Assembly: GCA_964187785.1 (NCBI GenBank)
Contig: OZ076409.1
Coordinates: forward strand, 67,892,001-67,956,000
DNA: 64,000 nucleotides
From: Amphiscolops sp. MND2022
Taxonomy: Eukaryota
Direction: 5' to 3'
In this document: one piece after another, positions 1 through 64,000 of the stretch
How the letters are laid out: every line of letters begins with the position of its first letter
Numbering within the stretch: position 1 is the stretch's first letter
Made by a program: the position numbers and the translations under genes
The notes under the pieces: model-generated
Databases searched by the model: none
Seen by the model: the letters and a program-made list of their open reading frames with translations, nothing else
What the model was told of the DNA's origin: nothing

Positions 1-431
1 TGTCGCGAGTGGTTTTCTCTAGGAGTTGTAAGTAAGTCCGGTACTGAAATTGCAAGTTTGGCATTTACTGCCATTACGAAAGGTTCCCACCGCTTTTCCC
101 ATTCTGCTTTAGGTGGCACTTCGGTGCACTCCCAATAAGCTGGCAGTCCGGCCATAGCTGACGAACTGCTTGTTGTCGGATTACCGCTGGATTCAAAAGA
201 ATTGTCTCGCAGCGTCATGCTATAGCTATGCTGTGAACTGATAAATAGTTGTCAAAACGAATTGAGCTGATAACACTGTATTTGCGTAAGATAATTTGGT
301 AAGTGGTCACTCTCTCTCATTTGATTGATACACGTTCTGTTTGTAAACAACATTATAATAAAATGTTCAACAACCTGTTCTTTTTAACAAAAGTCTAGAT
401 TAGAAAGTTTTCGAGAGTGCTCTCTCACACA
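1..431 (-). mobile_element. 5' end (LTR ~218-431, PBS, start of gag) of a Mag-like Ty3/Gypsy element that continues off the window
   Basis: The minus-strand ORF from ATG at 218 (MTLRDNSF...AGLPAYWECTEVPPKAEWEKRWEPFVMAVNAKLAISVPDLL) aligns by eye with the Gag N-terminus at 54927 (MALRAAD...PGLSYFWQDAEKSPSYDWDQWLQLFEVAVLARHSISVSELT). It has the same CA|TGrCGCTGCGAG LTR/PBS junction. The outer LTR boundary (TG at 431) is an estimate. Confidence 0.75.
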
Positions 432-3400
432 GTCACTTTTAACGTGGTTTTCTGAACCACCAAATTTTTTGGTAATATTTACCTGTTTTTTGCAACTTAT
501 ATCATGCTCGAAGCTGTGGGAAGCTGAACTTTCTACGGTTCATTACAAACTACCCTGCCTGCAGGTCTGCAACATGTGACAAGCTCAAGGACTCTCAACT
601 ACGGTGTTGAAACTTTCCAAATTCATGAAAATGGTTTGTTGGATTCTAGGTTTTCAGCAAACACAAACAAGCAAATACAGGCAGTTGAAACCAGAACGCC
701 TTTAATTTTTTCACTCTTCAAAGGCCAGAAACAGCTGAATATGTGAAACAGCTAAAAAGATATGTGAATTTTATATGTTTGGGGATTTTGCAGCGATGAA
801 ATCAGCCAGATTTCGAATTTGCTTTGAGACAATTGAATCTAAAAAGTACTTCGAAGACTCCCTTAACTGCCCATTCATTCATCTACCTTCACCTGCTGTG
901 GAACTAACACCCGCATCCATAGTGCTTCTTCTTCCAATTCCCTGTGTTTTACGCTTTTTTATATTCCTCTTACTTTTTATGAATTTTTTCCGCAGGAATT
1001 GAAAGCCATCAAAATTCCAAATAGTGAACTGGAAAACTTCTCTTTGCAATGGAATATACTGCCTCGAAAGTGAAGCCTCTCTAAGTTTGGTTTGAAATAA
1101 ATACAAAATTGGGAAATGACATTAAAATTTTATGCTATACGAGAGACTCGTGGCTGTTTCATTTTTACTGAGCCAACTCCAGTTTCGTATCTTACCCCTT
1201 AAGTCCGTCGGTTAATAGTTATTTCTACATCATTCTCTTCATTCTCTTCATTTTCTCATTTTGGTATGTGAGAAAAATTCAGAGGTCTTCAACTGGGTTT
1301 TGAAACTGAAACTTGATGAAATTTGAAAAAGAATGAGAAAATTGCTGAAATTCTGAAAGGTTTGTGAAAAATTTTTAAAATTTTTTTCAATTATATATAT
1401 CGCGACGTATTATATAACGGTAATTATATAACGCGACGTATTATCGAAGCGTTGAGTTTTCTAATTCGCTCGACTTTTACGCCTAATGAGGCAGTTTATT
1501 ACGTTTCGTTGAGGGTCAGGAAAACAAGAATTTTGCTGAGAACTCGATTCTGGAAGTTTTTGTAACATTCTGAGCAGAAAAATGCAAATCTTGCAAGATT
1601 TTTGCAAGAGTTAGATTCTAAAAATGCATTTTCGTACAAGATCTTACAAGAATTCTTGTAAGAATTTTGCAGGAATTGTGATTTTTGGATAATCCGGCAG
1701 TAGTTAACAATTTGTGAAATACTGTTTAGGCTCAAAGTTCTCGTATTTCTGAACATTGAAAAAAAGAAATAGGCCTTCCATTGAAATCAATGCGCAGGTG
1801 CCGAAAAATGCGCCGAGAAATTAAATCAATGCGCGGCGCAATCTCTTGTAGTATATCTACACAAATGGAAAATAAAAATTGCAAAGAGACCACTTTGTGA
1901 GAATCCGTTCAAAGTGGATTGTTAAGTTAGTTTTGTAACAATTTGGTTTTAAAAAAACTAGTTACTGCAATAGTCGGGCACGTTTTTTTTCACAAAAAGC
2001 GACGCATAGAACAGTATACGCACAAAACGTGCAGAGTACCGTTGCAAATTCCAACGTCGAATTAAAAGCTGAACAAATTTTTTTCCCGCTCGGTGATTCA
2101 ACCTGCCCCACTGCCAAACTTGAGACATAATTTCCATCTGCACGTTTGGTGAAAACAACAAGACGCCCGCTGACCAGCGAAACAATTTCCGCCTCAAATT
2201 GTTCCACACCGAAATAAATTTCACGCTCAAGAGTAGCCAATGCACCATGAAAATGCAAAGAAGTTCGCAGAAAAGAAAGTTTTGATTCACTAAGCCCATT
2301 TTTAGTCTGCGCATTTTAACAAAATGAGCCCGACTACTACAGTGACAGTTTTTTTTTCATTTTTTTTTCGTCAGACAACAGAATGTATGCGTAGTGGACA
2401 CTTTTTCTACAAAACTACTAAACTACTGGACCGGCAACCGGAAACGCATCTAAGTTAGTGCAAAGGGTCCCCTCTTTCGTGTACTCAATTTTAACGAAAG
2501 ATACAAAACCGGACGGGACAACAGGGTCCTCCCTTTGAATATTTTTCGGCACTGTGGGACTTTTTTTGAATTTTTTGTCGCCAAAGAGTCCCCTTCTTTT
2601 TTTGATATTTTGCAAAAAACTGGATTTTCAAAAACTCGAAGGGGTCCCCCTTTGAAAACTTTAAAAACTTTGCGCTTTTTGTGCCTTTGATAATATAGCG
2701 CCGACTTTAATAGTAGGCGTTCCCGTTTTGTTGAAAGAAACGTCTAACGTATAAACAAGCTAAGTACCTAATTGGTTGTCGTTGAACAATGTGGATATCA
2801 GTACCTAACCTACCAATTTTCTGATCAACCAATACTCATGGCTTTTCGTCAGTTTTCTTTCGATAGACCTAATCTGTCCGAAATAGTTCTTCAACTTTTC
2901 AAGTACCTTCTCACTGCCATTTGACGTAGTGGTTAACGCAGATTTCCTGCAGTCTAAGAAGTAGTTGTACGTGGGTTCAAAAGTCTCGATCTACAAGTTT
3001 GCAGAAAAAAAAGAAGACCTAATAGTAGAGCCTGAAAATTTTTTCGGCACTATGCGACTTTTATCACTTTTTTTCAAACATAAACCCCTTCCCTCAATTT
3101 TCAGCAGACACAAAAGCGTACCTGGTCAATTTTTTTTAGTTCAGCGATATGCGACTTACGGAAGTGAAATATTGTCCTCCAAATTTTTAGTTTTTTAAAA
3201 TTTTTAGAAAAGGAAGAATGTTTTCCGTGTTTTCGGGGAAAGACACCCTTGTTACTTTGTGATCCTGTAGAACTGATGAATTTTCTAAAAGAAGTTTTAA
3301 AATACTTTTGCAGCTTTTTTTCGGCTCTGCGCGTCTTTCAAAAACTTTCAGTTGGCAAAGAAAACCTCGCTTTCTTAACTGATTTCGAATTGAAAAAAAA

Positions 3401-6400
3401 ACTTTTCGAGTTGAATCGTTTTTTCGTCACCATGAGATTTTTCCGGAAAAACAATTTTCAAAAAACTATTTTTTTGTGTTTCCAGCTGGAGGAACAGCGG
3501 TTTTCGAAACTCAGGCGTCTTTCAAGGAACTTTTTGACACTGAGAAACTGGTAAAATAATGAAACAAAGTCTCCTTAGTATATTTAAGGAAGTTGAGCAG
3601 GGCGCCGACTTGACCGTTTCCGCTTGTTAAAGTTATCCACATACATCTCCAAAAAGTCAACACTAAGGAAATCGTGATATTTTTGACAACTTTGGAGTCA
3701 ACATGAGAAGTTTTTTAAAACAAAAACTACACATGTCTCTTTTAAAAAATCTAAGGGTAACCGACTTCAGTCGTTGTCAAAAGTTTATACCAATCTGACC
3801 ACGACACAGATCGAGAACTTCTATGAGACGTCAAATGTTTTCCGACGTTTGGGTCAACCTGAATTCCTTTCCTGCGTGGGAAACTACAAATACAACATTT
3901 TCCTTTAGAATTCGCACTGCATAGTTAGTGATTTTGCCTGCAGCTATTTGAATAACAAATTCTTGACATATAGGTCGTTTTCGAGGGTATTTTTTACAAA
4001 CATTTTGCATATGAATACATCCGATATATCTTGGGAACACTACTGGTAGCTACACGTTTGAATGCTGAGTCCCTGGGTATTCCATCCACAATAGGTTTTC
4101 GGAAAGGAACCAAATTGTGGACAACGTTGTCTGAAATTGAGAAAAAATGGAATTTTTGACTTTCCAATGTCAAGTTCGAGGAATTTCATCCCACTTTCGT
4201 TCCCAAATTGCGTTTTGAAGATCCAATTGTGTCAACGTTCAAGCCAATGGAAATTCTATTTTACAAAATCCTTCGTGAATTGAACGAATTTTGGAATTTT
4301 TTGTCGAAAAACGCGCATTTTTGTCACTTTTTTGATTTTGGGGCGTTTTTGAGGCCAATTCTAACAAGAAACTGCTGTTATATATTCAAAGACTCCTAAT
4401 CGTTAACGAAAGTTGCTGCGTTTTTATAATTTTATACGCACAGAAATTATTCGAATCTGCATAATATTCCTTGAAAAAAATTGCATAAACAGGTAGAAAC
4501 TTGAATTTATTGAGTTTTTCGCTTCAATTCGGTCATTCTGAGGTATCTTTCTACCATCAAACTGCAAAGTTCTCTTTTAAAACGTACTTCGAAACTATTT
4601 ATCTTATCCGGAGCTTTTCGAAGCTATCATCATACGAGAAATTCTTCATGTCACGTGAAACATCACTGAAAATGTCAAACTTCGGTAAAAGTTCGATATC
4701 TTCGACTTTTTGCTGTCAACCGTGAAGAATTTTCCATCACAAATATGTCTTCCAAAAAGCCTGTTGGATAACGAGTTCAACCGTTGTTGCACGTTTTCAA
4801 TATTCTGACTCCAAAACATTGCAAAAAGTATCCATAAGTTGCATTAGAAACGTGAAAATGATCAGAGTCAATCTGAAGCAATTTTGAAGCGAAGTTGTCT
4901 TGAAAGAGGCGTACTGCTTGACTAGGTTTTCTATTTTCGAACTTCGAGAGTTTCTAACCCGTGAATACTCTCGGAAAATTTACAGAAGTGGCTAGAAAAA
5001 AATGACAAAAACTGAAAATTGTGGATTTATCGACTGTTTCTGGGTCAATTTGAGGCTTTTTTCCAATAAAAATTGCATTTATCTCTTGCCAAAAGCGTAA
5101 TAGACTACGAAGTTTTCCCTTGTTTGACAGTTTCAACAGTTTTTTTGAAGTCTATCGGGAAGCTGACCGTAACTGAATAAATATGGTGACATTCAGTAAT
5201 TTTGGAATTTTCGTCAATTTCGATGTCAAATTGAGACGTTTTCCATTTGCAAAACAGCCTGTGGCTCCTCACTAAACCTGCTGGACAACAATTGTATTCC
5301 TCGTTGTCCTTTATAAACATTCTAATCCTCGAAGTTTGTAAAAAAAACTGACAAAAATTGCATGGAAACGTTAAAAATTGGGAAAATTTGGATTTTGTCA
5401 TATTTGGGGTAATTTTGAGTGATTTTTTTCATACCCAAAAAATTCCAAAAGTATCCTAAAATGAATATCGCACGATGTAGACAATTCTGTGAGTGGAATT
5501 CTATGGGTGACACCCTTCATTTTGAATATAAATTTGGAACATGGCAAATTTTGTTGAAAAAGGCTGATGTGATAATTTTCCTTTCTGATGTGGAAGATGG
5601 GCGGAAAATAATAATTTGAAGTACATCCGCTAGTTGGCGAGGGTCTTCAGAAAGGCACAACCAGAACCTGAATCAGTTAATCGGTTGACCGATTACCCAG
5701 TTATACAACAATCGAAAATAGTTGAACAGTTTTTAAAATTCATTTAAATTGTTCAAATTTTTTAAACCATGGAAACTACATTGTTTTTGATGGGAAACCA
5801 TTTGAATTGTAATCATACAATCTTTATAGCTTGACGTTATCCATAATTTATCATCGCTATTTGAGCGTCCTTTCGGTTAACCAATGATCCAGTAATTTTA
5901 AACAATTTTTCAGCGAAATTCTCAACTTGTGCAGGTTTTTGTCAAAAGGATACCTAGTGTACCCTCTCTATAAAGAGCAGTTGATAAAAACAAATTAGAT
6001 CAAAAATTTTTCGACAAAATTTCGCTGGACAAATTGTGGAATACCTTTCATCTCTAACAGTAGGAGGCGGGATGACACTGAGAGGTGTTCAAATGAAAAA
6101 CGGTCTTTCTGTTACAAAATACCCCCTTTGTCTTGAAGAACAATCTTATAGATATAGTGAAATTCTATATAGAAATGAACTCATAGTTTTTTCATTCTTG
6201 TTTTGCCAAAGTCAAAAACAACATCGCCAGGTTATAACTTTTTGGCTCTAATTTAATAGCCTTTGAAGCTACACAAACAATTACACAGTTTAGTTAGCTG
6301 CAAAGATTCAATCGACGATACTTCTCTTCTCGTAGGAAACCGTGAAGGATAGGCATGTGGACATTCATTCAACTTTCATCGAGATAATTATTTTTCTGCT

Positions 6401-6419
6401 GTGGAGAAGACAAACTGCC

Positions 6420-8820
6420 ATGAAATATGAAAAACACTTCGGAGTTGCTCTTGTGGTTTTATTAACTTGTATTATAATTGGTTTGTTGGTGCAAAACATT
6501 TTGGAGCTCAGGTCAGACTTCAGCAAGAGGGCGTCCTTTGTGACCTTTGAGGTCATCCAAGATGGCATTTACGACTCGAGTGTGGTCACAGTGGCCTCCT
6601 TCACCTATGATGACTCCGCCCCTTTAAACACCACTATGTGCACGTGTACTCGACACTTCCAAATAAGGAACCAAACTTTTGATCACGTGACTGAAGAAGT
6701 ACTTGGCTATAATGAATCGTGTGAGTTGTTGGAGACTGAGCTGCAGGCTTCTATAATCAGAAAAAAGTTCAATGACCGACATCTGATGCATGTGTTTTTT
6801 CTGAGAGGACCGCAGTTATTTCAATCTAGGTGAATTGCGCAAATAACACAAAGTTGAATAATCGCATTCGAGAATTTGAAATTTTCTGACTCAATAAGTT
6901 CAAAGGCTTTTTCATCCTGTGAACCCTACAATAGGATGTTGCCAAACCGTAGTCAAGGTTTGTTGATCAGAACCAAAGAAAATCTTGTGATTATTAGTGC
7001 CATCAATGTAGCCAATTTTTGTGTGACCAGAATATATAGTACTCCAAGTCCACATATAAACCTTTGACATTTGAATATGAGAAGAGCGTTTCACCTGTGA
7101 TGTGCGTTTTTCTTTTAAGCCATTTCCGTTTTATCCCTTTTACCTCAATGTTTGACTTTTGGGAATACTTGACGAACTCGCCACAAGATTTTGCGGGATC
7201 TTGGAGGGGATGTGGCAAGATTATGCAAGATCGTGCGAGATCTTGCGGGAAAAGCGGGAATCTGAATCTTCCCGAGATTGCCAAGATTACGGCGGGAATA
7301 CTGTCTTGACTCAAAAAGACATCCAAATTTTACAGGGAATCTAAGACTTCCGAGACTTCCAAGATTAGACGAGAAGCTTGCCGAGATCGACAAATTAAAA
7401 CAAAACAAAAGAAACGAATGAACAACAAAATCAAAAGAATGAAAACTAAAAATCATCGAAGATAACTGACATTCAACTTCAGGATCTCATTCATGTCGGC
7501 ATTTTTTATAATTTGGCTGACTGAAAAGAAAGTTTTCAACCCTTCCAGGGTTTCCAACCCACGTACTAGAACGAAACTAACCATTTTAAAAACAACAGAA
7601 TTATGACTGAAAACAACTAGAAGCATCAGCAAATTACGTCGAGTTTCTAAACTTTATCGACCTGAATGTACGAAAGAAGTGTTTTTGACTACCCTTGAAG
7701 GGGGTCTTGGGTGCGAAACAGAGTCAATCAAACAAAGAGAATCAGGATAACGATTGGAGAACAACGACAAATACCGTGACTTTGAGATCTTGCCCAGAAA
7801 TTTAAGACATGACTTGGCAAGACTTCCAGGGTTAATTGGTAACTTCGGACGTTTGTCAAGATTAACTAAAAAGTCGCCGGATCTTGTCAGGTTTCCAAAA
7901 ATGCAAGCATTGAGAATAATGACAACCTCATTACTTAAGAAAATTAGGAATATGATGAAACTTTTTTGGGAACGGAATTTTTTTCAAACTAAGGCGGCAT
8001 ACAATTTTTTGCAACTGCATAACTTGATAACCATAATCAAAATTGAGTGGTATTTTCTCAAGTTCAACAGCTGCATCAAAAAACTTCATTAAAGATGATT
8101 TCATGCCAATTCCCAATTATTTTTCACACGAAAGCGTATGTGAACATCAATCAGCTCAATGGCTTTATTGATTCAAACAGTATCATGGTATCTTAAAATA
8201 GACTAATGAAGTTATCTTTAACTTCTTCAGAAAACAAGCCCATTACAATCAAAGTTGTCTTGATAAGTAGTTTGATATGTTTGCAGCGACTGCTTTATAA
8301 AATTTTTCACGGTTGATAAGTATTTTATTAGTATATTGATTTGCGCAATTTTACATTCAGAGAGTCAGTCAGAATATTTTGTCACTCTCAAACTAGTGTG
8401 GTCTTTGCTGTCCTCGTGTCACCTCTTGAATGGGACTTCTTTCAGAACATTTATCACAGCTTTGGAGACGAAAAAATTCAACTTTTTGATCAACATCTCC
8501 AACACGACCCTCTACGCATGTTTTCCAGTGGCAGCAGGGTTCTATTGCGACTTTTCGAAGGTGTTCACGAAGATATTGAAAACTCGGATGGATTTACCGA
8601 TCGATTTATTTCATCGGAGATTTCGTCGACAACAAATTACGATACTTCGACAACTCATATTGAAATCCACTGGGGTTCTTCTGTTCGCAGAAAAGTTACG
8701 AAAACGAAATCAAAGAATCTTATACCTATAATTGAAATGATTACAACTGCTGCGCTGTCGTTAGAGCGAATTTATGGAATTTGGTCAAGGTTTCAAGCCC
8801 GATATAGCGAATGTGCATGA
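6420..8820 (+). CDS. Two-TM membrane protein, proton-activated chloride channel (PAC/TMEM206)-like; exons 6420-6829 and 8361-8820, ~289 aa
   Basis: A phase-2 GT-AG intron (6830-8360) joins RGPQLFQSR to ESVRIFC. There is an N-terminal TM (FGVALVVLLTCIIIGLLV) and a C-terminal hydrophobic helix. FFLRGPQLFQSRESVRI and IEIHWGSSVRRKV...NLIPIIEMITTAALSL resemble PACC1 segments (LIVQGPREVKKRELVF; VFEWKDPFIQKV...NPWNTIALLCGAFLAL). Family assignment is by eye. Confidence 0.6.
7144..7915. mobile_element. Putative non-autonomous TIR element with CAAGAT/ATCTTG-rich subterminal repeats, in the intron of the PAC-like gene
   Basis: Imperfect terminal inverted repeats (CTCAATGTTTGACTTTTGGGAA vs reverse complement CTCAATGCTTGCATTTTTGGAA) and many CAAGAT/ATCTTG words; a similar word cluster lies at ~1525-1745. 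Confidence 0.4.
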
Positions 8821-8960
8821 AAGCAGAACTGAAGTAGCAAATTCCAGTTCGTAACGGATTCATTGAACTACCATGAAAGGACAATTTTTATGATTTACTT
8901 CTAAAGGCTTTCATTTCAGCATAAACTGTTAACCAAAAATAATTCTCTGTGTGATTCATG

Positions 8961-9502
8961 GGAAATGGTCATTTCGCCTAATGCCATTTCGCCTAAAGTC
9001 ATTTCGCCTAACGTGTTTGGTCACTTCGCCTAATTTTTTTAGGCGAAACGTCTTTTACTTTGGTCACTTCGCCTAATTTTTTTTCAGAAACGTGAAAAAC
9101 ACATGAAATTGGAAAACAAATAAATTGTTTAAGATCTAAAACTAAAAAGTGATATAAAATAGAAAACGTGCCTCGGATATGTCCCATTCCTTCTAGTGCC
9201 CCGCGGCCCCTTGGGGCCGCTTATGTTCCATCTTGCTAAGCGAGGTCGAACAGGAGCAAAGACCTAGCGGGAACGGAGATCGCGAAGCGATCGTAGTGGG
9301 AGCTGGTCTTTGCGACGGTGAGGGCGAGTGTGCATACACCGCATATGCCCCACATTTTGATATTTTCGCTTTCAGAAAGCCTTTTTCGAAACATGATTAT
9401 TTAGACGTTATTCCCGTTTGGTCATTTCGCCTAATTTTCTTAGGCGAAATGACTCAACTAAATTTTTAGGCGAAATGGCATTAGGCGAAATGACCTGCAT
9501 TC
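8961..9502. mobile_element. MITE with 9-bp TSD (Mutator-like)
   Basis: TSD TGATTCATG at 8952-8960 and 9503-9511; inverted GGTCATTTCGCCTAATGCCATTTCGCCTAA near both ends; multiple internal CA(T/C)TTCGCCTAA subterminal repeats. Confidence 0.8.
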
Positions 9503-9862
9503 TGATTCATGACATGTATATTAAGTTAGAGCAGTGAATGTAAAAAAAATCATTTATGAAACCCTTTCTTTCCCAATGCAAGCAGATATTCAACTATTCT
9601 TGACTTCATAGTATTTAATCGTTCCAGATGCCACTCATGGCCACACGCCCAAAACGTTTTCTAAATTCTATTAAGATTCGCACTGCTACTATACTACTTT
9701 TTGTTCATCTTTACACAGGTATGTCGATGATGTCTAAATCGGAACTGACTGTAAGCAGGCCGTTTCTATCTTATTTCGTTCTTGATAATCTTTTGTTGAC
9801 TAGTAGTAACCGAAAGCTCTTTTCGCAACCAACTCAACAGCTGATAGCAATCAAGTTCCCTT

Positions 9863-10945
9863 TTTAGTCGGCGCTTTTCCATTAAGGGAAAAATGCCCGA
9901 CTATAGCAGTAACTGTTTTTAGTCGGCGCTTTTCTAGGGAAAAGTGCCCGACTCTTACAGTGGCTAGTTTTTTTTCGTCAGACTACAATCTCACTCTGAT
10001 TGGGCCACTTTTCTTACAATCGAAACTACTAAAACTACTAGCATAAGGCCAAGTCCGGTCAGCGGAAATTACTGTAAAAGGGTCCCCCCTTTCATTTTTT
10101 ACTTTTTTACCGTAACCTACAAAACCGGACGAGACTAAAAGGTTCGATTTTTTTTCGGCATTGTGCGGCTTTTTTCGAAAATATTTTAATGTCTCAAAAG
10201 AGTCCCCCTTTCGAGTTTTTTGATATTTTGCAACAGAATATATGTTAATAAAGCCCAAAGGGTTCCCCCTTTTACATTTTTCGGCACTATGTGACATTTT
10301 CTGAAAGAAAAAAAATCAAAAATTACAAGTTTTTTTTTAAAGAGTCTTTTGCGCATTTTGAGCCTTAGATATAGCGCCGACTTTAGACGTTCCCGTCTTG
10401 TTTTTTCTTCAGACTACAATCCTCACACTGATCGGTCCACTTTTCTTACAATCTTAAAATCTTACAATTCTTACTTAGCAAACTTAAAATACTAGCGCAA
10501 AAGCTTGCGAAGTAGTCTTTTTACATCATCTAAGAAACTCAATGGGACCAAAGGGTACTCTACTCCCTTAGAGTATTTTCGGCTCTGTGAGACTTTTTTT
10601 CGAAAAAAAAATTCCCCCAAAGGGTCCCCCTACAATTTTTTTGGAGTTTTCCGACAGAACGGATGTTGAAAAATCCCAAAGGGTCCCCCGTTTTCAGTTT
10701 TTTCGGCATTGTGAAACTTTCTTTTCAAAAAATTTTTTTCACCAAAAGTGCCCCTCCTTCAATTTTTTCTGATGATTTGCCACAAAATGGATAAAAAATC
10801 TCAAAGTGTCCCCTCTGGTGCGCCAATTCGGTTCAACTTTTGAGTTTTTCTGGTACCGTAGGAGAGAATACTTTGACACTTTGAAGTCCTTTTGCTGTTT
10901 TTGAGCCTTAGATATGGCGCCGACTTGAGCCGTTCCCGGCTTGTT
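9863..10945. mobile_element. Two tandem Helentron/HINE(DINE-1)-like non-autonomous repeats (family A); relatives at ~2320-2735, 47858-48425 (inverted) and 52805-53279
   Basis: End hairpin GTCGGCGCTTTTC-tagg-GAAAAGTGCCCGAC, subterminal inverted copy AGCGCCGACT near the other end, terminus CCCGTCTTGTT, internal AAAGGGTCCCC/TTTTCGGCACT repeats, no TSD seen. Confidence 0.55.
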
Positions 10946-12204
10946 TGATCATATATGGACCTATTGATTAAAATGATCCGAACCAATTTTTTTTCAAACA
11001 GTTCATTATGTTGTTAAAAAGATTTTCCCGTTGTTGTATTTTACAGCTTTACTAAGAAGAGAAACAAAGAGAGATAAAATACAAGCTTTTTCTTTACTAC
11101 TATCTCACATACAAAATCGTATGTCAAAAGAATGTATGTAAAACAAGTTCTTTTGAGTTTTTGGTAATCAACTCGAAAGAGATTGTAGACTGTAGACAAT
11201 GGTTACGAACCGAAACTCGCTTCCGTTTCTCGCTTCTAGTAGCGGTCAGGAGATGGATGAACTGAAACGGCGAGCTGTCATAGGTCGTTTAACGCGTTAA
11301 CAGAGATGGAGAAACCTGCAGTAATGAGTGTATCGCTCAAGACAAGCGCGCCTCGCCACAGATCCATTTTGAATCCAGGGGTAAGAAATGTCCCGAGGCC
11401 GTGGGTGCTTCGAGAATACGGTCCAACCGGTTCTAGTTTTTGATTGCTAATAGTAACGTACTTCTTTTATTTGGGTTTGCGGGTCGTACTGTCATAATGT
11501 TCCTTGAGGGGATAGTGCATTACCTTGTTCGACTAGTCTTTGAATTTCCGGACTGTTGTGACGGCAACGAAAAATACACATGGACATTTCACGGATGTTC
11601 CCCAGTGACAAAAAAGTATTCTTGTCCATGGTTTTTTACACTTTCAACTTTTGTCGGCTGGTTTTTAGAGTGCTAAAATTGGACTGCCCGAATGTAGTTA
11701 TTTCGTTCTGTTCGGATTTTTTCACGTTGTTTTACTTCTCGATAATCTACTCGTTTGTGTTTCATTCTTTTTGTACTCAGTTCACGTTTCGGTGATGTCA
11801 TTGTTTGTCTCGGTTTTCCTTCTGTTTCGTTGTAATTGGTCGGCAAATAATATTCCGTATTTCGAGTTCAATTCGGCGTGTTCAGATAATATGGTACTTA
11901 CGGATTTTTATTCGTAATTTTTATGCGGTATGGCTCTCCTAACAGATTTCTACCGATATAATTGGTAATTTTCCAATTACTGCCTGACATATTGACGGTA
12001 TTTAGATGTCAAAACGTGTTAGTGGGTCTAACCATCTTGTTGATGTTGCGCTATTTTAGTTATTCCATCAGTTCTGTTTAATTAGTGGTTTTATTGATTA
12101 GTGTTTCGTGTAGAGAAACACTTTCTTTCCGTATAGGCAAAATAGGGTTTTCGCTAGTCTCCACACTGCCGCTTGTTATTCTTCTTCACCAATGGAACAA
12201 TTTT

Positions 12205-12381
12205 ACTCGGCATAACGTTGTGGTCGAAACAAGAGGCCGGAAATGTAAAACTGATAGCATACGGCGGCAGATATTTGAACGAAACCGAAAAGGCTTTTCG
12301 GTTTCGTTCAAATATCTGCTGCCGTATGCTATCAGTTTTACATTTCCGGCATCTTGTTTCGACCACAACGTTATGCCGAGT
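12205..12381. repeat. 177-bp near-perfect palindrome (88-bp arms, 1-nt centre, 2 mismatches)
   Basis: ACTCGGCATAACG...CCGAAAAG-G-CTTTTCGG...CGTTATGCCGAGT, centred on 12293. Confidence 0.95.
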
Positions 12382-12997
12382 CAAGTTCAACTAGCGTCTG
12401 TTGTTTTTATGATATTCTTGTCCTTCGCATCGATTACTACTTAGGTGCTACATATACTCCAAATGATGGTATAATTCATGGCTGGTGGTTGAATATTGCA
12501 GATACAAATCTTTCTTTCACCAGTTTCGGGGATTCTCACCAAAGAAATTTTTGAGAAAAATGTGTTTATACAGAAACTTTCTGAAGTAACACATTTTTCC
12601 AGGATTTTTCCCAACAAATTTGGGGTTTCTTGGGGGTTGAATTTAGTGAGAAGCGTTTTTCGAGTCTTTAGAATAACTAACCTCTTTAGTTATTTTTTGC
12701 TACTGTGGGACTGATTGGAGTTTTGTCGATAAATGTGGAAAGACCTACGTCAACATGTGCAACCTCTACTACGATTTTTTTTCTCTGAAGGTTTGCTATT
12801 TCATTTTTTGTTATTTTATTTCTTCAAAAAAGGATCACACTGTTGTGTATCTTTTGCACTGTGAGACTTTCTTCGAATGAAATTTATTTGGGAAATATTG
12901 TAAAAATTATCGGCTGCGTTTTCCCAGGAAAGCGCCGACTAAAAACATGTTTACCATACAACAACGTTCTGTCTATTGTATTGTATAACTAAACCTA

Positions 12998-14525
12998 TGT
13001 GATAATCCTCGTCTAGGCTCTCTGCATCAGACTCTTCGTCTGAATGGATAGTTACGTCTACATCAGATTCAGCTCGAAACAAAGGCTTTGCAGGATGTTT
13101 TAGATCCTTCATTCTAGATGCCTTAAGAGGAAAATCTTCGTCTTCAGTTTCTGAATTTTCATTGTTAGATGCGTGTACTCCTATAGACTTGTTTCCTTTG
13201 GATCCCGTAGGTTGCATGTTTCGTGTTTCATCATTTTCAGACCTTGGGTTTGTTGCTATTGAAGCACTTTTATTTGATTCTATTTCTCTGAGAATGGTTT
13301 CAAGTTTGTTGTCCATTTCTTCTCTCATTTTCTCTATTCTATCGTTGTTCTTTTGTTCAAATATTTGGGTCCAAGCTTGAATCTCAGTGCTGATTTGACT
13401 GGGTTCGACTAATTGTTCTCCTATGTTGTTTTCACCTAAATTTTCTTGGACAACAGTATCAGGATTAGTTAAAGTTATATTACCTGTATTTGGCGTTTCT
13501 ACTTGGGTCCTTTCTACACTTCTCTCTGGGGAAGGAGTTTCTAGTCTCCTGGACCGTCTATTTCGTCTATTTCCCATCTCGTCTCAAGTGAAAATGTTTT
13601 CTGGCTTTTGGGGAAGAATTTGAATTGACTTTAATATCTCAAAAGAACAAGATCGGAGAGTTTACAGTGATGAAATCGAAGAGGTTTACAATCATTTGAA
13701 AAGCAACTGCTTTTGGTGAAAGACAAATCTTGAATGAATTCTTCCAATTATTTTACAAAACGAAATATATTTAAAAATCATGACACCCCTTTTTATTAGA
13801 GTCATCATGAAAACCAGCACAAAAATAGAATTGCGTCAAATGACATCATATTATAAAATAGCACATTTACATTACATCATGGGAAGTGGTTATGGACAAG
13901 AAACTGCAAAACCCTGGAAAATATCTCAAAATAACTTCTAAATATGGCCGAAACACTTTCTAAATGCTATTAGAACGCGTCCTGGGATCTTTCAATAATT
14001 CCTGCGAGAACCGCATAATGACGTATAATCGTTCTTACTCGAACCGTAGGATGCCGCATAATGTTATCATAAAAGACGTATAATGCCGTATATACATCTC
14101 ACCTCAAAACGCATAATACCGCATAATGGTATTATCAAAACCGTATAGTGACGAGTATACGTCACACCTTGATCCGCATAATACCGTATAATAGTACTAT
14201 GCTAAAATGCAGATTATCACGATGATGATGATGATGAGTCAGAAACTTGCAAGTTATACTATTAGATGGCGAGATAACTCATTGTTTAATCAACATAAGG
14301 ACTCTTAATGGGAAGACAGGGTTTGTTAGCACAACAATGAAAGTTCTTTCATGGCAAATATAGTATAAATATCATATTTACATGACTTTCTAAAGAAAAC
14401 AATGCACAAGAAAACACACTATCAACGGGTCCACATGAGTTCGAAAGAGTTTATTTAGGAGGTACCGTTGCTTGTTCCTTTCTAGAGTTGCACCACGGAG
14501 CCATCACATCTTGGTGGGTGTGACA
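12998..14525 (-). repeat. 3' LTR (1528 bp) of the large element
   Basis: Direct repeat of 27646-29168; by eye it differs by about 4 substitutions, one 6-bp indel and one 1-bp indel. Confidence 0.95.
14011..14190. repeat. ~32-bp-period CCGCATAnTGnCGyATA array in the LTR (second copy at ~28654-28833)
   Basis: About 6 degenerate units, e.g. CCGCATAATGACGTATA, CGTATAATGCCGTATA, CCGCATAATACCGTATA. Confidence 0.85.
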
Positions 14526-15510
14526 GTCCCGCATTTTTAAAAAGGAACAATGCTGCCTCGGAGCCGTGGATAAAGGCTTTCGACCTGATGGCTCTCTCCT
14601 TGACAGTTTCACCGTCGTACTCCGTGGCGACCAGATATTGTCCAAGCGTCTCTAATGCTATTTGATCGAAACATTTCCCACAGAAATCACAATGCCCTGC
14701 CACATTTGGCATGACCGTTGGTAGTAGTCTTATGCCTTGTCTTTCTTGGGCTGGTATTAACAAGACGTTTGGGCTATGTACCATGTCGAATGGGAATCCT
14801 AGCTGCATGGGTTGTTGCACGACGAACGGTGTTTGGCGGGAACCCTGTGTTGTCTCCTCCAACGGGATTGGGAATAACATTGGGGACAAGTTGAATCCTT
14901 GCATGGTCCTCATGACTGGTTGTTGTGACTGGGCTACATTGCTATGTATTTCGTAGTCCATAGGGTCATTTATGAGCATGCTTTGCATATTCGTTTGGCC
15001 AAGTTCTCTACTGGGCTCCTGTGTAACCATTGGGGTTGGCAAGATTCCTTCTTCGTCTTGATCTTCTCGCACAATAGGTAACACTCTGGCACATGGTCGG
15101 CCATAACTATTTGTATTTAGGGCTGCATCCCTATTTTCTGTCCATGGGAACAGGTTTCCTTCTTCAAATTCACTGTCGATGAACGACGATGGAGAGCCTG
15201 CAGGGTCGTCTTGAGAGTCGTTCATCAACTCTATAAGGTCTTGCTCTATTTGGGTTCCTTCCACACATGCAGCATCACCGTGCCCCGCTAGTACGTTTGA
15301 ACTGGGAAACAGTGTCGCTAATGAAGATCCAACAAATGCTGACATCAGATTGTTTTCTGCCGGATTTACTCTGAATTTCTCTCCCAATTGCGATATGTTT
15401 CCTGGGGCAACTGAGAAGGTTTCTTCTGTCTCGCTGGAGATATCGATGACATCGGGAGATAGAGGAGAGTAAAGGCTATCTTCATCGAAATTGAACTGAA
15501 GCTTGTCCAT
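14482..15510 (-). CDS. Accessory ORF (~342 aa) in the env position; acidic, low complexity, with a C-terminal HCDFCGKC motif; function unknown
   Basis: Uninterrupted ORF from ATG 15510 (MDKLQFNF) on the same strand as gag-pol; the stop lies about 44 nt inside the 3' LTR; no signal peptide or TM segment is visible. Confidence 0.75.
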   Translation of the reverse strand: MDKLQFNFDEDSLYSPLSPDVIDISSETEETFSVAPGNISQLGEKFRVNPAENNLMSAFVGSSLATLFPSSNVLAGHGDAACVEGTQIEQDLIELMNDSQDDPAGSPSSFIDSEFEEGNLFPWTENRDAALNTNSYGRPCARVLPIVREDQDEEGILPTPMVTQEPSRELGQTNMQSMLINDPMDYEIHSNVAQSQQPVMRTMQGFNLSPMLFPIPLEETTQGSRQTPFVVQQPMQLGFPFDMVHSPNVLLIPAQERQGIRLLPTVMPNVAGHCDFCGKCFDQIALETLGQYLVATEYDGETVKERAIRSKAFIHGSEAALFLFKNAGLSHPPRCDGSVVQL

Positions 15511-16331
15511 TTTTTCAAAATTATTCAAGTTAAAATTAATGGGAGAATTATTTTAAGTATCAAGTTATCAGTTTGTGAAAGGCAGCCGAATTTCAGATTG
15601 ATTAAGACCATATGGTGGTTGATTTTCTTCTCCCTTCTGTTTTTGACAAAATCCCGCGGAAAAGTTGAGAGTCATGCTTTTTCGAGTCCTCCGTTCCCCT
15701 TATAAGGGCTTTACTAGGAGTCATGTCATGAGACTCACTTGCAATAACTCATAAACAATTTCCATAAAAGGTGTTTTACTTAACACATCATCGGATTGCC
15801 GCTCATCACTTGGATTTCCGACAATTTCCAGACAGTTAAATGATATATAAACAAAATTCAAGGGACATCAAAGTAAGTAAATGCCTCCATGAAGATATTT
15901 ATTGAAAAGTTGGGAGAAAAACTTTATCTAATCTTACATGACTAATTTTATGAAATGATGAAAAGAGTTATGAAGCATGTTTCACTTTTGATTAATAGCA
16001 CAGCTAAATCGACCATTAATTCCAAGAAAAACATGTGTTAAACTTGGTCGCGCATTTGAAAAATGCGTGTGGGGTGATGGTTTGACGTATAATTTCCGGT
16101 TCTGACAATTGTTTCTTTTTTATAAGCTCCCGGAACATTATCAGTTCGAAATTTACTAAATGAACTAAATTCAACATAAAGCTGACGTTGTGATTAAGCA
16201 TCAACAATATCACACGTGTTTATCATTGAGAGTGTTTAATTTTCTTCATAATATTACGTAATACTTCTTTATATGTTCAATTCCAGCCACGAACTGCATT
16301 AATTCATCCTATTAAGAATATGCAGCGAGAA

Positions 16332-16575
16332 CCGCAGGATGACGAGTATACGTCACTGCAGGAACCGCATATTGCCGCATAGTCTTCCTTTGCATTCCGC
16401 ATACTGCCGCATACTCTTCTCTTGCAATCCGCATATTGCCGCATATTCTTCTCTTGTACTCCGCATACTGCCGCATGCTCGTCTTTGCTCGATCCGCATA
16501 CTGCCGCATATTCTTCTTCTGCAACCCGCATACTACCGCATATTCTGCGTTTGCAATCCGCATATTGCCGTATAC
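16332..16575. repeat. Tandem array of ~8 x 32-bp units with a CCGCATAyTGCCGCATA core and variable ~15-bp linkers
   Basis: Directly visible; the first unit shares GCGAGAACCGCA and GACGAGTATACGTCAC with the LTR array. Confidence 0.9.
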
Positions 16576-16599
16576 TATCAGCCAAAACAATATCTATGC

Positions 16600-16680
16600 T
16601 TAAATTAGCCATTGGCGTTATGCAATGAGTCAATCAATCACGCTGGCAGACGTGACTGACATTTAATTAGCCAATCAGAT
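16600..16680. promoter_or_regulatory. Candidate promoter elements between the divergent accessory genes (CCAAT boxes in both orientations, TGAGTCA)
   Basis: ATTGG at 16611, CCAAT at 16671, TGAGTCA at 16626, repeated AATTAGCCA. These motifs are short, so function is only inferred. Confidence 0.35.
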
Positions 16681-16965
16681 TTCAGTATCTACTTTGCATA
16701 TTTGCGCAAGTTTATACCATTTGCTTTTTGCCTTTCTTTGTTACGTTACGCCACGCCTTTTGTTTCGATTCATCGCCTTATACGAATTATCGTGTAGTTA
16801 GAGTTTTGTTAAAGTATCGACTCTGAACTTGCAATTATATTCTCCATTTCACCCTCTCATTACTCTAGAATTTGTCCCAAGTTCGTTTACAGCTTTTGCA
16901 ATTTACACTCCACTTTTCCTTTTCAATTTGCTTCTTTCTTCCTCTTACTTCCTCTTTCTGGAGAA

Positions 16966-19900
16966 ATGGATTCGCCATCCGGGGCTGAGCGATCAGGAAA
17001 ACGAAGGTCTCGTAAGGACCAAGCCCCGCTTCACCGCAGATTTGGAGGCAGAGATTACAACCCTTCCTTTTGGTCAGATCCAGGTAAATTCAACTTTTGA
17101 TTGGTTCAATCCGATTTAATTTGTTTAAAAGGTTTAGATTTTCTCGTGAAGCTGGCCAGGTTTGTCAGAGCGTGTGATCTATGTATATGATAGATCGGAT
17201 TCAGATTTTTTGAAACGTTTCCGTTTCTAGTTTGTAAGCGACTTCCGTTCTCTTCATTTCCTGTAACCGCGTCCGGTTCCGGTTGATTTAGAACAGAATA
17301 AGCTAGCTTTTGAACCACCGATTACCTTATCGTAATAAGTCCTTTGTTTCAGTTGAACCTGAAGTAGGAGAGTCATCACTGACACCTTCACCTGCGAAGA
17401 CTTACACGCCCTTACATTCCTCATCACCTAAAACTCTTTCTGCCCCTGTTGTGCAAGAATCTCCAGCTATTGTCCCACTACAAATTGATGAAGGGATCGC
17501 TGTCGTAACTGAACCAGAGCTACCATTAACTACCATCGCTCCGACTACTCTACAGGATCCACAAAAGACTCTAGAGGCGGAAGAAAACACTGCTGATCAG
17601 GACAATCCAAGCTTAAACGAAACTCCCACTGGAATGATGGAAAATAACGAAGCTGACTTAGGCCGGGAATTGCTGGAAGAATTTATTTCTCCCAGATCTA
17701 GTCAGGTAGCCTCACCCCTTCTTAATCAATTCCTCGCTACGGCCACTAATGAAAGTCTAAGCCAATTCATCAGAGCTGACTTTAACCTGGCTCAGGCTAG
17801 TGAGCGACTTAACACTCAACCTCCTGAACAAATGGAAATTCCCTCGACCGAGGCCTCTCAACCTGCGTGCACTCGGGCCAGCATCAGTGTCACCAGACGA
17901 GAAATTCTGACCATCAGTAGCTTCCTGGAACGAATTCCGCAAGGGTACGTGACAAGGGAAAGAGGCGATTGTGATCAACCGTTGACACTTATGGTTGGTG
18001 ATGCGACAAATTCTGCCCCTATCACTGCAACATCAAGCCAAGAAGAAGCAGGAACGAGTGCGCTAACTGGAGTACCTGCCTTGGAATTACAAGAAGAAAA
18101 CATGGTTAGAAGTGGAAAACGTCGTAGGCCAAAATATTCCTTGACCAGCGCGATGTTCAAAAAACATCCAGTGATAAAGTTTTCAGCGACCGGCCCGCTC
18201 GATAAGGACAAGACCCCTCACAAGTGGTGGTGCAGGGTGTGTAAAGTTGAACTGTCTCTCATGAGTCGGGGGAGTTTGGAATTAGTATCTCATTATCGCA
18301 CCGAATCTCATTTACTGAAGGAACACCGAATGAGGATGGAAATAGCGGGATTAGCCTTGTATGACAAGAACGAAAAAGAGCTTTTGGGGGTGGCACTTCA
18401 GGATGCCAAGAAAAAGGCCAAAGACATGTACCCCATTGCTCCACAATTAGATGTCTGCCGACCTCTCGTAGGACAAGATGTTGTACCTGATTTCAGCGCG
18501 GTAAAAAGTCCTACAGAGAAAATTTTGTCCCAAATAACTGTTCTCGAGCATGGATTGAGATATGGTGGGCATATCAACAGTTTGACATCAATGTACGATG
18601 AGCTAGCTCGGATTGCCAGTAGCAGTCACATGACAACACAAAACTGGAGCCCTCAGCGACTTTTCGTTAGTGATTTCTTGCTGTTTCTTTTATTGCTGGT
18701 CAATTTAAGAGTCTGATATTTTTTCTTTCTGGAACTAATTTTGAGTCTGAAACTATATATTTCACGTTTGAGCCTTAAGACTAACAAGTTTGTTTATTTC
18801 ACAGGCTATCCTTGTACACATGTTTCGGGAGCTAATCAGCTACTGCGTCACTGCGATCGCCTCTTCGGGGTTTTATTCCTTGCGTTGCAGCAGACTCATA
18901 CAGCGTCTTTCCTCATCCTCAGCTTCTGGTCTGGGAACGTGTTCCATAGAGTCTGTTTGGGTTGTGCTCCCCGCGGAATGCTGCTACCCATGAAGATTCT
19001 CAGTTTAACGTCATCTTTTCTCAGCCTCTTTGAGACGGAGTCAACTTGTCTGTCACTTGTTGACTTGGGTGACAAATTGGGCGATTGCCTATCTACTTGT
19101 CTTCCCGGGAAACAGCCACCGACAGTTGTCAAGACGTATGGACCTGATGAGTTCGAGAAAAGTCTCTCCCTTCCAACCTCACAGATTATAGAGCGCCATG
19201 ACTACAGAGCTATCTTGGATTATCTGCTGATGAAACTACGTACAGCACTTGACAAAGATTGGCTGCAACAAATCCCCGTGTTGCACAAAGTAAAATACTT
19301 ACTTGTGATTCACTCCTAGGGTTCTGTATACTTTCGTTTACTTTTATTGTTTCTGTTTCAGTGTGTAGTTCGTTTGGAATACTCCCTTGAAGATGCCTCC
19401 GCCATTATCGAGCATCTTTCAAATAATTGGAACCACGTTCGTGATCATCTAAATCACGTATCACGACTCCCTGTATACCGGTTTCATATGCGCGAGGTTA
19501 TTGTCTTTCCCATATTCACTATCTCCTCTTTAAATTCACCGTATCTTTTGTTCATTTCATTCTTTCATTTCAGCCGAACACTTTAGATGAGTGTTTTCGT
19601 CTCGACACAACGTATCTAGCACGTCTCTTCGTGATTCGTTGTGTCCTTGATCACTGTTAGTTATTTCCTTTTCTCAGTTTACAATTAATTTTGCTTCCGG
19701 CCAAAAATCAGAAATCTTAAGCTCGGTTATATATCAATGCGTTCTAATGGATTTCTCATGGGAGTCTCTGTGAAAATACGAGACCAAAGCTCATCTTTGG
19801 TAAAATTGTTACATCTTTTGTACTTCTATCACAGTTTTCTTTTGATTCGTATCTGCACTCATTCTAGTTTGTGAGTGAAAATAAGCCGCCTTCTACTTTA

Positions 19901-21434
19901 TTTCTGTGTTGCAGCAGTCTCTGCATAAACCGCATAATGACGTATAGTCCATCCAGCGATTCCGCATAATGACGTATTGTCCATCTAGCAATTCCGCATA
20001 ATGACGTATAGTCCATCTAGCAATTCCGCATAGTGACGTATAGTCCATCTAGCAATTCCGCATAGTGACGTATAGTCATCACACCTCGAACCGCATAATG
20101 CCGTATAATCTGCTTAGTAGTTTCGTACACTGCCGTTTAGACGTTGCAGCCTGTTCCGTAGAATGACGTATAATTAGTTCCGCTTGTTCATGTTTATTTC
20201 TTTGAATCTCGTACGTATTATTTGACACGTGTTATGTATCACATCTAGTAGTTCAGACTGTCCTTCAATTATGTTGTTTCTGACTTAATATTGTACTTAT
20301 CAAGAATTTTAATTTATTGTGTTTTAGATAACTCGGCCTTTTCGGAAGTTCGCAAAGGAGTGGAAGGAGGGTTTCGTGCCTTCAACCAATTTGCTGTATT
20401 CATTTACAGTCAACTCCAAAGCATTTTACCAGATGAAACTCTTGGAAACATCTCTGACTGGGACAACTTCTTGCAACTGGATCTCACTCAGGACAGCCTG
20501 CCGTTCAAAACTGCGGACGAATATGTATTGAATGAAGACTTCTACCGATTAGTTTCAGCAAGTAAACTGCCTCGGCCGAGCAAATTTGTGAACCAATCAA
20601 TTTGCTTCAGTAAAACCTTTTGCAAGTCACTGATGGGGCATGAAAACATCAAATCCAAATTGATGAGAGGGTTATCAGCTTTTGATCCTGCTGTGATGCT
20701 CGATGGTACCGAGGCTAATTATACAGTTGCTATCGAGGATCTTTCTAGTCATTTTGCTTCTATTGGATTGATTTCTTCTAGCGATCGAGTAAAAATGGTC
20801 AGCCAGTACCGAGCACTTGTTACGAAATTCCGCTCAGGGACTGGATTGGAATATGATGACTGGATACATTTCATCTCTTCGCATCACGAGTTACAGTGTC
20901 GGCCTGAGCTCTTTCTTTTGTACAAATTTGCTTGTTTGTGTTTGCCCCCACTAGTAGAGATGCCTACTGAATTTGTAGTCCCAATGCCAGCTTTAGGATC
21001 CAATGAGGAGACCTTCCAATCTTGTGTAAAAAGTTTGCAAATGTCATATTCCACTATCCCACATGTGTCTAGCTTATACCGGGACCCAAGATCTGTTAGT
21101 CGAGTTTTTCGTTTGTTGGGGCGTGGTTCTGATTTATTAACAGACAAGAAGTTTTCGGTATGGAACTTCTTTAAAGGAAGTGGACCCCGAAGAGCCTCCA
21201 TGCTGGGAAAACTGGAAATTGATATCGGAAGGCTGTTTACGCCATGAAAAACCGGTGGTTTCCTCGAACACTACTACCCCAAGTGTCAGTCGCACTAGTA
21301 GTGTTAATAGTACTCCGTCCCCGGACCCAGCTTTGAGCAGAGTCAGTGTCCCTGTCAGTCGCTGTACTGGATCGTCTCTTGAAAGTGATCAACCGAAGGC
21401 GAAACCCAATTCCGGCAAAGGCAAAAAACATTGA
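16966..21434 (+). CDS. Spliced antisense cargo gene, ~1100 aa, hAT-transposase-derived Zn-finger protein. Exons ~16966-17083, 17353-18665, 18805-19289, 19362-19496, 19574-19655, 19722-19799 (tentative), 20328-21434. This copy has apparent frameshifts and a stop.
   Basis: GT-AG introns with matching phases. Zn finger WWCRVCKVELSLMSRGSLELVSHYRTESH (BED-like type found in hAT transposases). IASSGFYSL sits where hATs have FSxxxDE. The C-terminal GLSAFDP...W...PELFLLYKFACLCLP resembles the hAT dimerisation region. Apparent 1-nt frameshifts near 18878 and ~21220-21240, and a TAA at 19745. Confidence 0.7.
19930..20172. repeat. Third array of the same 32-bp repeat family (CCGCATArTGACGTATAGTCCATCTAGCAATT), inside the last cargo-gene intron
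   Basis: About 5 near-identical units plus 3 degenerate ones. Confidence 0.9.
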
Positions 21435-21660
21435 TTGTCTGTTGTAGTTATCAATTGCTATGTTTTCTTTTGTTGTGTTTACTTTATGTTGATACATCCA
21501 GTGTATTTATTTGGATGATTCTTGGTGTATTATTGCTACAAAAACGAGAAACAAACTCATGCACTGAGGTGCACTTCAAAAATAGAAGATAAGAGGAGAA
21601 TTTCTTTGCAGTTCTTTTTATTATTATAGGTAAGGAGAGTCAGAGTATAGAAGTTGTCTT

Positions 21661-24600
21661 TTAGTATCTGTATGTGTCAGAGTAGTTTGGGTTAGGATTT
21701 GGGCGCAAGTTGTATTTTTCACCACGAGTCTTTATGGGTTCTTCTTGCAATGGGGTATTTTCAGGAATTTCTGGGGTTCTTTGGATATCAATTTCAGGTG
21801 TGATATTTCTGTCTTTTTGGGTTTTTTGTGGGTAATCTGTCACATGATCACGGGTTTCTTGTGTATTTCCATTGCTCGTTTCTCTTTCAGGTTCAGTGGT
21901 CTGTTCCACTGGGCTCCCCCGCTATTTTTTGAAGATCCAGGGGAGGGAGGGCGGTTATCATCAGGTGTTTGAATCGGGATGTATTCGGTATCGTCATTAT
22001 TCTGTGAATATTCTACTGGATCATCGTCAAACGGGCTAGATCCAAAATTCGTGTTCCACGATTGGGCATATAGGTCATCATTTGCTATTGGGATTTGATC
22101 ATCTTTTTGCCAATCGGTTTCTCGGACAAAAATGTCTGCTAAGGGCGCTTGCGGAGTAAATTTGCGCAAACGAATCCTGTGAAGTAGTTGTGTTTTGTTA
22201 GTCCCTAGTCTCCTGACAATATAATTATTGTTGGGGAGGACTTTTTCAACTTTATAAGGACCACACCACCTAAATTCTCGGAACGGTATTTTTGTCGCCT
22301 GAGTGTCAGCCTTGGGATTCAGAATGTAACAATAATCCGTCGTTTCGAGCGGTGCTGCTTTCGCTTTGCGGTCATAGTAGGCTTTGTATTTAAGGTAGGG
22401 TTGCATGATGTTCTTCTTGGTTTGGTCTAGAAGTATTTTCATGCGTTTTTGAATTTCCTCTGCTATGTCAGTTTGCGGTGGGTATCTTGGATTGGGATTA
22501 TATCCAAGTTTATAGTCAAGAATATTATGTGGTATCCGTCCATGGAAAACTCGTGAGGGTTCGCAACCTAGTGACGCATGGTATGTCGTGTTGTGATTAA
22601 GGACTGCAAGAGGAAGATATTTATGCCAGTTGTTCCTAAATTCGCCTGTCGCGGCTTTTAGGTGTGTTTTTACTGAGGCATGTGTTCTTTCTAGGAGTCC
22701 TATTGTTTGTGCATGTTTCATTGTAGCGTGTTTCAGTTCTATTCCGAGTACTGCTGCAATTTCATGGGTTATTTGTGCATTGAATTGTGTGCCCAGATCC
22801 GTGATTATAGTTGTTGGGAGATAAGTGTGTTTGCATAATATATCCATAATGACTTTCGATACTGCTGTCGCAGTGATGCGATTCACAGGATAGGCAAACA
22901 AGTATCTTGAGAAGACATCTATTGCCGTGATGATATGATCGTAGCCTCCACTGGGGGGAAGGTTGGGCAAAATGTCCATCTGCAGGATGTCTTCCGGTCC
23001 AAGATCCCATTCTGGACAATTAAGGAGTTCGGTTCTGAGGAGGTCATTGTTAATGCGTTTTGTTTGGATGCAAACTTGGCAGTTACTAACCCATTTCTTG
23101 ATGTATTTAGCCATACATGGGTAGTAATATTTTTGGCGTGCTTCTTGAATCATCTTGGTGATTCCTGGATGGTTTGAGTTATGGCCATGCAGGGCCTGAA
23201 GTAGTTCCTGGAGAAGTTGTATTGGTAGGAGGATTTGGTAATGAGAGATAATTCCTGTGTCTGTATAGTATTTTCGTGTGAGAACTTCCTGTTTAATCTC
23301 GATTCTGGTAATGTTTTGTAGATAATGTTGGTATCTGTAATCAGATGCCAATTCATTTTCGTCAAAAGGGTTACCTTCAATTTTTGCTCTGAGATGTCTA
23401 AGAACTACGTCATTGTTTTGTTCAAGGCGAATTCTTGCGTTGTCCTTGAAGTATCCAGAAGAACAGGAGATTAGTCCCGATGTGGGCCTGTGAAATTGTT
23501 GGAGTTCAGAGATGTTATTCTCTGGTTCATTGTGGGTTTCTGTTTGTGCCTGGTTTCGTATGTTTTGTTTTTCCTGCCATAATTGATTTTCATCAATTTC
23601 ATCTTCAGGGAGAATATAGATTTGCTCTTCCTCGGCGATTCCAGATGACTGGATATTTACCTCAATTGCTTTCGTGTGAATGTCATTGCGAATTGTTAAT
23701 TCTAGTTTTTCTGTTGGGGCGACTTCTGTCCTTGATAGGAAGTCTGCAGCAGTATTCATTGAGCCAGCGACATGGGCAATTACAAAATTGTATTGTAAAA
23801 CGTAATCGCATGCGTTCCAAAGTGCTGGTGGGATCATTTTCGTTTGAAAAAACCGGGTTACTGACCGGTTGTCAGTGAACACGATGACTGGGAATTTGCT
23901 TCCCCACATGAGGTGTCCAAATTCGACGAATGCAAAATATATAGAAAGGAATTCTTTCGCATAAATTGACATCTTCGTCTGTGTTGGGTTGAAAGTTTTT
24001 GAACCAAACGCTATGGGTGCATATGTTTTGCGTCTGGATTGGAGTTTTTGATTCGGATCGTCTTCGATCATGATAGCGTATCCTGCTGCAGTGAAACTTG
24101 CATCGGACATGACTATGAGTTGTTTGTTCTTCAATGGTTGTTTCAAAGCTAATTGGCAAGAGATTTCCAAAAGTTTGTTAAGGTTTGTGAATTCTTCTAC
24201 CAAGTTTGTTGGTACATAGAATTTGGAAGTTTCTTTGAGGAGTTTGAAGAACGGGGATAGCCGTTCTGAAAGGCGTGGTATATAGTTTCGGTAATAGTTT
24301 AGGAATCCAATATACCTTTGTAGTGCCTTCTTCGATTTTGGAAATGTGAGTTTTGCGAGGAAATCTTTTACTTTGTCGGCCTGAGGGGCAACTCCATCTG
24401 GTGTGATGGTGCGACCCAGGAAATCGACTTGTTTAACTCCAAAATGACATTTGGACATGGAAAGTTTTAATCCAGCGTTTCTGATACATTCAAAGACGGT
24501 TTTGATGTTGATGTACAATTGTTTTGTGTCGTTTGCTGCAATGCCAATGTCATCAACATATTGGGCACATTGGTCAGCTTTGATTGCTCTGTCCAGGTAT

Positions 24601-26543
24601 TCCCTCATGAAGCTTGAGAATGCAGAAAGGGATCGGCTGAGGCCCTGAGCAAGGCGACGATAAGCAAATGTTCTGCTTGCGAAATTGAAAGCAAGCATCT
24701 GGATAGATTGGTAATCTGCCATTTGAAGGCAGTGGTAAGCTTGAGAGCAGTCCAATTTGCAGAAAAGTTTTTTCCCTGCCATGTGTTGGGCTGCATCGGA
24801 TAATGTGCTTACCGGGTGGTTATTGTTGACATAATCTTCAGTGATGAGATTATTAATTTTCCGGAGGTCTACAAGGAGCCTAAGGCGCCCATTAGGTTTG
24901 CGCTGTGCAAAAATTGGGCTTGCTTATTTGGAAAATGGTAAGGTTGTTATTATACCATATTTATGTAGGAGCGCAAGTTCTACTGTGATGTCATCTTTGA
25001 GGTTAATGGGAGTCGGTAAACTTTGACTATAAGCTGGTCTGTCGTCATTTGGCGTTAATTTCACTTTGAACTCGCGGTTGATCCCTATATCAAAGCGATG
25101 TCTGGCGAAAATGTCGTGGAATTCGACCAGGATCTCTTCAATCTCTTGTCGTTCTTCTGAACTAAGTGTTGTATCTGTCCAGTCGAAATTTGAGAGGAAT
25201 GTTTTCCTGGATGTTTCATTATCATGTGGGTTCAGTTTTTCGAGTTCTTTTAACTCAAGGAGTTCGTTGTATATACGTTGTTGTATTGGAGTATATGTTG
25301 CGGGATCGCCTGGGTCTTCCGGGGTAGGAAACCAGTACGATTCTTGTTCAGAATTTGGTTGTGGTACTTTGAGGAGTTCGTTGATGTACACTTCCGTAGT
25401 TTCCTCTTGTTGTATCATGAAAGATAGTACTGGTGGGTCTACGGGTTGGATGTGTTTGATTTGTTCGGGGGTGAGAATTTTAAAGTCCGCTAGATGGGTG
25501 TCAAGGGTTATTGTATATGGCAATTCCGAAAAATTGATGATTTGATACCCGATAGCAATATTATTGACTGTGCTGAGTGATGCCGTAATAATAATACTAT
25601 CATGGTTTTCGAATTGTTGTGATGGGGTAACTATTCCGGTTGCATTATGATCCATCAAATGTGGCATTTTACTTACTATGACGAGTGTTTCACCTGGTCT
25701 TAGAGTATAGGTATTTTCTGCAAATAATGGTGTTGCTTGCCGTATTGCTGGTTGTGTGTCGGGTTTGAGTTGCATTGAGAGATAAGGAAACGTTAAGATT
25801 CCTTGTGTGACATCAAATATGGCATTGTTTCTACGAAGGAAACATAATCCGATTAAGGGGTTTGGTAGGTTTTTCATAATGATGAAGTTTTCTTTTAACA
25901 TGAAGTCTGCGACTTCGAATTCTAGTAATACTGTACCAATGGGGACTTCTAGTTGTCCATTTGCCACCATAATTTGGAAGTTTGGTGGAGGACCGGTTTC
26001 TTTAATTGCTTCATTTGCGAGCAGCTTGATTTTGTTGAGGTCTTGTTCGGAGATTGCACTTGTGAGAGCTCCAGTATCGATAAGACCATCAAGTGTCAGT
26101 TTTTCGAAGTCCATCGGTATGTAGTACATGTGTCGTTTTCGCTTCAATGTCAAAGAAGTTGAAATTGGGAGAAATGACACGTTTCGTTCTTTGTCAAATT
26201 GTATGTGTTCGGTGAGGTCTTCACTTAATAGAGGTTGTTTTTTATCATCGCAAGAAGTGTTTATGGTGACATAATTTTTAACGGGGGAATTGTGGTGAAT
26301 ATCGGGTTTTGAGTCAATTTCGGGGTGGGTTTGTTGTTTGATGAAGTAGTTGTCCGGTGAATCACGGAGGAGTTCGTCTTCAGTGTGGTAGTCGGTCAAT
26401 GATTGTTGAGAAGTTTCTGTTATCAGGTCTTTTTGGACGAGTGTTGCTTTTGTGGGTTTTGGGCTCAACTGATGCTGCCAGTCATCAGATGAGTTTGGTT
26501 TTTGTGGAGATTTTTTGTAAAGGCGTGGCGTTTCTAGTTTAAA
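21661..26543 (-). CDS. pol: pol (protease, dUTPase-like insert, RT, RNase H, integrase) with an in-frame TAA at 24924-24926 and a 1-nt frameshift near 21915
   Basis: LIDTGA protease; TTLPFSK*ASPIFAQRKPNGRLRLLVDLRKIN reads through the stop in frame; YVDD; RNase H SDAS...KE...TDN; integrase H-H-CQVC, QMD...TDLG...LLER, GPY motif. Confidence 0.92.
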
Positions 26544-28219
26544 TCCTTCGATGAGGATTGTTGAGATCGTTCTGATTTTGGTCTGATTGGTTTTTTGGCT
26601 TGTTTGTATTCTTCTATAATTTTCTTTTGTGCTTCTGTCAGGTTCCATTTCGGTGGGCGGTTTTCCATATTGGCTCCGAAGTAACAGTTTTCCTCATCGT
26701 GACCAGGTGTGTTACAGGTGTGGCATTTTTCCGCATCGGGGTCTTCCTCAAGTTTGCGCCGTTTAGCTAATTTGGAGCAGTCAGCCATCATGTGGCCTGT
26801 TTCCTTGCAGTAACGGCATTGATCATTCTTGAGGGTTTTGTCTGGTACTGTTTTTGGTGTTTGTTTTTTGGCTTTGTCATTTGGTTTTTTGTTAGTTTTT
26901 TCAGTGATTTGTTCTTTTTTTGTAACAGTCATTTGGGTTTTGACGAGAGGTTCGTCAGCCTCTAGACCATTAAGCTCCATTTCTCGTTCGAGATGCTCAA
27001 CAATTTGTTCGTAAGTGCCATTTTCAAGATAGGCTTGATTGATGAACTTTTTAAGATGGGGAGGCATTTTTGCGTAGAGTAGGTTCTCTATCATTTGGTG
27101 GGCGTTCTCCCCAAACGCTTTTTCAGCACTTTCTGGGAGTTCTTCTAAGAAATCCGGGAGTTTTTGGTGTTCTGGGTCAAATGAGAGTCTGTTGAATCTG
27201 TGTTTTGCAGAAGCACTGGACTCTGGTTTGACATATTTCCTGCGAAAGACTTTGAGTATGTCTTCTAGGGTTGTTGTTGGTGTCCTTTGTATGTTTTTAA
27301 ATGTTTTGAGGGCTAAACCTCTGAGGTGGGCATGAAAATGGTTAATCTTCATGTCCTCTGTTAGGTTTGGTTGCATTCGAAGTGTTGTGTGAAACAAGTC
27401 TTCGAAGTATTCGAATTTTTCATTTTTCTCATTTTTTCCATTGAAGGTGAGTGTATTTTTGGGATGAAATAGTGATGGTTGTGAATTTTTGTTCGCCAAT
27501 TTCTCTATTGCAATTGCAATTTGATTCACTGGGTCAGGTGGTTGTGTTGTCAAATTTGGTAAATTGAGGTCTGCGTGGGATCCAATGGTGTCGTTTGATT
27601 TTTGAGAACTTTGTCTATGGAGTTTTCGGTTGGCTCCTGTCACCATGTGATAATCTAGGCTCTCTGCATCAGACTCTTCGTCTGAATGGATAGTTACGTC
27701 TACATCAGATTCAGCTCGAAACAAAGGCTTTGCAGGATGTTTTAGATCCTTTATTCTAGATGCCTTAAGAGGAAAATCTTCGTCTTCAGTTTCTGAATTT
27801 TCATTGTTAGATGCGTGTACTCCTATAGACTTGTTTCCTTTGGATCCCGTAGGTTGCATGTTTCGTGTTTCATCATTTTCAGACCTTGGGTTTGTTGCTA
27901 TTGAAGCACTTTTATTTGATTTTATTTCTCTGAGAATGGTTTCAAGTTTGTTGTCCATTTCTTCTCTCATTTTCTCTATTCTATCGTTGTTCTTTTGTTC
28001 AAATATTTGGGTCCAAGCTTGAATCTCAGTGCTGATTTGACTGGGTTCGACTAATTGTTCTCCTATGTTGTTTTCACCTAAATTTTCTTGGACAACAGTA
28101 TCAGGATTAGTTAAAGTTATATTACCTGTATTTGGCGTTTCTACTTGGGTCCTTTCTACACTTCTCTCTGGGGAAGGAGTTTCTAGTCTCCTGGACCGTC
28201 TATTTCGTCTATTTCCCAT
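26534..28219 (-). CDS. gag: gag (561 aa) with two CCHC knuckles; starts inside the 5' LTR
   Basis: CRYCKETGHMMADC and CHTCNTPGHDEENC; capsid-like core FNGKNEKNEKFEYFEDLF; overlaps the pol frame. Confidence 0.9.
   Translation of the reverse strand: MGNRRNRRSRRLETPSPERSVERTQVETPNTGNITLTNPDTVVQENLGENNIGEQLVEPSQISTEIQAWTQIFEQKNNDRIEKMREEMDNKLETILREIKSNKSASIATNPRSENDETRNMQPTGSKGNKSIGVHASNNENSETEDEDFPLKASRIKDLKHPAKPLFRAESDVDVTIHSDEESDAESLDYHMVTGANRKLHRQSSQKSNDTIGSHADLNLPNLTTQPPDPVNQIAIAIEKLANKNSQPSLFHPKNTLTFNGKNEKNEKFEYFEDLFHTTLRMQPNLTEDMKINHFHAHLRGLALKTFKNIQRTPTTTLEDILKVFRRKYVKPESSASAKHRFNRLSFDPEHQKLPDFLEELPESAEKAFGENAHQMIENLLYAKMPPHLKKFINQAYLENGTYEQIVEHLEREMELNGLEADEPLVKTQMTVTKKEQITEKTNKKPNDKAKKQTPKTVPDKTLKNDQCRYCKETGHMMADCSKLAKRRKLEEDPDAEKCHTCNTPGHDEENCYFGANMENRPPKWNLTEAQKKIIEEYKQAKKPIRPKSERSQQSSSKDLN
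26537..26543 (-). other. -1 ribosomal frameshift slippery site U UUA AAC
   Basis: gag ends GAT TTA AAC TAG; pol continues in the -1 frame (GGA TTT AAA CTA GAA). Confidence 0.8.
27634..27645 (-). promoter_or_regulatory. Primer-binding site TGGTGACAGGAG (tRNA-Leu-like), within the gag coding sequence
   Basis: Directly abuts the CA end of the 5' LTR and begins with TGG; one mismatch from TGGTGTCAGGAG, the complement of a metazoan tRNA-Leu 3' end. Confidence 0.75.
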
Positions 28220-29168
28220 CTCGTCTCAAGTGAAAATGTTTTCTGGCTTTTGGGGAAGAATTTGAATTGACTTTAATATCTCAAAAGAACAAGATCGGAG
28301 AGTTTACAGTGATGAAATCGAAGAGGTTTACAATCATTTGAAAAGCAACTGCTTTTGGTGAAAGACAAATCTTGAATGAATTCTTCCAATTATTTTACAA
28401 AACGAAATATATTTAAAAATCATGACACCCCTTTTTATTAGAGTCATCATGAAAACCAGCACAAAAATAGAATTGCGTCAAATGACATCATATTATAAAA
28501 ATAGCACATTTACATGACATCATGGGAAGTGGTTATGGACAAGAAATTGCAAAACCCTGGAAAATATCTCAAAATAACTTCTAAATATGGCCGAAACACT
28601 TTCTAAATGCTATTAGAACGCGTCCTGGGATCTTTCAATAATTCCTGCGAGAACCGCATAATGACGTATAATCGTTCTTACTCGAACCGTAGGATGCCGC
28701 ATAATGTTATCATAAAAGACGTATAATGCCGTATATACATCTCACCTCAAAACGCATAATACCGCATAATGGTATTATCAAAACCGTATAGTGACGAGTA
28801 TACGTCACACCTTGATCCGCATAATACCGTATAATAGTACTATGCTAAAATGCAGATTATCACGATGATGATGATGATGAGTCAGAAACTTGCAAGTTAT
28901 ACTATTAGATGGCGAGATAACTCATTGTTTAATCAACATAAGGACTCTTAATGGGAAGACAGGGTTTGTTAGCACAACAATGAAAGTTCTTTCATGGCAA
29001 ATATAGTATAAATATCATATTTACATGACTTTCTAAAGAAAACAATGCACAAGAAAACACACTATCAACGGGTCCACATGAGTTCGAAAGAGTTTATTTA
29101 GGAGGTACCGTTGCTTGTTCCTTTCTAGAGTTGCACCACGGAGCCATCACATCTTGGTGGGTGTGACA
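27646..29168 (-). repeat. 5' LTR (1523 bp) of the large element
   Basis: Direct repeat of 12998-14525; flanked by the PBS internally and the TSD externally. Confidence 0.95.
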
Positions 29169-29909
29169 ACCTATTTCACCTACCACTACATATAACTTTT
29201 CATGATCTGTATGTTTTTCGTATCCAGGTCAACCCGGAAATTTTTTAATTTTTCCACGTTGTCCAATCTGTGCAAAAACACCGAAAAACATTCTCCCTAC
29301 TCAAATACAGCAGAATAAATACGGATCTATTTGAAATAGTTGTTTAGCTACATCAAAACTTTAAGATCGAAAGGAGTTCCTAAAACGTTCAAATATCGAC
29401 AATCGATGGTTTTCGCTACTTCATATCATGAATGTCATGTAAAGGTTTAGAATGGAACACTGTGTCAAGGATGTTCGTTCGACGTACTCTACCATGACAT
29501 ACATATTACACTTTCCGAAAATATTACTTTTTGTATTTTTTAAAACTCACTAAAGAAACTGGCTTTTCATTCCGTTTGGCATTTCTTGCAACTTATCCCG
29601 ATACTCTTTGCAGACCTTGCAATAGTTCGCAATGATAGATTCGATCATTCCTATCTGATTTTGAATGGCTTCTTATCCAGGTTTAGAAGTTTTTTTACGT
29701 GTTCCTTTGATTGTAAAATCTAAGGCACGCCTAGCTTCAAAACTTCCCTGCTCATAAATGGTATTTCGATGCCCAGCTCGAAAAACAATGCATATCTTTT
29801 ATAAAGGAGACGCACCTCATTACGCAATAAATCACGAGGCAAAAAAAACAATTAAAAATAGATTAGATTCTTTAAAAATAACTACGTAAGGTTAAAAAAT
29901 AAAACTGAT

Positions 29910-32900
29910 TCATCTTTCCATTTCTAAGTCTTCCACACTCAGTGGTGGTGGGGGATTCGCAAATTGTCGCAATAACATGGTCATATTATCTTCAAGTCGT
30001 TGACCCCTGTCGTCTATTTGAGATACTAGTGAAATTACTTGAGCAAATGATTGAGTCAACTGCTCGAACCGATTTTCCAGTGCTTCCATTCGATCTGTAA
30101 CATCAAAAAAACTGATACTATTACCAAAAGCAGAAATTTTTTATCATGATTCCAAACAAGACGCCCGCTGAGGAGCGGGATATTTTCCGCCCCGAACTGT
30201 TCTACAACTACATAAATTTGAGGCTCAAGAATAACTAATGCACTATAAAAACGCTGAGAAGTTCGAAGAAAAGAAAGCTTCGATTCATCTTGTCCATTTT
30301 TCTAATTCGCGGTGTCTCAAAAAATGGCAAAAATTGCATAAAAATGTTTAAAAATGAGAAATTTGGGAATTTTTGTCATTTTCGGGGTCATTTTGTCATT
30401 AAGGGGTCATTTTGTCATTAAGGGGTCATTTTCGTCATTTTCGTCATTTTTTAAAAAAACTTCAAAAATCTCTACAAATACATATCGCACGAAGCTAAAT
30501 TTATGTGGGTTGAATTCTATGGGTAACACCCTTAAATTTAAATATAAATAAAATCTTGGCAAATTTTGTAAAAAAAAAAACCCGTTTGATTTAAATATTT
30601 TCCTTTCCCATATGAAATATGGGCGGAAAATAATAAACACATTTGAATAGTTTTCTCAGCCGTTTAAATACTGATCATCTTGAAAATAAGCGAGTTTCTT
30701 CATCAGTCTTCGATTATTTCTAAGGTAAAAAAATTGTTCGGCAATTGGCTTTTGAAGCAAAATAGAAGGTTAGAGTTCGATTAGTTTGATACGTACTTAT
30801 GACGCTCCCGTTCTCTTCTCGGATTCCAGTGAGCTCTCGTTCCATTAGCTGTTTCGACTCCTCGTAAAAGTCTTTTGAAGTACTCGAAGCGTTCTTCTGG
30901 TCCGTTAAGTTAAGTCTAATATCCATCAATTCACCTAAACAAAATTTAGAAATTTTTTTCGCTTGAAGATCAGATTCCCAAATCAAGGATCTTAAGTTAT
31001 CATGAACCAAAAAGACTCCCAAATGATCCTTATTTTTTTTGGTCACGAAGTATCGCGAAAATAAGAAAATGCAGAACTCCATTCATTATAGATTAAGAAG
31101 ATGAAGTTCGAAACAATGGGCAAATTTCAAACAGTTCGAGATTTTTCTCAGAGACAGTTTTACAGAAACTTTGACATACGGACCTTGGATCTGAGATGCA
31201 GTTCGGTCGATAGTCACTGATTTTCCTTCGATCTTTCTCACTCTCTCTTCAATGTTTTCTTGCAGCCTCCTATCAGTCAAACTAGCATACTCTTTGGCCC
31301 TAAAAACGATTGCCTTTGAAACATTTCTTGCAGTACGTTGTTCAAAAATTCTATTGATTTTCAAACCTGATTAGACACAAATAATAATAGAATTTGGAAT
31401 ACTAAAATCAAATTTAAAAAAATCCGATTATATAGTATATGCAGCTGAATGTCTCACATTTCTTAGAGCTCCGGTTTTGGCAATTACCAAGAAAAAACAT
31501 AAAATATTCTCCAGCCTCACCGGATATCTTCCCATTTCTCCAACTTTTTCGCGTCTTTCGGCTCTTCGGTGAGTCGTTTCATTTTGGGAGTCTCTCTTCG
31601 CTTCAGCATATTTCCGAATGTGTACAAGTGAGAGAAGATGATGAACGGGGGAGGCAACCACGGTCTAAAATTTGGACTGTTTCATCAATCCAGGATACGA
31701 AAAAAAAACATTTTCAATTTCTGAAAAAAATTCCCCAAGTTTGCTTAGTTTTTATTTTTTCTGGGTTCACTATATAGTTTTACTTTTTTAAAAAAGATTC
31801 CAGTGTTGTAGAGGGATGTATTTTGTTCCGGAGCGAAAATGATCTCGCCATCCCGACTGACCGGGTTCATTATTGCCACGGGGACTACCCATGACTGAAT
31901 ATGGAATAATTTTCTTTATTTGAGGCGCGAAAATTTCCGCATTTACGCATAATAACGCTTTTTTAGTTATAAATGCTTGAAATGTTTCACTTTTATAGTT
32001 TACAGCGTAATATTTCATAATAATTTAGAACTTCATAACACAGTACGATCACAAAATTGGCACTATGTTTGGCTGAGATGATTTTCTGTACTTGCGACGA
32101 GTTTTGCCCGCAGAATTTCCGGTAATTTGCTTTTCGACAAGTTTTCCACCTTGTATTTTGGAACAGTTGTTTTTGACGAGTTTTCCTATACTCCTATCCC
32201 ATACAGTCAGTATACGCAACCAATTAGTAGATGAAACGAAAGTGTGTCACATTTGGTTTTGTTGGGAAAATCGCGATAACGCAAAATTTAGAACCTCCCA
32301 TATGGACCTGTCTTTTCCAGGAAAATTTTCAGAAATATTTAAGAATTCATAAAGTTCATTTCGAAACGACTCAAGAGTTCATTTTAGCTGTCTTGAAGAT
32401 TTTGCATGATTTCAAGGCGACTGAAACACAACATTTCGAGGAAAAATTGTGCATCTTTTAAGAGGGAATTCACTTTACGTATTTGGCTTTATGAACATTG
32501 ATTGCGATGAGCGAAATAGCTTTTTACACCATTTCCTTTGGTCCATTTTTTTTTCATTTCGTTCTCTGTCAAAAGATATCAACCAAATTTACCCAGTAAC
32601 ATGGTATGAACTGCAGACTCTCGTCTGAATTACAAAATCGTTTTTTGAAGTAACTTGCAGGTACTAGTTGATAATCACGATGTTTGCGAAGCATGAAACT
32701 ACGGTTGTTTGCATTCCTGGTACAAAACTTTCACAAAAACCAACCTGTTATAGAATTCTTTGATGACTTCAAAAACTTGAAATTTCCAGTAAATATTGGC
32801 TTGCTCGTTGACGGCATCATATCGGTTGTTGAAGATGGCGATCAACAGATTCAGAAGCAGAACATTCGTGAACAACATGTATAGTGCCTTTAGTACCACC

Positions 32901-35900
32901 GCAAAGATGCTCTTTTTCTCTGCTGGGCAATCTTCGTAGGGCCACAGAGCTTCAGACCCGTCTACGCAGTTGTCAAAATGTGTAGCTCCCACTTCTTCAA
33001 AATTGGGCTCTCCCAACATTTCAAAGTAGGGACGGAAGAAGATACCCCAAGGAATACTGAACGCAGGACTTTTCACTCCAGGGTATATCAAGGCTTGTAC
33101 TGCGATGCCGTATGCGAGGATGTACACTGAAACAATTTTGAACTCTGGGCATTTATGTTCAGCGAATCATCAAGAAGGTGAAATGTATAATCATGTAAGA
33201 CAGACATTCTTCGAATTCAAAACCAAAGTTTCAATGACTTTAGCTGTGTCTAAAAATCTTTTGTATCCCCAAATACGTATCTACCAACCAAACTTAAGTA
33301 AAAACTGACTTTTAACATTTTCAAAAATTCTATTCACTCGCAATGTCTATTGAAGCGGAACATGGTAAAAATTTCAAGATTTGTTTCATCTACATGAGAC
33401 AACTTCGATAGCTCCAACTTACCCAATGCAATGAACATGAAGAAGCTGAGGTCATTGATCATTTTAGCGATCATCACAATTTTGGGTCCCAGGTTGTTGT
33501 GCATGGAAAAGACACTTGTGAAACGGATGAAGAAGACAATCAACGACATCACATAGAACCCATGTGCCACGCTTAGTAGGTCTGAAACTCAGATCATTTT
33601 CTTGCGTGATAAGAAGAACCCGTCACATTATGGATCCCTAAGGTTCCAAAAAAAATTGGAAAAATGACTTCGAAAAAAAAACATTTAGTACTTTTATTTT
33701 AAAAAAACTAAAAGGTCATCCTCAACCTTTTGCAGCTTTAACATGAAAAATTTCATAGATGACATCGAAAACGAGAAAAAACAATAAAAATGCATCGAAT
33801 AACAAAAACGCTGTTTCAATTTTAAAAACTCATCCTCGAGCTGCTATTTACAATCAAATCAATATTCAAAAAGTTTTATGAAAAACAAAAATATGATTAT
33901 GCTCACCCCAAGATGGCTGGGTCCTCATAACCAATCCGGGCAGAAACGAGAGAAGTCCGATCCCATCCACTATATTCCATCTATTCTCCAAGAATATTTT
34001 CACTTTCTTCTGCAGAGTTGGCTCAACGATAATCATGAATTGTCTGACCTCCTCCACGGCCAGAGAAAAGAGCCAGAAAATTGTAACCAGTTCCACTATG
34101 TGAGGTGTTTCGTCCAAACCTAAAAACCAGGAGAGTCGTTCTGTTTCAACAAGTTCTTGAAAATTCGTGTTGAGAAATGAGCTATGAGATATTTTTTGCT
34201 CTGGTTGATTTTGAAGAAAAGATATTTTTAGGGCTCAAGCGTAGACGATACACAAGAAACCTTGCACATAATTTCTTCCACTTTGCGGGTTTTTTGGTTC
34301 ATTTTGAACACTTTTCACAGACAAAACGTTCCTGTTTTAAGAGGTATAAAAAGTAGCCAGAAGTTTGACGTTAAAGTCTGCGAATATTTAATTGTATTAG
34401 AAGTGCAACAAACTTCCAAACTTGAAAACTTTCAGCAGTTTCAAGCAAGTTCAGGGCATTTTACGATAGAAAATATTTCTGATTTCTCTTGTGAAAAACG
34501 TGAGGCCTAATTGTTGCAATTATCATGTTGAAAATCATGATGTTGAACATTCTCACCAAAGAATTGAATTCTCACTTTTCCCTGACGGATTTTTCCTTGC
34601 TATGAACGATAATTTTCTCGGTGATTCAATTGATGAATCACAAAACCAGAGCTACAGAAAAAACGTTCACTGATTCTATTTACACATCATTCGCTTCACT
34701 GATGCTTCACTTGAAAAAAAAAACAAGAAGTGGGACAACGATCTTGAAATTAGAAGTGATATTTCCCAGCTACTTCCGATCACGTTTTCTTGCATGATGA
34801 AATCAAATCAATTCAAAGACTATTCGTTTTCAAACGAAACCAATGCCGAGAAGCACAACTGGAAAAGCAAACGAGGTGGATCAAAACTGCGACTTTGAAA
34901 ATTGTCCAAAGTCTGATCTTTCAACCATTTTCTTCCAGGGAAAAGACGAAACGACAAAATTAGCTCAACGCAAGAAATTCCACGGCAAAACCTTTCGAAA
35001 CAATTTTTGCAACATAAAAACCACAAAAATGAAAAACTTTACGAAAAAGAGGTTCGAAGGACGCAATTTGAGGTTGAGAAACAAATTCAAGCAGCACTTT
35101 AAATCCAACCTTATTTCTCCATTAAAAGTAGACTGAGTAGTTGATTTTGTTTTTTGATCGGCGGTTTTCCTGAGACAAAAGTGCCTGACTAATGGAGTGG
35201 CTAGTTTGTTTTGTCACACCAAAAAATCACTCTGTATGGACACTAACGACAAGCAGTAACCTTCGCTTCTCCGTCTATAAAGATGGAGAAATCTATGACA
35301 TGAATATTTGCCCGGTACAGGCGCCCATAGCCATAAGATCATTTTGCCTCCTAGGTAAAACATGTCCCGTCAGATGATTCCACTTCTAAGAAGCACTTGC
35401 CGACCTATTCAAATCTGTCATTGCTATCAGCACCGAGCATCTTGCTTTTCCTCTCAGGATCACCGCGTAGACAGCCATTCAAAACGTGGGTGGTGGTGTG
35501 AACCATAAATTCTTCAATGACATCCCAGGAAAACGAGAATTTGTAGCTCACGAGCTAAGACATTAATTCACAGCATTATTGACTTTGGACGACAATGAGA
35601 AAGGGGACCATAGGCGTATTTAAGCAGAAAAACTAATTTTAGGCAACGATAACAATCAGTAGCATCATTTCAACGCAAATTTCCGTTTGAATTCTGTTTT
35701 GGCTTGATTAGCGTTTGGCTAATTGAGTCTTTTTTTTTGCTCAAATTTGGCGATATCTCTGTCTGCTTTTAGTACTTTCCGACGTGGCCTTTATGAATTC
35801 CGTTCTTTGCAAACCTTCAGCTGACATGGACACCATTCCCTGAAAATGAAACTTGTAGATGCTTGGGTTTCCGAGTATTTCAATTTCAAACATCACAAAC

Positions 35901-38900
35901 GTTGATATGATAGGGGAACGTTACATATCACTTGTGGTACAGAAATTATTCGGTTCATGGGTTAATCGAAACATAGCACAAACGGGTTCGAGTCGCTGCT
36001 TCAGTCAGAAACTTTTTCGTGCATTTGCGAAACCGGACAATTCCCTTTCGATTTTTTTCGGTTTTGCGAGACTTTTTTGTTTTGTAAAAGTTTTTCAATG
36101 TCTCCAAGGGCCCCCATTCATTTTTTGATCTTTTGAACATATCCCCCAACAAACTGGATTTCAAAAAAGCCCAAAGATTCCCTTGTGTTTTTTTTACAGT
36201 TTGCGGCATTGTGAGATTTTTAAAACGAAAATTTTTTGTCTTAAAATAAGTTTTTTTCAGGTATTTGAATTTTTTTAAAAGACCGGCGTTTTTTATGTGA
36301 CTTTTCCCAATTTGTTTTTATCGAAGCCACCCTTCCATTTTTACTAGAAACGAAACGTTTTGCGAGCATGGAGGTATCCTTGGGGTTTTCGGCACTATGC
36401 GACTTACCGGAGACCTTCATCAAAAAAGCTTTTTTCATCACTTTTTTGGTTTTTGAGAGGTTTTTAGTGGAGCAAAATTGGGTTTGTTTTCTCCTGTTGG
36501 GAAACGTAGTCCTTACTTCGGGTATTTTTCGGCTCTGTTTTTTCAAAACTTGTTGAACCCTGTGGAAGTACCCTGTGGGAGTATACCCCTTTGCAATACC
36601 ACGAAAACAGTGGAAAACTGTGTCAATTCTGCGTGAAACGGTCAAGAATTTGAACTTATCGTTTTCGGTTTTCCGGAGTTTTTTTGTGGAAAAAATATTA
36701 TTTTGAGTATACTAATCCTATAACCATTTTTCTCGAGTTATTTGGATATGTATAGCAACAACAATCAAAATTTGTAACAAAGTTGCTTAACCGTCCAAAA
36801 TTCTAATAACGTTTCTTTTCGCCCACTTTGAGGCTTTTGTCGTGTATCTAGACTAGAAGTTTTTCTAATGAAAATCTCCTGAAAAAACTAAATATCTTGT
36901 TACTGTCATGATGTACATGTCATCAGAAATTGTACCGATATCACATAAAATAGACAAAAGCAAAAGTTTGAAAATTATGATAACCTAAAATTCTGAAAAC
37001 TTGATACCAGTAGGTCAGCTTTCTGAGTTAAATCGACAATCGAAAAATAAATGATTTTCACATCATAATTTTTGCTCACCCGCCATTACCACGTAGCTGA
37101 GAAGCACCAGCAGAACCAAATTTGACACGACGTTCAGAATAAATGTAACAATTGGAGCTTTGTAGAAAAACTTGTATCGATCCGTAAACGAGATTTCATC
37201 TTGCGTATTATCCACTGTAGCTCCCAGAGATTCTTCGCTTTCCCGACCCACCAAAATGCTTTCATCTGTTGAGGTACTGAAACCAATGCTTGACTTTGAC
37301 GTAGCCCCTGGATTGTAGTTTTGATCTCTGGCTGATTCCAGACTACTTTCTCCTTGCTTCCGGACATTCTCCAAGTTACGTAATTCTTTCTTTACGTCAG
37401 ATTTGAACCAAATGCTGTAGACCAAGAACGGCGCCAGTGCTGCTAGAATAATTTTCCAGGTTGAATTTCTGTCACTAATTTTACCGAGCCAGACTTCTCG
37501 AACCAGAGTCTGGCATCCACTTTGAGCAATGAAAGATTTGGCGTCGGCTTTTTCAGCAAGATCCAAACAAGTTTTCTCACCCCAACAATCGTGTTGAACC
37601 TTCAACATTGTGTGAGAAGTTTTGCTATTTACAGCGTAGCATGTGTTGAGAATTCCAATTCCTTTCTCTTGGAAATCTTTCTGCATTGATTCAACCAAGT
37701 TTTGTAAGTTTATGTCAACTTTGACAGACGAAGATTCCAACATCGCTTTCGTCATTACCATGGCAAAAAGGGCTCCGGAGGTTTTGCTTAACATGTCTTC
37801 CCAGAAGTATACGCTCATGTCGTGTCGCATGAAAAGCAGGGAATAAACAAATAATTCGCGCTCAGGATCTTCAAATTGGTCCCAATTGACTTGAGAGTTC
37901 GGATCTTTCACCTGTTTCAAAACGGAACTACTACTGTTCACCAAAAGACCCAAAACTTGCCCCCTTTTGGAGGAACTTTTATTTGTTTGCTTTTGTTCCT
38001 TCGAGTAGTATCTGGCACAATACGGGACGTTTGCTTTCATCAGCAAAGCATTCTGGATATCATCCAGTGTTCGTTTTGACTTGCGCTCCTTCCCTTCAAA
38101 GGTTTCCAACGTTTCGAGTAGAAAATTGTTATTTGAAACTTGCATTGTATCGTAATAAAGTTCTTCCAGTCTGGATTTTGTCAGAAAACAAGCCAGAGGA
38201 ACTCGGTCTACAAACAGTTTCACAAAATCCAGTTTGTTGTCGACCAAAGCTTGTGCCAAAAATTCTTCTAGATCTCTAGAATCTAAATTTTTCTTGTTTT
38301 TGGCTATAACTTCTTCCGCCATGTCATCTCTGTTCCAGAGAAGCGATAGATGAAGTTGAGTCCTGACATCCAAACCACCCATCTCCAACAAAGTTTGCAA
38401 TATTGCCTTGTCGAGATCTCCGGCTGATTCGCCGTCTTCTTCGTCCAGTTTGAAAATCCGGATTTTACTAGTGTATTTTAGACATTCAATGAGCCAGTTA
38501 ACATTTTTCTCCAAAGCTGGACCTTTGAGCTTCAGAACACTTTCCGCTTTTGAGCTAATCAGGTTCTTCTTTTTTTCTTCGATATCAGATTTTTCATCTG
38601 GGCTCATAGTATCTGTGACTCGAAGTTTCTCTGCAATCTTCACCGCATATGCCAGAACATCGGCCCCTCTGCCCGAACCATCGATGATCACGCACGGGGT
38701 TTCATTCATCAAAGCGTGTCTCACTGTGTCTATTGTTCCAGGACCCCCTTCCACCATAACACAAACAATCGGAACCGGTGTCCCTTCCTTGGCAACTCCG
38801 TTCTCGCGAACCACACTCTCAAACTTACCCCTTAACCCTTGCTCCTTCCCAAACTGGTTTTTGGAGCCATCGTCGGCAAAAATGAAGTGGGTATGATTCG

Positions 38901-40124
38901 GGTCCAGTCCGGTTCCAATGAACGGTTTCTGATACTGTGCTTCAAAAACAGAACCTGAGGTCGTATCGTGGTCTTCAGGGGGAATGAGAGATTCTTTCCC
39001 TTTGATAGAGCCCCACGTTGCAATTCCAATTGTGACCACCTGGTGCCTTAAATATTGAAATTATTTTAATACGGTTGATTCCGATTGAACTTTATCGAGC
39101 TTCGGTCTAGACATTCTAGCAAGTTGTTTACCAACAAACTTGAATGATAAACGACATTTTGTATCCATTGTTGAATATAGTTTGATACAATACAGTTATA
39201 TAGAAGAGACTGTTATTTTACAATCCTTGTTCTTTCCTAACTTAGCTTTAGAATATGACTCATATTAGCCGGATAACTGGAATTTTTATAAGTTGATTTT
39301 TCTATACTATGCGGCGTATTTCTTAATTTTGTTTGCGCTATGAGATTTTTGTGAGTCAACGAACCTGTGTATTTGATACGAGTTTTCTCATTACACTATT
39401 GGTCAGAAGTTTTATTGAGCTTGGCTGCATAGTTCTTACTTCCACAATAGCCAAAATTGGCTCAAGCGAAAACTAATATCACTAACGCTGAATTTGTCGA
39501 CGAAGGCGAAGATGTTGACGTAAGCAGCTGATCTCTCACAGCCTCCCCACAAATCTTCATAATTCCCGCATTGGTACCCCCCGTGATCACCCAAGCGCCC
39601 TTTGTTGCTGCAACTCTTTGCAACCCTTGTCGCAATCTGTCATGGTCCTTCTTCTTCATTGCGAAATCAGCGGCTCCTCCTGTGACCGAAATAATCAGCG
39701 AAGGTTTCGACAACTTCCATCGCATGTGAAGCAGTTCCACCAGTTGATTGACATCAACGTCATCGTTTATCCTTATATATGGCGAGTTGCTATTCATTGT
39801 GTCTTGGTTTTTGAACCGAATATTCCCAAAACATCTCCATTTCGTTTTCTTCGTGCATGCTTTTGAATCCCATTTCTCAGCCCACGATTTTTTCTGGACT
39901 TCGACAGAATGCTCGTCCACAGGCAATCCACATTGACATGAATTGGTTCCCTTAACGTTGCAAATTTGGTCACACTCTTTTTCGTAGAAGTACTGCTCGT
40001 TGAGTCTCGTTTTGGCCAATGCTGCGAATTTCCTGGAAGCCTCCGGTCTCTGGTTTGCAAAGCGTAGGCCACCAGTATTAACTTCTGGATGCACCCGGTT
40101 TGAGTTTGATTGCCCGTTTTCCAT
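29910..40124 (-). CDS. TRPM-family cation channel, paralogue 1. Exons 40124-39487, 39046-37080, 34119-33907, 33581-33423, 33126-32745, 31664-31521, 31299-31184, 30934-30797, 30094-29910.
   Basis: MHR1/2 motifs (KPSLIISVTGGA, AWVITGGTNAGIMK, LDPNHTHFIFAD, VEGGPGT, DGSGRGADVLA), LLWNRDDMA, S4-S5 LGPKIVMI, S6 NVLLLNLLIAIFN, TRP box YWKFQ, LPPPF, C-terminal coiled coil. All introns are GT-AG with matching phases. Confidence 0.92.
30155..30636. mobile_element. Helentron/HINE-like repeat family B; near-identical copy at 63354-63858, related segments at ~2155-2310, ~4100-5620, ~46980-47070 and ~49400-51160
   Basis: Begins AACAAGACGCCCGC; subterminal ATTTTCCGCCC is inverted to GGGCGGAAAAT in a terminal hairpin (ATTTTCCTTTCCCATATGAAATATGGGCGGAAAAT); internal GGGGTCATTTT repeats. 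Confidence 0.55.
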
Positions 40125-42590
40125 CACGTCATTGATTCAAGCTCGAAGCTGGCTTTGGTCCAAAGAAGATGGAATAGTGAAAATAAATGATAGAAAACTG
40201 AATAATACTTTTTATCACTTCACTCCATTGACAAATATGCGTATTTCGCTCACAGCGCTATGTTATGTTCACAAACTAATATGAAATTTGAAACGAAAAA
40301 ACTTGAATCAAATCAATTCCAAAAACTTGTGTAACACGGAACTTTTAAATCAAGAGTATTGTTTAATTTTTGGTCAATGATAACTAATCAAGATAATTAA
40401 TTATTCAAGAGTACAATTGTATTGTTCAATTGTATAAAGTTTAATAACATTAACAAACGCCATCATAACAGTCAATTTCCAATTGAAGCTGTACAGTCTT
40501 GTTTTGGTCCGTCTTGTTCAACACGATTACCGTTTCATGGAAACGTTTTATTGAAAATCGTCATGGAATTGTTAAAAAAATTGTATATTAAATAATATGA
40601 TACAGCTAAACATGGAGTGAAATGGTACCTAATGACTAATTACGTGTTAAAGAAATATCTGCCATGTTTTATGTTCAAAATGAGGCTCTCTTGGTAGGTA
40701 AATTACTGAGTTCTTCACATGCGGTCACAATAACGCACGCACCGGTTTGAACAAAGCGTGAAAATTTGTGCAGTAGCAATCTAAATTCTTGTTGTGAAAG
40801 TGCCACATCCAAAAATGCACAGAGCCACAGAATAGAGAAGACACATCAGACCAAAACGAGTCTCATACAAAACACCTGGCTTCAATTTTTTGCCAATCAA
40901 ACAATTTTTGTTCACGGTCTAACTGCTACGTCATATAATTCATACCATCATACCATCTTGAATGACGCAGTTTGTATGCCAACGTTACATTATTAAGTAC
41001 CAATCTCAAGCTTAAAGGTTGATGCTGTGCAAACTAAATACGAAAAAAAAATGAAACTTTACGATGTTAGAAATTCTCATGTTGTCAGGTTTTTGATTCA
41101 ATATTCATTGAAAAACTTGTTTTGAACTTTTCTAAATCAATTTTCATCTAGACGTTGAAAAGTAATTTATAGCTGCGAAAAGTGAGTTTTTGGCTGTTAC
41201 ATTTTTTTCTCAAACCTTCTCTTTATCGAAATAACCTAGACCACTGGAACTTTTCACATGCTGCAGATCTGCATGCAGGGTAATTTTTCAGAAAACATAG
41301 AATTTTCACAAAGTTCCGGGTGCTTAATCTCAATTAAGTAAAGAATATTTTCCACTTCGTTACTGACGCGATCACATTGGATTCAAACATTGATTTCTCA
41401 ACTTCTCATCTGATGTAATAACCACTTCTCAAATAGCACACTGGAGAAAATCTAGTTTGCAGTTTACATTGTGGATTAAATCAATTCGCATTAAAATGAC
41501 AGTAAAATTGATCAAATCTTAGGTGCATTAAGGAAACTGGTCCCTAATGAAACTTCAAGGCTCTGAATTGCTCCGAAATTTATGATACTTCTTTCAAACA
41601 GCTTGACAAAAACCAAATACTACAGTGAAATATTTTCATATAAAGTTTCCCTATGAATTTTAGAAAATCATAAGAAAGGTTGTGTGGAAACATTAAAGAA
41701 CATGCAAAAAATTCAAGCTATTTCAATAAGGCTGCTCTTAAAAATGTTTTTTTTTTCAATTGGATCAGTTGAATACAATAAGGCATGTTATCATTTCAAA
41801 AAAACTCGGAATATTGCAACCTAAAATTGTCTGTTCATTGTGATGTACCCGAATAAGTTTAGTGGTTGTTTGTGACAATCCACGTATTGCGCACATTTGA
41901 GCATCGGTCTGGCAAATATGAGGTTTTGTTTCGGAACTCTTTCTGATGTCAGCTTGTGTGAAGATAATAATCGGTATTGCCGAATCTACCATTGTTTTAA
42001 ATGGAATACTGTTCATCATCGCTGTCAATAGGAATGGTGGGGATCCGTCTCTCCAAAAATGAAAGACAGTTGTAACCCTTTCTGACCTTCCTGTTGTCTG
42101 CCTCACAATCTGGAGACCCAAACGCGTCTTCTTCAGGTCCGAAGCGTTTGCTTCTAGCACATTCCAGCGTAGTGGACAATACTTTCTATTTTTAATCGCC
42201 TCTTTTCGTAAGAGAAAATTACCCAACTATTGCAGTGACTAGTTTTTTTTCTTTAGACTCTAGATTCCCACTGTAATGAAGATTTTTTGTTAGGTTGGGT
42301 CAAGGAAACGCATATCAATTGGTGTAAATGTTCCTCCCCCTCATGTTCCCCATTTTTAATGTACAAATACAAAAACAAATTTTTATTGTACATACAAAAC
42401 CGGACGAGACAAAAGTCTCTCGTTTCGTTTTTTTTTGGCAATGTGAGATTTTTTTTGAAAACTTTCAAATGTCATCAAAGGGTTTCACGTTCAATTTGTT
42501 GATAATTGGCAACAAATTGGATGTTTGAAAAACTCAGAGAGCCCACTTATACATTTTGGTAACTGTGAGACTCTTTCAAAAGTGTCATTT

Positions 42591-42790
42591 NNNNNNNNNN
42601 NNNNNNNNNNNNNNNNNNNNNNNNNNNNNNNNNNNNNNNNNNNNNNNNNNNNNNNNNNNNNNNNNNNNNNNNNNNNNNNNNNNNNNNNNNNNNNNNNNNN
42701 NNNNNNNNNNNNNNNNNNNNNNNNNNNNNNNNNNNNNNNNNNNNNNNNNNNNNNNNNNNNNNNNNNNNNNNNNNNNNNNNNNNNNNNNNN
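42591..42790. other. Assembly gap (200 N)
   Basis: Run of N; the sequence just after it (42791-42850) is repeated at ~43106-43165. Confidence 1.
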
Positions 42791-43474
42791 TCTCGGAGTT
42801 ATGTCTGCATGGAAGCAGCATCCCAGCATATTAGGCTAGGGAGGCTCTAGCTGTAATCGAATGTTCTACTGTTAAAACCTACAATTGTAATTTCATGAAG
42901 CAATCTATACATCACAATCTCTTATGTATCTAATGGTAACAAATCTAATCAACATGTGACAGGCATTTAGAGTCTGTTGGTAAATAGGGCCATGTCTCTC
43001 TGTCCGGGTCCGCATGTGCTGTGGTACAGTTGAAGGTCAGGTTGGCAGTTGGCTGCGTACGCCACAGCTGAAATGTAATGCAACAACGTTTCTTTCAAGC
43101 AGGCTCTCGGAGTTATGTCTGCATGAAAGCAGCTTCCCAGCATATTGAGCTAGGGAGGCTCTAGTGTGAATCCAGTGTACATTAAATGCATGCCAAGGAA
43201 AAGGTTCAAATCTTGAACAAAAATTCAAAAAGTTTAAAACCTTACGCTCTTATTGCTTTATTTAGTGATTTTAAAAAGAAAACATGTGATAAATTTGACC
43301 AATTTCACAATTTTAGCACTTGTTTATTCAAGTTTTGTTTCGAACGTTGTGTTCAACTTCTGTGGAAGATATTTGGTGAAAAACGCTGGATAAGAGAAAT
43401 ATTTTTCCTTCTTATATATGGAGTATGGGGGAAAATAAAACAGTAATAGGCAAAGTGTGGTTTTTACCTTGACG

Positions 43475-46180
43475 CTAGAAATTGTAGTCCCGTAATACAT
43501 AAAGATGTCTCGTTCTCAACAGATTGTCCAACTTCAAAAACAGATTTTTTGCACCAATGTCATCAACCAGAAATTTCACAGATGGCCAATAATCTTCTGA
43601 GTATTCCCGCTTGAAGAAATTCTTGTGCTCTCGATTCAAGAACGAACAAAATGTTCTTTCCAAACTTTCAACTTCGTCGACTTCTAAAAAATTCCAAATT
43701 CTGAGCAATTGTGGCAGTAAATTATCCTGAAGATCTTCGTAAGATAGAATCAAGATTCTTGTGTTCGCGTTGATCAGTTCGAGATACAAGCGATGCCATT
43801 CCACGAGCATTCGTTTAGCCAGAGTTCTGAACTTCGTGCCGTACGTGCTGTTGAAAGCTATGACATCGCCTACATCAACTGACTTTTCGTGAGTCGAAGT
43901 TTCTCGGCGATTGAACTCGGAAATGAGGCTTCTGATTGGATGGCGAATGATGGTGATTATCTTCTTAGCGTTAAGTTGCTCGAATGGGCGACCTGAAAAT
44001 TTGAATACTTTCCTTTTCTGTTCCCTTGATTGCAGTCCATGATATCTGACATCATTGGAACCTTTGTTACCAAGTTTCGAAAAACTTTTGTCAAAAAATC
44101 AGAGATATGTGCTTATAAACACTTTTACATGTATGCATATCTTTAAGTGTCAAATTGACCAGTGGTAAATTTCTCATTAGCAGGAATTTTACATCAAGTA
44201 CTAAAAGCACACACTAAGTTTGTGACGTACCATTCGAACGATGCTATAACTTCCTTCAAGTTCATGACACTGAAATTTCATTTACCCCGACTAAATTGTT
44301 TCGAAAGGAAAAATTGTTAGCCTCAAACTTTTCTCAGTAGCCTCAGTAGAAAAATAAAAATGAACTTATACACTGACCTGCATGTGTAAGAGATTTGTTA
44401 TGATAATTATGACTCTTTATCACAAAAGTCCTCAAGAACTTCCGATCCCAATGCTCGAACTTCAACATGTCCCCAAAAAGTCCAGTATCTACTTTTAGCT
44501 TGTCCGCGTACACACTGCCGGAGAATATGCCAGAAATCTCCTCTATGAAAAGTCTGGTCCAAGTGTTGCCAGACCCTGCCACGGAAATGAAGGGTATGAA
44601 CGGGTAGTCTTGGGAATCGTGGGAGTTGAGCAGACGCAGATTTTGGCAGATTGAAACCCCGTAGTCTGTGATTGATTGCTTGGTCACAGAACTGGAAGCA
44701 GTCTCCGTTTTTAGACAAGGAATTTGGGACCTGAAAACTTTTCATCATTTGTCGCTCTAGACAACTCATCTTGACCTTTTTACATGTAGCATGCGTGCTT
44801 GGAGGATAACTTTTTAAAATAAAAATTTCGAAGATGCATGCATGTAAGAATTTCATTTAACTTCCCTGATTCTTGCAAAAACATGACTGGATTCCCTTAC
44901 GCTCTGAAAAAAAAACACTATAGCTATACTTGCTACAGTAAACCCGTTAATGGTGACTTATTCAAGCTCAATAAGTTGTCCATAAGTCTGACAAATTTTT
45001 TGCTTAAAATACCGCCAGGCTTTTTATCAAAACGGTCTTCAGTTTTGAGATGAATGGATTCAAAAATTGGCAATTGTCATATGAAATACGCCTGATCTTC
45101 GCTTCGTTTCAGAAAATTTAAATAAAAACTTTCTGCAAAATACCCAAAAAACGTGGAGCTTTGTTCTGCTTTCGAGACATTCCAAAATCTACACGACAGG
45201 AAATAACAAAAAATCGACCATTGGGCATTCTTGCTGTCATTGCGAGCACCTAACAAGAATAAGTCCCATTGTACAAACTTTCTGGTTTAAAGTGAGGATT
45301 CTTAGTTAAGATTTTACTTGCTCCAACCCTTTTCCCTTATTAAGTGACTGATTGTTTCTGAAATGTGTGCAACCAAAATACCAATTAGTTAAACAGTTAT
45401 CTATTAGATAAGAAGCACTGTCAGAAAACTTCAGAACTAATAAATTTACCTGAAAATATTGCGAAACGTGGTTGAGCAACTGCAATTGGAAAGGTCACCC
45501 AACTTCTGGTGAAACGATAACACAAAGCTCTGCTTGCTACAAAAAGTGTTGCATACTTCCTCGGAAAGGATTCGGGTCTCGGCTTTAACTGATTCGTGAA
45601 TCTCGATATCATCCGTCTTCGCACACTTCAGTCTGAGCGATGTTGAAACATTGGGTCTTAGGGTTTCGACATTCACTCCAGTCGAGAGGTAGGGCTGGAT
45701 TCTGTAGGAATGATAAGCACTCTTCAAGCTACAATCCCCAATCTCCGAATCCGAAAGTGAACCGTCTCCGATTTTTGAACAAACACATTGAACCCTGGAG
45801 TAAGCTTCACCGCGGATCAAAATTTTTTGGGCAAAACGCCCCAAACAGAAAAAGACGCAATCGTTCAAGTCGGTATTAATGTAAACAATTTTCTCTTCGT
45901 TTAGAACTCTGCATCCTTCGTGAAAAAATTGTGCCAACAGTTCCGCCGGTATTGAAGTAAATATTTGTTCATAATTGTAAATTTTACCATTTTTTATAAT
46001 CCCAGATTGATTTTTTGTTTTCGAGTTGGATTTCCAGGAAAAAGAAGAACCAGTTTGAAAGCAGTTAACGTTCGATCGGTAAAGACAGAAACAGAAAGAG
46101 TACAAGAAAATTGCGAGAGTAAATGCGAATGCCAAAAGCATTGTCACCCTCGAGTTGTACCTTAGTTTTTTGAAAACCAT
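43475..46180 (-). CDS. WSC-domain-containing sulfotransferase (WSCD-like), type II membrane protein; exons 46180-45450, 44730-44378, 43992-43475
   Basis: N-terminal TM; Cys-rich WSC-like segments; 5'-PSB loop SVAGSGNTWTR followed by SGIFSGSVY; VIKSH; 3'-PB IIRHPIRSLISEFNR; LSYEDL. Intron phases match. Confidence 0.85.
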
Positions 46181-49100
46181 TTTTGTATTACCTGGCGATG
46201 GTAAATAAGGACAAACTTTTTAGAGTGAGAAGCTATTAAATTATGTAAATTAGGCAGATGTTTATGCTGCAATTATAATGAAATTATGGCTACGAAGACC
46301 TTGCTTGTATTACAGTAATAAGATTAGATGTAAAATATGCCGGAGCTAAATTTTCGAGTGCTGGCTAGCAACAAAATAAGTGGCATTGCTTTTTCTCAAA
46401 TTATTTATTTTCTCGAACTTTCAGAACCAAAATTGGGATGCGCTTTGCTTTTCGCACATTCATAAGATGCAACGGTTTCCGCAGGTGTATTTTTTGCATG
46501 GCAGAACAGGAAAATTTGGAACAAAAAAGTTTTGAATTTTTTATGTGTACTGCGCAAAATCAATCTTCAGAACTCAAACAACTTTGAAGTAGCCACTTTT
46601 CGGGAAACAACACACACAGCTGTTGTATTATACATCAGTGCTATGATTCGGTTTGAAAATTTCACCAAAAAATCACACATTCCAAAAACATTAACAATTA
46701 CGAAATGCCAGTGAAATAAATACGATAACTTTTTAATACTTCTTAAAAATTACTCAGCCAAAGGACTAAAAACAATATTGTATCAAATTTAAAGTGCACT
46801 GGCTATCAAAACAATGGCTGAATAATTTTATTTCTCAATTTTAAAATTTTTCCAACCGAAGGAGTTACAAACTTATCGTATGTCTTGCTCGTTTGAGTAT
46901 TGATGTCAGTGTTGACACACGTGATTTTTATATTGATAATCAAATTATAAACTTTTGATTCACTGAGGTTTTCTTTTTATCCAACAAGATTCCAGCTGAG
47001 CAGCGGGATAATTTCCGCCAGAACTATTTTAGCAACGATAATTTGTTAGGGTTCGCGCTTAGCCAATAAATTACCAAATAGCAAAACCAAATTGAAAAGA
47101 ACGAAAAGTTTGACACTTCTTAGTTCAATTTATTTTAAAAACTTAACTTTCCTCTATACAATATTGAGACAGGTAGCCAATCGTTCCATTGTTGAGCTCT
47201 GTGGGTACTCATGCCTTCAAATACATCCATAAAGTTTAAATCAACCGCATAAAACAGTCAATTGTCAAGAAAACCCAATTCTCAAAATCTGAGGGGTAAC
47301 AACTGAATTGGAAAATCTGCTTTCCGAAAATTTTCCATTTGCCTTAAACTATCTCCCACAGCAGATCTACGACACGATCAGTGAGTTCAAACGTTCGAGC
47401 AACTGCCAGATTGGAGCTGTGATTTCGAAATGATCAGCTCGATGTCCTAAAGGTCTGATTACTTTTCAGTTGGTTTTCTTTGCTGATTGCGTTTTTTCTC
47501 AAGACCATGTCACTGAGCAAGGGAAGCAAAACATGTTCGAAAACCCAACCATTGTGAGCTGACAGAAATTCGAACATCAATTAGGCACCAACACAGCTCG
47601 AATAACCTAACTACTACAGAAAGATACCAAAACTTTCAATATAATTTTCATTACTTTTTTACACAATTCTTGAAAAAACTCTTTTTTGAAAAAACCTGCG
47701 GGAGGGTAAGCTGATTGACCCTTCTTTGAGCTCTGCAGATTGTCGAACACACAAAAACTTCCATCAATCGTGTTGCAACAAAATGTTCGGAACAAGTTGA
47801 TTTGATTGTTTTTTGGAAATTCTTGTGTAAATGTTAATCGTCGTAGAGTGGATTATTAACAAGCCGGCCAAATTCTGGGCTCAAAAAGCGCAAAGTTCTT
47901 AAAATTGTAAAAGGGGGACCCTTTGGGCTTTTAGAAATTCCAGTTTGTTGTGATATGAAAAACAAAACTGAAAAAAAAAACAAACTGAAAAGTGGTCACT
48001 TTGGAGACATAAAAAAACTTTCGAAAAAAATCAAACTTGAGAATTTTGAACAGTGGCACTGTGCCCAAAAATGTAAAAAGTAATCCCTTTTGGATTTTTT
48101 AACATCCCTTTTGATGCAAATTATCGAAACAATTGAAGGGGGAATCTTTAGTGAATTCCAAAAATTGTCGAAAGAAAAGCCGCATAGTGCCGAAAAAACT
48201 AAGTGAAATACATCGAAATAGCCAAGGGGGATCCTTAGTCCTTTGTATGAATTCGAGGTTCTGGACATCAGTTTGTTTTTTTTTGTTTTCGAAAAGGTTC
48301 TGAGGATTCGAGTGTTTTGAACCTCCGTAAGTTGTTGAACAAATAAACAACAAAGTGGACCATATGCGTCTAAAAAAAACTACCCACTGTAAGAGTCGGG
48401 CACTTTTCTTCAAAAGCGCCGATTAAAAAAATATTTTCTGAAGGCAATAATTCAAAACCGTCTCCAGTTATTCTCCCATATAAAGAGTTGAAGCGACGAC
48501 AACTGTAAACATATTGTGCATTTGTTATTTCATTGACATCTACACTTTTAGACTTATTTAGTCAATTTGGCATAGATTTATATAGATACGAACTTCTTAT
48601 AAGCAAATGCTGTACTTTACAATTTAATTTGGTACTTTTGTAAAATGTAACTAGATAGGAAACAACCGTCTCCTCAAAACTAAGGCTACTGGACACCGAG
48701 TTTAGTTGTTGTTGATTGTTCACACCATTCTAACCCACGGAAAAGCTCGAAACAATTTCTTTTGGAAGGTGTACTCCATATCTAGTGATTTTGCTTGGAG
48801 CTTATTGAATATTAAATGTACAAATAAGGTCAAAATTTTGTTTCCGAGAAACACTTTGAACATTGTCCAGATAAAACTGTCTGATATCTTTTCGAAACAC
48901 TACCGGTAGCAACACGTTTCAATCCTGAGCATATGGTATTTCTTATTGAAGTAAATTTTTGGAAAAGGTGTAAAATTGGGACTATCATCTCAAAAAGTAG
49001 AAAAGTTCGAAAAATTTGACACCTTTGTTGTACAATCAAGGAACTTCATACCCCTTTTTTCCCAAATTGCAATTTGTATACCCTATTGTTTCAACGCTCA

Positions 49101-51469
49101 AGTCAATGGAATTTCTATTCTTCAAACACTTTCGTGGTTAGAACAAAACTTGGGAATAATTTACAAAAAAACGTGGTAATTTTTGTTTCATGTACTTTGG
49201 GAGTGAGGCTAATTCCAGCAAAACCTTGCAGTTATATTTTCAAATTTGCCTCCTGCATACCAGGACTAGTTATTGTTAGGTTTTTAAACCATATTGTGTA
49301 TGGAAATAGCTCAACAATTGTACAAAAAACTGCCTAAAAGATGTGAAAACATTGAAATTTATCAGCTTTGCTTTATTTGGTCCATTCTGAAAAAATTTTC
49401 TGCATTGAAAAATGTCATTATCACTTTGAAAAACCTGCTGTGAACATAGTTTTATCATTTGGAGCTTTTCGAAGCTTTTATCTAACCAAAAATTTCTGAT
49501 CTCAAATAAAAATTCACTAGAAATGTCAGAATTCGGCAACAAATTTGACGTTTTCGCATTTTTGCGGTCAGTTTTGAGCCATTTTCCAACCGATGTCCGC
49601 AAATAGTTCTTTAGAAGCCTACTGGATTTTGAGTTCAATCTTTGTTGAACGATTGCCAACATTTTGACTTCAAATTGATACAAAAAGTACACAAACTGCA
49701 CAAAAAGGAAGATGTTGAAATTTTGAGTCTTTTTCAAGTGTTTTTGAAGCAAAACGCTGCAACGTTCTGTTCAGAAAAATTATTGCATAGCTCGTTCTTT
49801 TGTTGTTGATTATGTTGGAACTTGAAACGAAATCTCTCGAAAATTATCGAAAACGCAAAATGTAAAAATTTTCGACAATCTCTTGACGGAAGCTCACCGA
49901 AACAACAAATTGTCCAAATTTTTAGGGTTTTTAACATTCTAGTCCACGACGTCTATCGATAGTTTGACAAAAATTTAACAAAAAAGGTGAAACTCAAAAA
50001 GATTTCGATGTTTTGTCTTTTTCGATGACAATTCGACTTTTTTCATTTAAAAAATTGCATTTATCTCTTCTCTAAGCATACTGGACAACACAATTTTCCT
50101 TGTTGGCCCTTCTCAACATTCCAATCCGCGAATTCGGTCAAAAATTTGGGAAAAAATGCATAAAATCTTTGGAAATTGTAAAATTTTCGGCTTTTGTCAT
50201 TTTCGATATCAATTTGAGACCTTTTTCTTTTGCAAAATTGCAATTATCTTTTCAAAAAAGAATACTTGACAATCAAGATTTTCCTTTGTTGACCCTTTTA
50301 AACATTTTAACCCACGAAGTCTGTCGAAACTTCAACAAAAAATGCATAAAATCTTTGAAAATTGGAACTTTTTGGTGCAAATTTCAGACTTTTTCGCATA
50401 GAAAACTCCACTAAGCTCTTCGGAAAAGCCTACTGGACAACAAACAAAATCGTTCATTGTGGACCCTTTTCAACATTCCAATTCACGAAGTCTGTCAAAA
50501 ATTGGACAAAAGTTGCATAAAAACTTTGAAAATTGGAAAATTGGAAAAACTTGGAAAATTCGGTTTTTTGTCATTTCCGGTGTCAATTTGAGATCTTTCT
50601 CATTTGGAAAACAGCTATCAACTCCTGGGAAAAGCTCACTGAACAACGCGTCCGTGCCATGTTGAGCATTTCCAACATTTTAATTTACGAAGTCTATCGA
50701 AAATTTGACAAAAATCGCAAAAAAAACGTTAAAAATTGGGACATTTTTGTTTTTTTTTCATTTTCAATGTCAAATTGAGATCATTTTCATTTGCAAAACA
50801 GCAATTATCTCTACATAGAAGACTATTGGACAACGGATTCGTGCCTTGATGAACGTTTTCAACATTCTAATCCACGATCTCTATCGAAAAATTGACAAAA
50901 ACTGCTTTAAAACGTAAAAAAAAATTAGAAATTTTTGCAACATTTCTCATTTTGCGGGTCATTCTGGGGTCCTTGGGTCAAACAAAAAAGTCCAGAAATC
51001 TCCACAAATACATATCGCACGAAGCTAAATTCAGGTGAGTTGAATTCTATGGGTAACACCCTTAAAGTTAAATATAAATTTGGCGCTTGGCAAATTTTGT
51101 AAAAAAACCGGTTGATTTAAATATTTTCCTTTCCCATATGAAATATGGGCGGAAACTAACAAAATAATATGTAAAAACATGAAATACATTCATAATTGAA
51201 GTTCTGGAATTTAGGGCCACATCTAATTAAGATTTCATCAAGGTTCCAAAAAGGATCCAACTCGGCAAAATATCAAGGAGTTCGACGTTTACAAGATATT
51301 TTGTCTCAGCAACCAGTCAACAGCTGCAAAAACGCCAGTCTTAGACTTCGAAATTTCCTTTCTTACGAAACTCAGTTCAATTTGAAAAATAGTCTCAAAT
51401 TTAGTGCTACACATTCTAAACTCTATGTAATACTACTACTTCTGTGCACTTAAAAGTTTTATAGGTAAA

Positions 51470-54400
51470 TTATCGTTCCAGTTCTAGATTTTCTATTCTC
51501 AGAGGCTGCGAAGGGTTAGCCAGTGATCTCAGTAACATCGTCATCGTTTCTTCGATCCGTCGCCCTCTGTCGTCCAACTGCGCAATCGTCTGATTCAAGC
51601 GCTCCAAATTAGATTCTAAGGTTGCCATTTGGTCTGAAAAAAAAAGAACGTTTAAGTACTGGAAAATTCAATAAAACCATTTTTTAGGCAAAAAAATATT
51701 TATGAAATGCAATGCAGCTGAAGTCTGCTCGTTCGAGCAATAAAGCTAAACAATTTTCGTCAAAATTTCCAATTGATGAAAATACATTGATCTTCAGTTT
51801 CAAACGCCAAACTTTCTAATCAATCCACCGCGACTTGTTTCAAAATTGACTTTGATCTTGAAGGTTGTCAACCATTAGATTGAAAACAAACTATGAGGGA
51901 AATAGACAATGACTTTCATTTGAAATTATTTGTATCTTCTATATATTAGAAACAAAATTAAATAATTTCTAACTTTTCTGATCTTGCAGATCCGAACGAA
52001 TATCCAGCAGTTCACCTGAAGAGCAAAAGTGTTGAGCAATATTCAATTTAATGACTTTGGAACGTTTCCAAAAGGTAACTAACTCTGGATATTTGACGCT
52101 GTCTTGTCAATGGCCACAGACTTCCCTTCTATTTTCTTCACTTTCTCGTCAATGTTGTCTTGTTCTCTACGCTCGGCCAAATTCGCATACTCTTTCGCTC
52201 TTAAAAATTCAATCAATACTACCTATTTTGTAATCATTTTAAAAACTAGGCAAGACTTTGGAGACAAAATCTATAACCTGATCTTATATTGAGTTGATTC
52301 AGATGGTTATCATTCCATTCAAATGGTTTATTTCTTATAGCTCAGTAATATCGGCACTATCGAAAATAAGGGCCGCTGAACTAATTTGAATTTTTAGTCG
52401 GAGCTGTCGTAGAAAACGCAGGCTATGGAAGTGGCTTTTTGATACCAGCAAACTGAGAGAAATCTTTAAATTCTTCTGCTAAAATGACTCGCTCCCGCCA
52501 CTTGGCCTAGTGGTTAGCGCTTGAGTGGCTTTGGCTGGAGAGCAGGAGCGATCGACATTTTTTTTTCATGTTGTCAAAAGTAAAAGAGACCAAAGGGTCC
52601 CCCTACTGAGATTTTTCGGCACTGTGTAACTTTTTCAGTAAAATTTTCATTTGATCAAAGGGAATTTCCTTGATTTTTGAAACGTTTTGGGTTTGGAAGA
52701 AGCGTTTTGCGAGCCTAATGAGTCTCTTAATGGGTTTTTTGCAACGTTATGTGACTTCTTTTTGAAAAACTTAAATTTTTATGGGAAAATCAAAAGTTTG
52801 GGTTTTTAGTCAGCGCTTTTTTAGTGAATAGTGCCCAACTATTACAGTGGCTAGTTTTTTTTCTTTTTTTCGTCAGACAAAAGATCTCACCCTGTATGTA
52901 ACACTTTTTGTGCATTATGCACTTCTACCAAAAGTACTTAGTAGTTGATTTTGAACGCATCCAAAAGCCTCCAACATGAAATACAAAACCAGGTCCTACT
53001 TTTTCAGTTTTTTTGGCACTATGAGACTTTCCCCGCACTTTTTCGTCTTTGTGAGACTTGTTTTCGAAAATTTTTTAATGACTCCAAAGGTCCCGGGACC
53101 TTTTGGAGACCTTTTGCAAAATATCGAAAAATTGAAAGAGGCCTCCTTCAATTTTTAGATATTTTTTGCAACAAACAGGATTTTCAAAGAACCCAAAGGG
53201 TCCCCCCTTTTACAAATTTAAAATCTTTGCGCTTTTTGAGCTTTAGATATAACGCGACTTTTGACGTCCCCGTCTTGTTGATGTTTCCAATTAGGAAAAG
53301 GAGTTTTTGACTTTTCAGGGTGCCACTTGGGCTATATAAACAAACATTCTGACAATAATGGTGCCTTTGTGTCAATAAAGCTCCTTGCCCTTTTTGAACC
53401 TTGCGGGGTTACCAGCTTGTTTTTGAAAAACCTCACTTTTTAAACTTTTTTGGAACAAAAGATACAATTTTTACCACAAAAACGATTCTTTATATCTTTG
53501 CATTGATTACTTTAAAAGATGGCAATCTCACCGGACATTTTCCCACTTCTCCAGTTTCTGTGCGTCCTTGGGCTCAGCTGTTAGTCCCTGCATGCGTGGG
53601 ATCTCTCTGTTTTTGAGGGCCACCACAAGGGTGTAGAAATGGGACACTATGATGATAGGCGGGGGGAAATAGGGTCTGAAACAGATCGCGCTTGCAGTAG
53701 TTTCAAACGTTCGAGCCTATTGTGTGTCAAACCTTCAAGAAATTACTACCGATAGATGTAGTTTTCAATTTGCTAGAAACACCGATGTCTCGGCTATGCA
53801 GAATGAAAACTTGAACGTCTGTTTGATTTATCATCGAAGTTTCAGCAATTTCATTTTTATCTCTCAAGGTGCGTCGAAGACAGTTTACATTGAAATCAAC
53901 AAAAATTCGTGAGCGGAATTGTTTTTTCAAAGACCAAATTAGATATAATACAATAATTACACTTGAAAGCAATTATGATAGCCTAGTTCTGTAAAAATAT
54001 AAAAGACAGATTGTCATAAAAGCATCTCTTAAAAGCAACACAGAAAATATTTCACTTTGATTCTAAGAAAGCACTTCACATTGCTTATAATTGTTTGTTA
54101 GGTCTAAATATTACCTGTTGTAGTAATCCTTGATGACCAGAAAAACTTGGAACTTCCAGTACACATTAGACTGCTCATTCACTGCTTCGTATCGGTTGTT
54201 AAAGATGGCGATCAGCAAATTCAGAAGCAGAACATTCGTGAACAACATGTATAGTGCCTTCAGTACCACTGCGAATATTGTTCGATTTTCTTCGGGGCAA
54301 TCTTCATATGGCCAAGACTTGCAATTTGAGGAGTCAAGATGGTCGGCGCCGATCTCTGTGAAAGATGGGTTACCAAGCATCTCGAAATAGGGGCGGAAAA

Positions 54401-57400
54401 GGATACCCCAAGGAATTGTGAAGTGGGGTTCTGTTACCCCGGGATAGATGAGGGACTGGATGGCAATGCCGTACGCGATTATGTACACTAAAAAGCAAAG
54501 ATAAAGAAGTGTTGCGAAAATAAAACAAAAAATCAAACTCTTTCTTTACTAAAGTGGATCCCGTATATAATCAACGTCCGTAGAACGAGTAATGGTGTTT
54601 CTTATAACCGGAAAAAAGTCAAACCTACAACAAGCTAAAACCTGATGAAACATCAGAAAATTCATTTTTATATTTTTTCCACAGAATATCAGTTCAGAAA
54701 ATGTTTGGAAAATATTGATACTGTGGTAGGTGCTAACATTACATAACCTAAAGCTTATGTGAGAAAAGCAATAGTGTGAAATACTTTATTACGTAACATA
54801 GTAACAACCTGCCAAATTATGCCAAAGTGGCAAAATAACAACAATTGCCATAAATCAGAATACCGTTGAATTTACAGTTGCTATCATATTCTTCTTTACT
54901 TCCACTCCTGAGTCGTAGACGTCTACATGGCGCTGCGAGCAGCTGACGATGATCAATCAAATGCCCCAGTCCCTGGACTGAGTTACTTCTGGCAAGATGC
55001 CGAAAAATCCCCTTCATACGACTGGGATCAATGGCTGCAACTATTTGAAGTAGCAGTGTTGGCCCGTCACTCAATTTCTGTTTCCGAATTGACAAGAAAT
55101 GCAGAACAACAACCCCGGGCCCAAGCACTGATGGGAAACATGGAGGAAGCCCCTGCAGCAAGAAAGGTAATCAGCTTATTGTACATATCATTGGGAAAAA
55201 CGGGCAGAAAAATGCTCATGGATAAGTTCCCCCAGATTAATATCTTACTGATCCAATTACAACAATTCCTCCAATTTTGCAACGAGTGTTTCCAAATACG
55301 TCGAAACAGAACGATGGACAGACATACCTTCTTGTCGCGAAAACAGAAGCCATCGGAATCACTACACCAGTACTGGAACGTCCTCAATGGATTAGCAGCC
55401 AAATGTGACTTTGGTAACCAAACAGAAGGCTTGGTGTACGATGTGTTTGTACTGAATATGGCAAATAAGCAGGTACAGGAGAAGCTGTGCACAGAGCCGA
55501 AAGAGACCCCGGCAGAGGCATTACAGTTCGCCATAGCATTTGAAGACGGATTGAAAAGACAGAGAACATATGGCTACATCGGAAACGAGACGAAAATCAA
55601 AGAAGAACCAGTTTGTGCAATAAGTGGTAATCGACAGAACACAAAAGAATGCTGGAGATGCGGTGCCGGTAATTTTACAATGGACCACTTGAAATTCTGT
55701 AAAGGACCAAATGCGACATGTAATTACTGCGGCAGAAAAGGCCACTTGGAGAAAGTTTGTAACCAAAAGAAAAAGGATAATTTACAGCAAAGTGGTAGAT
55801 TCAGAGCAAGTGGCAGTAGTGAACAAATAAACCGCCGCGTTCGATTGGTCGATCAGGAAGAAGAAGAGGATGACGATAATTTCTTGGTTTTGAATATAGA
55901 TGGCCAAAGCGAAAACGTAAAACCGTACTACATGGAAGGGTTTATTAACGGAAATCGCTTCAAAACAATGATCGACTCAGGTTCGCCAGTAACCATTTTT
56001 GCGCTAGATGAAATTAAACAGATCATGCAAAGAAAAAAAATACAAGTGCGTCAAATGATCAAAGGCGAACGGTACGTGGACTTCAACGGGAAGCCGTTGA
56101 ACTTACTGGGATACGTTTTCTGCGAATTACAAGTGGGGGACCAATACATTAAAAAGGCAAGAATTCTAGTCACAAAGAGCGGTACAAAATCGATCATCGG
56201 CAGAGAATGGTTGTCAACGTTGAAATATACAATTGCCCCAGCTAACAAAGGTGAGTGTGAAGTTAATTCAATTGAAAAAGAAGAAGAACTAAGTACGGAA
56301 ACCAAGCAATTTTGTAATGATTTTCCACAACTGTTCAAAAGAAATGGGAAGATAAAAGATCATGAAATCAAAATAAAGCTAAAACCGGACGCAAAAATCA
56401 CGCAACAAAAAGGGAGACGAATCCCGATCCAACTACAAAACGCGGTAGATGCGGAAATAAAACGATTACTAAAAGAAGGCCATATAGAAAAAATCAATGA
56501 AATCAAAGATGACGTATTTATACAGCCAACGGTAATAACAGTGAAGAAAGACCGTTCAGTAAAAATTGCGTTGGATGCAAGAGCGTTAAATCAAGCCATT
56601 GATAAAGATAAATACCAAATGCCGAACCTCGATAATTTGTTAGACATGGTGGCTGAAAAGCTAGACAATGAAGAAGGTGAGGCATGGTATTCATCAGTCG
56701 ATATGACTTACGCATACGGTCAAATTCCACTACATTTGTTAACAGCGAAACACTGTAATTTTCAAATTATTGGCGGAAAATCGACGGGGACATACCGATT
56801 TGTAACAGGTTTTTATGGTCTGACGGTTATGCCGACAGAATTTCAAAAAGTAATGGATTTGTTATTAGCAAAATTTAGAGAAGTGTTTGTCTTTATAGAT
56901 GATATTTTAATTGTAACCAAGGGAAACAAAGCTGAACATTTGAATAAAGTGCGGGAAATTCTAAAAGTGCTAGATAAAGCAGAATTACAATTAAAGGCGG
57001 GAAAATGCAAATTTGCTAAACAAGAAATCGAGTGGTTAGGGTTCAAGTTGACAAATTCGGGCATTTCGCCAATAAATTCGAAAGTACAAGGAATTACAGA
57101 AAAACTCAGACCAACGAATTTGAAAGAATTAAGATCGTTCTTAGGCGCAGTGAATCAATTCAACAGATTTGTCCCAGATTTGGCTACAATTTGCTTTCCA
57201 TTCCGTTCAATTTTAAAAAAGGAGGCTAATTGGGAATGGAATGAAGAACACGAAAAAGCATTTAAAAGAATTAACAAAGAAGTGAGAAAAGTCGCGGAAC
57301 TGACGCATTTTAAAAGAAACAAAGAACTGAGAATAATATGCGACGCCAGCAAACAAGGATTAGGTGCGGTACTTCAGCAAAAGGAAAAAGAAGGGTGGAA

Positions 57401-60400
57401 ACCAATTTCATACGCGTCAAGATTTTTAACTGAACTAGAAGCAAAATATTCAATAAACGAATTAGAGTTATTAGCCGTAGTCTGGTCAGTGGAACATTTT
57501 AAAAATTACGTGTACGGGATAAATTTCGGAGTAGTGTCAGATCATAAGGCGCTACAAAGCGTTCTAAAGTCGAATAAAGGAAACAAAACGTATTCAAGTA
57601 GACTCACAAGGTGGGTGGATAAACTCCTTCCTTTCGATTTCAATGTAGTGCACGAACCTGGCAGAACCTTAGGTTTAGCAGATTATTTGTCACGCCATCC
57701 TTCTGAATATAATGGTTCAATTCTAAAAGCGGAAGAATTGTTTAATAATTGGTTTACGATAAATGTAGTGAAAGAAATCGTCCCAACATTAAATAGAAAG
57801 TCAGCAAAAGAAAATGAACCAATCAGAAGCGAGGAAAGTTTTGGAAGAACGAAATTGGCAAACAAGAGTGTGCTAACAATTCACCAGCCTACGCAGTCGA
57901 GCGTAAATTGTGAACAAATAAACAAAACGCCAATTAACGCAGAAATGGCGAATGATCTAGTCAATTCAAAAATCAGCCAAGTTTACGTAAAGGCTAATTA
58001 CGAAAATGACAAAAACATCCAAAAAATTATTCGTTTAATAAAAAAGAAAGATTCGTCCGTAATCGCTCGACTACCGCCCCCGTGGAGGGAAAAATTCTCA
58101 TCATTTAGCTTAGATTCTCAAGACTTACTTTATATGGATCAGAGATTAGTGATTCCAAAAGATATGAGAGAGAATGTTTTACGCGCTATCCATTTCGGCC
58201 ACGCAGGGAGAGACGCGATGCTACGGGAGGCGTCAGATGTATGGTGGCCAAGGATCCATAGAGAGATCATAGAAAAAGCAAAAAGTTGCGTGGACTGCCA
58301 AAATGCAGGTAAGAATCTTAAATGTTTAAAGAGTCAAAAAGATTTTGGAAAACTACCGGAAGCGAATCAGCCTAATGACGAAATATCCTTAGACTTTGCT
58401 GGCCCATTTCAAAATGCAAGAAAACAGAAAAAGTATTTGTTAGTCTCGGTCGATAATAATTCAGGTTGGCCAGATGCAATGTTTTTACCAAACCCAACAG
58501 CTGAAAAGGTAATTGAATTCCTGTTAGAGTACATTGCCAAAAATGGAATTCCGAAAAGAATACGAACGGACCCGGGAACAGTGTTTACGGGGGACAAATT
58601 CAAAGCATTTTGTAGAGAAAAATTCATTCAACACATAGTATGCCCAAGACGTGACCATAGAGGAAATGGGAAAGTTGAGAGAATGATTCGAACGGTAAAC
58701 GAAAGGCTTAGAACAAATAGAAACATAATTGTTCAAAAGGATACAACGGGAATATCAAATATATTATTTGCGCTAAGATCGGAAAAGGGAGCGGACAACA
58801 AATCAGCTTTTGAAAAGCAAATGGGTAGAACACCAAATACATTAAAATCTGCTATGATAAGAAAGTGTATTTTAGAAGAAGACCCAAAGCTCCAAATCGA
58901 ACCCGAGGACTTCAGCGAAGAAGCCGATTCAACAATTCTCGTAAGAGAACGCGTGAGAGGTACCAAACTCGAAGGAAATTTCAAAAAGATGAAAGGAAAG
59001 GTGACCGCTGAAAGTGAACACACCATCACAATCCAGCCGAAAGCCGGAAAAACAACAATATTGTCCAAGCGAGATGTGGCTAAAGTAAACGAAGGAGCCA
59101 GCACAAGTGCAATGAAACAAAATGAAGAAACCAGCACGAGCGCACAAAAGCCATTTAAAGCAAAGAAAGCAAAGAAGCAAAAAGTGGCAGCGGCAAAGAA
59201 AAAGCCAGTCTGGGAAGAAATGGCAGAAAGGGAATTCTTTCGAGGCAGACTCGCATCAAACGTGGGCGAAGAAAAAGAAGAACAAACTGAACCAGAACAA
59301 CAAGAAGAAAGTGCTGAAGTAAACAGCGCAGACGAATCAACAATACCGGCAAATGAAGAAAAAGAAATGAAGACAACGGAAAGCATGGAAGAAGAAGAGA
59401 AGATCAAAGAAAAGAAAGTTCCCGTGAAGGGAAAGATAAAGTGGGAGAAAGTAGCGCAAAGAAGTTCAACGCGGACCCAGAAAAAGCCTGATTGGCTAGG
59501 AAACAACATAATGGTCACAAAGATCGAACAGGAATCCAGCGTAGGAGGAAGCCTACCGAGTGTATACGAAATACCTCCCCCTCAATAGCAGCAAAAACTG
59601 AAAACTGAAACTCACGAAACATTCCCGAAAGCCTGATAACTCAAGGCTTACTTATAGTTATTGCCATTGTCATGTAATCTGTAATCTTGAACCCGCAGTT
59701 TGAGTTTTAAAAGAACTGGTGTTGTAGTAACATTTGTTCAAAAATTGTTTGTGTTTTTAGTTGATACGTATTATCAAGAAAATTGTAGCAATCTGTAAAA
59801 ACATTGGCTAAACGATGGACCAATCACATAACAATGTTAATGTAAACGTAATTAAAGTTCATTTGTACAAAACCCCATGACCTTCATTAATACCGAGGGA
59901 AGTGTGGTAGGTGCTAACATTACATAACCTAAAGCTTATGTGAGAAAAGCAATAGTGTGAAATACTTTATTACGTAACATAGTAACAACCTGCCAAATTA
60001 TGCCAAAGTGGCAAAATAACAACAATTGCCATAAATCAGAATACCGTTGAATTTACAGTTGCTATCATATTCTTCTTTACTTCCACTCCTGAGTCGTAGA
60101 CGTCTACAGATACAGTAGAAGCATTTTGATCTCACAACTCAGTCTCTATGAACGCAAATTTGATGTCCATGCAGAAACCAGACTAGTACAGAAAATGACG
60201 TATTTTCTTACATTTTCAATCCAGTAGCAGTTATTTCTTCAATAAGAATAAAGCGTTCCTACCGAATGCGATTAACATGAAAAACCAGAGATCGCTCGTC
60301 ATTTTTGAGATCATGACAATCTTGGGTCCCAGTACGTTGTGCATAGAGAAGAAGCTTGTGAAGCGGATGAAGAAAACCATCAGAGACATGACGTAGAAAC

Positions 60401-61426
60401 CATGAGCCACGTACATGATTCCTGGAAAACAGAAAAAATAGACAAAAACCTCCCAAAAATATGCATAACAAAACCATTCCGGGATCGCACGGGGAGAATA
60501 TTATAATATAACAAGACCATGTTCACAATATCTTAAAATGATCATCCTTCATTTTATACATTTTTTGATATTCCCTCAAAAGTGCATTATTCCATCCTTA
60601 TCCCTTATTATTTCCCTACCCTTCGCTCAATCGAATTTCAGTACCGAGTTTAATTACATTTTTACGCGACGAAATTACTGTTTTTCAACGTTAATTTGAT
60701 TATAATCTCTCAACGTCTTAATATGTTTAAAGCTGAGGAAAAAACCTCGCCAGAATTACAGGGCGTTAAACTGGCCCAAAAGCAACTGTCCAAAATTACA
60801 ACAATTTCTGTAAAACCTCAATCAAGAATAGAGCTAAAGCTGTGATGGTAATTATTTATGGGAAGAGATTTAATTTTGCCAATTATAATTATAAGCACTT
60901 TGTATCAAGTATACGGTCAGAAAAGATTCAGAACTGTTTCGTTTTCAGCACATCTCGATAAAAGTTGTAACGAACGCTCTTGGAGAGTTAAGGCTACCTA
61001 ATTGGTAATTGGTAGTTTTTCGCCCTTTAAACGATTTGCTTTCTACGCACTGCATGAGTCATCTCATTTTCGACAACATTTTGGCATACTTTATTCTTAC
61101 ACCAAGGATTTACCACGAATATACCAAGAGTTCATTTCGAAACACAGACCTGGCATGGAATATAACGGCGAATCACGGAGATTACAGTCCTTGTATTTGT
61201 CTGTAAAGATTACCTAAGTCTGGAAAATTTCGTAACACTAGGCCAGGAACGAATAGCAGTAAAGCGAGCCAATCTATGATGTTCCACTTGTGGCCAAAGA
61301 AATTTTGGATCTTCTTCTTCCAGTTGGGTTCTGACGTCATGATAAACTCACGTGCTTCTTCTAAGGGCAATGTAAAGACCCAAACAACAACTAGCAACTC
61401 AACAATAGATGGAGAGTCTTCGAGAC
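51470..61426 (-). CDS. TRPM-family channel, paralogue 2 (3' part; 5' exons lie beyond the window). Exons 61426-61214, 60421-60263, 54487-54115, 53675-53532, 52199-52084, 52015-51974, 51633-51470.
   Basis: Exon-by-exon similarity to paralogue 1 with the same intron positions and phases (AHGFYVMSL, LGPKIVMI, NVLLLNLLIAIFNNRY, YWKFQV, KLEKWE, AKEYA). Confidence 0.9.
54722..60108 (+). mobile_element. Intact 5.4-kb Ty3/Gypsy (Mag-like) LTR retrotransposon in a TRPM intron
   Basis: Identical 206-bp LTRs (54722-54927, 59903-60108), TG...CA; TSD GATAC (54717-54721, 60109-60113); PBS TGGCGCTGCGAGCAG (tRNA-Ser-like); PPT GAGGGAAG before the 3' LTR. Confidence 0.96.
54927..59588 (+). CDS. Single gag-pol polyprotein, 1553 aa
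   Basis: CWRCG...H...C and CNYCGRKGHLEKVC knuckles; IDSGS protease; FIDD RT; CDAS RNase H; H-H-CVDC with LDFAGP...TDPG...GKVER integrase. Confidence 0.95.
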   Translation: MALRAADDDQSNAPVPGLSYFWQDAEKSPSYDWDQWLQLFEVAVLARHSISVSELTRNAEQQPRAQALMGNMEEAPAARKVISLLYISLGKTGRKMLMDKFPQINILLIQLQQFLQFCNECFQIRRNRTMDRHTFLSRKQKPSESLHQYWNVLNGLAAKCDFGNQTEGLVYDVFVLNMANKQVQEKLCTEPKETPAEALQFAIAFEDGLKRQRTYGYIGNETKIKEEPVCAISGNRQNTKECWRCGAGNFTMDHLKFCKGPNATCNYCGRKGHLEKVCNQKKKDNLQQSGRFRASGSSEQINRRVRLVDQEEEEDDDNFLVLNIDGQSENVKPYYMEGFINGNRFKTMIDSGSPVTIFALDEIKQIMQRKKIQVRQMIKGERYVDFNGKPLNLLGYVFCELQVGDQYIKKARILVTKSGTKSIIGREWLSTLKYTIAPANKGECEVNSIEKEEELSTETKQFCNDFPQLFKRNGKIKDHEIKIKLKPDAKITQQKGRRIPIQLQNAVDAEIKRLLKEGHIEKINEIKDDVFIQPTVITVKKDRSVKIALDARALNQAIDKDKYQMPNLDNLLDMVAEKLDNEEGEAWYSSVDMTYAYGQIPLHLLTAKHCNFQIIGGKSTGTYRFVTGFYGLTVMPTEFQKVMDLLLAKFREVFVFIDDILIVTKGNKAEHLNKVREILKVLDKAELQLKAGKCKFAKQEIEWLGFKLTNSGISPINSKVQGITEKLRPTNLKELRSFLGAVNQFNRFVPDLATICFPFRSILKKEANWEWNEEHEKAFKRINKEVRKVAELTHFKRNKELRIICDASKQGLGAVLQQKEKEGWKPISYASRFLTELEAKYSINELELLAVVWSVEHFKNYVYGINFGVVSDHKALQSVLKSNKGNKTYSSRLTRWVDKLLPFDFNVVHEPGRTLGLADYLSRHPSEYNGSILKAEELFNNWFTINVVKEIVPTLNRKSAKENEPIRSEESFGRTKLANKSVLTIHQPTQSSVNCEQINKTPINAEMANDLVNSKISQVYVKANYENDKNIQKIIRLIKKKDSSVIARLPPPWREKFSSFSLDSQDLLYMDQRLVIPKDMRENVLRAIHFGHAGRDAMLREASDVWWPRIHREIIEKAKSCVDCQNAGKNLKCLKSQKDFGKLPEANQPNDEISLDFAGPFQNARKQKKYLLVSVDNNSGWPDAMFLPNPTAEKVIEFLLEYIAKNGIPKRIRTDPGTVFTGDKFKAFCREKFIQHIVCPRRDHRGNGKVERMIRTVNERLRTNRNIIVQKDTTGISNILFALRSEKGADNKSAFEKQMGRTPNTLKSAMIRKCILEEDPKLQIEPEDFSEEADSTILVRERVRGTKLEGNFKKMKGKVTAESEHTITIQPKAGKTTILSKRDVAKVNEGASTSAMKQNEETSTSAQKPFKAKKAKKQKVAAAKKKPVWEEMAEREFFRGRLASNVGEEKEEQTEPEQQEESAEVNSADESTIPANEEKEMKTTESMEEEEKIKEKKVPVKGKIKWEKVAQRSSTRTQKKPDWLGNNIMVTKIEQESSVGGSLPSVYEIPPPQ

Positions 61427-61730
61427 CTAAAAAGAATAACTCTGAGCATTACAGAGAAATTTTAACATCTTACCGAGAAAAATGAGTGATTGGAGAACTC
61501 TCATAAAATTAGATTTATTCACAATTGGAACGCTCTGGATTCCTTTCATGTACGATATCAACTCTGCTTTTTTTTCAAAACCGGTATTTTTCAATACTGG
61601 CTCTTTTCCGGCACTGTGCAACTTTTTCAACATTTTCACCTAACCGTCTTCTTTTTGGTTTTTATGGATCGGTTTTACTCTTTCTCAATCAAAACCCATG
61701 ATAAAGCCAATTTACAATGTTGGAAAAATC

Positions 61731-61956
61731 TTGGACTAAAAGTTTTGGTTATTGAACAAAATAAAATTAAACTATAGCATATTTCAAAAAATGGAACTCG
61801 GTCCTTTTCTCCAAAAAATACTTTTACAGCGAAACTGCAAACCTTGAACTAAAAGTTTTGGTAATTGAACAAAATAAAATTGAATAATAGCTTATTTCAA
61901 AAAAATGGAACTCAGTCCTTTTCTCCAAAAAATACTTTTACACCGAAACTGCAAAC
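61731..61956. repeat. Two-copy tandem duplication of ~113 bp
   Basis: TTGrACTAAAAGTTTTGG...GAAACTGCAAAC occurs twice with few differences. Confidence 0.8.
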
Positions 61957-62119
61957 GGCTTTATATTTTTTATGTCAGGGCGTTAACATGGGCCACTACC
62001 ACTACCATGTGAACAATTTTGACGCCTGCAAATTAAGTACTTCGTGGGCAGGTACCAAAAACACTTTTTAAAAATGAGTTTGCGAAACGCGTGCGTTTCT
62101 CTTGAATATCTCTACGAGA

Positions 62120-62990
62120 ACGTCATCAATGACACTGCTGAATTGCGTAAGCTGTCACGCATGCCGAAAACTACATTTTATAGAAATTTGAAGAAAGTTA
62201 CTCAATATAGCAAATAGAAAGAAAACCCAGAAGTAGACTACCCCAACCTCTGACTCCAGACGACAAGAGATCAATATGCTAAAGAACCCTCGAAAACCAT
62301 CTTTCTTCGACCGCAAAAATAACTCGTGAGTATCGGGAAGCAAGGGATGTTCAAGTATCGATGTCCACACTCTATCGAACTTAGAAGAAGGCGGACATTT
62401 CCAACAAAAAAACACGGTAAATTCCATTGTTGACCGATGCCCAGAATTAGAACCGTTTTTCCTTCTGTCAAACTTGGTTGGTCGAAAATTTTTTCGCCAA
62501 TGAGTTTATCACCGACGAGTCAACTTTATAGAAACTGAATTTTGCACTGGTCCAAAGGTGAGAAGCCTGTGAAACCTGCACGCAAATTTTGCCCCAAAAT
62601 CATGTGGGGTGCTCTTAGCTATCGTGGATTATATTTTGAAAAGTTGTGACCGAGGGACAATTAACAGCCAACAAGATATTGATATCATCAACAACCTCAT
62701 TCGTTACGCAGATGGCCTATTTCCAGCTAGGTTGATCCTGCAACAGGACGGTGCAACTCCAAAAAGGATTCAGAGTTTGCAGTGGCCCGCCAATTCTCCG
62801 GACCTTGCACCTATTGAGAACGTCTGGGGAATACTTAAAGACGACGTTGAAAAAAACCCTAAAATTTTGCAAGATTTGATCCTGGAATCGGGGTGAAAAC
62901 TTACATTCGAACTGCAGAGAAATTTGATGGACTCTATTCCCGACCAATTTCGCCGCTGCATTGCCTCCAGAGGCAGCATTATCGAATGAC
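62120..62990 (+). pseudogene. Degenerate Tc1-family transposase in a TRPM intron
   Basis: ITDES (~62510), PKIMWGALSYRG, LQQDGA, WPANSPDLAPIENVWGILK; broken by frameshifts and deletions. Confidence 0.85.
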
Positions 62991-64000
62991 TTTCTCAAAT
63001 GTGATATGTACATAGAAAACGCTTCCGTTTCATGTGTTTTTGTTACACTTGGTTTGTTGTACGATTCACAATTTGGATATTTACATGTTCCAGTTTTTGG
63101 AAAGGAGTTATACTCTGTGTAAATGACGTTTTGCATTCATAATCGAATGCAAGCGAAGCTCTCGGTGAACAAATACTTCATCTCAAAAGAAGCACTGACT
63201 CATTGCTACTAGAATTGGCTATTGAATGGGACGATGAAGGTCTGCGAAAATAGGGATTTCTATTACCATTCAGTTCATGACCTTCAAAGAACCATTTCTA
63301 AGTGATAGCAAAATCAACCAAATGCAATTTCGATTGGTTCAAAATAATTTTATAACAAGACGCCCGCTGAGGAGCGGGATATTTTCCGCCCCGAACTGTT
63401 CTACAACTACATAAATTTGAGGCTCAAGAATAACTAATGCACTATAAAAACGCAGAGAAGTTCGAAGAAAAGAAAGCTTCGATTCATCTTTGTCCATTTT
63501 CTAATTCGCGGTCTATCTCAAAAAAAATGACAAAAATTGCATAAAAACGTTTAAAATGAGAAATTTGGAAATTTTTGTCATTTTCGGGGTTATTTTGCCA
63601 TTAAGGGGTCATTTTGTCATTAAGGGGTCATTTTGTTATTATGGGGTCATTTTCGTCATTTTCGTCATTTTTTAAAAAAAAACTCCAAAAATCTCTACAA
63701 ATACATATCGCACGAAGCTAAATTTATGTGAGTTGAATTTTATGGGTAACACCCTTAAATTTAAATATAAATAAATTCTTGGCAAATTTTGTAAAAAAAA
63801 CCCCGTTTGATTTAAATATTTTCCTTTCCCATATGAAATATGGGCGGAAAATAATAACCTTATTACTTACCCTAATTGACACTGCTGGAAACTTTTACAT
63901 GCTGACAGGCTGCATCTGGTTATTTTTTTTTGAAATTATTCAATTAACGAAGTTTCCGGTGATAAATTGTTGAGAACTACATACACTGCAGTTTCCATTG

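Follow-up and report, generated by a model that had tools for sequence, protein, structure and literature searches.

A Ty3/Gypsy retrotransposon of 16.2 kb, with gag-pol on the minus strand, occupies positions 12998-29168 of the window, the 64-kb stretch of DNA analysed here and the frame for all coordinates below. Between pol and the 3' LTR it holds a spliced antisense gene and a divergent sense ORF, and it carries repeat arrays of its own. The question raised by this locus is whether this additional material is a working part of the element and, if so, what it does; a preliminary description had seen in it an integrated regulatory or anti-silencing module and not random cargo. The two LTRs (12998-14525 and 27646-29168) are 99.3% identical, with 1518 matches, 4 substitutions and 3 gaps, they end in TG..CA and the 5-bp target-site duplication (TSD) ACCTA flanks both sides. 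The two-gene accessory block and the arrays therefore lie, as had been described, inside near-identical LTRs and a 5-bp TSD, and the sense ORF does run into the LTR. The features of this copy, referred to as the window copy, are as follows.

12993..12997, no strand: left target-site duplication ACCTA
12998..14525, minus: 3' LTR, containing the final ~44 nt of the sense ORF and, in truncated form, a second copy of the gag 5' end
14012..14196, plus: repeat array in the 3' LTR, U3-side, 6 units of 32-33 bp
14485..15510, minus (reads 15510->14485): sense accessory ORF, 342 aa, intronless
15511..16965, no strand: divergent intergenic region between the accessory genes
16330..16576, plus: intergenic repeat array, 7 units
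16966..21434, plus: antisense six-exon gene (predicted exons), ~1080 aa in most other copies
16966-17083, plus: antisense exon 1, predicted
17353-18665, plus: antisense exon 2, predicted
18225..18330, plus: BED-like CxxC..H..H zinc finger, with a basic KRRRPK stretch ahead of it
18805-19289, plus: antisense exon 3, predicted
19362-19496, plus: antisense exon 4, predicted
19574-19655, plus: antisense exon 5, predicted
19930..20174, plus: intron-5 repeat array, 8 units
20328-21434, plus: antisense exon 6, predicted
20328..21217, plus: helical domain of exon 6, similar to the insertion-domain and C-terminal region of hATs
21700..26693, minus: pol (protease, RT, RNase H, integrase), with an in-frame stop at 24924-24926
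26534..28219, minus: gag (capsid-like, CCHC)
27628..27645, minus: primer-binding site (PBS), beginning TGG immediately past the 5' LTR
27646..29168, minus: 5' LTR, with its own copy of the repeat array (28655-28839)
29169..29173, no strand: right target-site duplication ACCTA

The element belongs to the Ty3/Gypsy LTR retrotransposons. Its Pfam domains run in the Gypsy order (capsid-like, CCHC, protease, RT, RNase H, integrase), and among solved structures its best relative is Ty3 Gag-Pol (E 1.7e-48). It does not look like an errantivirus-like, env-bearing Gypsy element: no membrane-anchored third ORF was found in the four segments tested (maximum 19-residue hydropathy 0.9-1.5) and no env family was matched. 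The gag start lies at offset 950 of the 1523-bp LTR, so that ~190 codons fall inside the 5' LTR and the frame reads through the PBS; a TTTAAAC heptamer stands immediately upstream of the gag stop. The dN/dS of the LTR-encoded codons is 0.18-0.27 in seven of eight comparisons and 0.67 in the remaining one, which indicates that they are under selection. The same window contains a TRPM gene and, at 54722-60108, a plain Gypsy element without an accessory module.

Using the block at 14526-21700 as query, a DNA search of the same genome returned 13 other full-length copies at 96-99% identity, plus partial matches. Both ends were retrieved for ten of these 13: eight are flanked by perfect 5-bp TSDs that differ from copy to copy, a ninth by one that matches at 4 of 5 positions, and the far LTR of the tenth lies outside the retrieved stretch. 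The eight complete LTR pairs of other copies are 0-15 substitutions apart, a divergence that points to recent activity of the family. All 13 other copies keep all three array sites. At each of five diverged subfamily loci, exons 2, 3, 4 and 6 were found in order at ~55-75% protein identity, with pol converging downstream and the intron-5 array also kept. The first-look candidates of the protein searches numbered 6355, 5024 and 4773, and scores were obtained for 132, 118 and 150 of them, respectively; none of these figures is a copy number. Of the 132 exon-6 matches listed, 83 are accompanied at 4.4-7.2 kb by a sense ORF in divergent orientation, against a chance expectation of 0.05 (drawn against 233 listed sense positions, one duplicate fragment row removed); two have another arrangement and 47 are without a partner among the matches listed. 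More distant families of the antisense gene, at 20-40% identity, occur in the same genome, one window-family copy (L015) is without the antisense gene, and deletion derivatives exist.

The antisense gene is predicted from the DNA sequence to be spliced, in agreement with the preliminary description, and to have six exons. In 14 copies, every one of the 70 donor sites reads GT, and AG is found at 68 of the 70 acceptor sites. The spliced frame is open in nine of the 13 other copies, two of these nine mapping with a single non-canonical acceptor; the sense ORF is open in 11 of the 13. The window copy carries three antisense frameshifts, near 18878, 21221 and 21236, that are shared by none of the 13; these and its pol stop may be mutations or assembly errors. 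Within the family, the finger half of exon 2 has a dN/dS of 0.07-0.09, exon 3 one of 0.15 and exon 6 one of 0.06-0.07; the integrase control gave 0.02-0.06. For the sense ORF, values of 0.15-0.26 were obtained against subfamilies at ~80% identity (0.05-0.07 for its C-terminal domain), and of 0.30-0.54 within the family, with one close copy at 2.4 (2 synonymous, 16 non-synonymous); dS is mostly saturated in the between-subfamily comparisons. These dN/dS values, 0.05-0.15 in the conserved domains of both accessory genes, indicate that those domains are under purifying selection.

Together these results speak against the view that the block is a nested DNA transposon or captured host fragment travelling as a functionless passenger. 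The frameshifted antisense gene of the window copy and the existence of deletion derivatives would fit such a passenger, but purifying selection is strong, with dS saturated between subfamilies, the spliced frame and the sense ORF stay open in most other copies, and the block has no TIRs of its own, the longest inverted words between its ends being 9-11 nt. We regard this explanation as very improbable and largely refuted. The claim of an integrated module is thus upheld: independent insertions and diverged subfamilies keep the block, which shows neither TIRs nor a TSD of its own.

The two genes do not form one rigid unit, however. Four copies are 96-98% identical to the window copy up to 16759 and diverge beyond, with exon 6 at 64-68% where checked. 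The intergenic region (15511-16965) is 75-99% conserved among subfamilies up to the GCCACGCC box at 16750, where similarity ends, and all five subfamilies examined lose similarity to the window copy right after this conserved GCCACGCC box. In three pairs the sense ORF is 92-98% identical but exon 6 only 62-85%, and the window integrase is at dS ~1.1 from copies whose accessory block is at 0.05-0.14. The sense and antisense halves therefore reassort among subfamilies. Such free reassortment counts against a tightly co-evolved pair.

The antisense protein is likely to derive from a hAT transposase. It comprises, in order, an acidic low-complexity N-terminus, a basic stretch, the CxxC..H..H finger, a mixed exon-3 region and the helical exon-6 domain. 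The ESM Atlas neighbours of exon 6 have scores of 0.93-0.94, and 24 of the 30 matches fall in the PF05699 Dimer_Tnp_hAT set; nine of the best ten share a family or clan, the top one having no common family. An AF2 model of the exon-6 domain (pLDDT 83.5, 51 sequences) aligns collinearly to Hermes residues 368-609 at rank 3 of 48161 chains (rmsd 10.1); at 169 aa this is the longest alignment among those listed, and its Z of 4.8 is a value that common helical arrangements also reach. The finger aligns, as a weak match, onto the BED finger of hATs from the same genome (P 0.03-0.09). With landmarks placed by eye, the spacing from finger to first strand is 173 residues vs 136-153 in five same-genome hATs, and that from second strand to CLP is 354 vs 297-358. 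We take the overall pattern to resemble a widespread non-Ac subgroup of hATs.

Several searches did not recover this relationship. The antisense protein had no Pfam hit, zf-BED included, and no match among PDB sequences by hmmsearch; none of the sequence-profile tests for hAT was significant, and hhalign of exons 3 and 6 against five hATs placed the alignments wrongly. Foldseek against PDB and BFVD returned nothing at E<=0.001, a viral 'Transposase' ranking sixth at E 2.0, and in a second structural alignment run no Hermes chain was among the matches listed. Searches for long full-length homologues found none, which is weak evidence, and scans of metagenome and viral contigs found no relative. 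DUF4371 gave no match in the genome, where the controls were blank as well. The 98 sense-ORF and 150 listed exon-6 relatives have no functional names in the clusters checked, and at least some of the listed relatives match the same genome at 99-100%.

The protein is probably catalytically dead. With positions assigned by eye, a Q closes the presumed first strand in seven of seven copies, leaving that first catalytic position without an acidic residue, and no acidic residue past CLP is conserved in the 51-row alignment. The catalytic acids thus appear to be absent and the DDE triad not intact. Since the tests for a triad and for TIRs both failed, the antisense gene is not classed as a hAT transposase.

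Sequence features mark the sense protein as acidic and disordered, with a novel H-C-C-C domain. Residues 1-130 contain 25 D/E vs 4 K/R and conserved aromatic residues. The conserved C-terminal domain has a predicted helical hairpin, and its H245, C274, C277 and C335 are kept in 48, 49, 49 and 45 of 52 rows, the others being mostly gaps; this near-invariance suggests one zinc site. There are 98 relatives at 32-93% identity, many of them 340-352 aa long. No known family or transmembrane segment was detected, ESM Atlas matches were all below 0.8, and the model is unreliable (pLDDT 41).

The repeat core occurs 22 times inside the element, on one strand throughout and at four sites, against a Markov expectation of 0.13 per 64 kb (maximum 2 in 30 simulations), so the single repeat family of the preliminary description is real. 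It is a defined 17-bp phased motif of two CGYATA half-sites 10 bp apart, and in 18 arrays its units follow one another at 32 or 33 bp in 104 of 107 intervals. Alignment columns are conserved at a mean of 0.85 within the core, as against 0.51 within the spacer, a contrast that is partly circular because the units were located via the core; the spacing result is not circular. Words common to the LTR array and the internal arrays, noticed previously at 12-16 nt, measure 12-19 nt. The core is conserved across the subfamilies examined and is not family-specific. Neither the plain Gypsy element at 54722-60108 nor any of five hAT loci, examined over their coding parts, has it. Within the core stands TGACGTA, which could presumably be read by a host bZIP-type factor.

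How might these parts work together? Introns persist in a retroelement only if they are on the antisense strand. A Gypsy-lineage ancestor would have captured a hAT DNA-transposase gene in reverse orientation, and it is because of this orientation that the five introns of the antisense gene survive RNA copying; the sense ORF is without introns. The captured protein would then have lost its cutting residues, while its zinc finger and fold were kept under the purifying selection seen above, and it would bind the element's own CGYATA repeats. Because the half-sites are 10 bp apart and recur every 32-33 bp, all sites face one side of the helix. With arrays placed in U3, in an intron and in the promoter that the two genes share, the antisense protein would regulate genomic RNA and both accessory genes, and this regulation would act in trans across related copies. 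The sense protein, with its acidic region and Zn domain, would most likely be a co-regulator, which is the weakest step of the scheme. The Hermes BED domains bind short subterminal repeats cooperatively (available parts of PMC10368747), and transposases are sequence-specific regulators, Spm TnpA having arisen from one (available parts of 10.64898/2026.08.24.746577). We put the chances at about even that the element encodes a DNA-binding regulator acting on its own phased repeat sites. The fuller picture is offered more tentatively, as possible but short of even chances: that the lineage took a DNA transposase and the repeats bound by it into its own service and added an acidic Zn-domain partner, giving a modular two-gene trans circuit over thousands of copies that may be a cause of their abundance.

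Other functions for the block have to be weighed against such a regulator. One is that the module acts in the manner of VANC or TnpA, against host silencing through small RNA or repressive chromatin, and not as a plain transcription factor. An element-encoded protein with tandem repeats is the VANC layout (available parts of PMC5735166), and the families are both numerous (4773-6355 first-look candidates per search) and recently active, with LTR pairs 0-15 substitutions apart. However, no CpG-methylation signature was found, flank CpG o/e being ~1 and C>T changes at CpG (25/551) showing no hypermutability vs those elsewhere (102/2640), which makes VANC-like anti-methylation unlikely; moreover, the core is conserved across subfamilies, whereas VANC targets vary among related elements, and the conserved domains are without sign of rapid change. 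We consider this function unlikely. Of the two roles proposed in the preliminary description, the regulatory one is plausible on indirect grounds and anti-silencing through DNA methylation is not borne out.

It also seems unlikely to us that a host factor reads the arrays, or that they function at the RNA level, with the accessory proteins working post-transcriptionally, for instance in export of genomic RNA as for CERV of Cer1. CERV is a precedent in an animal Gypsy element (available parts of PMC10309623), the sense protein has no detectable DNA-binding family and the core holds the TGACGTA word, but phasing at 10 bp and 32-33 bp fits binding to double-stranded DNA, the antisense protein combines hAT-like features with a BED-like finger, and one array sits in U3. 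Alternatively, the dead transposase could act on the DNA copy of the element, binding the arrays in both LTRs and in the interior and helping the pre-integration complex in its synapsis, protection, import or targeting. Transposases of the hAT class form oligomers that bridge ends with repeats (available parts of PMC10368747), and both LTRs carry arrays. However, ~330-520 bp separate the LTR array from the tip, and two further arrays are promoter-proximal and lie in the interior; the plain Gypsy element of the window inserted without the module, and the ten TSDs show no obvious common sequence. We judge this role quite unlikely.

Domestication of transposases is usually told as a host process. 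If the domestication reading is correct, the domesticator would be a mobile element of another class, and a complex retrotransposon would have arisen by cross-class domestication. Where the antisense accessory ORFs of LTR retrotransposons come from, and what they do, is called an open question in the plant literature (available parts of PMC7264820 and PMC11963269). The present family supplies a candidate origin (a hAT transposase), a candidate target (the 17-bp phased motif) and many natural variants, and the question thereby becomes directly testable by binding and reporter assays.

In the literature searched, which lay outside most subscription journals, Repbase and supplements and included parts of PMC9911081 and 10.1101/2024.09.27.615353, no LTR retrotransposon with a hAT-derived gene was described. 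The likeness to hAT transposases (Hermes, PDB 8edg) would lie in the BED-like finger, similar landmark spacing and a C-terminal fold resemblance; unlike them the element has no acidic residue at the presumed first catalytic position (7/7 copies), no ERxFS motif and no TIRs, and the antisense protein is extended at its N-terminus by a long acidic stretch. Accessory coding capacity that is conserved and not env is common to the present element, Cer1 (CERV), the bdelloid ORF3s (PMC5408684) and planarian Burro (PMC6431247), for which the available parts of these sources describe no transposase-derived antisense gene, divergent gene pair or phased arrays. With Spm TnpA and VANDAL VANC the likeness would be that of an element-encoded, sequence-specific protein acting on its own element, TnpA being itself transposase-derived (available parts of 10.64898/2026.08.24.746577 and PMC5735166). 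Those, however, are DNA transposons in methylated plant genomes, whereas the present element is a retrotransposon with a protein from another class and no CpG-methylation signature. VANC target repeats differ between related elements, whereas the present core is the same in all arrays of the subfamilies examined; the TnpA preprint, in the main text available, contains neither 'LTR' nor 'retrotransposon'.

That the space from pol to the 3' LTR can house extra antisense ORFs and tandem arrays is known from plant Gypsy elements, namely Retand (Tat-lineage), Grande and RIRE2 (available parts of PMC11963269 and PMC7264820). Like the present element, Retand has a long stretch separating pol from the 3' LTR, with conserved antisense ORFs and with tandem arrays, and for both a regulatory role through DNA binding is proposed. 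According to the same parts of these sources, the Retand ORFs lack similarity to other TEs, whereas the present antisense gene has five introns and looks hAT-derived, and Retand repeats are family-specific, whereas the present core is common to subfamilies and also found in the LTR. The present element adds a second, divergent sense gene, has no Pfam match to the TRP28 domain that is a feature of Retand, and lives in what, from the TRPM gene of the window, appears to be an animal, whereas the hosts of Retand are plants. Its layout is thus like that of plant Retand and its proposed logic like that of TnpA, and it is a member of neither.

A plain Gypsy element, separate from the 16.2-kb Ty3/Gypsy element at 12998-29168, lies at 54722-60108 of the window. 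Its LTRs, of 206 bp, are identical to each other, it is flanked by a GATAC target site duplication, and its coding content is a single 1558-aa ORF. The accessory block is absent from this second element, and no match to the repeat core (two CGYATA half-sites 10 bp apart) was found within it. The other features of the window are as follows.

Other features of the window.
2157-2734, 30155-30636, 49933-51162 and 63354-63857: several dispersed repeat families
12199-12387: near-perfect palindrome (189 bp, 95%), MITE-like
37066-40136, minus strand: exons of a TRPM-like channel gene, with SLOG and TRPM2 domains
42591-42790: assembly gap (N run of 200 bases), not within the main element
43478-44098: sulfotransferase-like ORF

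Copies of the main element were also found in deleted or rearranged form. One copy of the window family (L015, G000:C4:51.56 Mb in the source genome) retains the LTR, the sense ORF and the promoter despite deletion of the antisense gene (about 16887-21519), and internal deletions different from this one are seen in copies L020 and L029. At L046 the TSD matches, yet the 5' LTR region is rearranged and in part missing.

Within intron 1 of the antisense gene, a non-coding block (17199-17278) is ~65-85% conserved in subfamilies whose adjoining sequence is no longer alignable. Intron 2 is stop-free and in frame in some subfamilies, so that exons 2 and 3 form one open frame (732 aa at L061:145-2343 and 660 aa at L062:69-2051).

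Matches to exon 6 recur elsewhere in the source genome every ~3.6 kb at G000:C3:32523358-32531387 and every ~3.3 kb at G000:C6:9975779-9979949, and this regular spacing suggests that part of the antisense gene has been tandemly duplicated. The same genome also contains many open frames of near-identical length (~445-450 aa) that match protein P0256 and make up a family only very distantly related to the exon-6 domain of the main element.

Follow-up and report, generated by a model that had tools for sequence, protein, structure and literature searches.

The locus examined here lies on contig OZ076409.1 of the Amphiscolops sp. MND2022 assembly (GCA_964187785.1), and the scan covered a single window, that is, one 64-kb stretch of DNA. 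It holds a full-length Ty3/gypsy LTR retrotransposon of 16.2 kb on the minus strand (12998–29168), assigned by its direct LTRs, its TG...CA ends with a 5-bp target duplication and a Pfam domain order of gag followed by protease, RT, RNase H and integrase. The 5' LTR (1523 bp, 27646–29168, minus) and the 3' LTR (1528 bp, 12998–14525, minus) differ by four substitutions and two indels. The gag gene (26534–28219, minus) encodes a capsid-like protein of 561 aa with a zinc knuckle, its Pfam matches falling below the cut-offs, and its start codon (28219) is placed within the 5' LTR. The pol gene (21840–26693, minus; protease, RT, RNase H and integrase by Pfam) is broken in the window copy by an in-frame stop at 24924–24926. 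Also sense to gag-pol is ORF-A (14482–15510, minus), a 342-aa frame ending inside the 3' LTR, whose acidic and variable N-terminal part is joined to a near-invariant C-terminal stretch of 75 aa that contains the motif H-C-x2-C-x2-C. No env was found in the element, and no tRNA was found. A second LTR element in the window (54722–60108) is without a cargo-sized gap and shows no 6-mer recurring more than once at a lag of 32–33. The window also contains a TRPM-family frame (Pfam), which together with the spliceosomal introns suggests an animal host. A sigma-70 promoter scan returned matches at chance level and was discarded, the model being unsuited to a eukaryote.

Antisense to gag-pol runs a cargo gene of about 1080 codons (16966–21434, plus), with six exons predicted from GT-AG ends and lengths (16966–17083, 17353–18665, 18805–19289, 19362–19496, 19574–19655 and 20328–about 21434); exons 2, 3, 4 and 6 are backed by homologue alignments, exons 1 and 5 by splice signals and phase only. 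The window copy has frame breaks near 18870–18882 and near 21230. In sibling copies the cargo gene travels with gag as a family trait and is mostly intact, and the earlier view that cargo and arrays belong to an element family, not to one copy, is upheld by these sibling contigs and by clustering. Clusters at 90% comprise 29 gag, 31 ORF-A, 24 exon-2 and 26 last-exon sequences; among the 19 listed cargo-bearing contigs, at least nine share their label with listed gag contigs and at least 14 with gag or ORF-A contigs. A spurious reading frame across the array upstream of the cargo gene (array 2, below) has nine member sequences, eight of them on contigs with those gag/ORF-A labels. The wider family is large, with at least 115 clusters of last-exon relatives at 46–99% identity and 214 relatives of the finger exon, and conservation spans the whole protein body, beyond the finger. 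Among 67 sequences, the loop that precedes the predicted recognition helix occurs in 30 versions (LMSR in 18, LKTK in 10). None of 914 candidates passed a long-protein search with the finger region, and none of 319 pattern matches was confirmed in a metagenome scan for cargo relatives.

The element also carries four tandem arrays of one 17-bp bipartite core, in total 28 units (22 distinct), all of them on the plus strand. Array 1 (14011–14190, six units at spacings of 33, 32, 33, 32 and 33 bp) lies in the putative U3 of the 3' LTR; on the minus strand, a TATA-like site (13855) and an AATAAA (13797) follow it at a distance of about 155–335 bp. Its copy in the 5' LTR (28654–28833) is identical and stands 435–615 bp upstream of the gag start. 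Array 2 (16332–16574, eight units) falls in the region from which ORF-A (start at 15510, minus) and the cargo gene (start at 16966, plus) diverge, with TGAGTCA at 16626 and CCAAT at 16671 on its 3' side, while array 3 (19930–20172, eight units) is found inside predicted intron 5 (19656–20327) of the cargo gene. A lone half-site (16083–16091, plus) is present upstream of ORF-A, and two units, at 14141 and 16332, carry an inverted half-site. The positions agree with those of the initial annotation, and the same four arrays are recovered by TRF. Its estimate of a period near 32 bp, or about three helical turns, is equally accurate: the units follow one another at 32–33 bp in all 19 intervals, and the array means of 32.3–32.6 bp correspond to 3.07–3.10 turns at 10.5 bp per turn.

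Several comparisons indicate that the arrays, described earlier by the consensus CCGCATA-nTG-(C/A)CGyATA, constitute one family. Under a motif model built from two of the arrays, the units of the third score 18.0–27.2 bits, apart from one at 10.9, and the best of 95,626 positions outside the element reaches about 20 bits. Between arrays, identity is 0.76–0.78 in the core compared to 0.39–0.41 in the linker, with 0.34 for random sequence, and the conserved columns are clustered (permutation p = 0.0005). Seven of the 17 core positions, both CpGs included, do not vary among the 22 distinct units; uniform-rate simulations (5000 runs) average 0.47 such positions and never exceed 5, a significance overstated by the star shape of the simulation and by delimitation of the core from the same data. 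The flanks beyond the arrays show significant likeness in none of six pairings, and a common ancestry of the flanks, suspected by eye, was therefore dropped. Constraint is not evident among eight sibling copies of array 2, where variable codons number 5/40 in core and 6/37 in linker (Fisher p = 0.75), a comparison of low power that is confounded by unit swaps. Two of the eight have a unit replaced and one has an additional unit, a turnover of the kind usual for tandem repeats.

Within the window, the claim that the motif is restricted to the element holds for its full form and fails for part of the core. All 12 exact matches to the 17-mer in the window lie inside the element, as do 26 of the 30 matches at up to three mismatches, these 26 all on the plus strand, compared to a chance expectation of 0.56 ± 0.69 (maximum 3) from shuffles. 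In the other 47.8 kb of the window the motif never occurs in its full bipartite, phased form. The remaining four matches do fall outside, and the 10-base pattern of core positions 4–13 occurs there 10 times where 0.39 are expected. The outside near-matches inspected belong to one dispersed AT-rich repeat family unrelated to the element, hence are not independent, and none has a second half-site or a 32-bp period. The two-unit pattern of these arrays is also present in 16 metagenome loci without protein likeness to the element, implying that the motif can arise without such a protein. Kinship with bacterial look-alike arrays was set aside, given the missing protein likeness and control counts in viral contigs (two loci for the real hexamer; 0, 3, 0 and 0 for four control hexamers).

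The cargo protein is probably a whole, disabled hAT transposase, beyond a mere finger protein. Its hAT ancestry appears likely from the domain order and from three weak, concordant matches, each individually below significance. A basic stretch, a BED-like C2H2 finger and following helices are encoded at 18096–18665 (plus); among 52 sequences C46 and C49 are invariant, and H66 and H72 are conserved at 90% or more. Pfam assigns no family to any of the five window cargo frames. The assignment of an N-terminal BED finger, as the initial annotation had suggested, is made by one transitive step through the relative P0204, which has 35% identity over 118 aa to the window protein and matches zf-BED at 22.0 bits (cut-off 20.6), the one among 43 relatives scanned to pass; two further relatives are sub-threshold. 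Consistent with this, a Foldseek search with the finger model (pLDDT 86) has Hermes at the top of its 235 rows (E 0.92) and BED domains from ZBED1 (rank 5), ZBED3 (rank 10) and ZBED2 (rank 26) further down; a wide VIA search with the same model has neither Hermes nor a BED domain among the 50 rows listed. The last exon (20328–21244, plus) encodes a helical domain like the C-terminal half of hAT transposases. Of its Atlas feature matches, 24 of 30 are to hAT-dimerisation clusters (score 0.93–0.94), and in VIA-align Hermes ties for first of 48,161 chains (rmsd 8.6, 162 residues aligned), with a Z of 5.0 that falls in the range of common helical arrangements; residues 1–228 of the model are placed on Hermes 368–596 in the longest alignment among those listed. 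For the same exon, Pfam gives no hAT match in 58 members, and Foldseek returns nothing at E 0.001, with Hermes not among the rows listed. Profile searches of PDB sequences with three alignments gave no match.

Between these two regions, exon 3 (18805–19289, plus) shows a strand/helix pattern that we take to resemble the hAT RNase H-like core; an Atlas search returned no usable match, and none of the 29 exon-3 sequences was hAT-like. Where the first catalytic Asp would be expected, 21 of 29 sequences have Q, and the second expected column is G in 20, D in 6 and N in 3, under an assignment of columns that we assume without structural superposition. Near the third position acidic columns occur (D in 51/58; E or D in 40/58), their register being uncertain. 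Under this assumed alignment, the first two catalytic positions of the cargo protein are presumably non-acidic, and loss of cutting activity is predicted.

Taken together, the arrays may be cis binding platforms for the cargo protein, which would regulate the element's promoters in trans as part of a self-regulating circuit; we advance this as a tentative reading, quite possible if short of probable. The protein, likely hAT-derived and predicted to lack cutting activity, would bind the arrays through its BED-like finger, each half-site taking one finger, and an oligomer would read half-sites paired at one helical turn and units repeated every three turns, all along the same face of the DNA. 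Arrays 1 and 2 would act from upstream on the promoters of gag-pol, ORF-A and the cargo gene, and the resulting loop would be positive; the first 250 residues of the cargo protein, acidic and rich in Ser/Thr/Pro, are its putative activation region, and intact siblings might serve broken copies such as that in the window. The preference for activation or anti-silencing rather than repression comes solely from the analogy with VANC, TnpA and the AtMu1 transposase. More doubtful is the broader idea that a DNA-transposon transposase was domesticated as the private transcription factor of a retrotransposon, finger and array having co-diversified, lock and key each, in more than 100 subfamilies as an animal counterpart of VANC/TnpA. 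Against the circuit stand the lack of any sign of core-over-linker constraint among array 2 siblings and the absence of CpG depletion. The methylation-sensitive binding put forward at the outset is without backing: CpG o/e is 0.93 in the window (GpC 0.99) and 0.82 in the element (GpC 0.91), which gives no clear methylation footprint, and none of the three C/T differences between the LTRs is within a CpG. The literature consulted on DNA methylation in acoels yielded nothing specific.

The recurrence of core positions 4–13 in an unrelated dispersed repeat also speaks against the circuit and is as expected of a host-factor site. Alternatively, a host transcription factor could use the arrays as multimerised enhancers, which would have been copied out of U3 into the accessory promoter and the intron, the cargo protein having a different role. 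The U3 and divergent-promoter positions of the arrays, adjoining CCAAT and TGAGTCA sites, fit this, as does the presence in nine units of TGACGT (either strand), presumably a CRE-like half-site. Array 2, however, is mostly without TGACGT yet keeps core and phase, and the full phased form is missing from the rest of the window, the second LTR element included; we regard the explanation as unlikely. Somewhat less likely still is a neutral origin, in which the arrays expanded in tandem without selection and spread by duplication and conversion, perhaps as remnants of subterminal repeats from the hAT transposon that donated the cargo gene. The unit swaps and copy-number change in siblings would follow naturally, as would the derived inverted-half-site unit common to arrays 1 and 2 and the similar architecture formed by other hexamers in viral contigs; the persistence of cores and phase between arrays whose linkers are near random is harder to reconcile with it. 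As for a relic, the 25 longest of 70 inverted-repeat pairs around the cargo gene include no convincing terminal pair, in a search that decayed repeats would escape.

Two further explanations, each of them improbable, concern the role or the identity of the binding protein. An oligomer of the cargo protein might bridge LTRs and internal arrays structurally, for end pairing, nuclear retention, insulation or targeting, and not act on transcription. Oligomeric hAT transposases read several subterminal repeats together (PMC10368747), the whole cargo body is conserved and one array lies deep in an intron, but the LTR arrays come within 335–515 bp of a single end, the opposite one being about 1 kb away, and two of the three array sites have promoter positions. 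ORF-A, which the initial annotation left out of its weighing, is an alternative candidate binder, a sense gene placed like retroviral trans-activators and with array 2 upstream of it too. Its acidic N-terminus and near-invariant Cys/His domain (53 distinct substitutions in residues 1–267 of full-length siblings compared to 5 in 268–342) are suggestive; against it, no family, DNA-binding family or solved relative was found, and basic residues form no pronounced stretch in its C-terminal domain. Very improbable, finally, is action of the arrays in RNA as packaging, dimerisation, export or splicing signals. It would account for the single orientation of all 28 units, but folding is not above shuffles in four of four tests (z of −1.13, −0.90, 0.11 and 1.17), Rfam has no match in 12000–30000, the 5' LTR array is upstream of the inferred transcription start, and spacings of 10 and 32 bp suit the DNA helix.

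Returning to the self-regulating circuit, there exist partial analogies in known systems. Trans-activators of complex retroviruses (Tax, Tas and the antisense HBZ) are products of accessory genes that lie downstream of pol, ahead of the 3' LTR, and act on repeated U3 elements; the accessory genes have the same placement here, in an element without a detected env. The closest published architecture is that of plant Retand, and the closest mechanism that of VANC/TnpA. As described for the Tat elements Retand, Grande and RIRE2 (PMC11963269, PMC7264820), the host is a plant, whereas it is an animal here; the cargo, unlike that of Retand, is spliced, of about 1080 codons and BED/hAT-like, and the same motif is additionally present in LTRs and an intron. 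The Retand marker TRP28 (PF04195) has no Pfam match in the five cargo frames or ORF-A. The initial comparison with VANC was apt: VANC21, encoded by a VANDAL element, binds short motifs repeated in tandem in intronic, intergenic and terminal non-coding DNA, a distribution matched here, and diverges between related families (PMC5735166), as the finger loops do here. VANDAL is a plant DNA transposon while the carrier here is an animal LTR retrotransposon, and motif binding and removal of DNA methylation were demonstrated for VANC (PMC5735166), compared to predicted array binding and a window without CpG depletion. VANC is reported to resemble MAIN, not hAT (PMC13547354).

Also comparable are Spm TnpA, which is transposase-derived, and the AtMu1 transposase, which activates cognate copies (bioRxiv 10.64898/2026.08.24.746577); both are sequence-specific regulators of the kind proposed here. 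Domesticated forms of this type have lost catalytic residues, as predicted for the cargo protein, and these regulators serve DNA transposons or the host, unlike the retrotransposon carrier here; the words LTR and retrotransposon are absent from the main text of that preprint. With Hermes (PMC10368747; PDB 8EDG), whose BED domains bind phased subterminal repeats cooperatively, the cargo system has in common the N-terminal BED-like finger, a predicted C-terminal helical region and multicopy phased sites. It differs in being carried between LTRs, with no terminal inverted repeats found, and in its CpG half-sites, a 10-bp direct repeat unlike the AAGT palindromic pair of Hermes (PMC10368747), which counts against the proposed finger–array binding.

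A full-text search, mostly of non-subscription papers, found no report of the combination of retrotransposon, hAT-derived cargo and arrays. The novelty lies in the antisense gene, whose six predicted exons appear to encode an entire hAT transposase devoid of catalytic residues. If the interpretation is correct, a class II enzyme was recruited by a class I element, and transposon-encoded self-regulation reaches from plant DNA transposons to animal retrotransposons. The Retand papers report that the antisense ORFs do not resemble other transposons, and leave open the origin of the antisense accessory genes and the role of the tandem arrays (PMC11963269, PMC7264820); in the present element a likely source of the antisense gene can be recognised, its product carries a finger of DNA-binding type, and the candidate site is delimited at base resolution. 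With its many protein clusters, the family potentially offers a natural finger-to-motif code from one genome assembly, and the array itself is free of differences between the two LTRs of the window copy.

The tandem arrays are a real feature of the Ty3/gypsy LTR retrotransposon that carries them (12998–29168, minus strand), and their positions, re-derived in the window, agree with the initial annotation: six units at 14011–14190 in one LTR (array 1) with an identical six-unit copy at 28654–28833 in the other, eight units at 16332–16574 between the accessory genes (array 2), and eight at 19930–20172 in intron 5 of the antisense cargo gene (array 3). The conserved core, variable linker and ~32-bp period described there are likewise borne out, with 7 of the 17 core positions, both CpGs included, invariant across 22 distinct units and all 19 intervals of the three distinct arrays measuring 32 or 33 bp, a mean period of 3.07–3.10 helical turns. 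With up to three mismatches allowed, the 17-base pattern gives 30 matches in the window compared with 0.56 expected by chance, and 26 of these, including all 12 exact ones, lie within the one element on one strand. The initial annotation had not noticed the motif outside the element; in the window this holds for the phased bipartite form but not for core positions 4–13, which occur there 10 times against 0.39 expected. The near-matches inspected all fall in one dispersed repeat family. This unclassified AT-rich repeat (2157–3060, 9860–10950, 36190–36400, 42186–42557, 47878–48430, 52580–53280) has an internal unit of ~100–130 bp, in which core positions 4–13 are followed by an A run in place of the second half-site. 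The 32-bp arrays are absent from the second LTR element (Ty3/gypsy, 54722–60108, plus strand; identical 206-bp LTRs, single 1558-codon frame). The idea of methylation-sensitive binding is without support, since CpG in the window is not depleted (observed/expected 0.93 compared with 0.99 for GpC).

The carrier shows LTRs, TG...CA ends, a 5-bp target duplication and the gypsy domain order (gag, protease, RT, RNase H, integrase). The window copy is young but broken. Its 1.5-kb LTRs are 4 substitutions and 2 indels apart, pol has an in-frame stop at 24924–24926, and the reading frame of the cargo gene is disrupted twice. Two accessory genes between pol and the 3′ LTR diverge from the region with array 2: ORF-A (14482–15510, minus strand, sense to gag-pol), encoding an orphan protein of 342 aa, and the cargo gene, antisense to gag-pol, with six predicted exons and GT-AG ends. 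Its spliceosomal introns, together with a TRPM-family frame in the window, indicate an animal host. ORF-A is full length in 12 of the 15 cluster members listed, and its C-terminal Cys/His domain is near-invariant. Array 1 would be located in U3, with a TATA-like site and AATAAA downstream of it. About 190 gag codons overlap the LTR (27646–28219; 3′ LTR counterpart 12998–13577), so that a second gag frame, cut short at 208 aa, is present in the 3′ LTR and forms its own cluster of 40 sequences.

The cargo gene is a family trait, its linkage to the retrotransposon being established for the closest subfamily only. Relatives of the last exon form 115 clusters at 46–99% identity (about 800 sequences by hand sum, with one source label throughout), those of the finger exon number 214, and the closest clusters for each of gag, ORF-A and the two cargo exons hold 24–31 sequences. 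Among the 19 cargo contigs listed, at least 9 have a length label in common with gag contigs and at least 14 with gag or ORF-A contigs, in a comparison covering the 15 members listed per cluster. Ahead of the predicted recognition helix lies a loop that differs between subfamilies (30 forms in 67 sequences), offering raw material for a possible finger–motif co-variation.

The cargo protein is likely a disabled hAT transposase. Exon 2 codes for ~250 residues that are acidic and rich in Ser/Thr/Pro, together with a basic patch and a C2H2 finger whose four ligands are all conserved in 52 aligned sequences. Profile searches with the cargo exons gave no hAT match. Of 43 relatives scanned, one passed the zf-BED cut-off; over 118 residues it shares 35% identity with the query. 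The hAT matches of finger and last exon, each below significance taken singly, comprise Hermes transposase as the top Foldseek row for the finger model (E 0.92; three ZBED fingers lower down), hAT-dimerisation clusters in 24 of 30 language-model matches of the last exon, and colinearity of the last-exon model with Hermes residues 368–596 (Z 5.0, rmsd 8.6 over 162 residues, sharing the top rank among 48,161). Together they point to the two ends of the gene independently matching the corresponding ends of one transposase, Hermes. The exon 3 pattern is what we take to be the hAT RNase H-like core; in the columns that we read as catalytic positions, the first is Gln in 21 of 29 sequences and the second Gly in 20 of 29. 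The 25 longest of 70 inverted pairs include none that convincingly frames the cargo gene as terminal inverted repeats.

The self-regulating interpretation proposed initially is plausible and now sharper, with finger–array binding putative. The cargo protein would retain the finger and oligomeric body of the transposase, bind half-sites one turn apart in units three turns apart, and act in trans on the promoters of gag-pol, ORF-A and the cargo gene itself. Tentatively, and at somewhat less than an even chance, we favour such an array-binding trans-regulator of the element promoters, its binding, oligomerisation and direction of effect all being conjectural. The broader proposition, that a retrotransposon lineage domesticated a DNA-transposon transposase as a private transcription factor, with finger and arrays co-diversified across more than 100 subfamilies, is rather doubtful. 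The proposed mechanism has an analogue in VANC, whose targets are tandem motifs located in introns and in intergenic and terminal regions (PMC5735166); VANC originated from MAIN-like proteins (PMC13547354). The element itself may be a VANC-like system. TnpA/AtMu1 offers a further comparison for the proposed regulator (bioRxiv 10.64898/2026.08.24.746577). For the binding mode, the parallel is Hermes, with BED fingers on phased subterminal repeats, the site being a palindromic AAGT pair, unlike the arrays (PMC10368747). In architecture, the antisense cargo gene and arrays resemble plant Retand, in which antisense ORFs are predicted as DNA-binding in 97% of clusters and tandem arrays, of unknown function, are present in about half (PMC11963269; PMC7264820). 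By the TRP28 test the element is not a Retand member. A paper on LTR-rich acoel genomes served as background and not as evidence (PMC9911081). In full-text searches no report emerged of an LTR retrotransposon that carries a hAT-derived gene along with cognate arrays.

The arrays might alternatively be bound by a host factor, which is unlikely, or by ORF-A (5 distinct substitutions in its last 75 residues compared with 53 in its first 267), which has only a slim chance of being the binder; similarly slim is the chance that the cargo protein binds them in a structural role. That they are neutral or relic repeats is improbable, slightly less so than these last two. Between arrays, cores are 76–78% identical, linkers 39–41% and random pairs 34%, with conserved columns clustered (p = 0.0005). 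Uniform-rate simulations matched to these identities gave a mean of 0.47 invariant columns and never reached 7 in 5000, a strength that is overstated because the tree was star-shaped and the core defined on the same data. In the sole independent test, eight sibling copies of array 2 read through a spurious reading frame, core-over-linker constraint was not seen (varying codons 5/40 compared with 6/37, p = 0.75); a unit was exchanged in two of these copies and added in one. An RNA signal is the least probable reading, very improbable in our judgement, and the arrays fold no better than shuffles.

Look-alike arrays occur in other collections. The two-unit pattern recovered 16 metagenome loci, 13 of them one dispersed bacterial element (L001, L003–L007, L009–L014, L016) that is also present in a Terracidiphilus genome (L018, a MAG); around the array, L001 equals L012, and L007 equals L011, L013 and L014. 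This ~200-bp element has 4–6 copies of nearly the same 17-bp bipartite core at a period of 32–33 bp with variable linkers, in unrelated contexts (3′ of a ubiD-like gene, adjoining a tRNA-like stretch, near toxin–antitoxin-like genes). No protein likeness was found between the metagenome loci and the retrotransposon, and the likeness in motif is probably convergent. Other, unrelated arrays have 10–11-bp units around the same half-site (L008/L017/L019, L020, L015, L002), and two of these arrays are terminal on viral contigs. Among viral contigs, 2 loci were recovered with the real hexamer, and 0, 3, 0 and 0 with four controls of the same length; look-alikes are thus compatible with chance in collections so large.

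The window further contains an inverted repeat (12199–12387; 94-bp arms, 96% complementary, separated by a single base) that lies 600 bp away from the end of the element, a TRPM-family channel frame (37063–39060, minus strand) with SLOG and TRPM2-like domains, a degenerate array of about 186-bp period (49900–50930), a 114-bp duplication (61726–61956), and a ~500-bp dispersed repeat containing 19-bp units (30155–30637 and 63348–63857).
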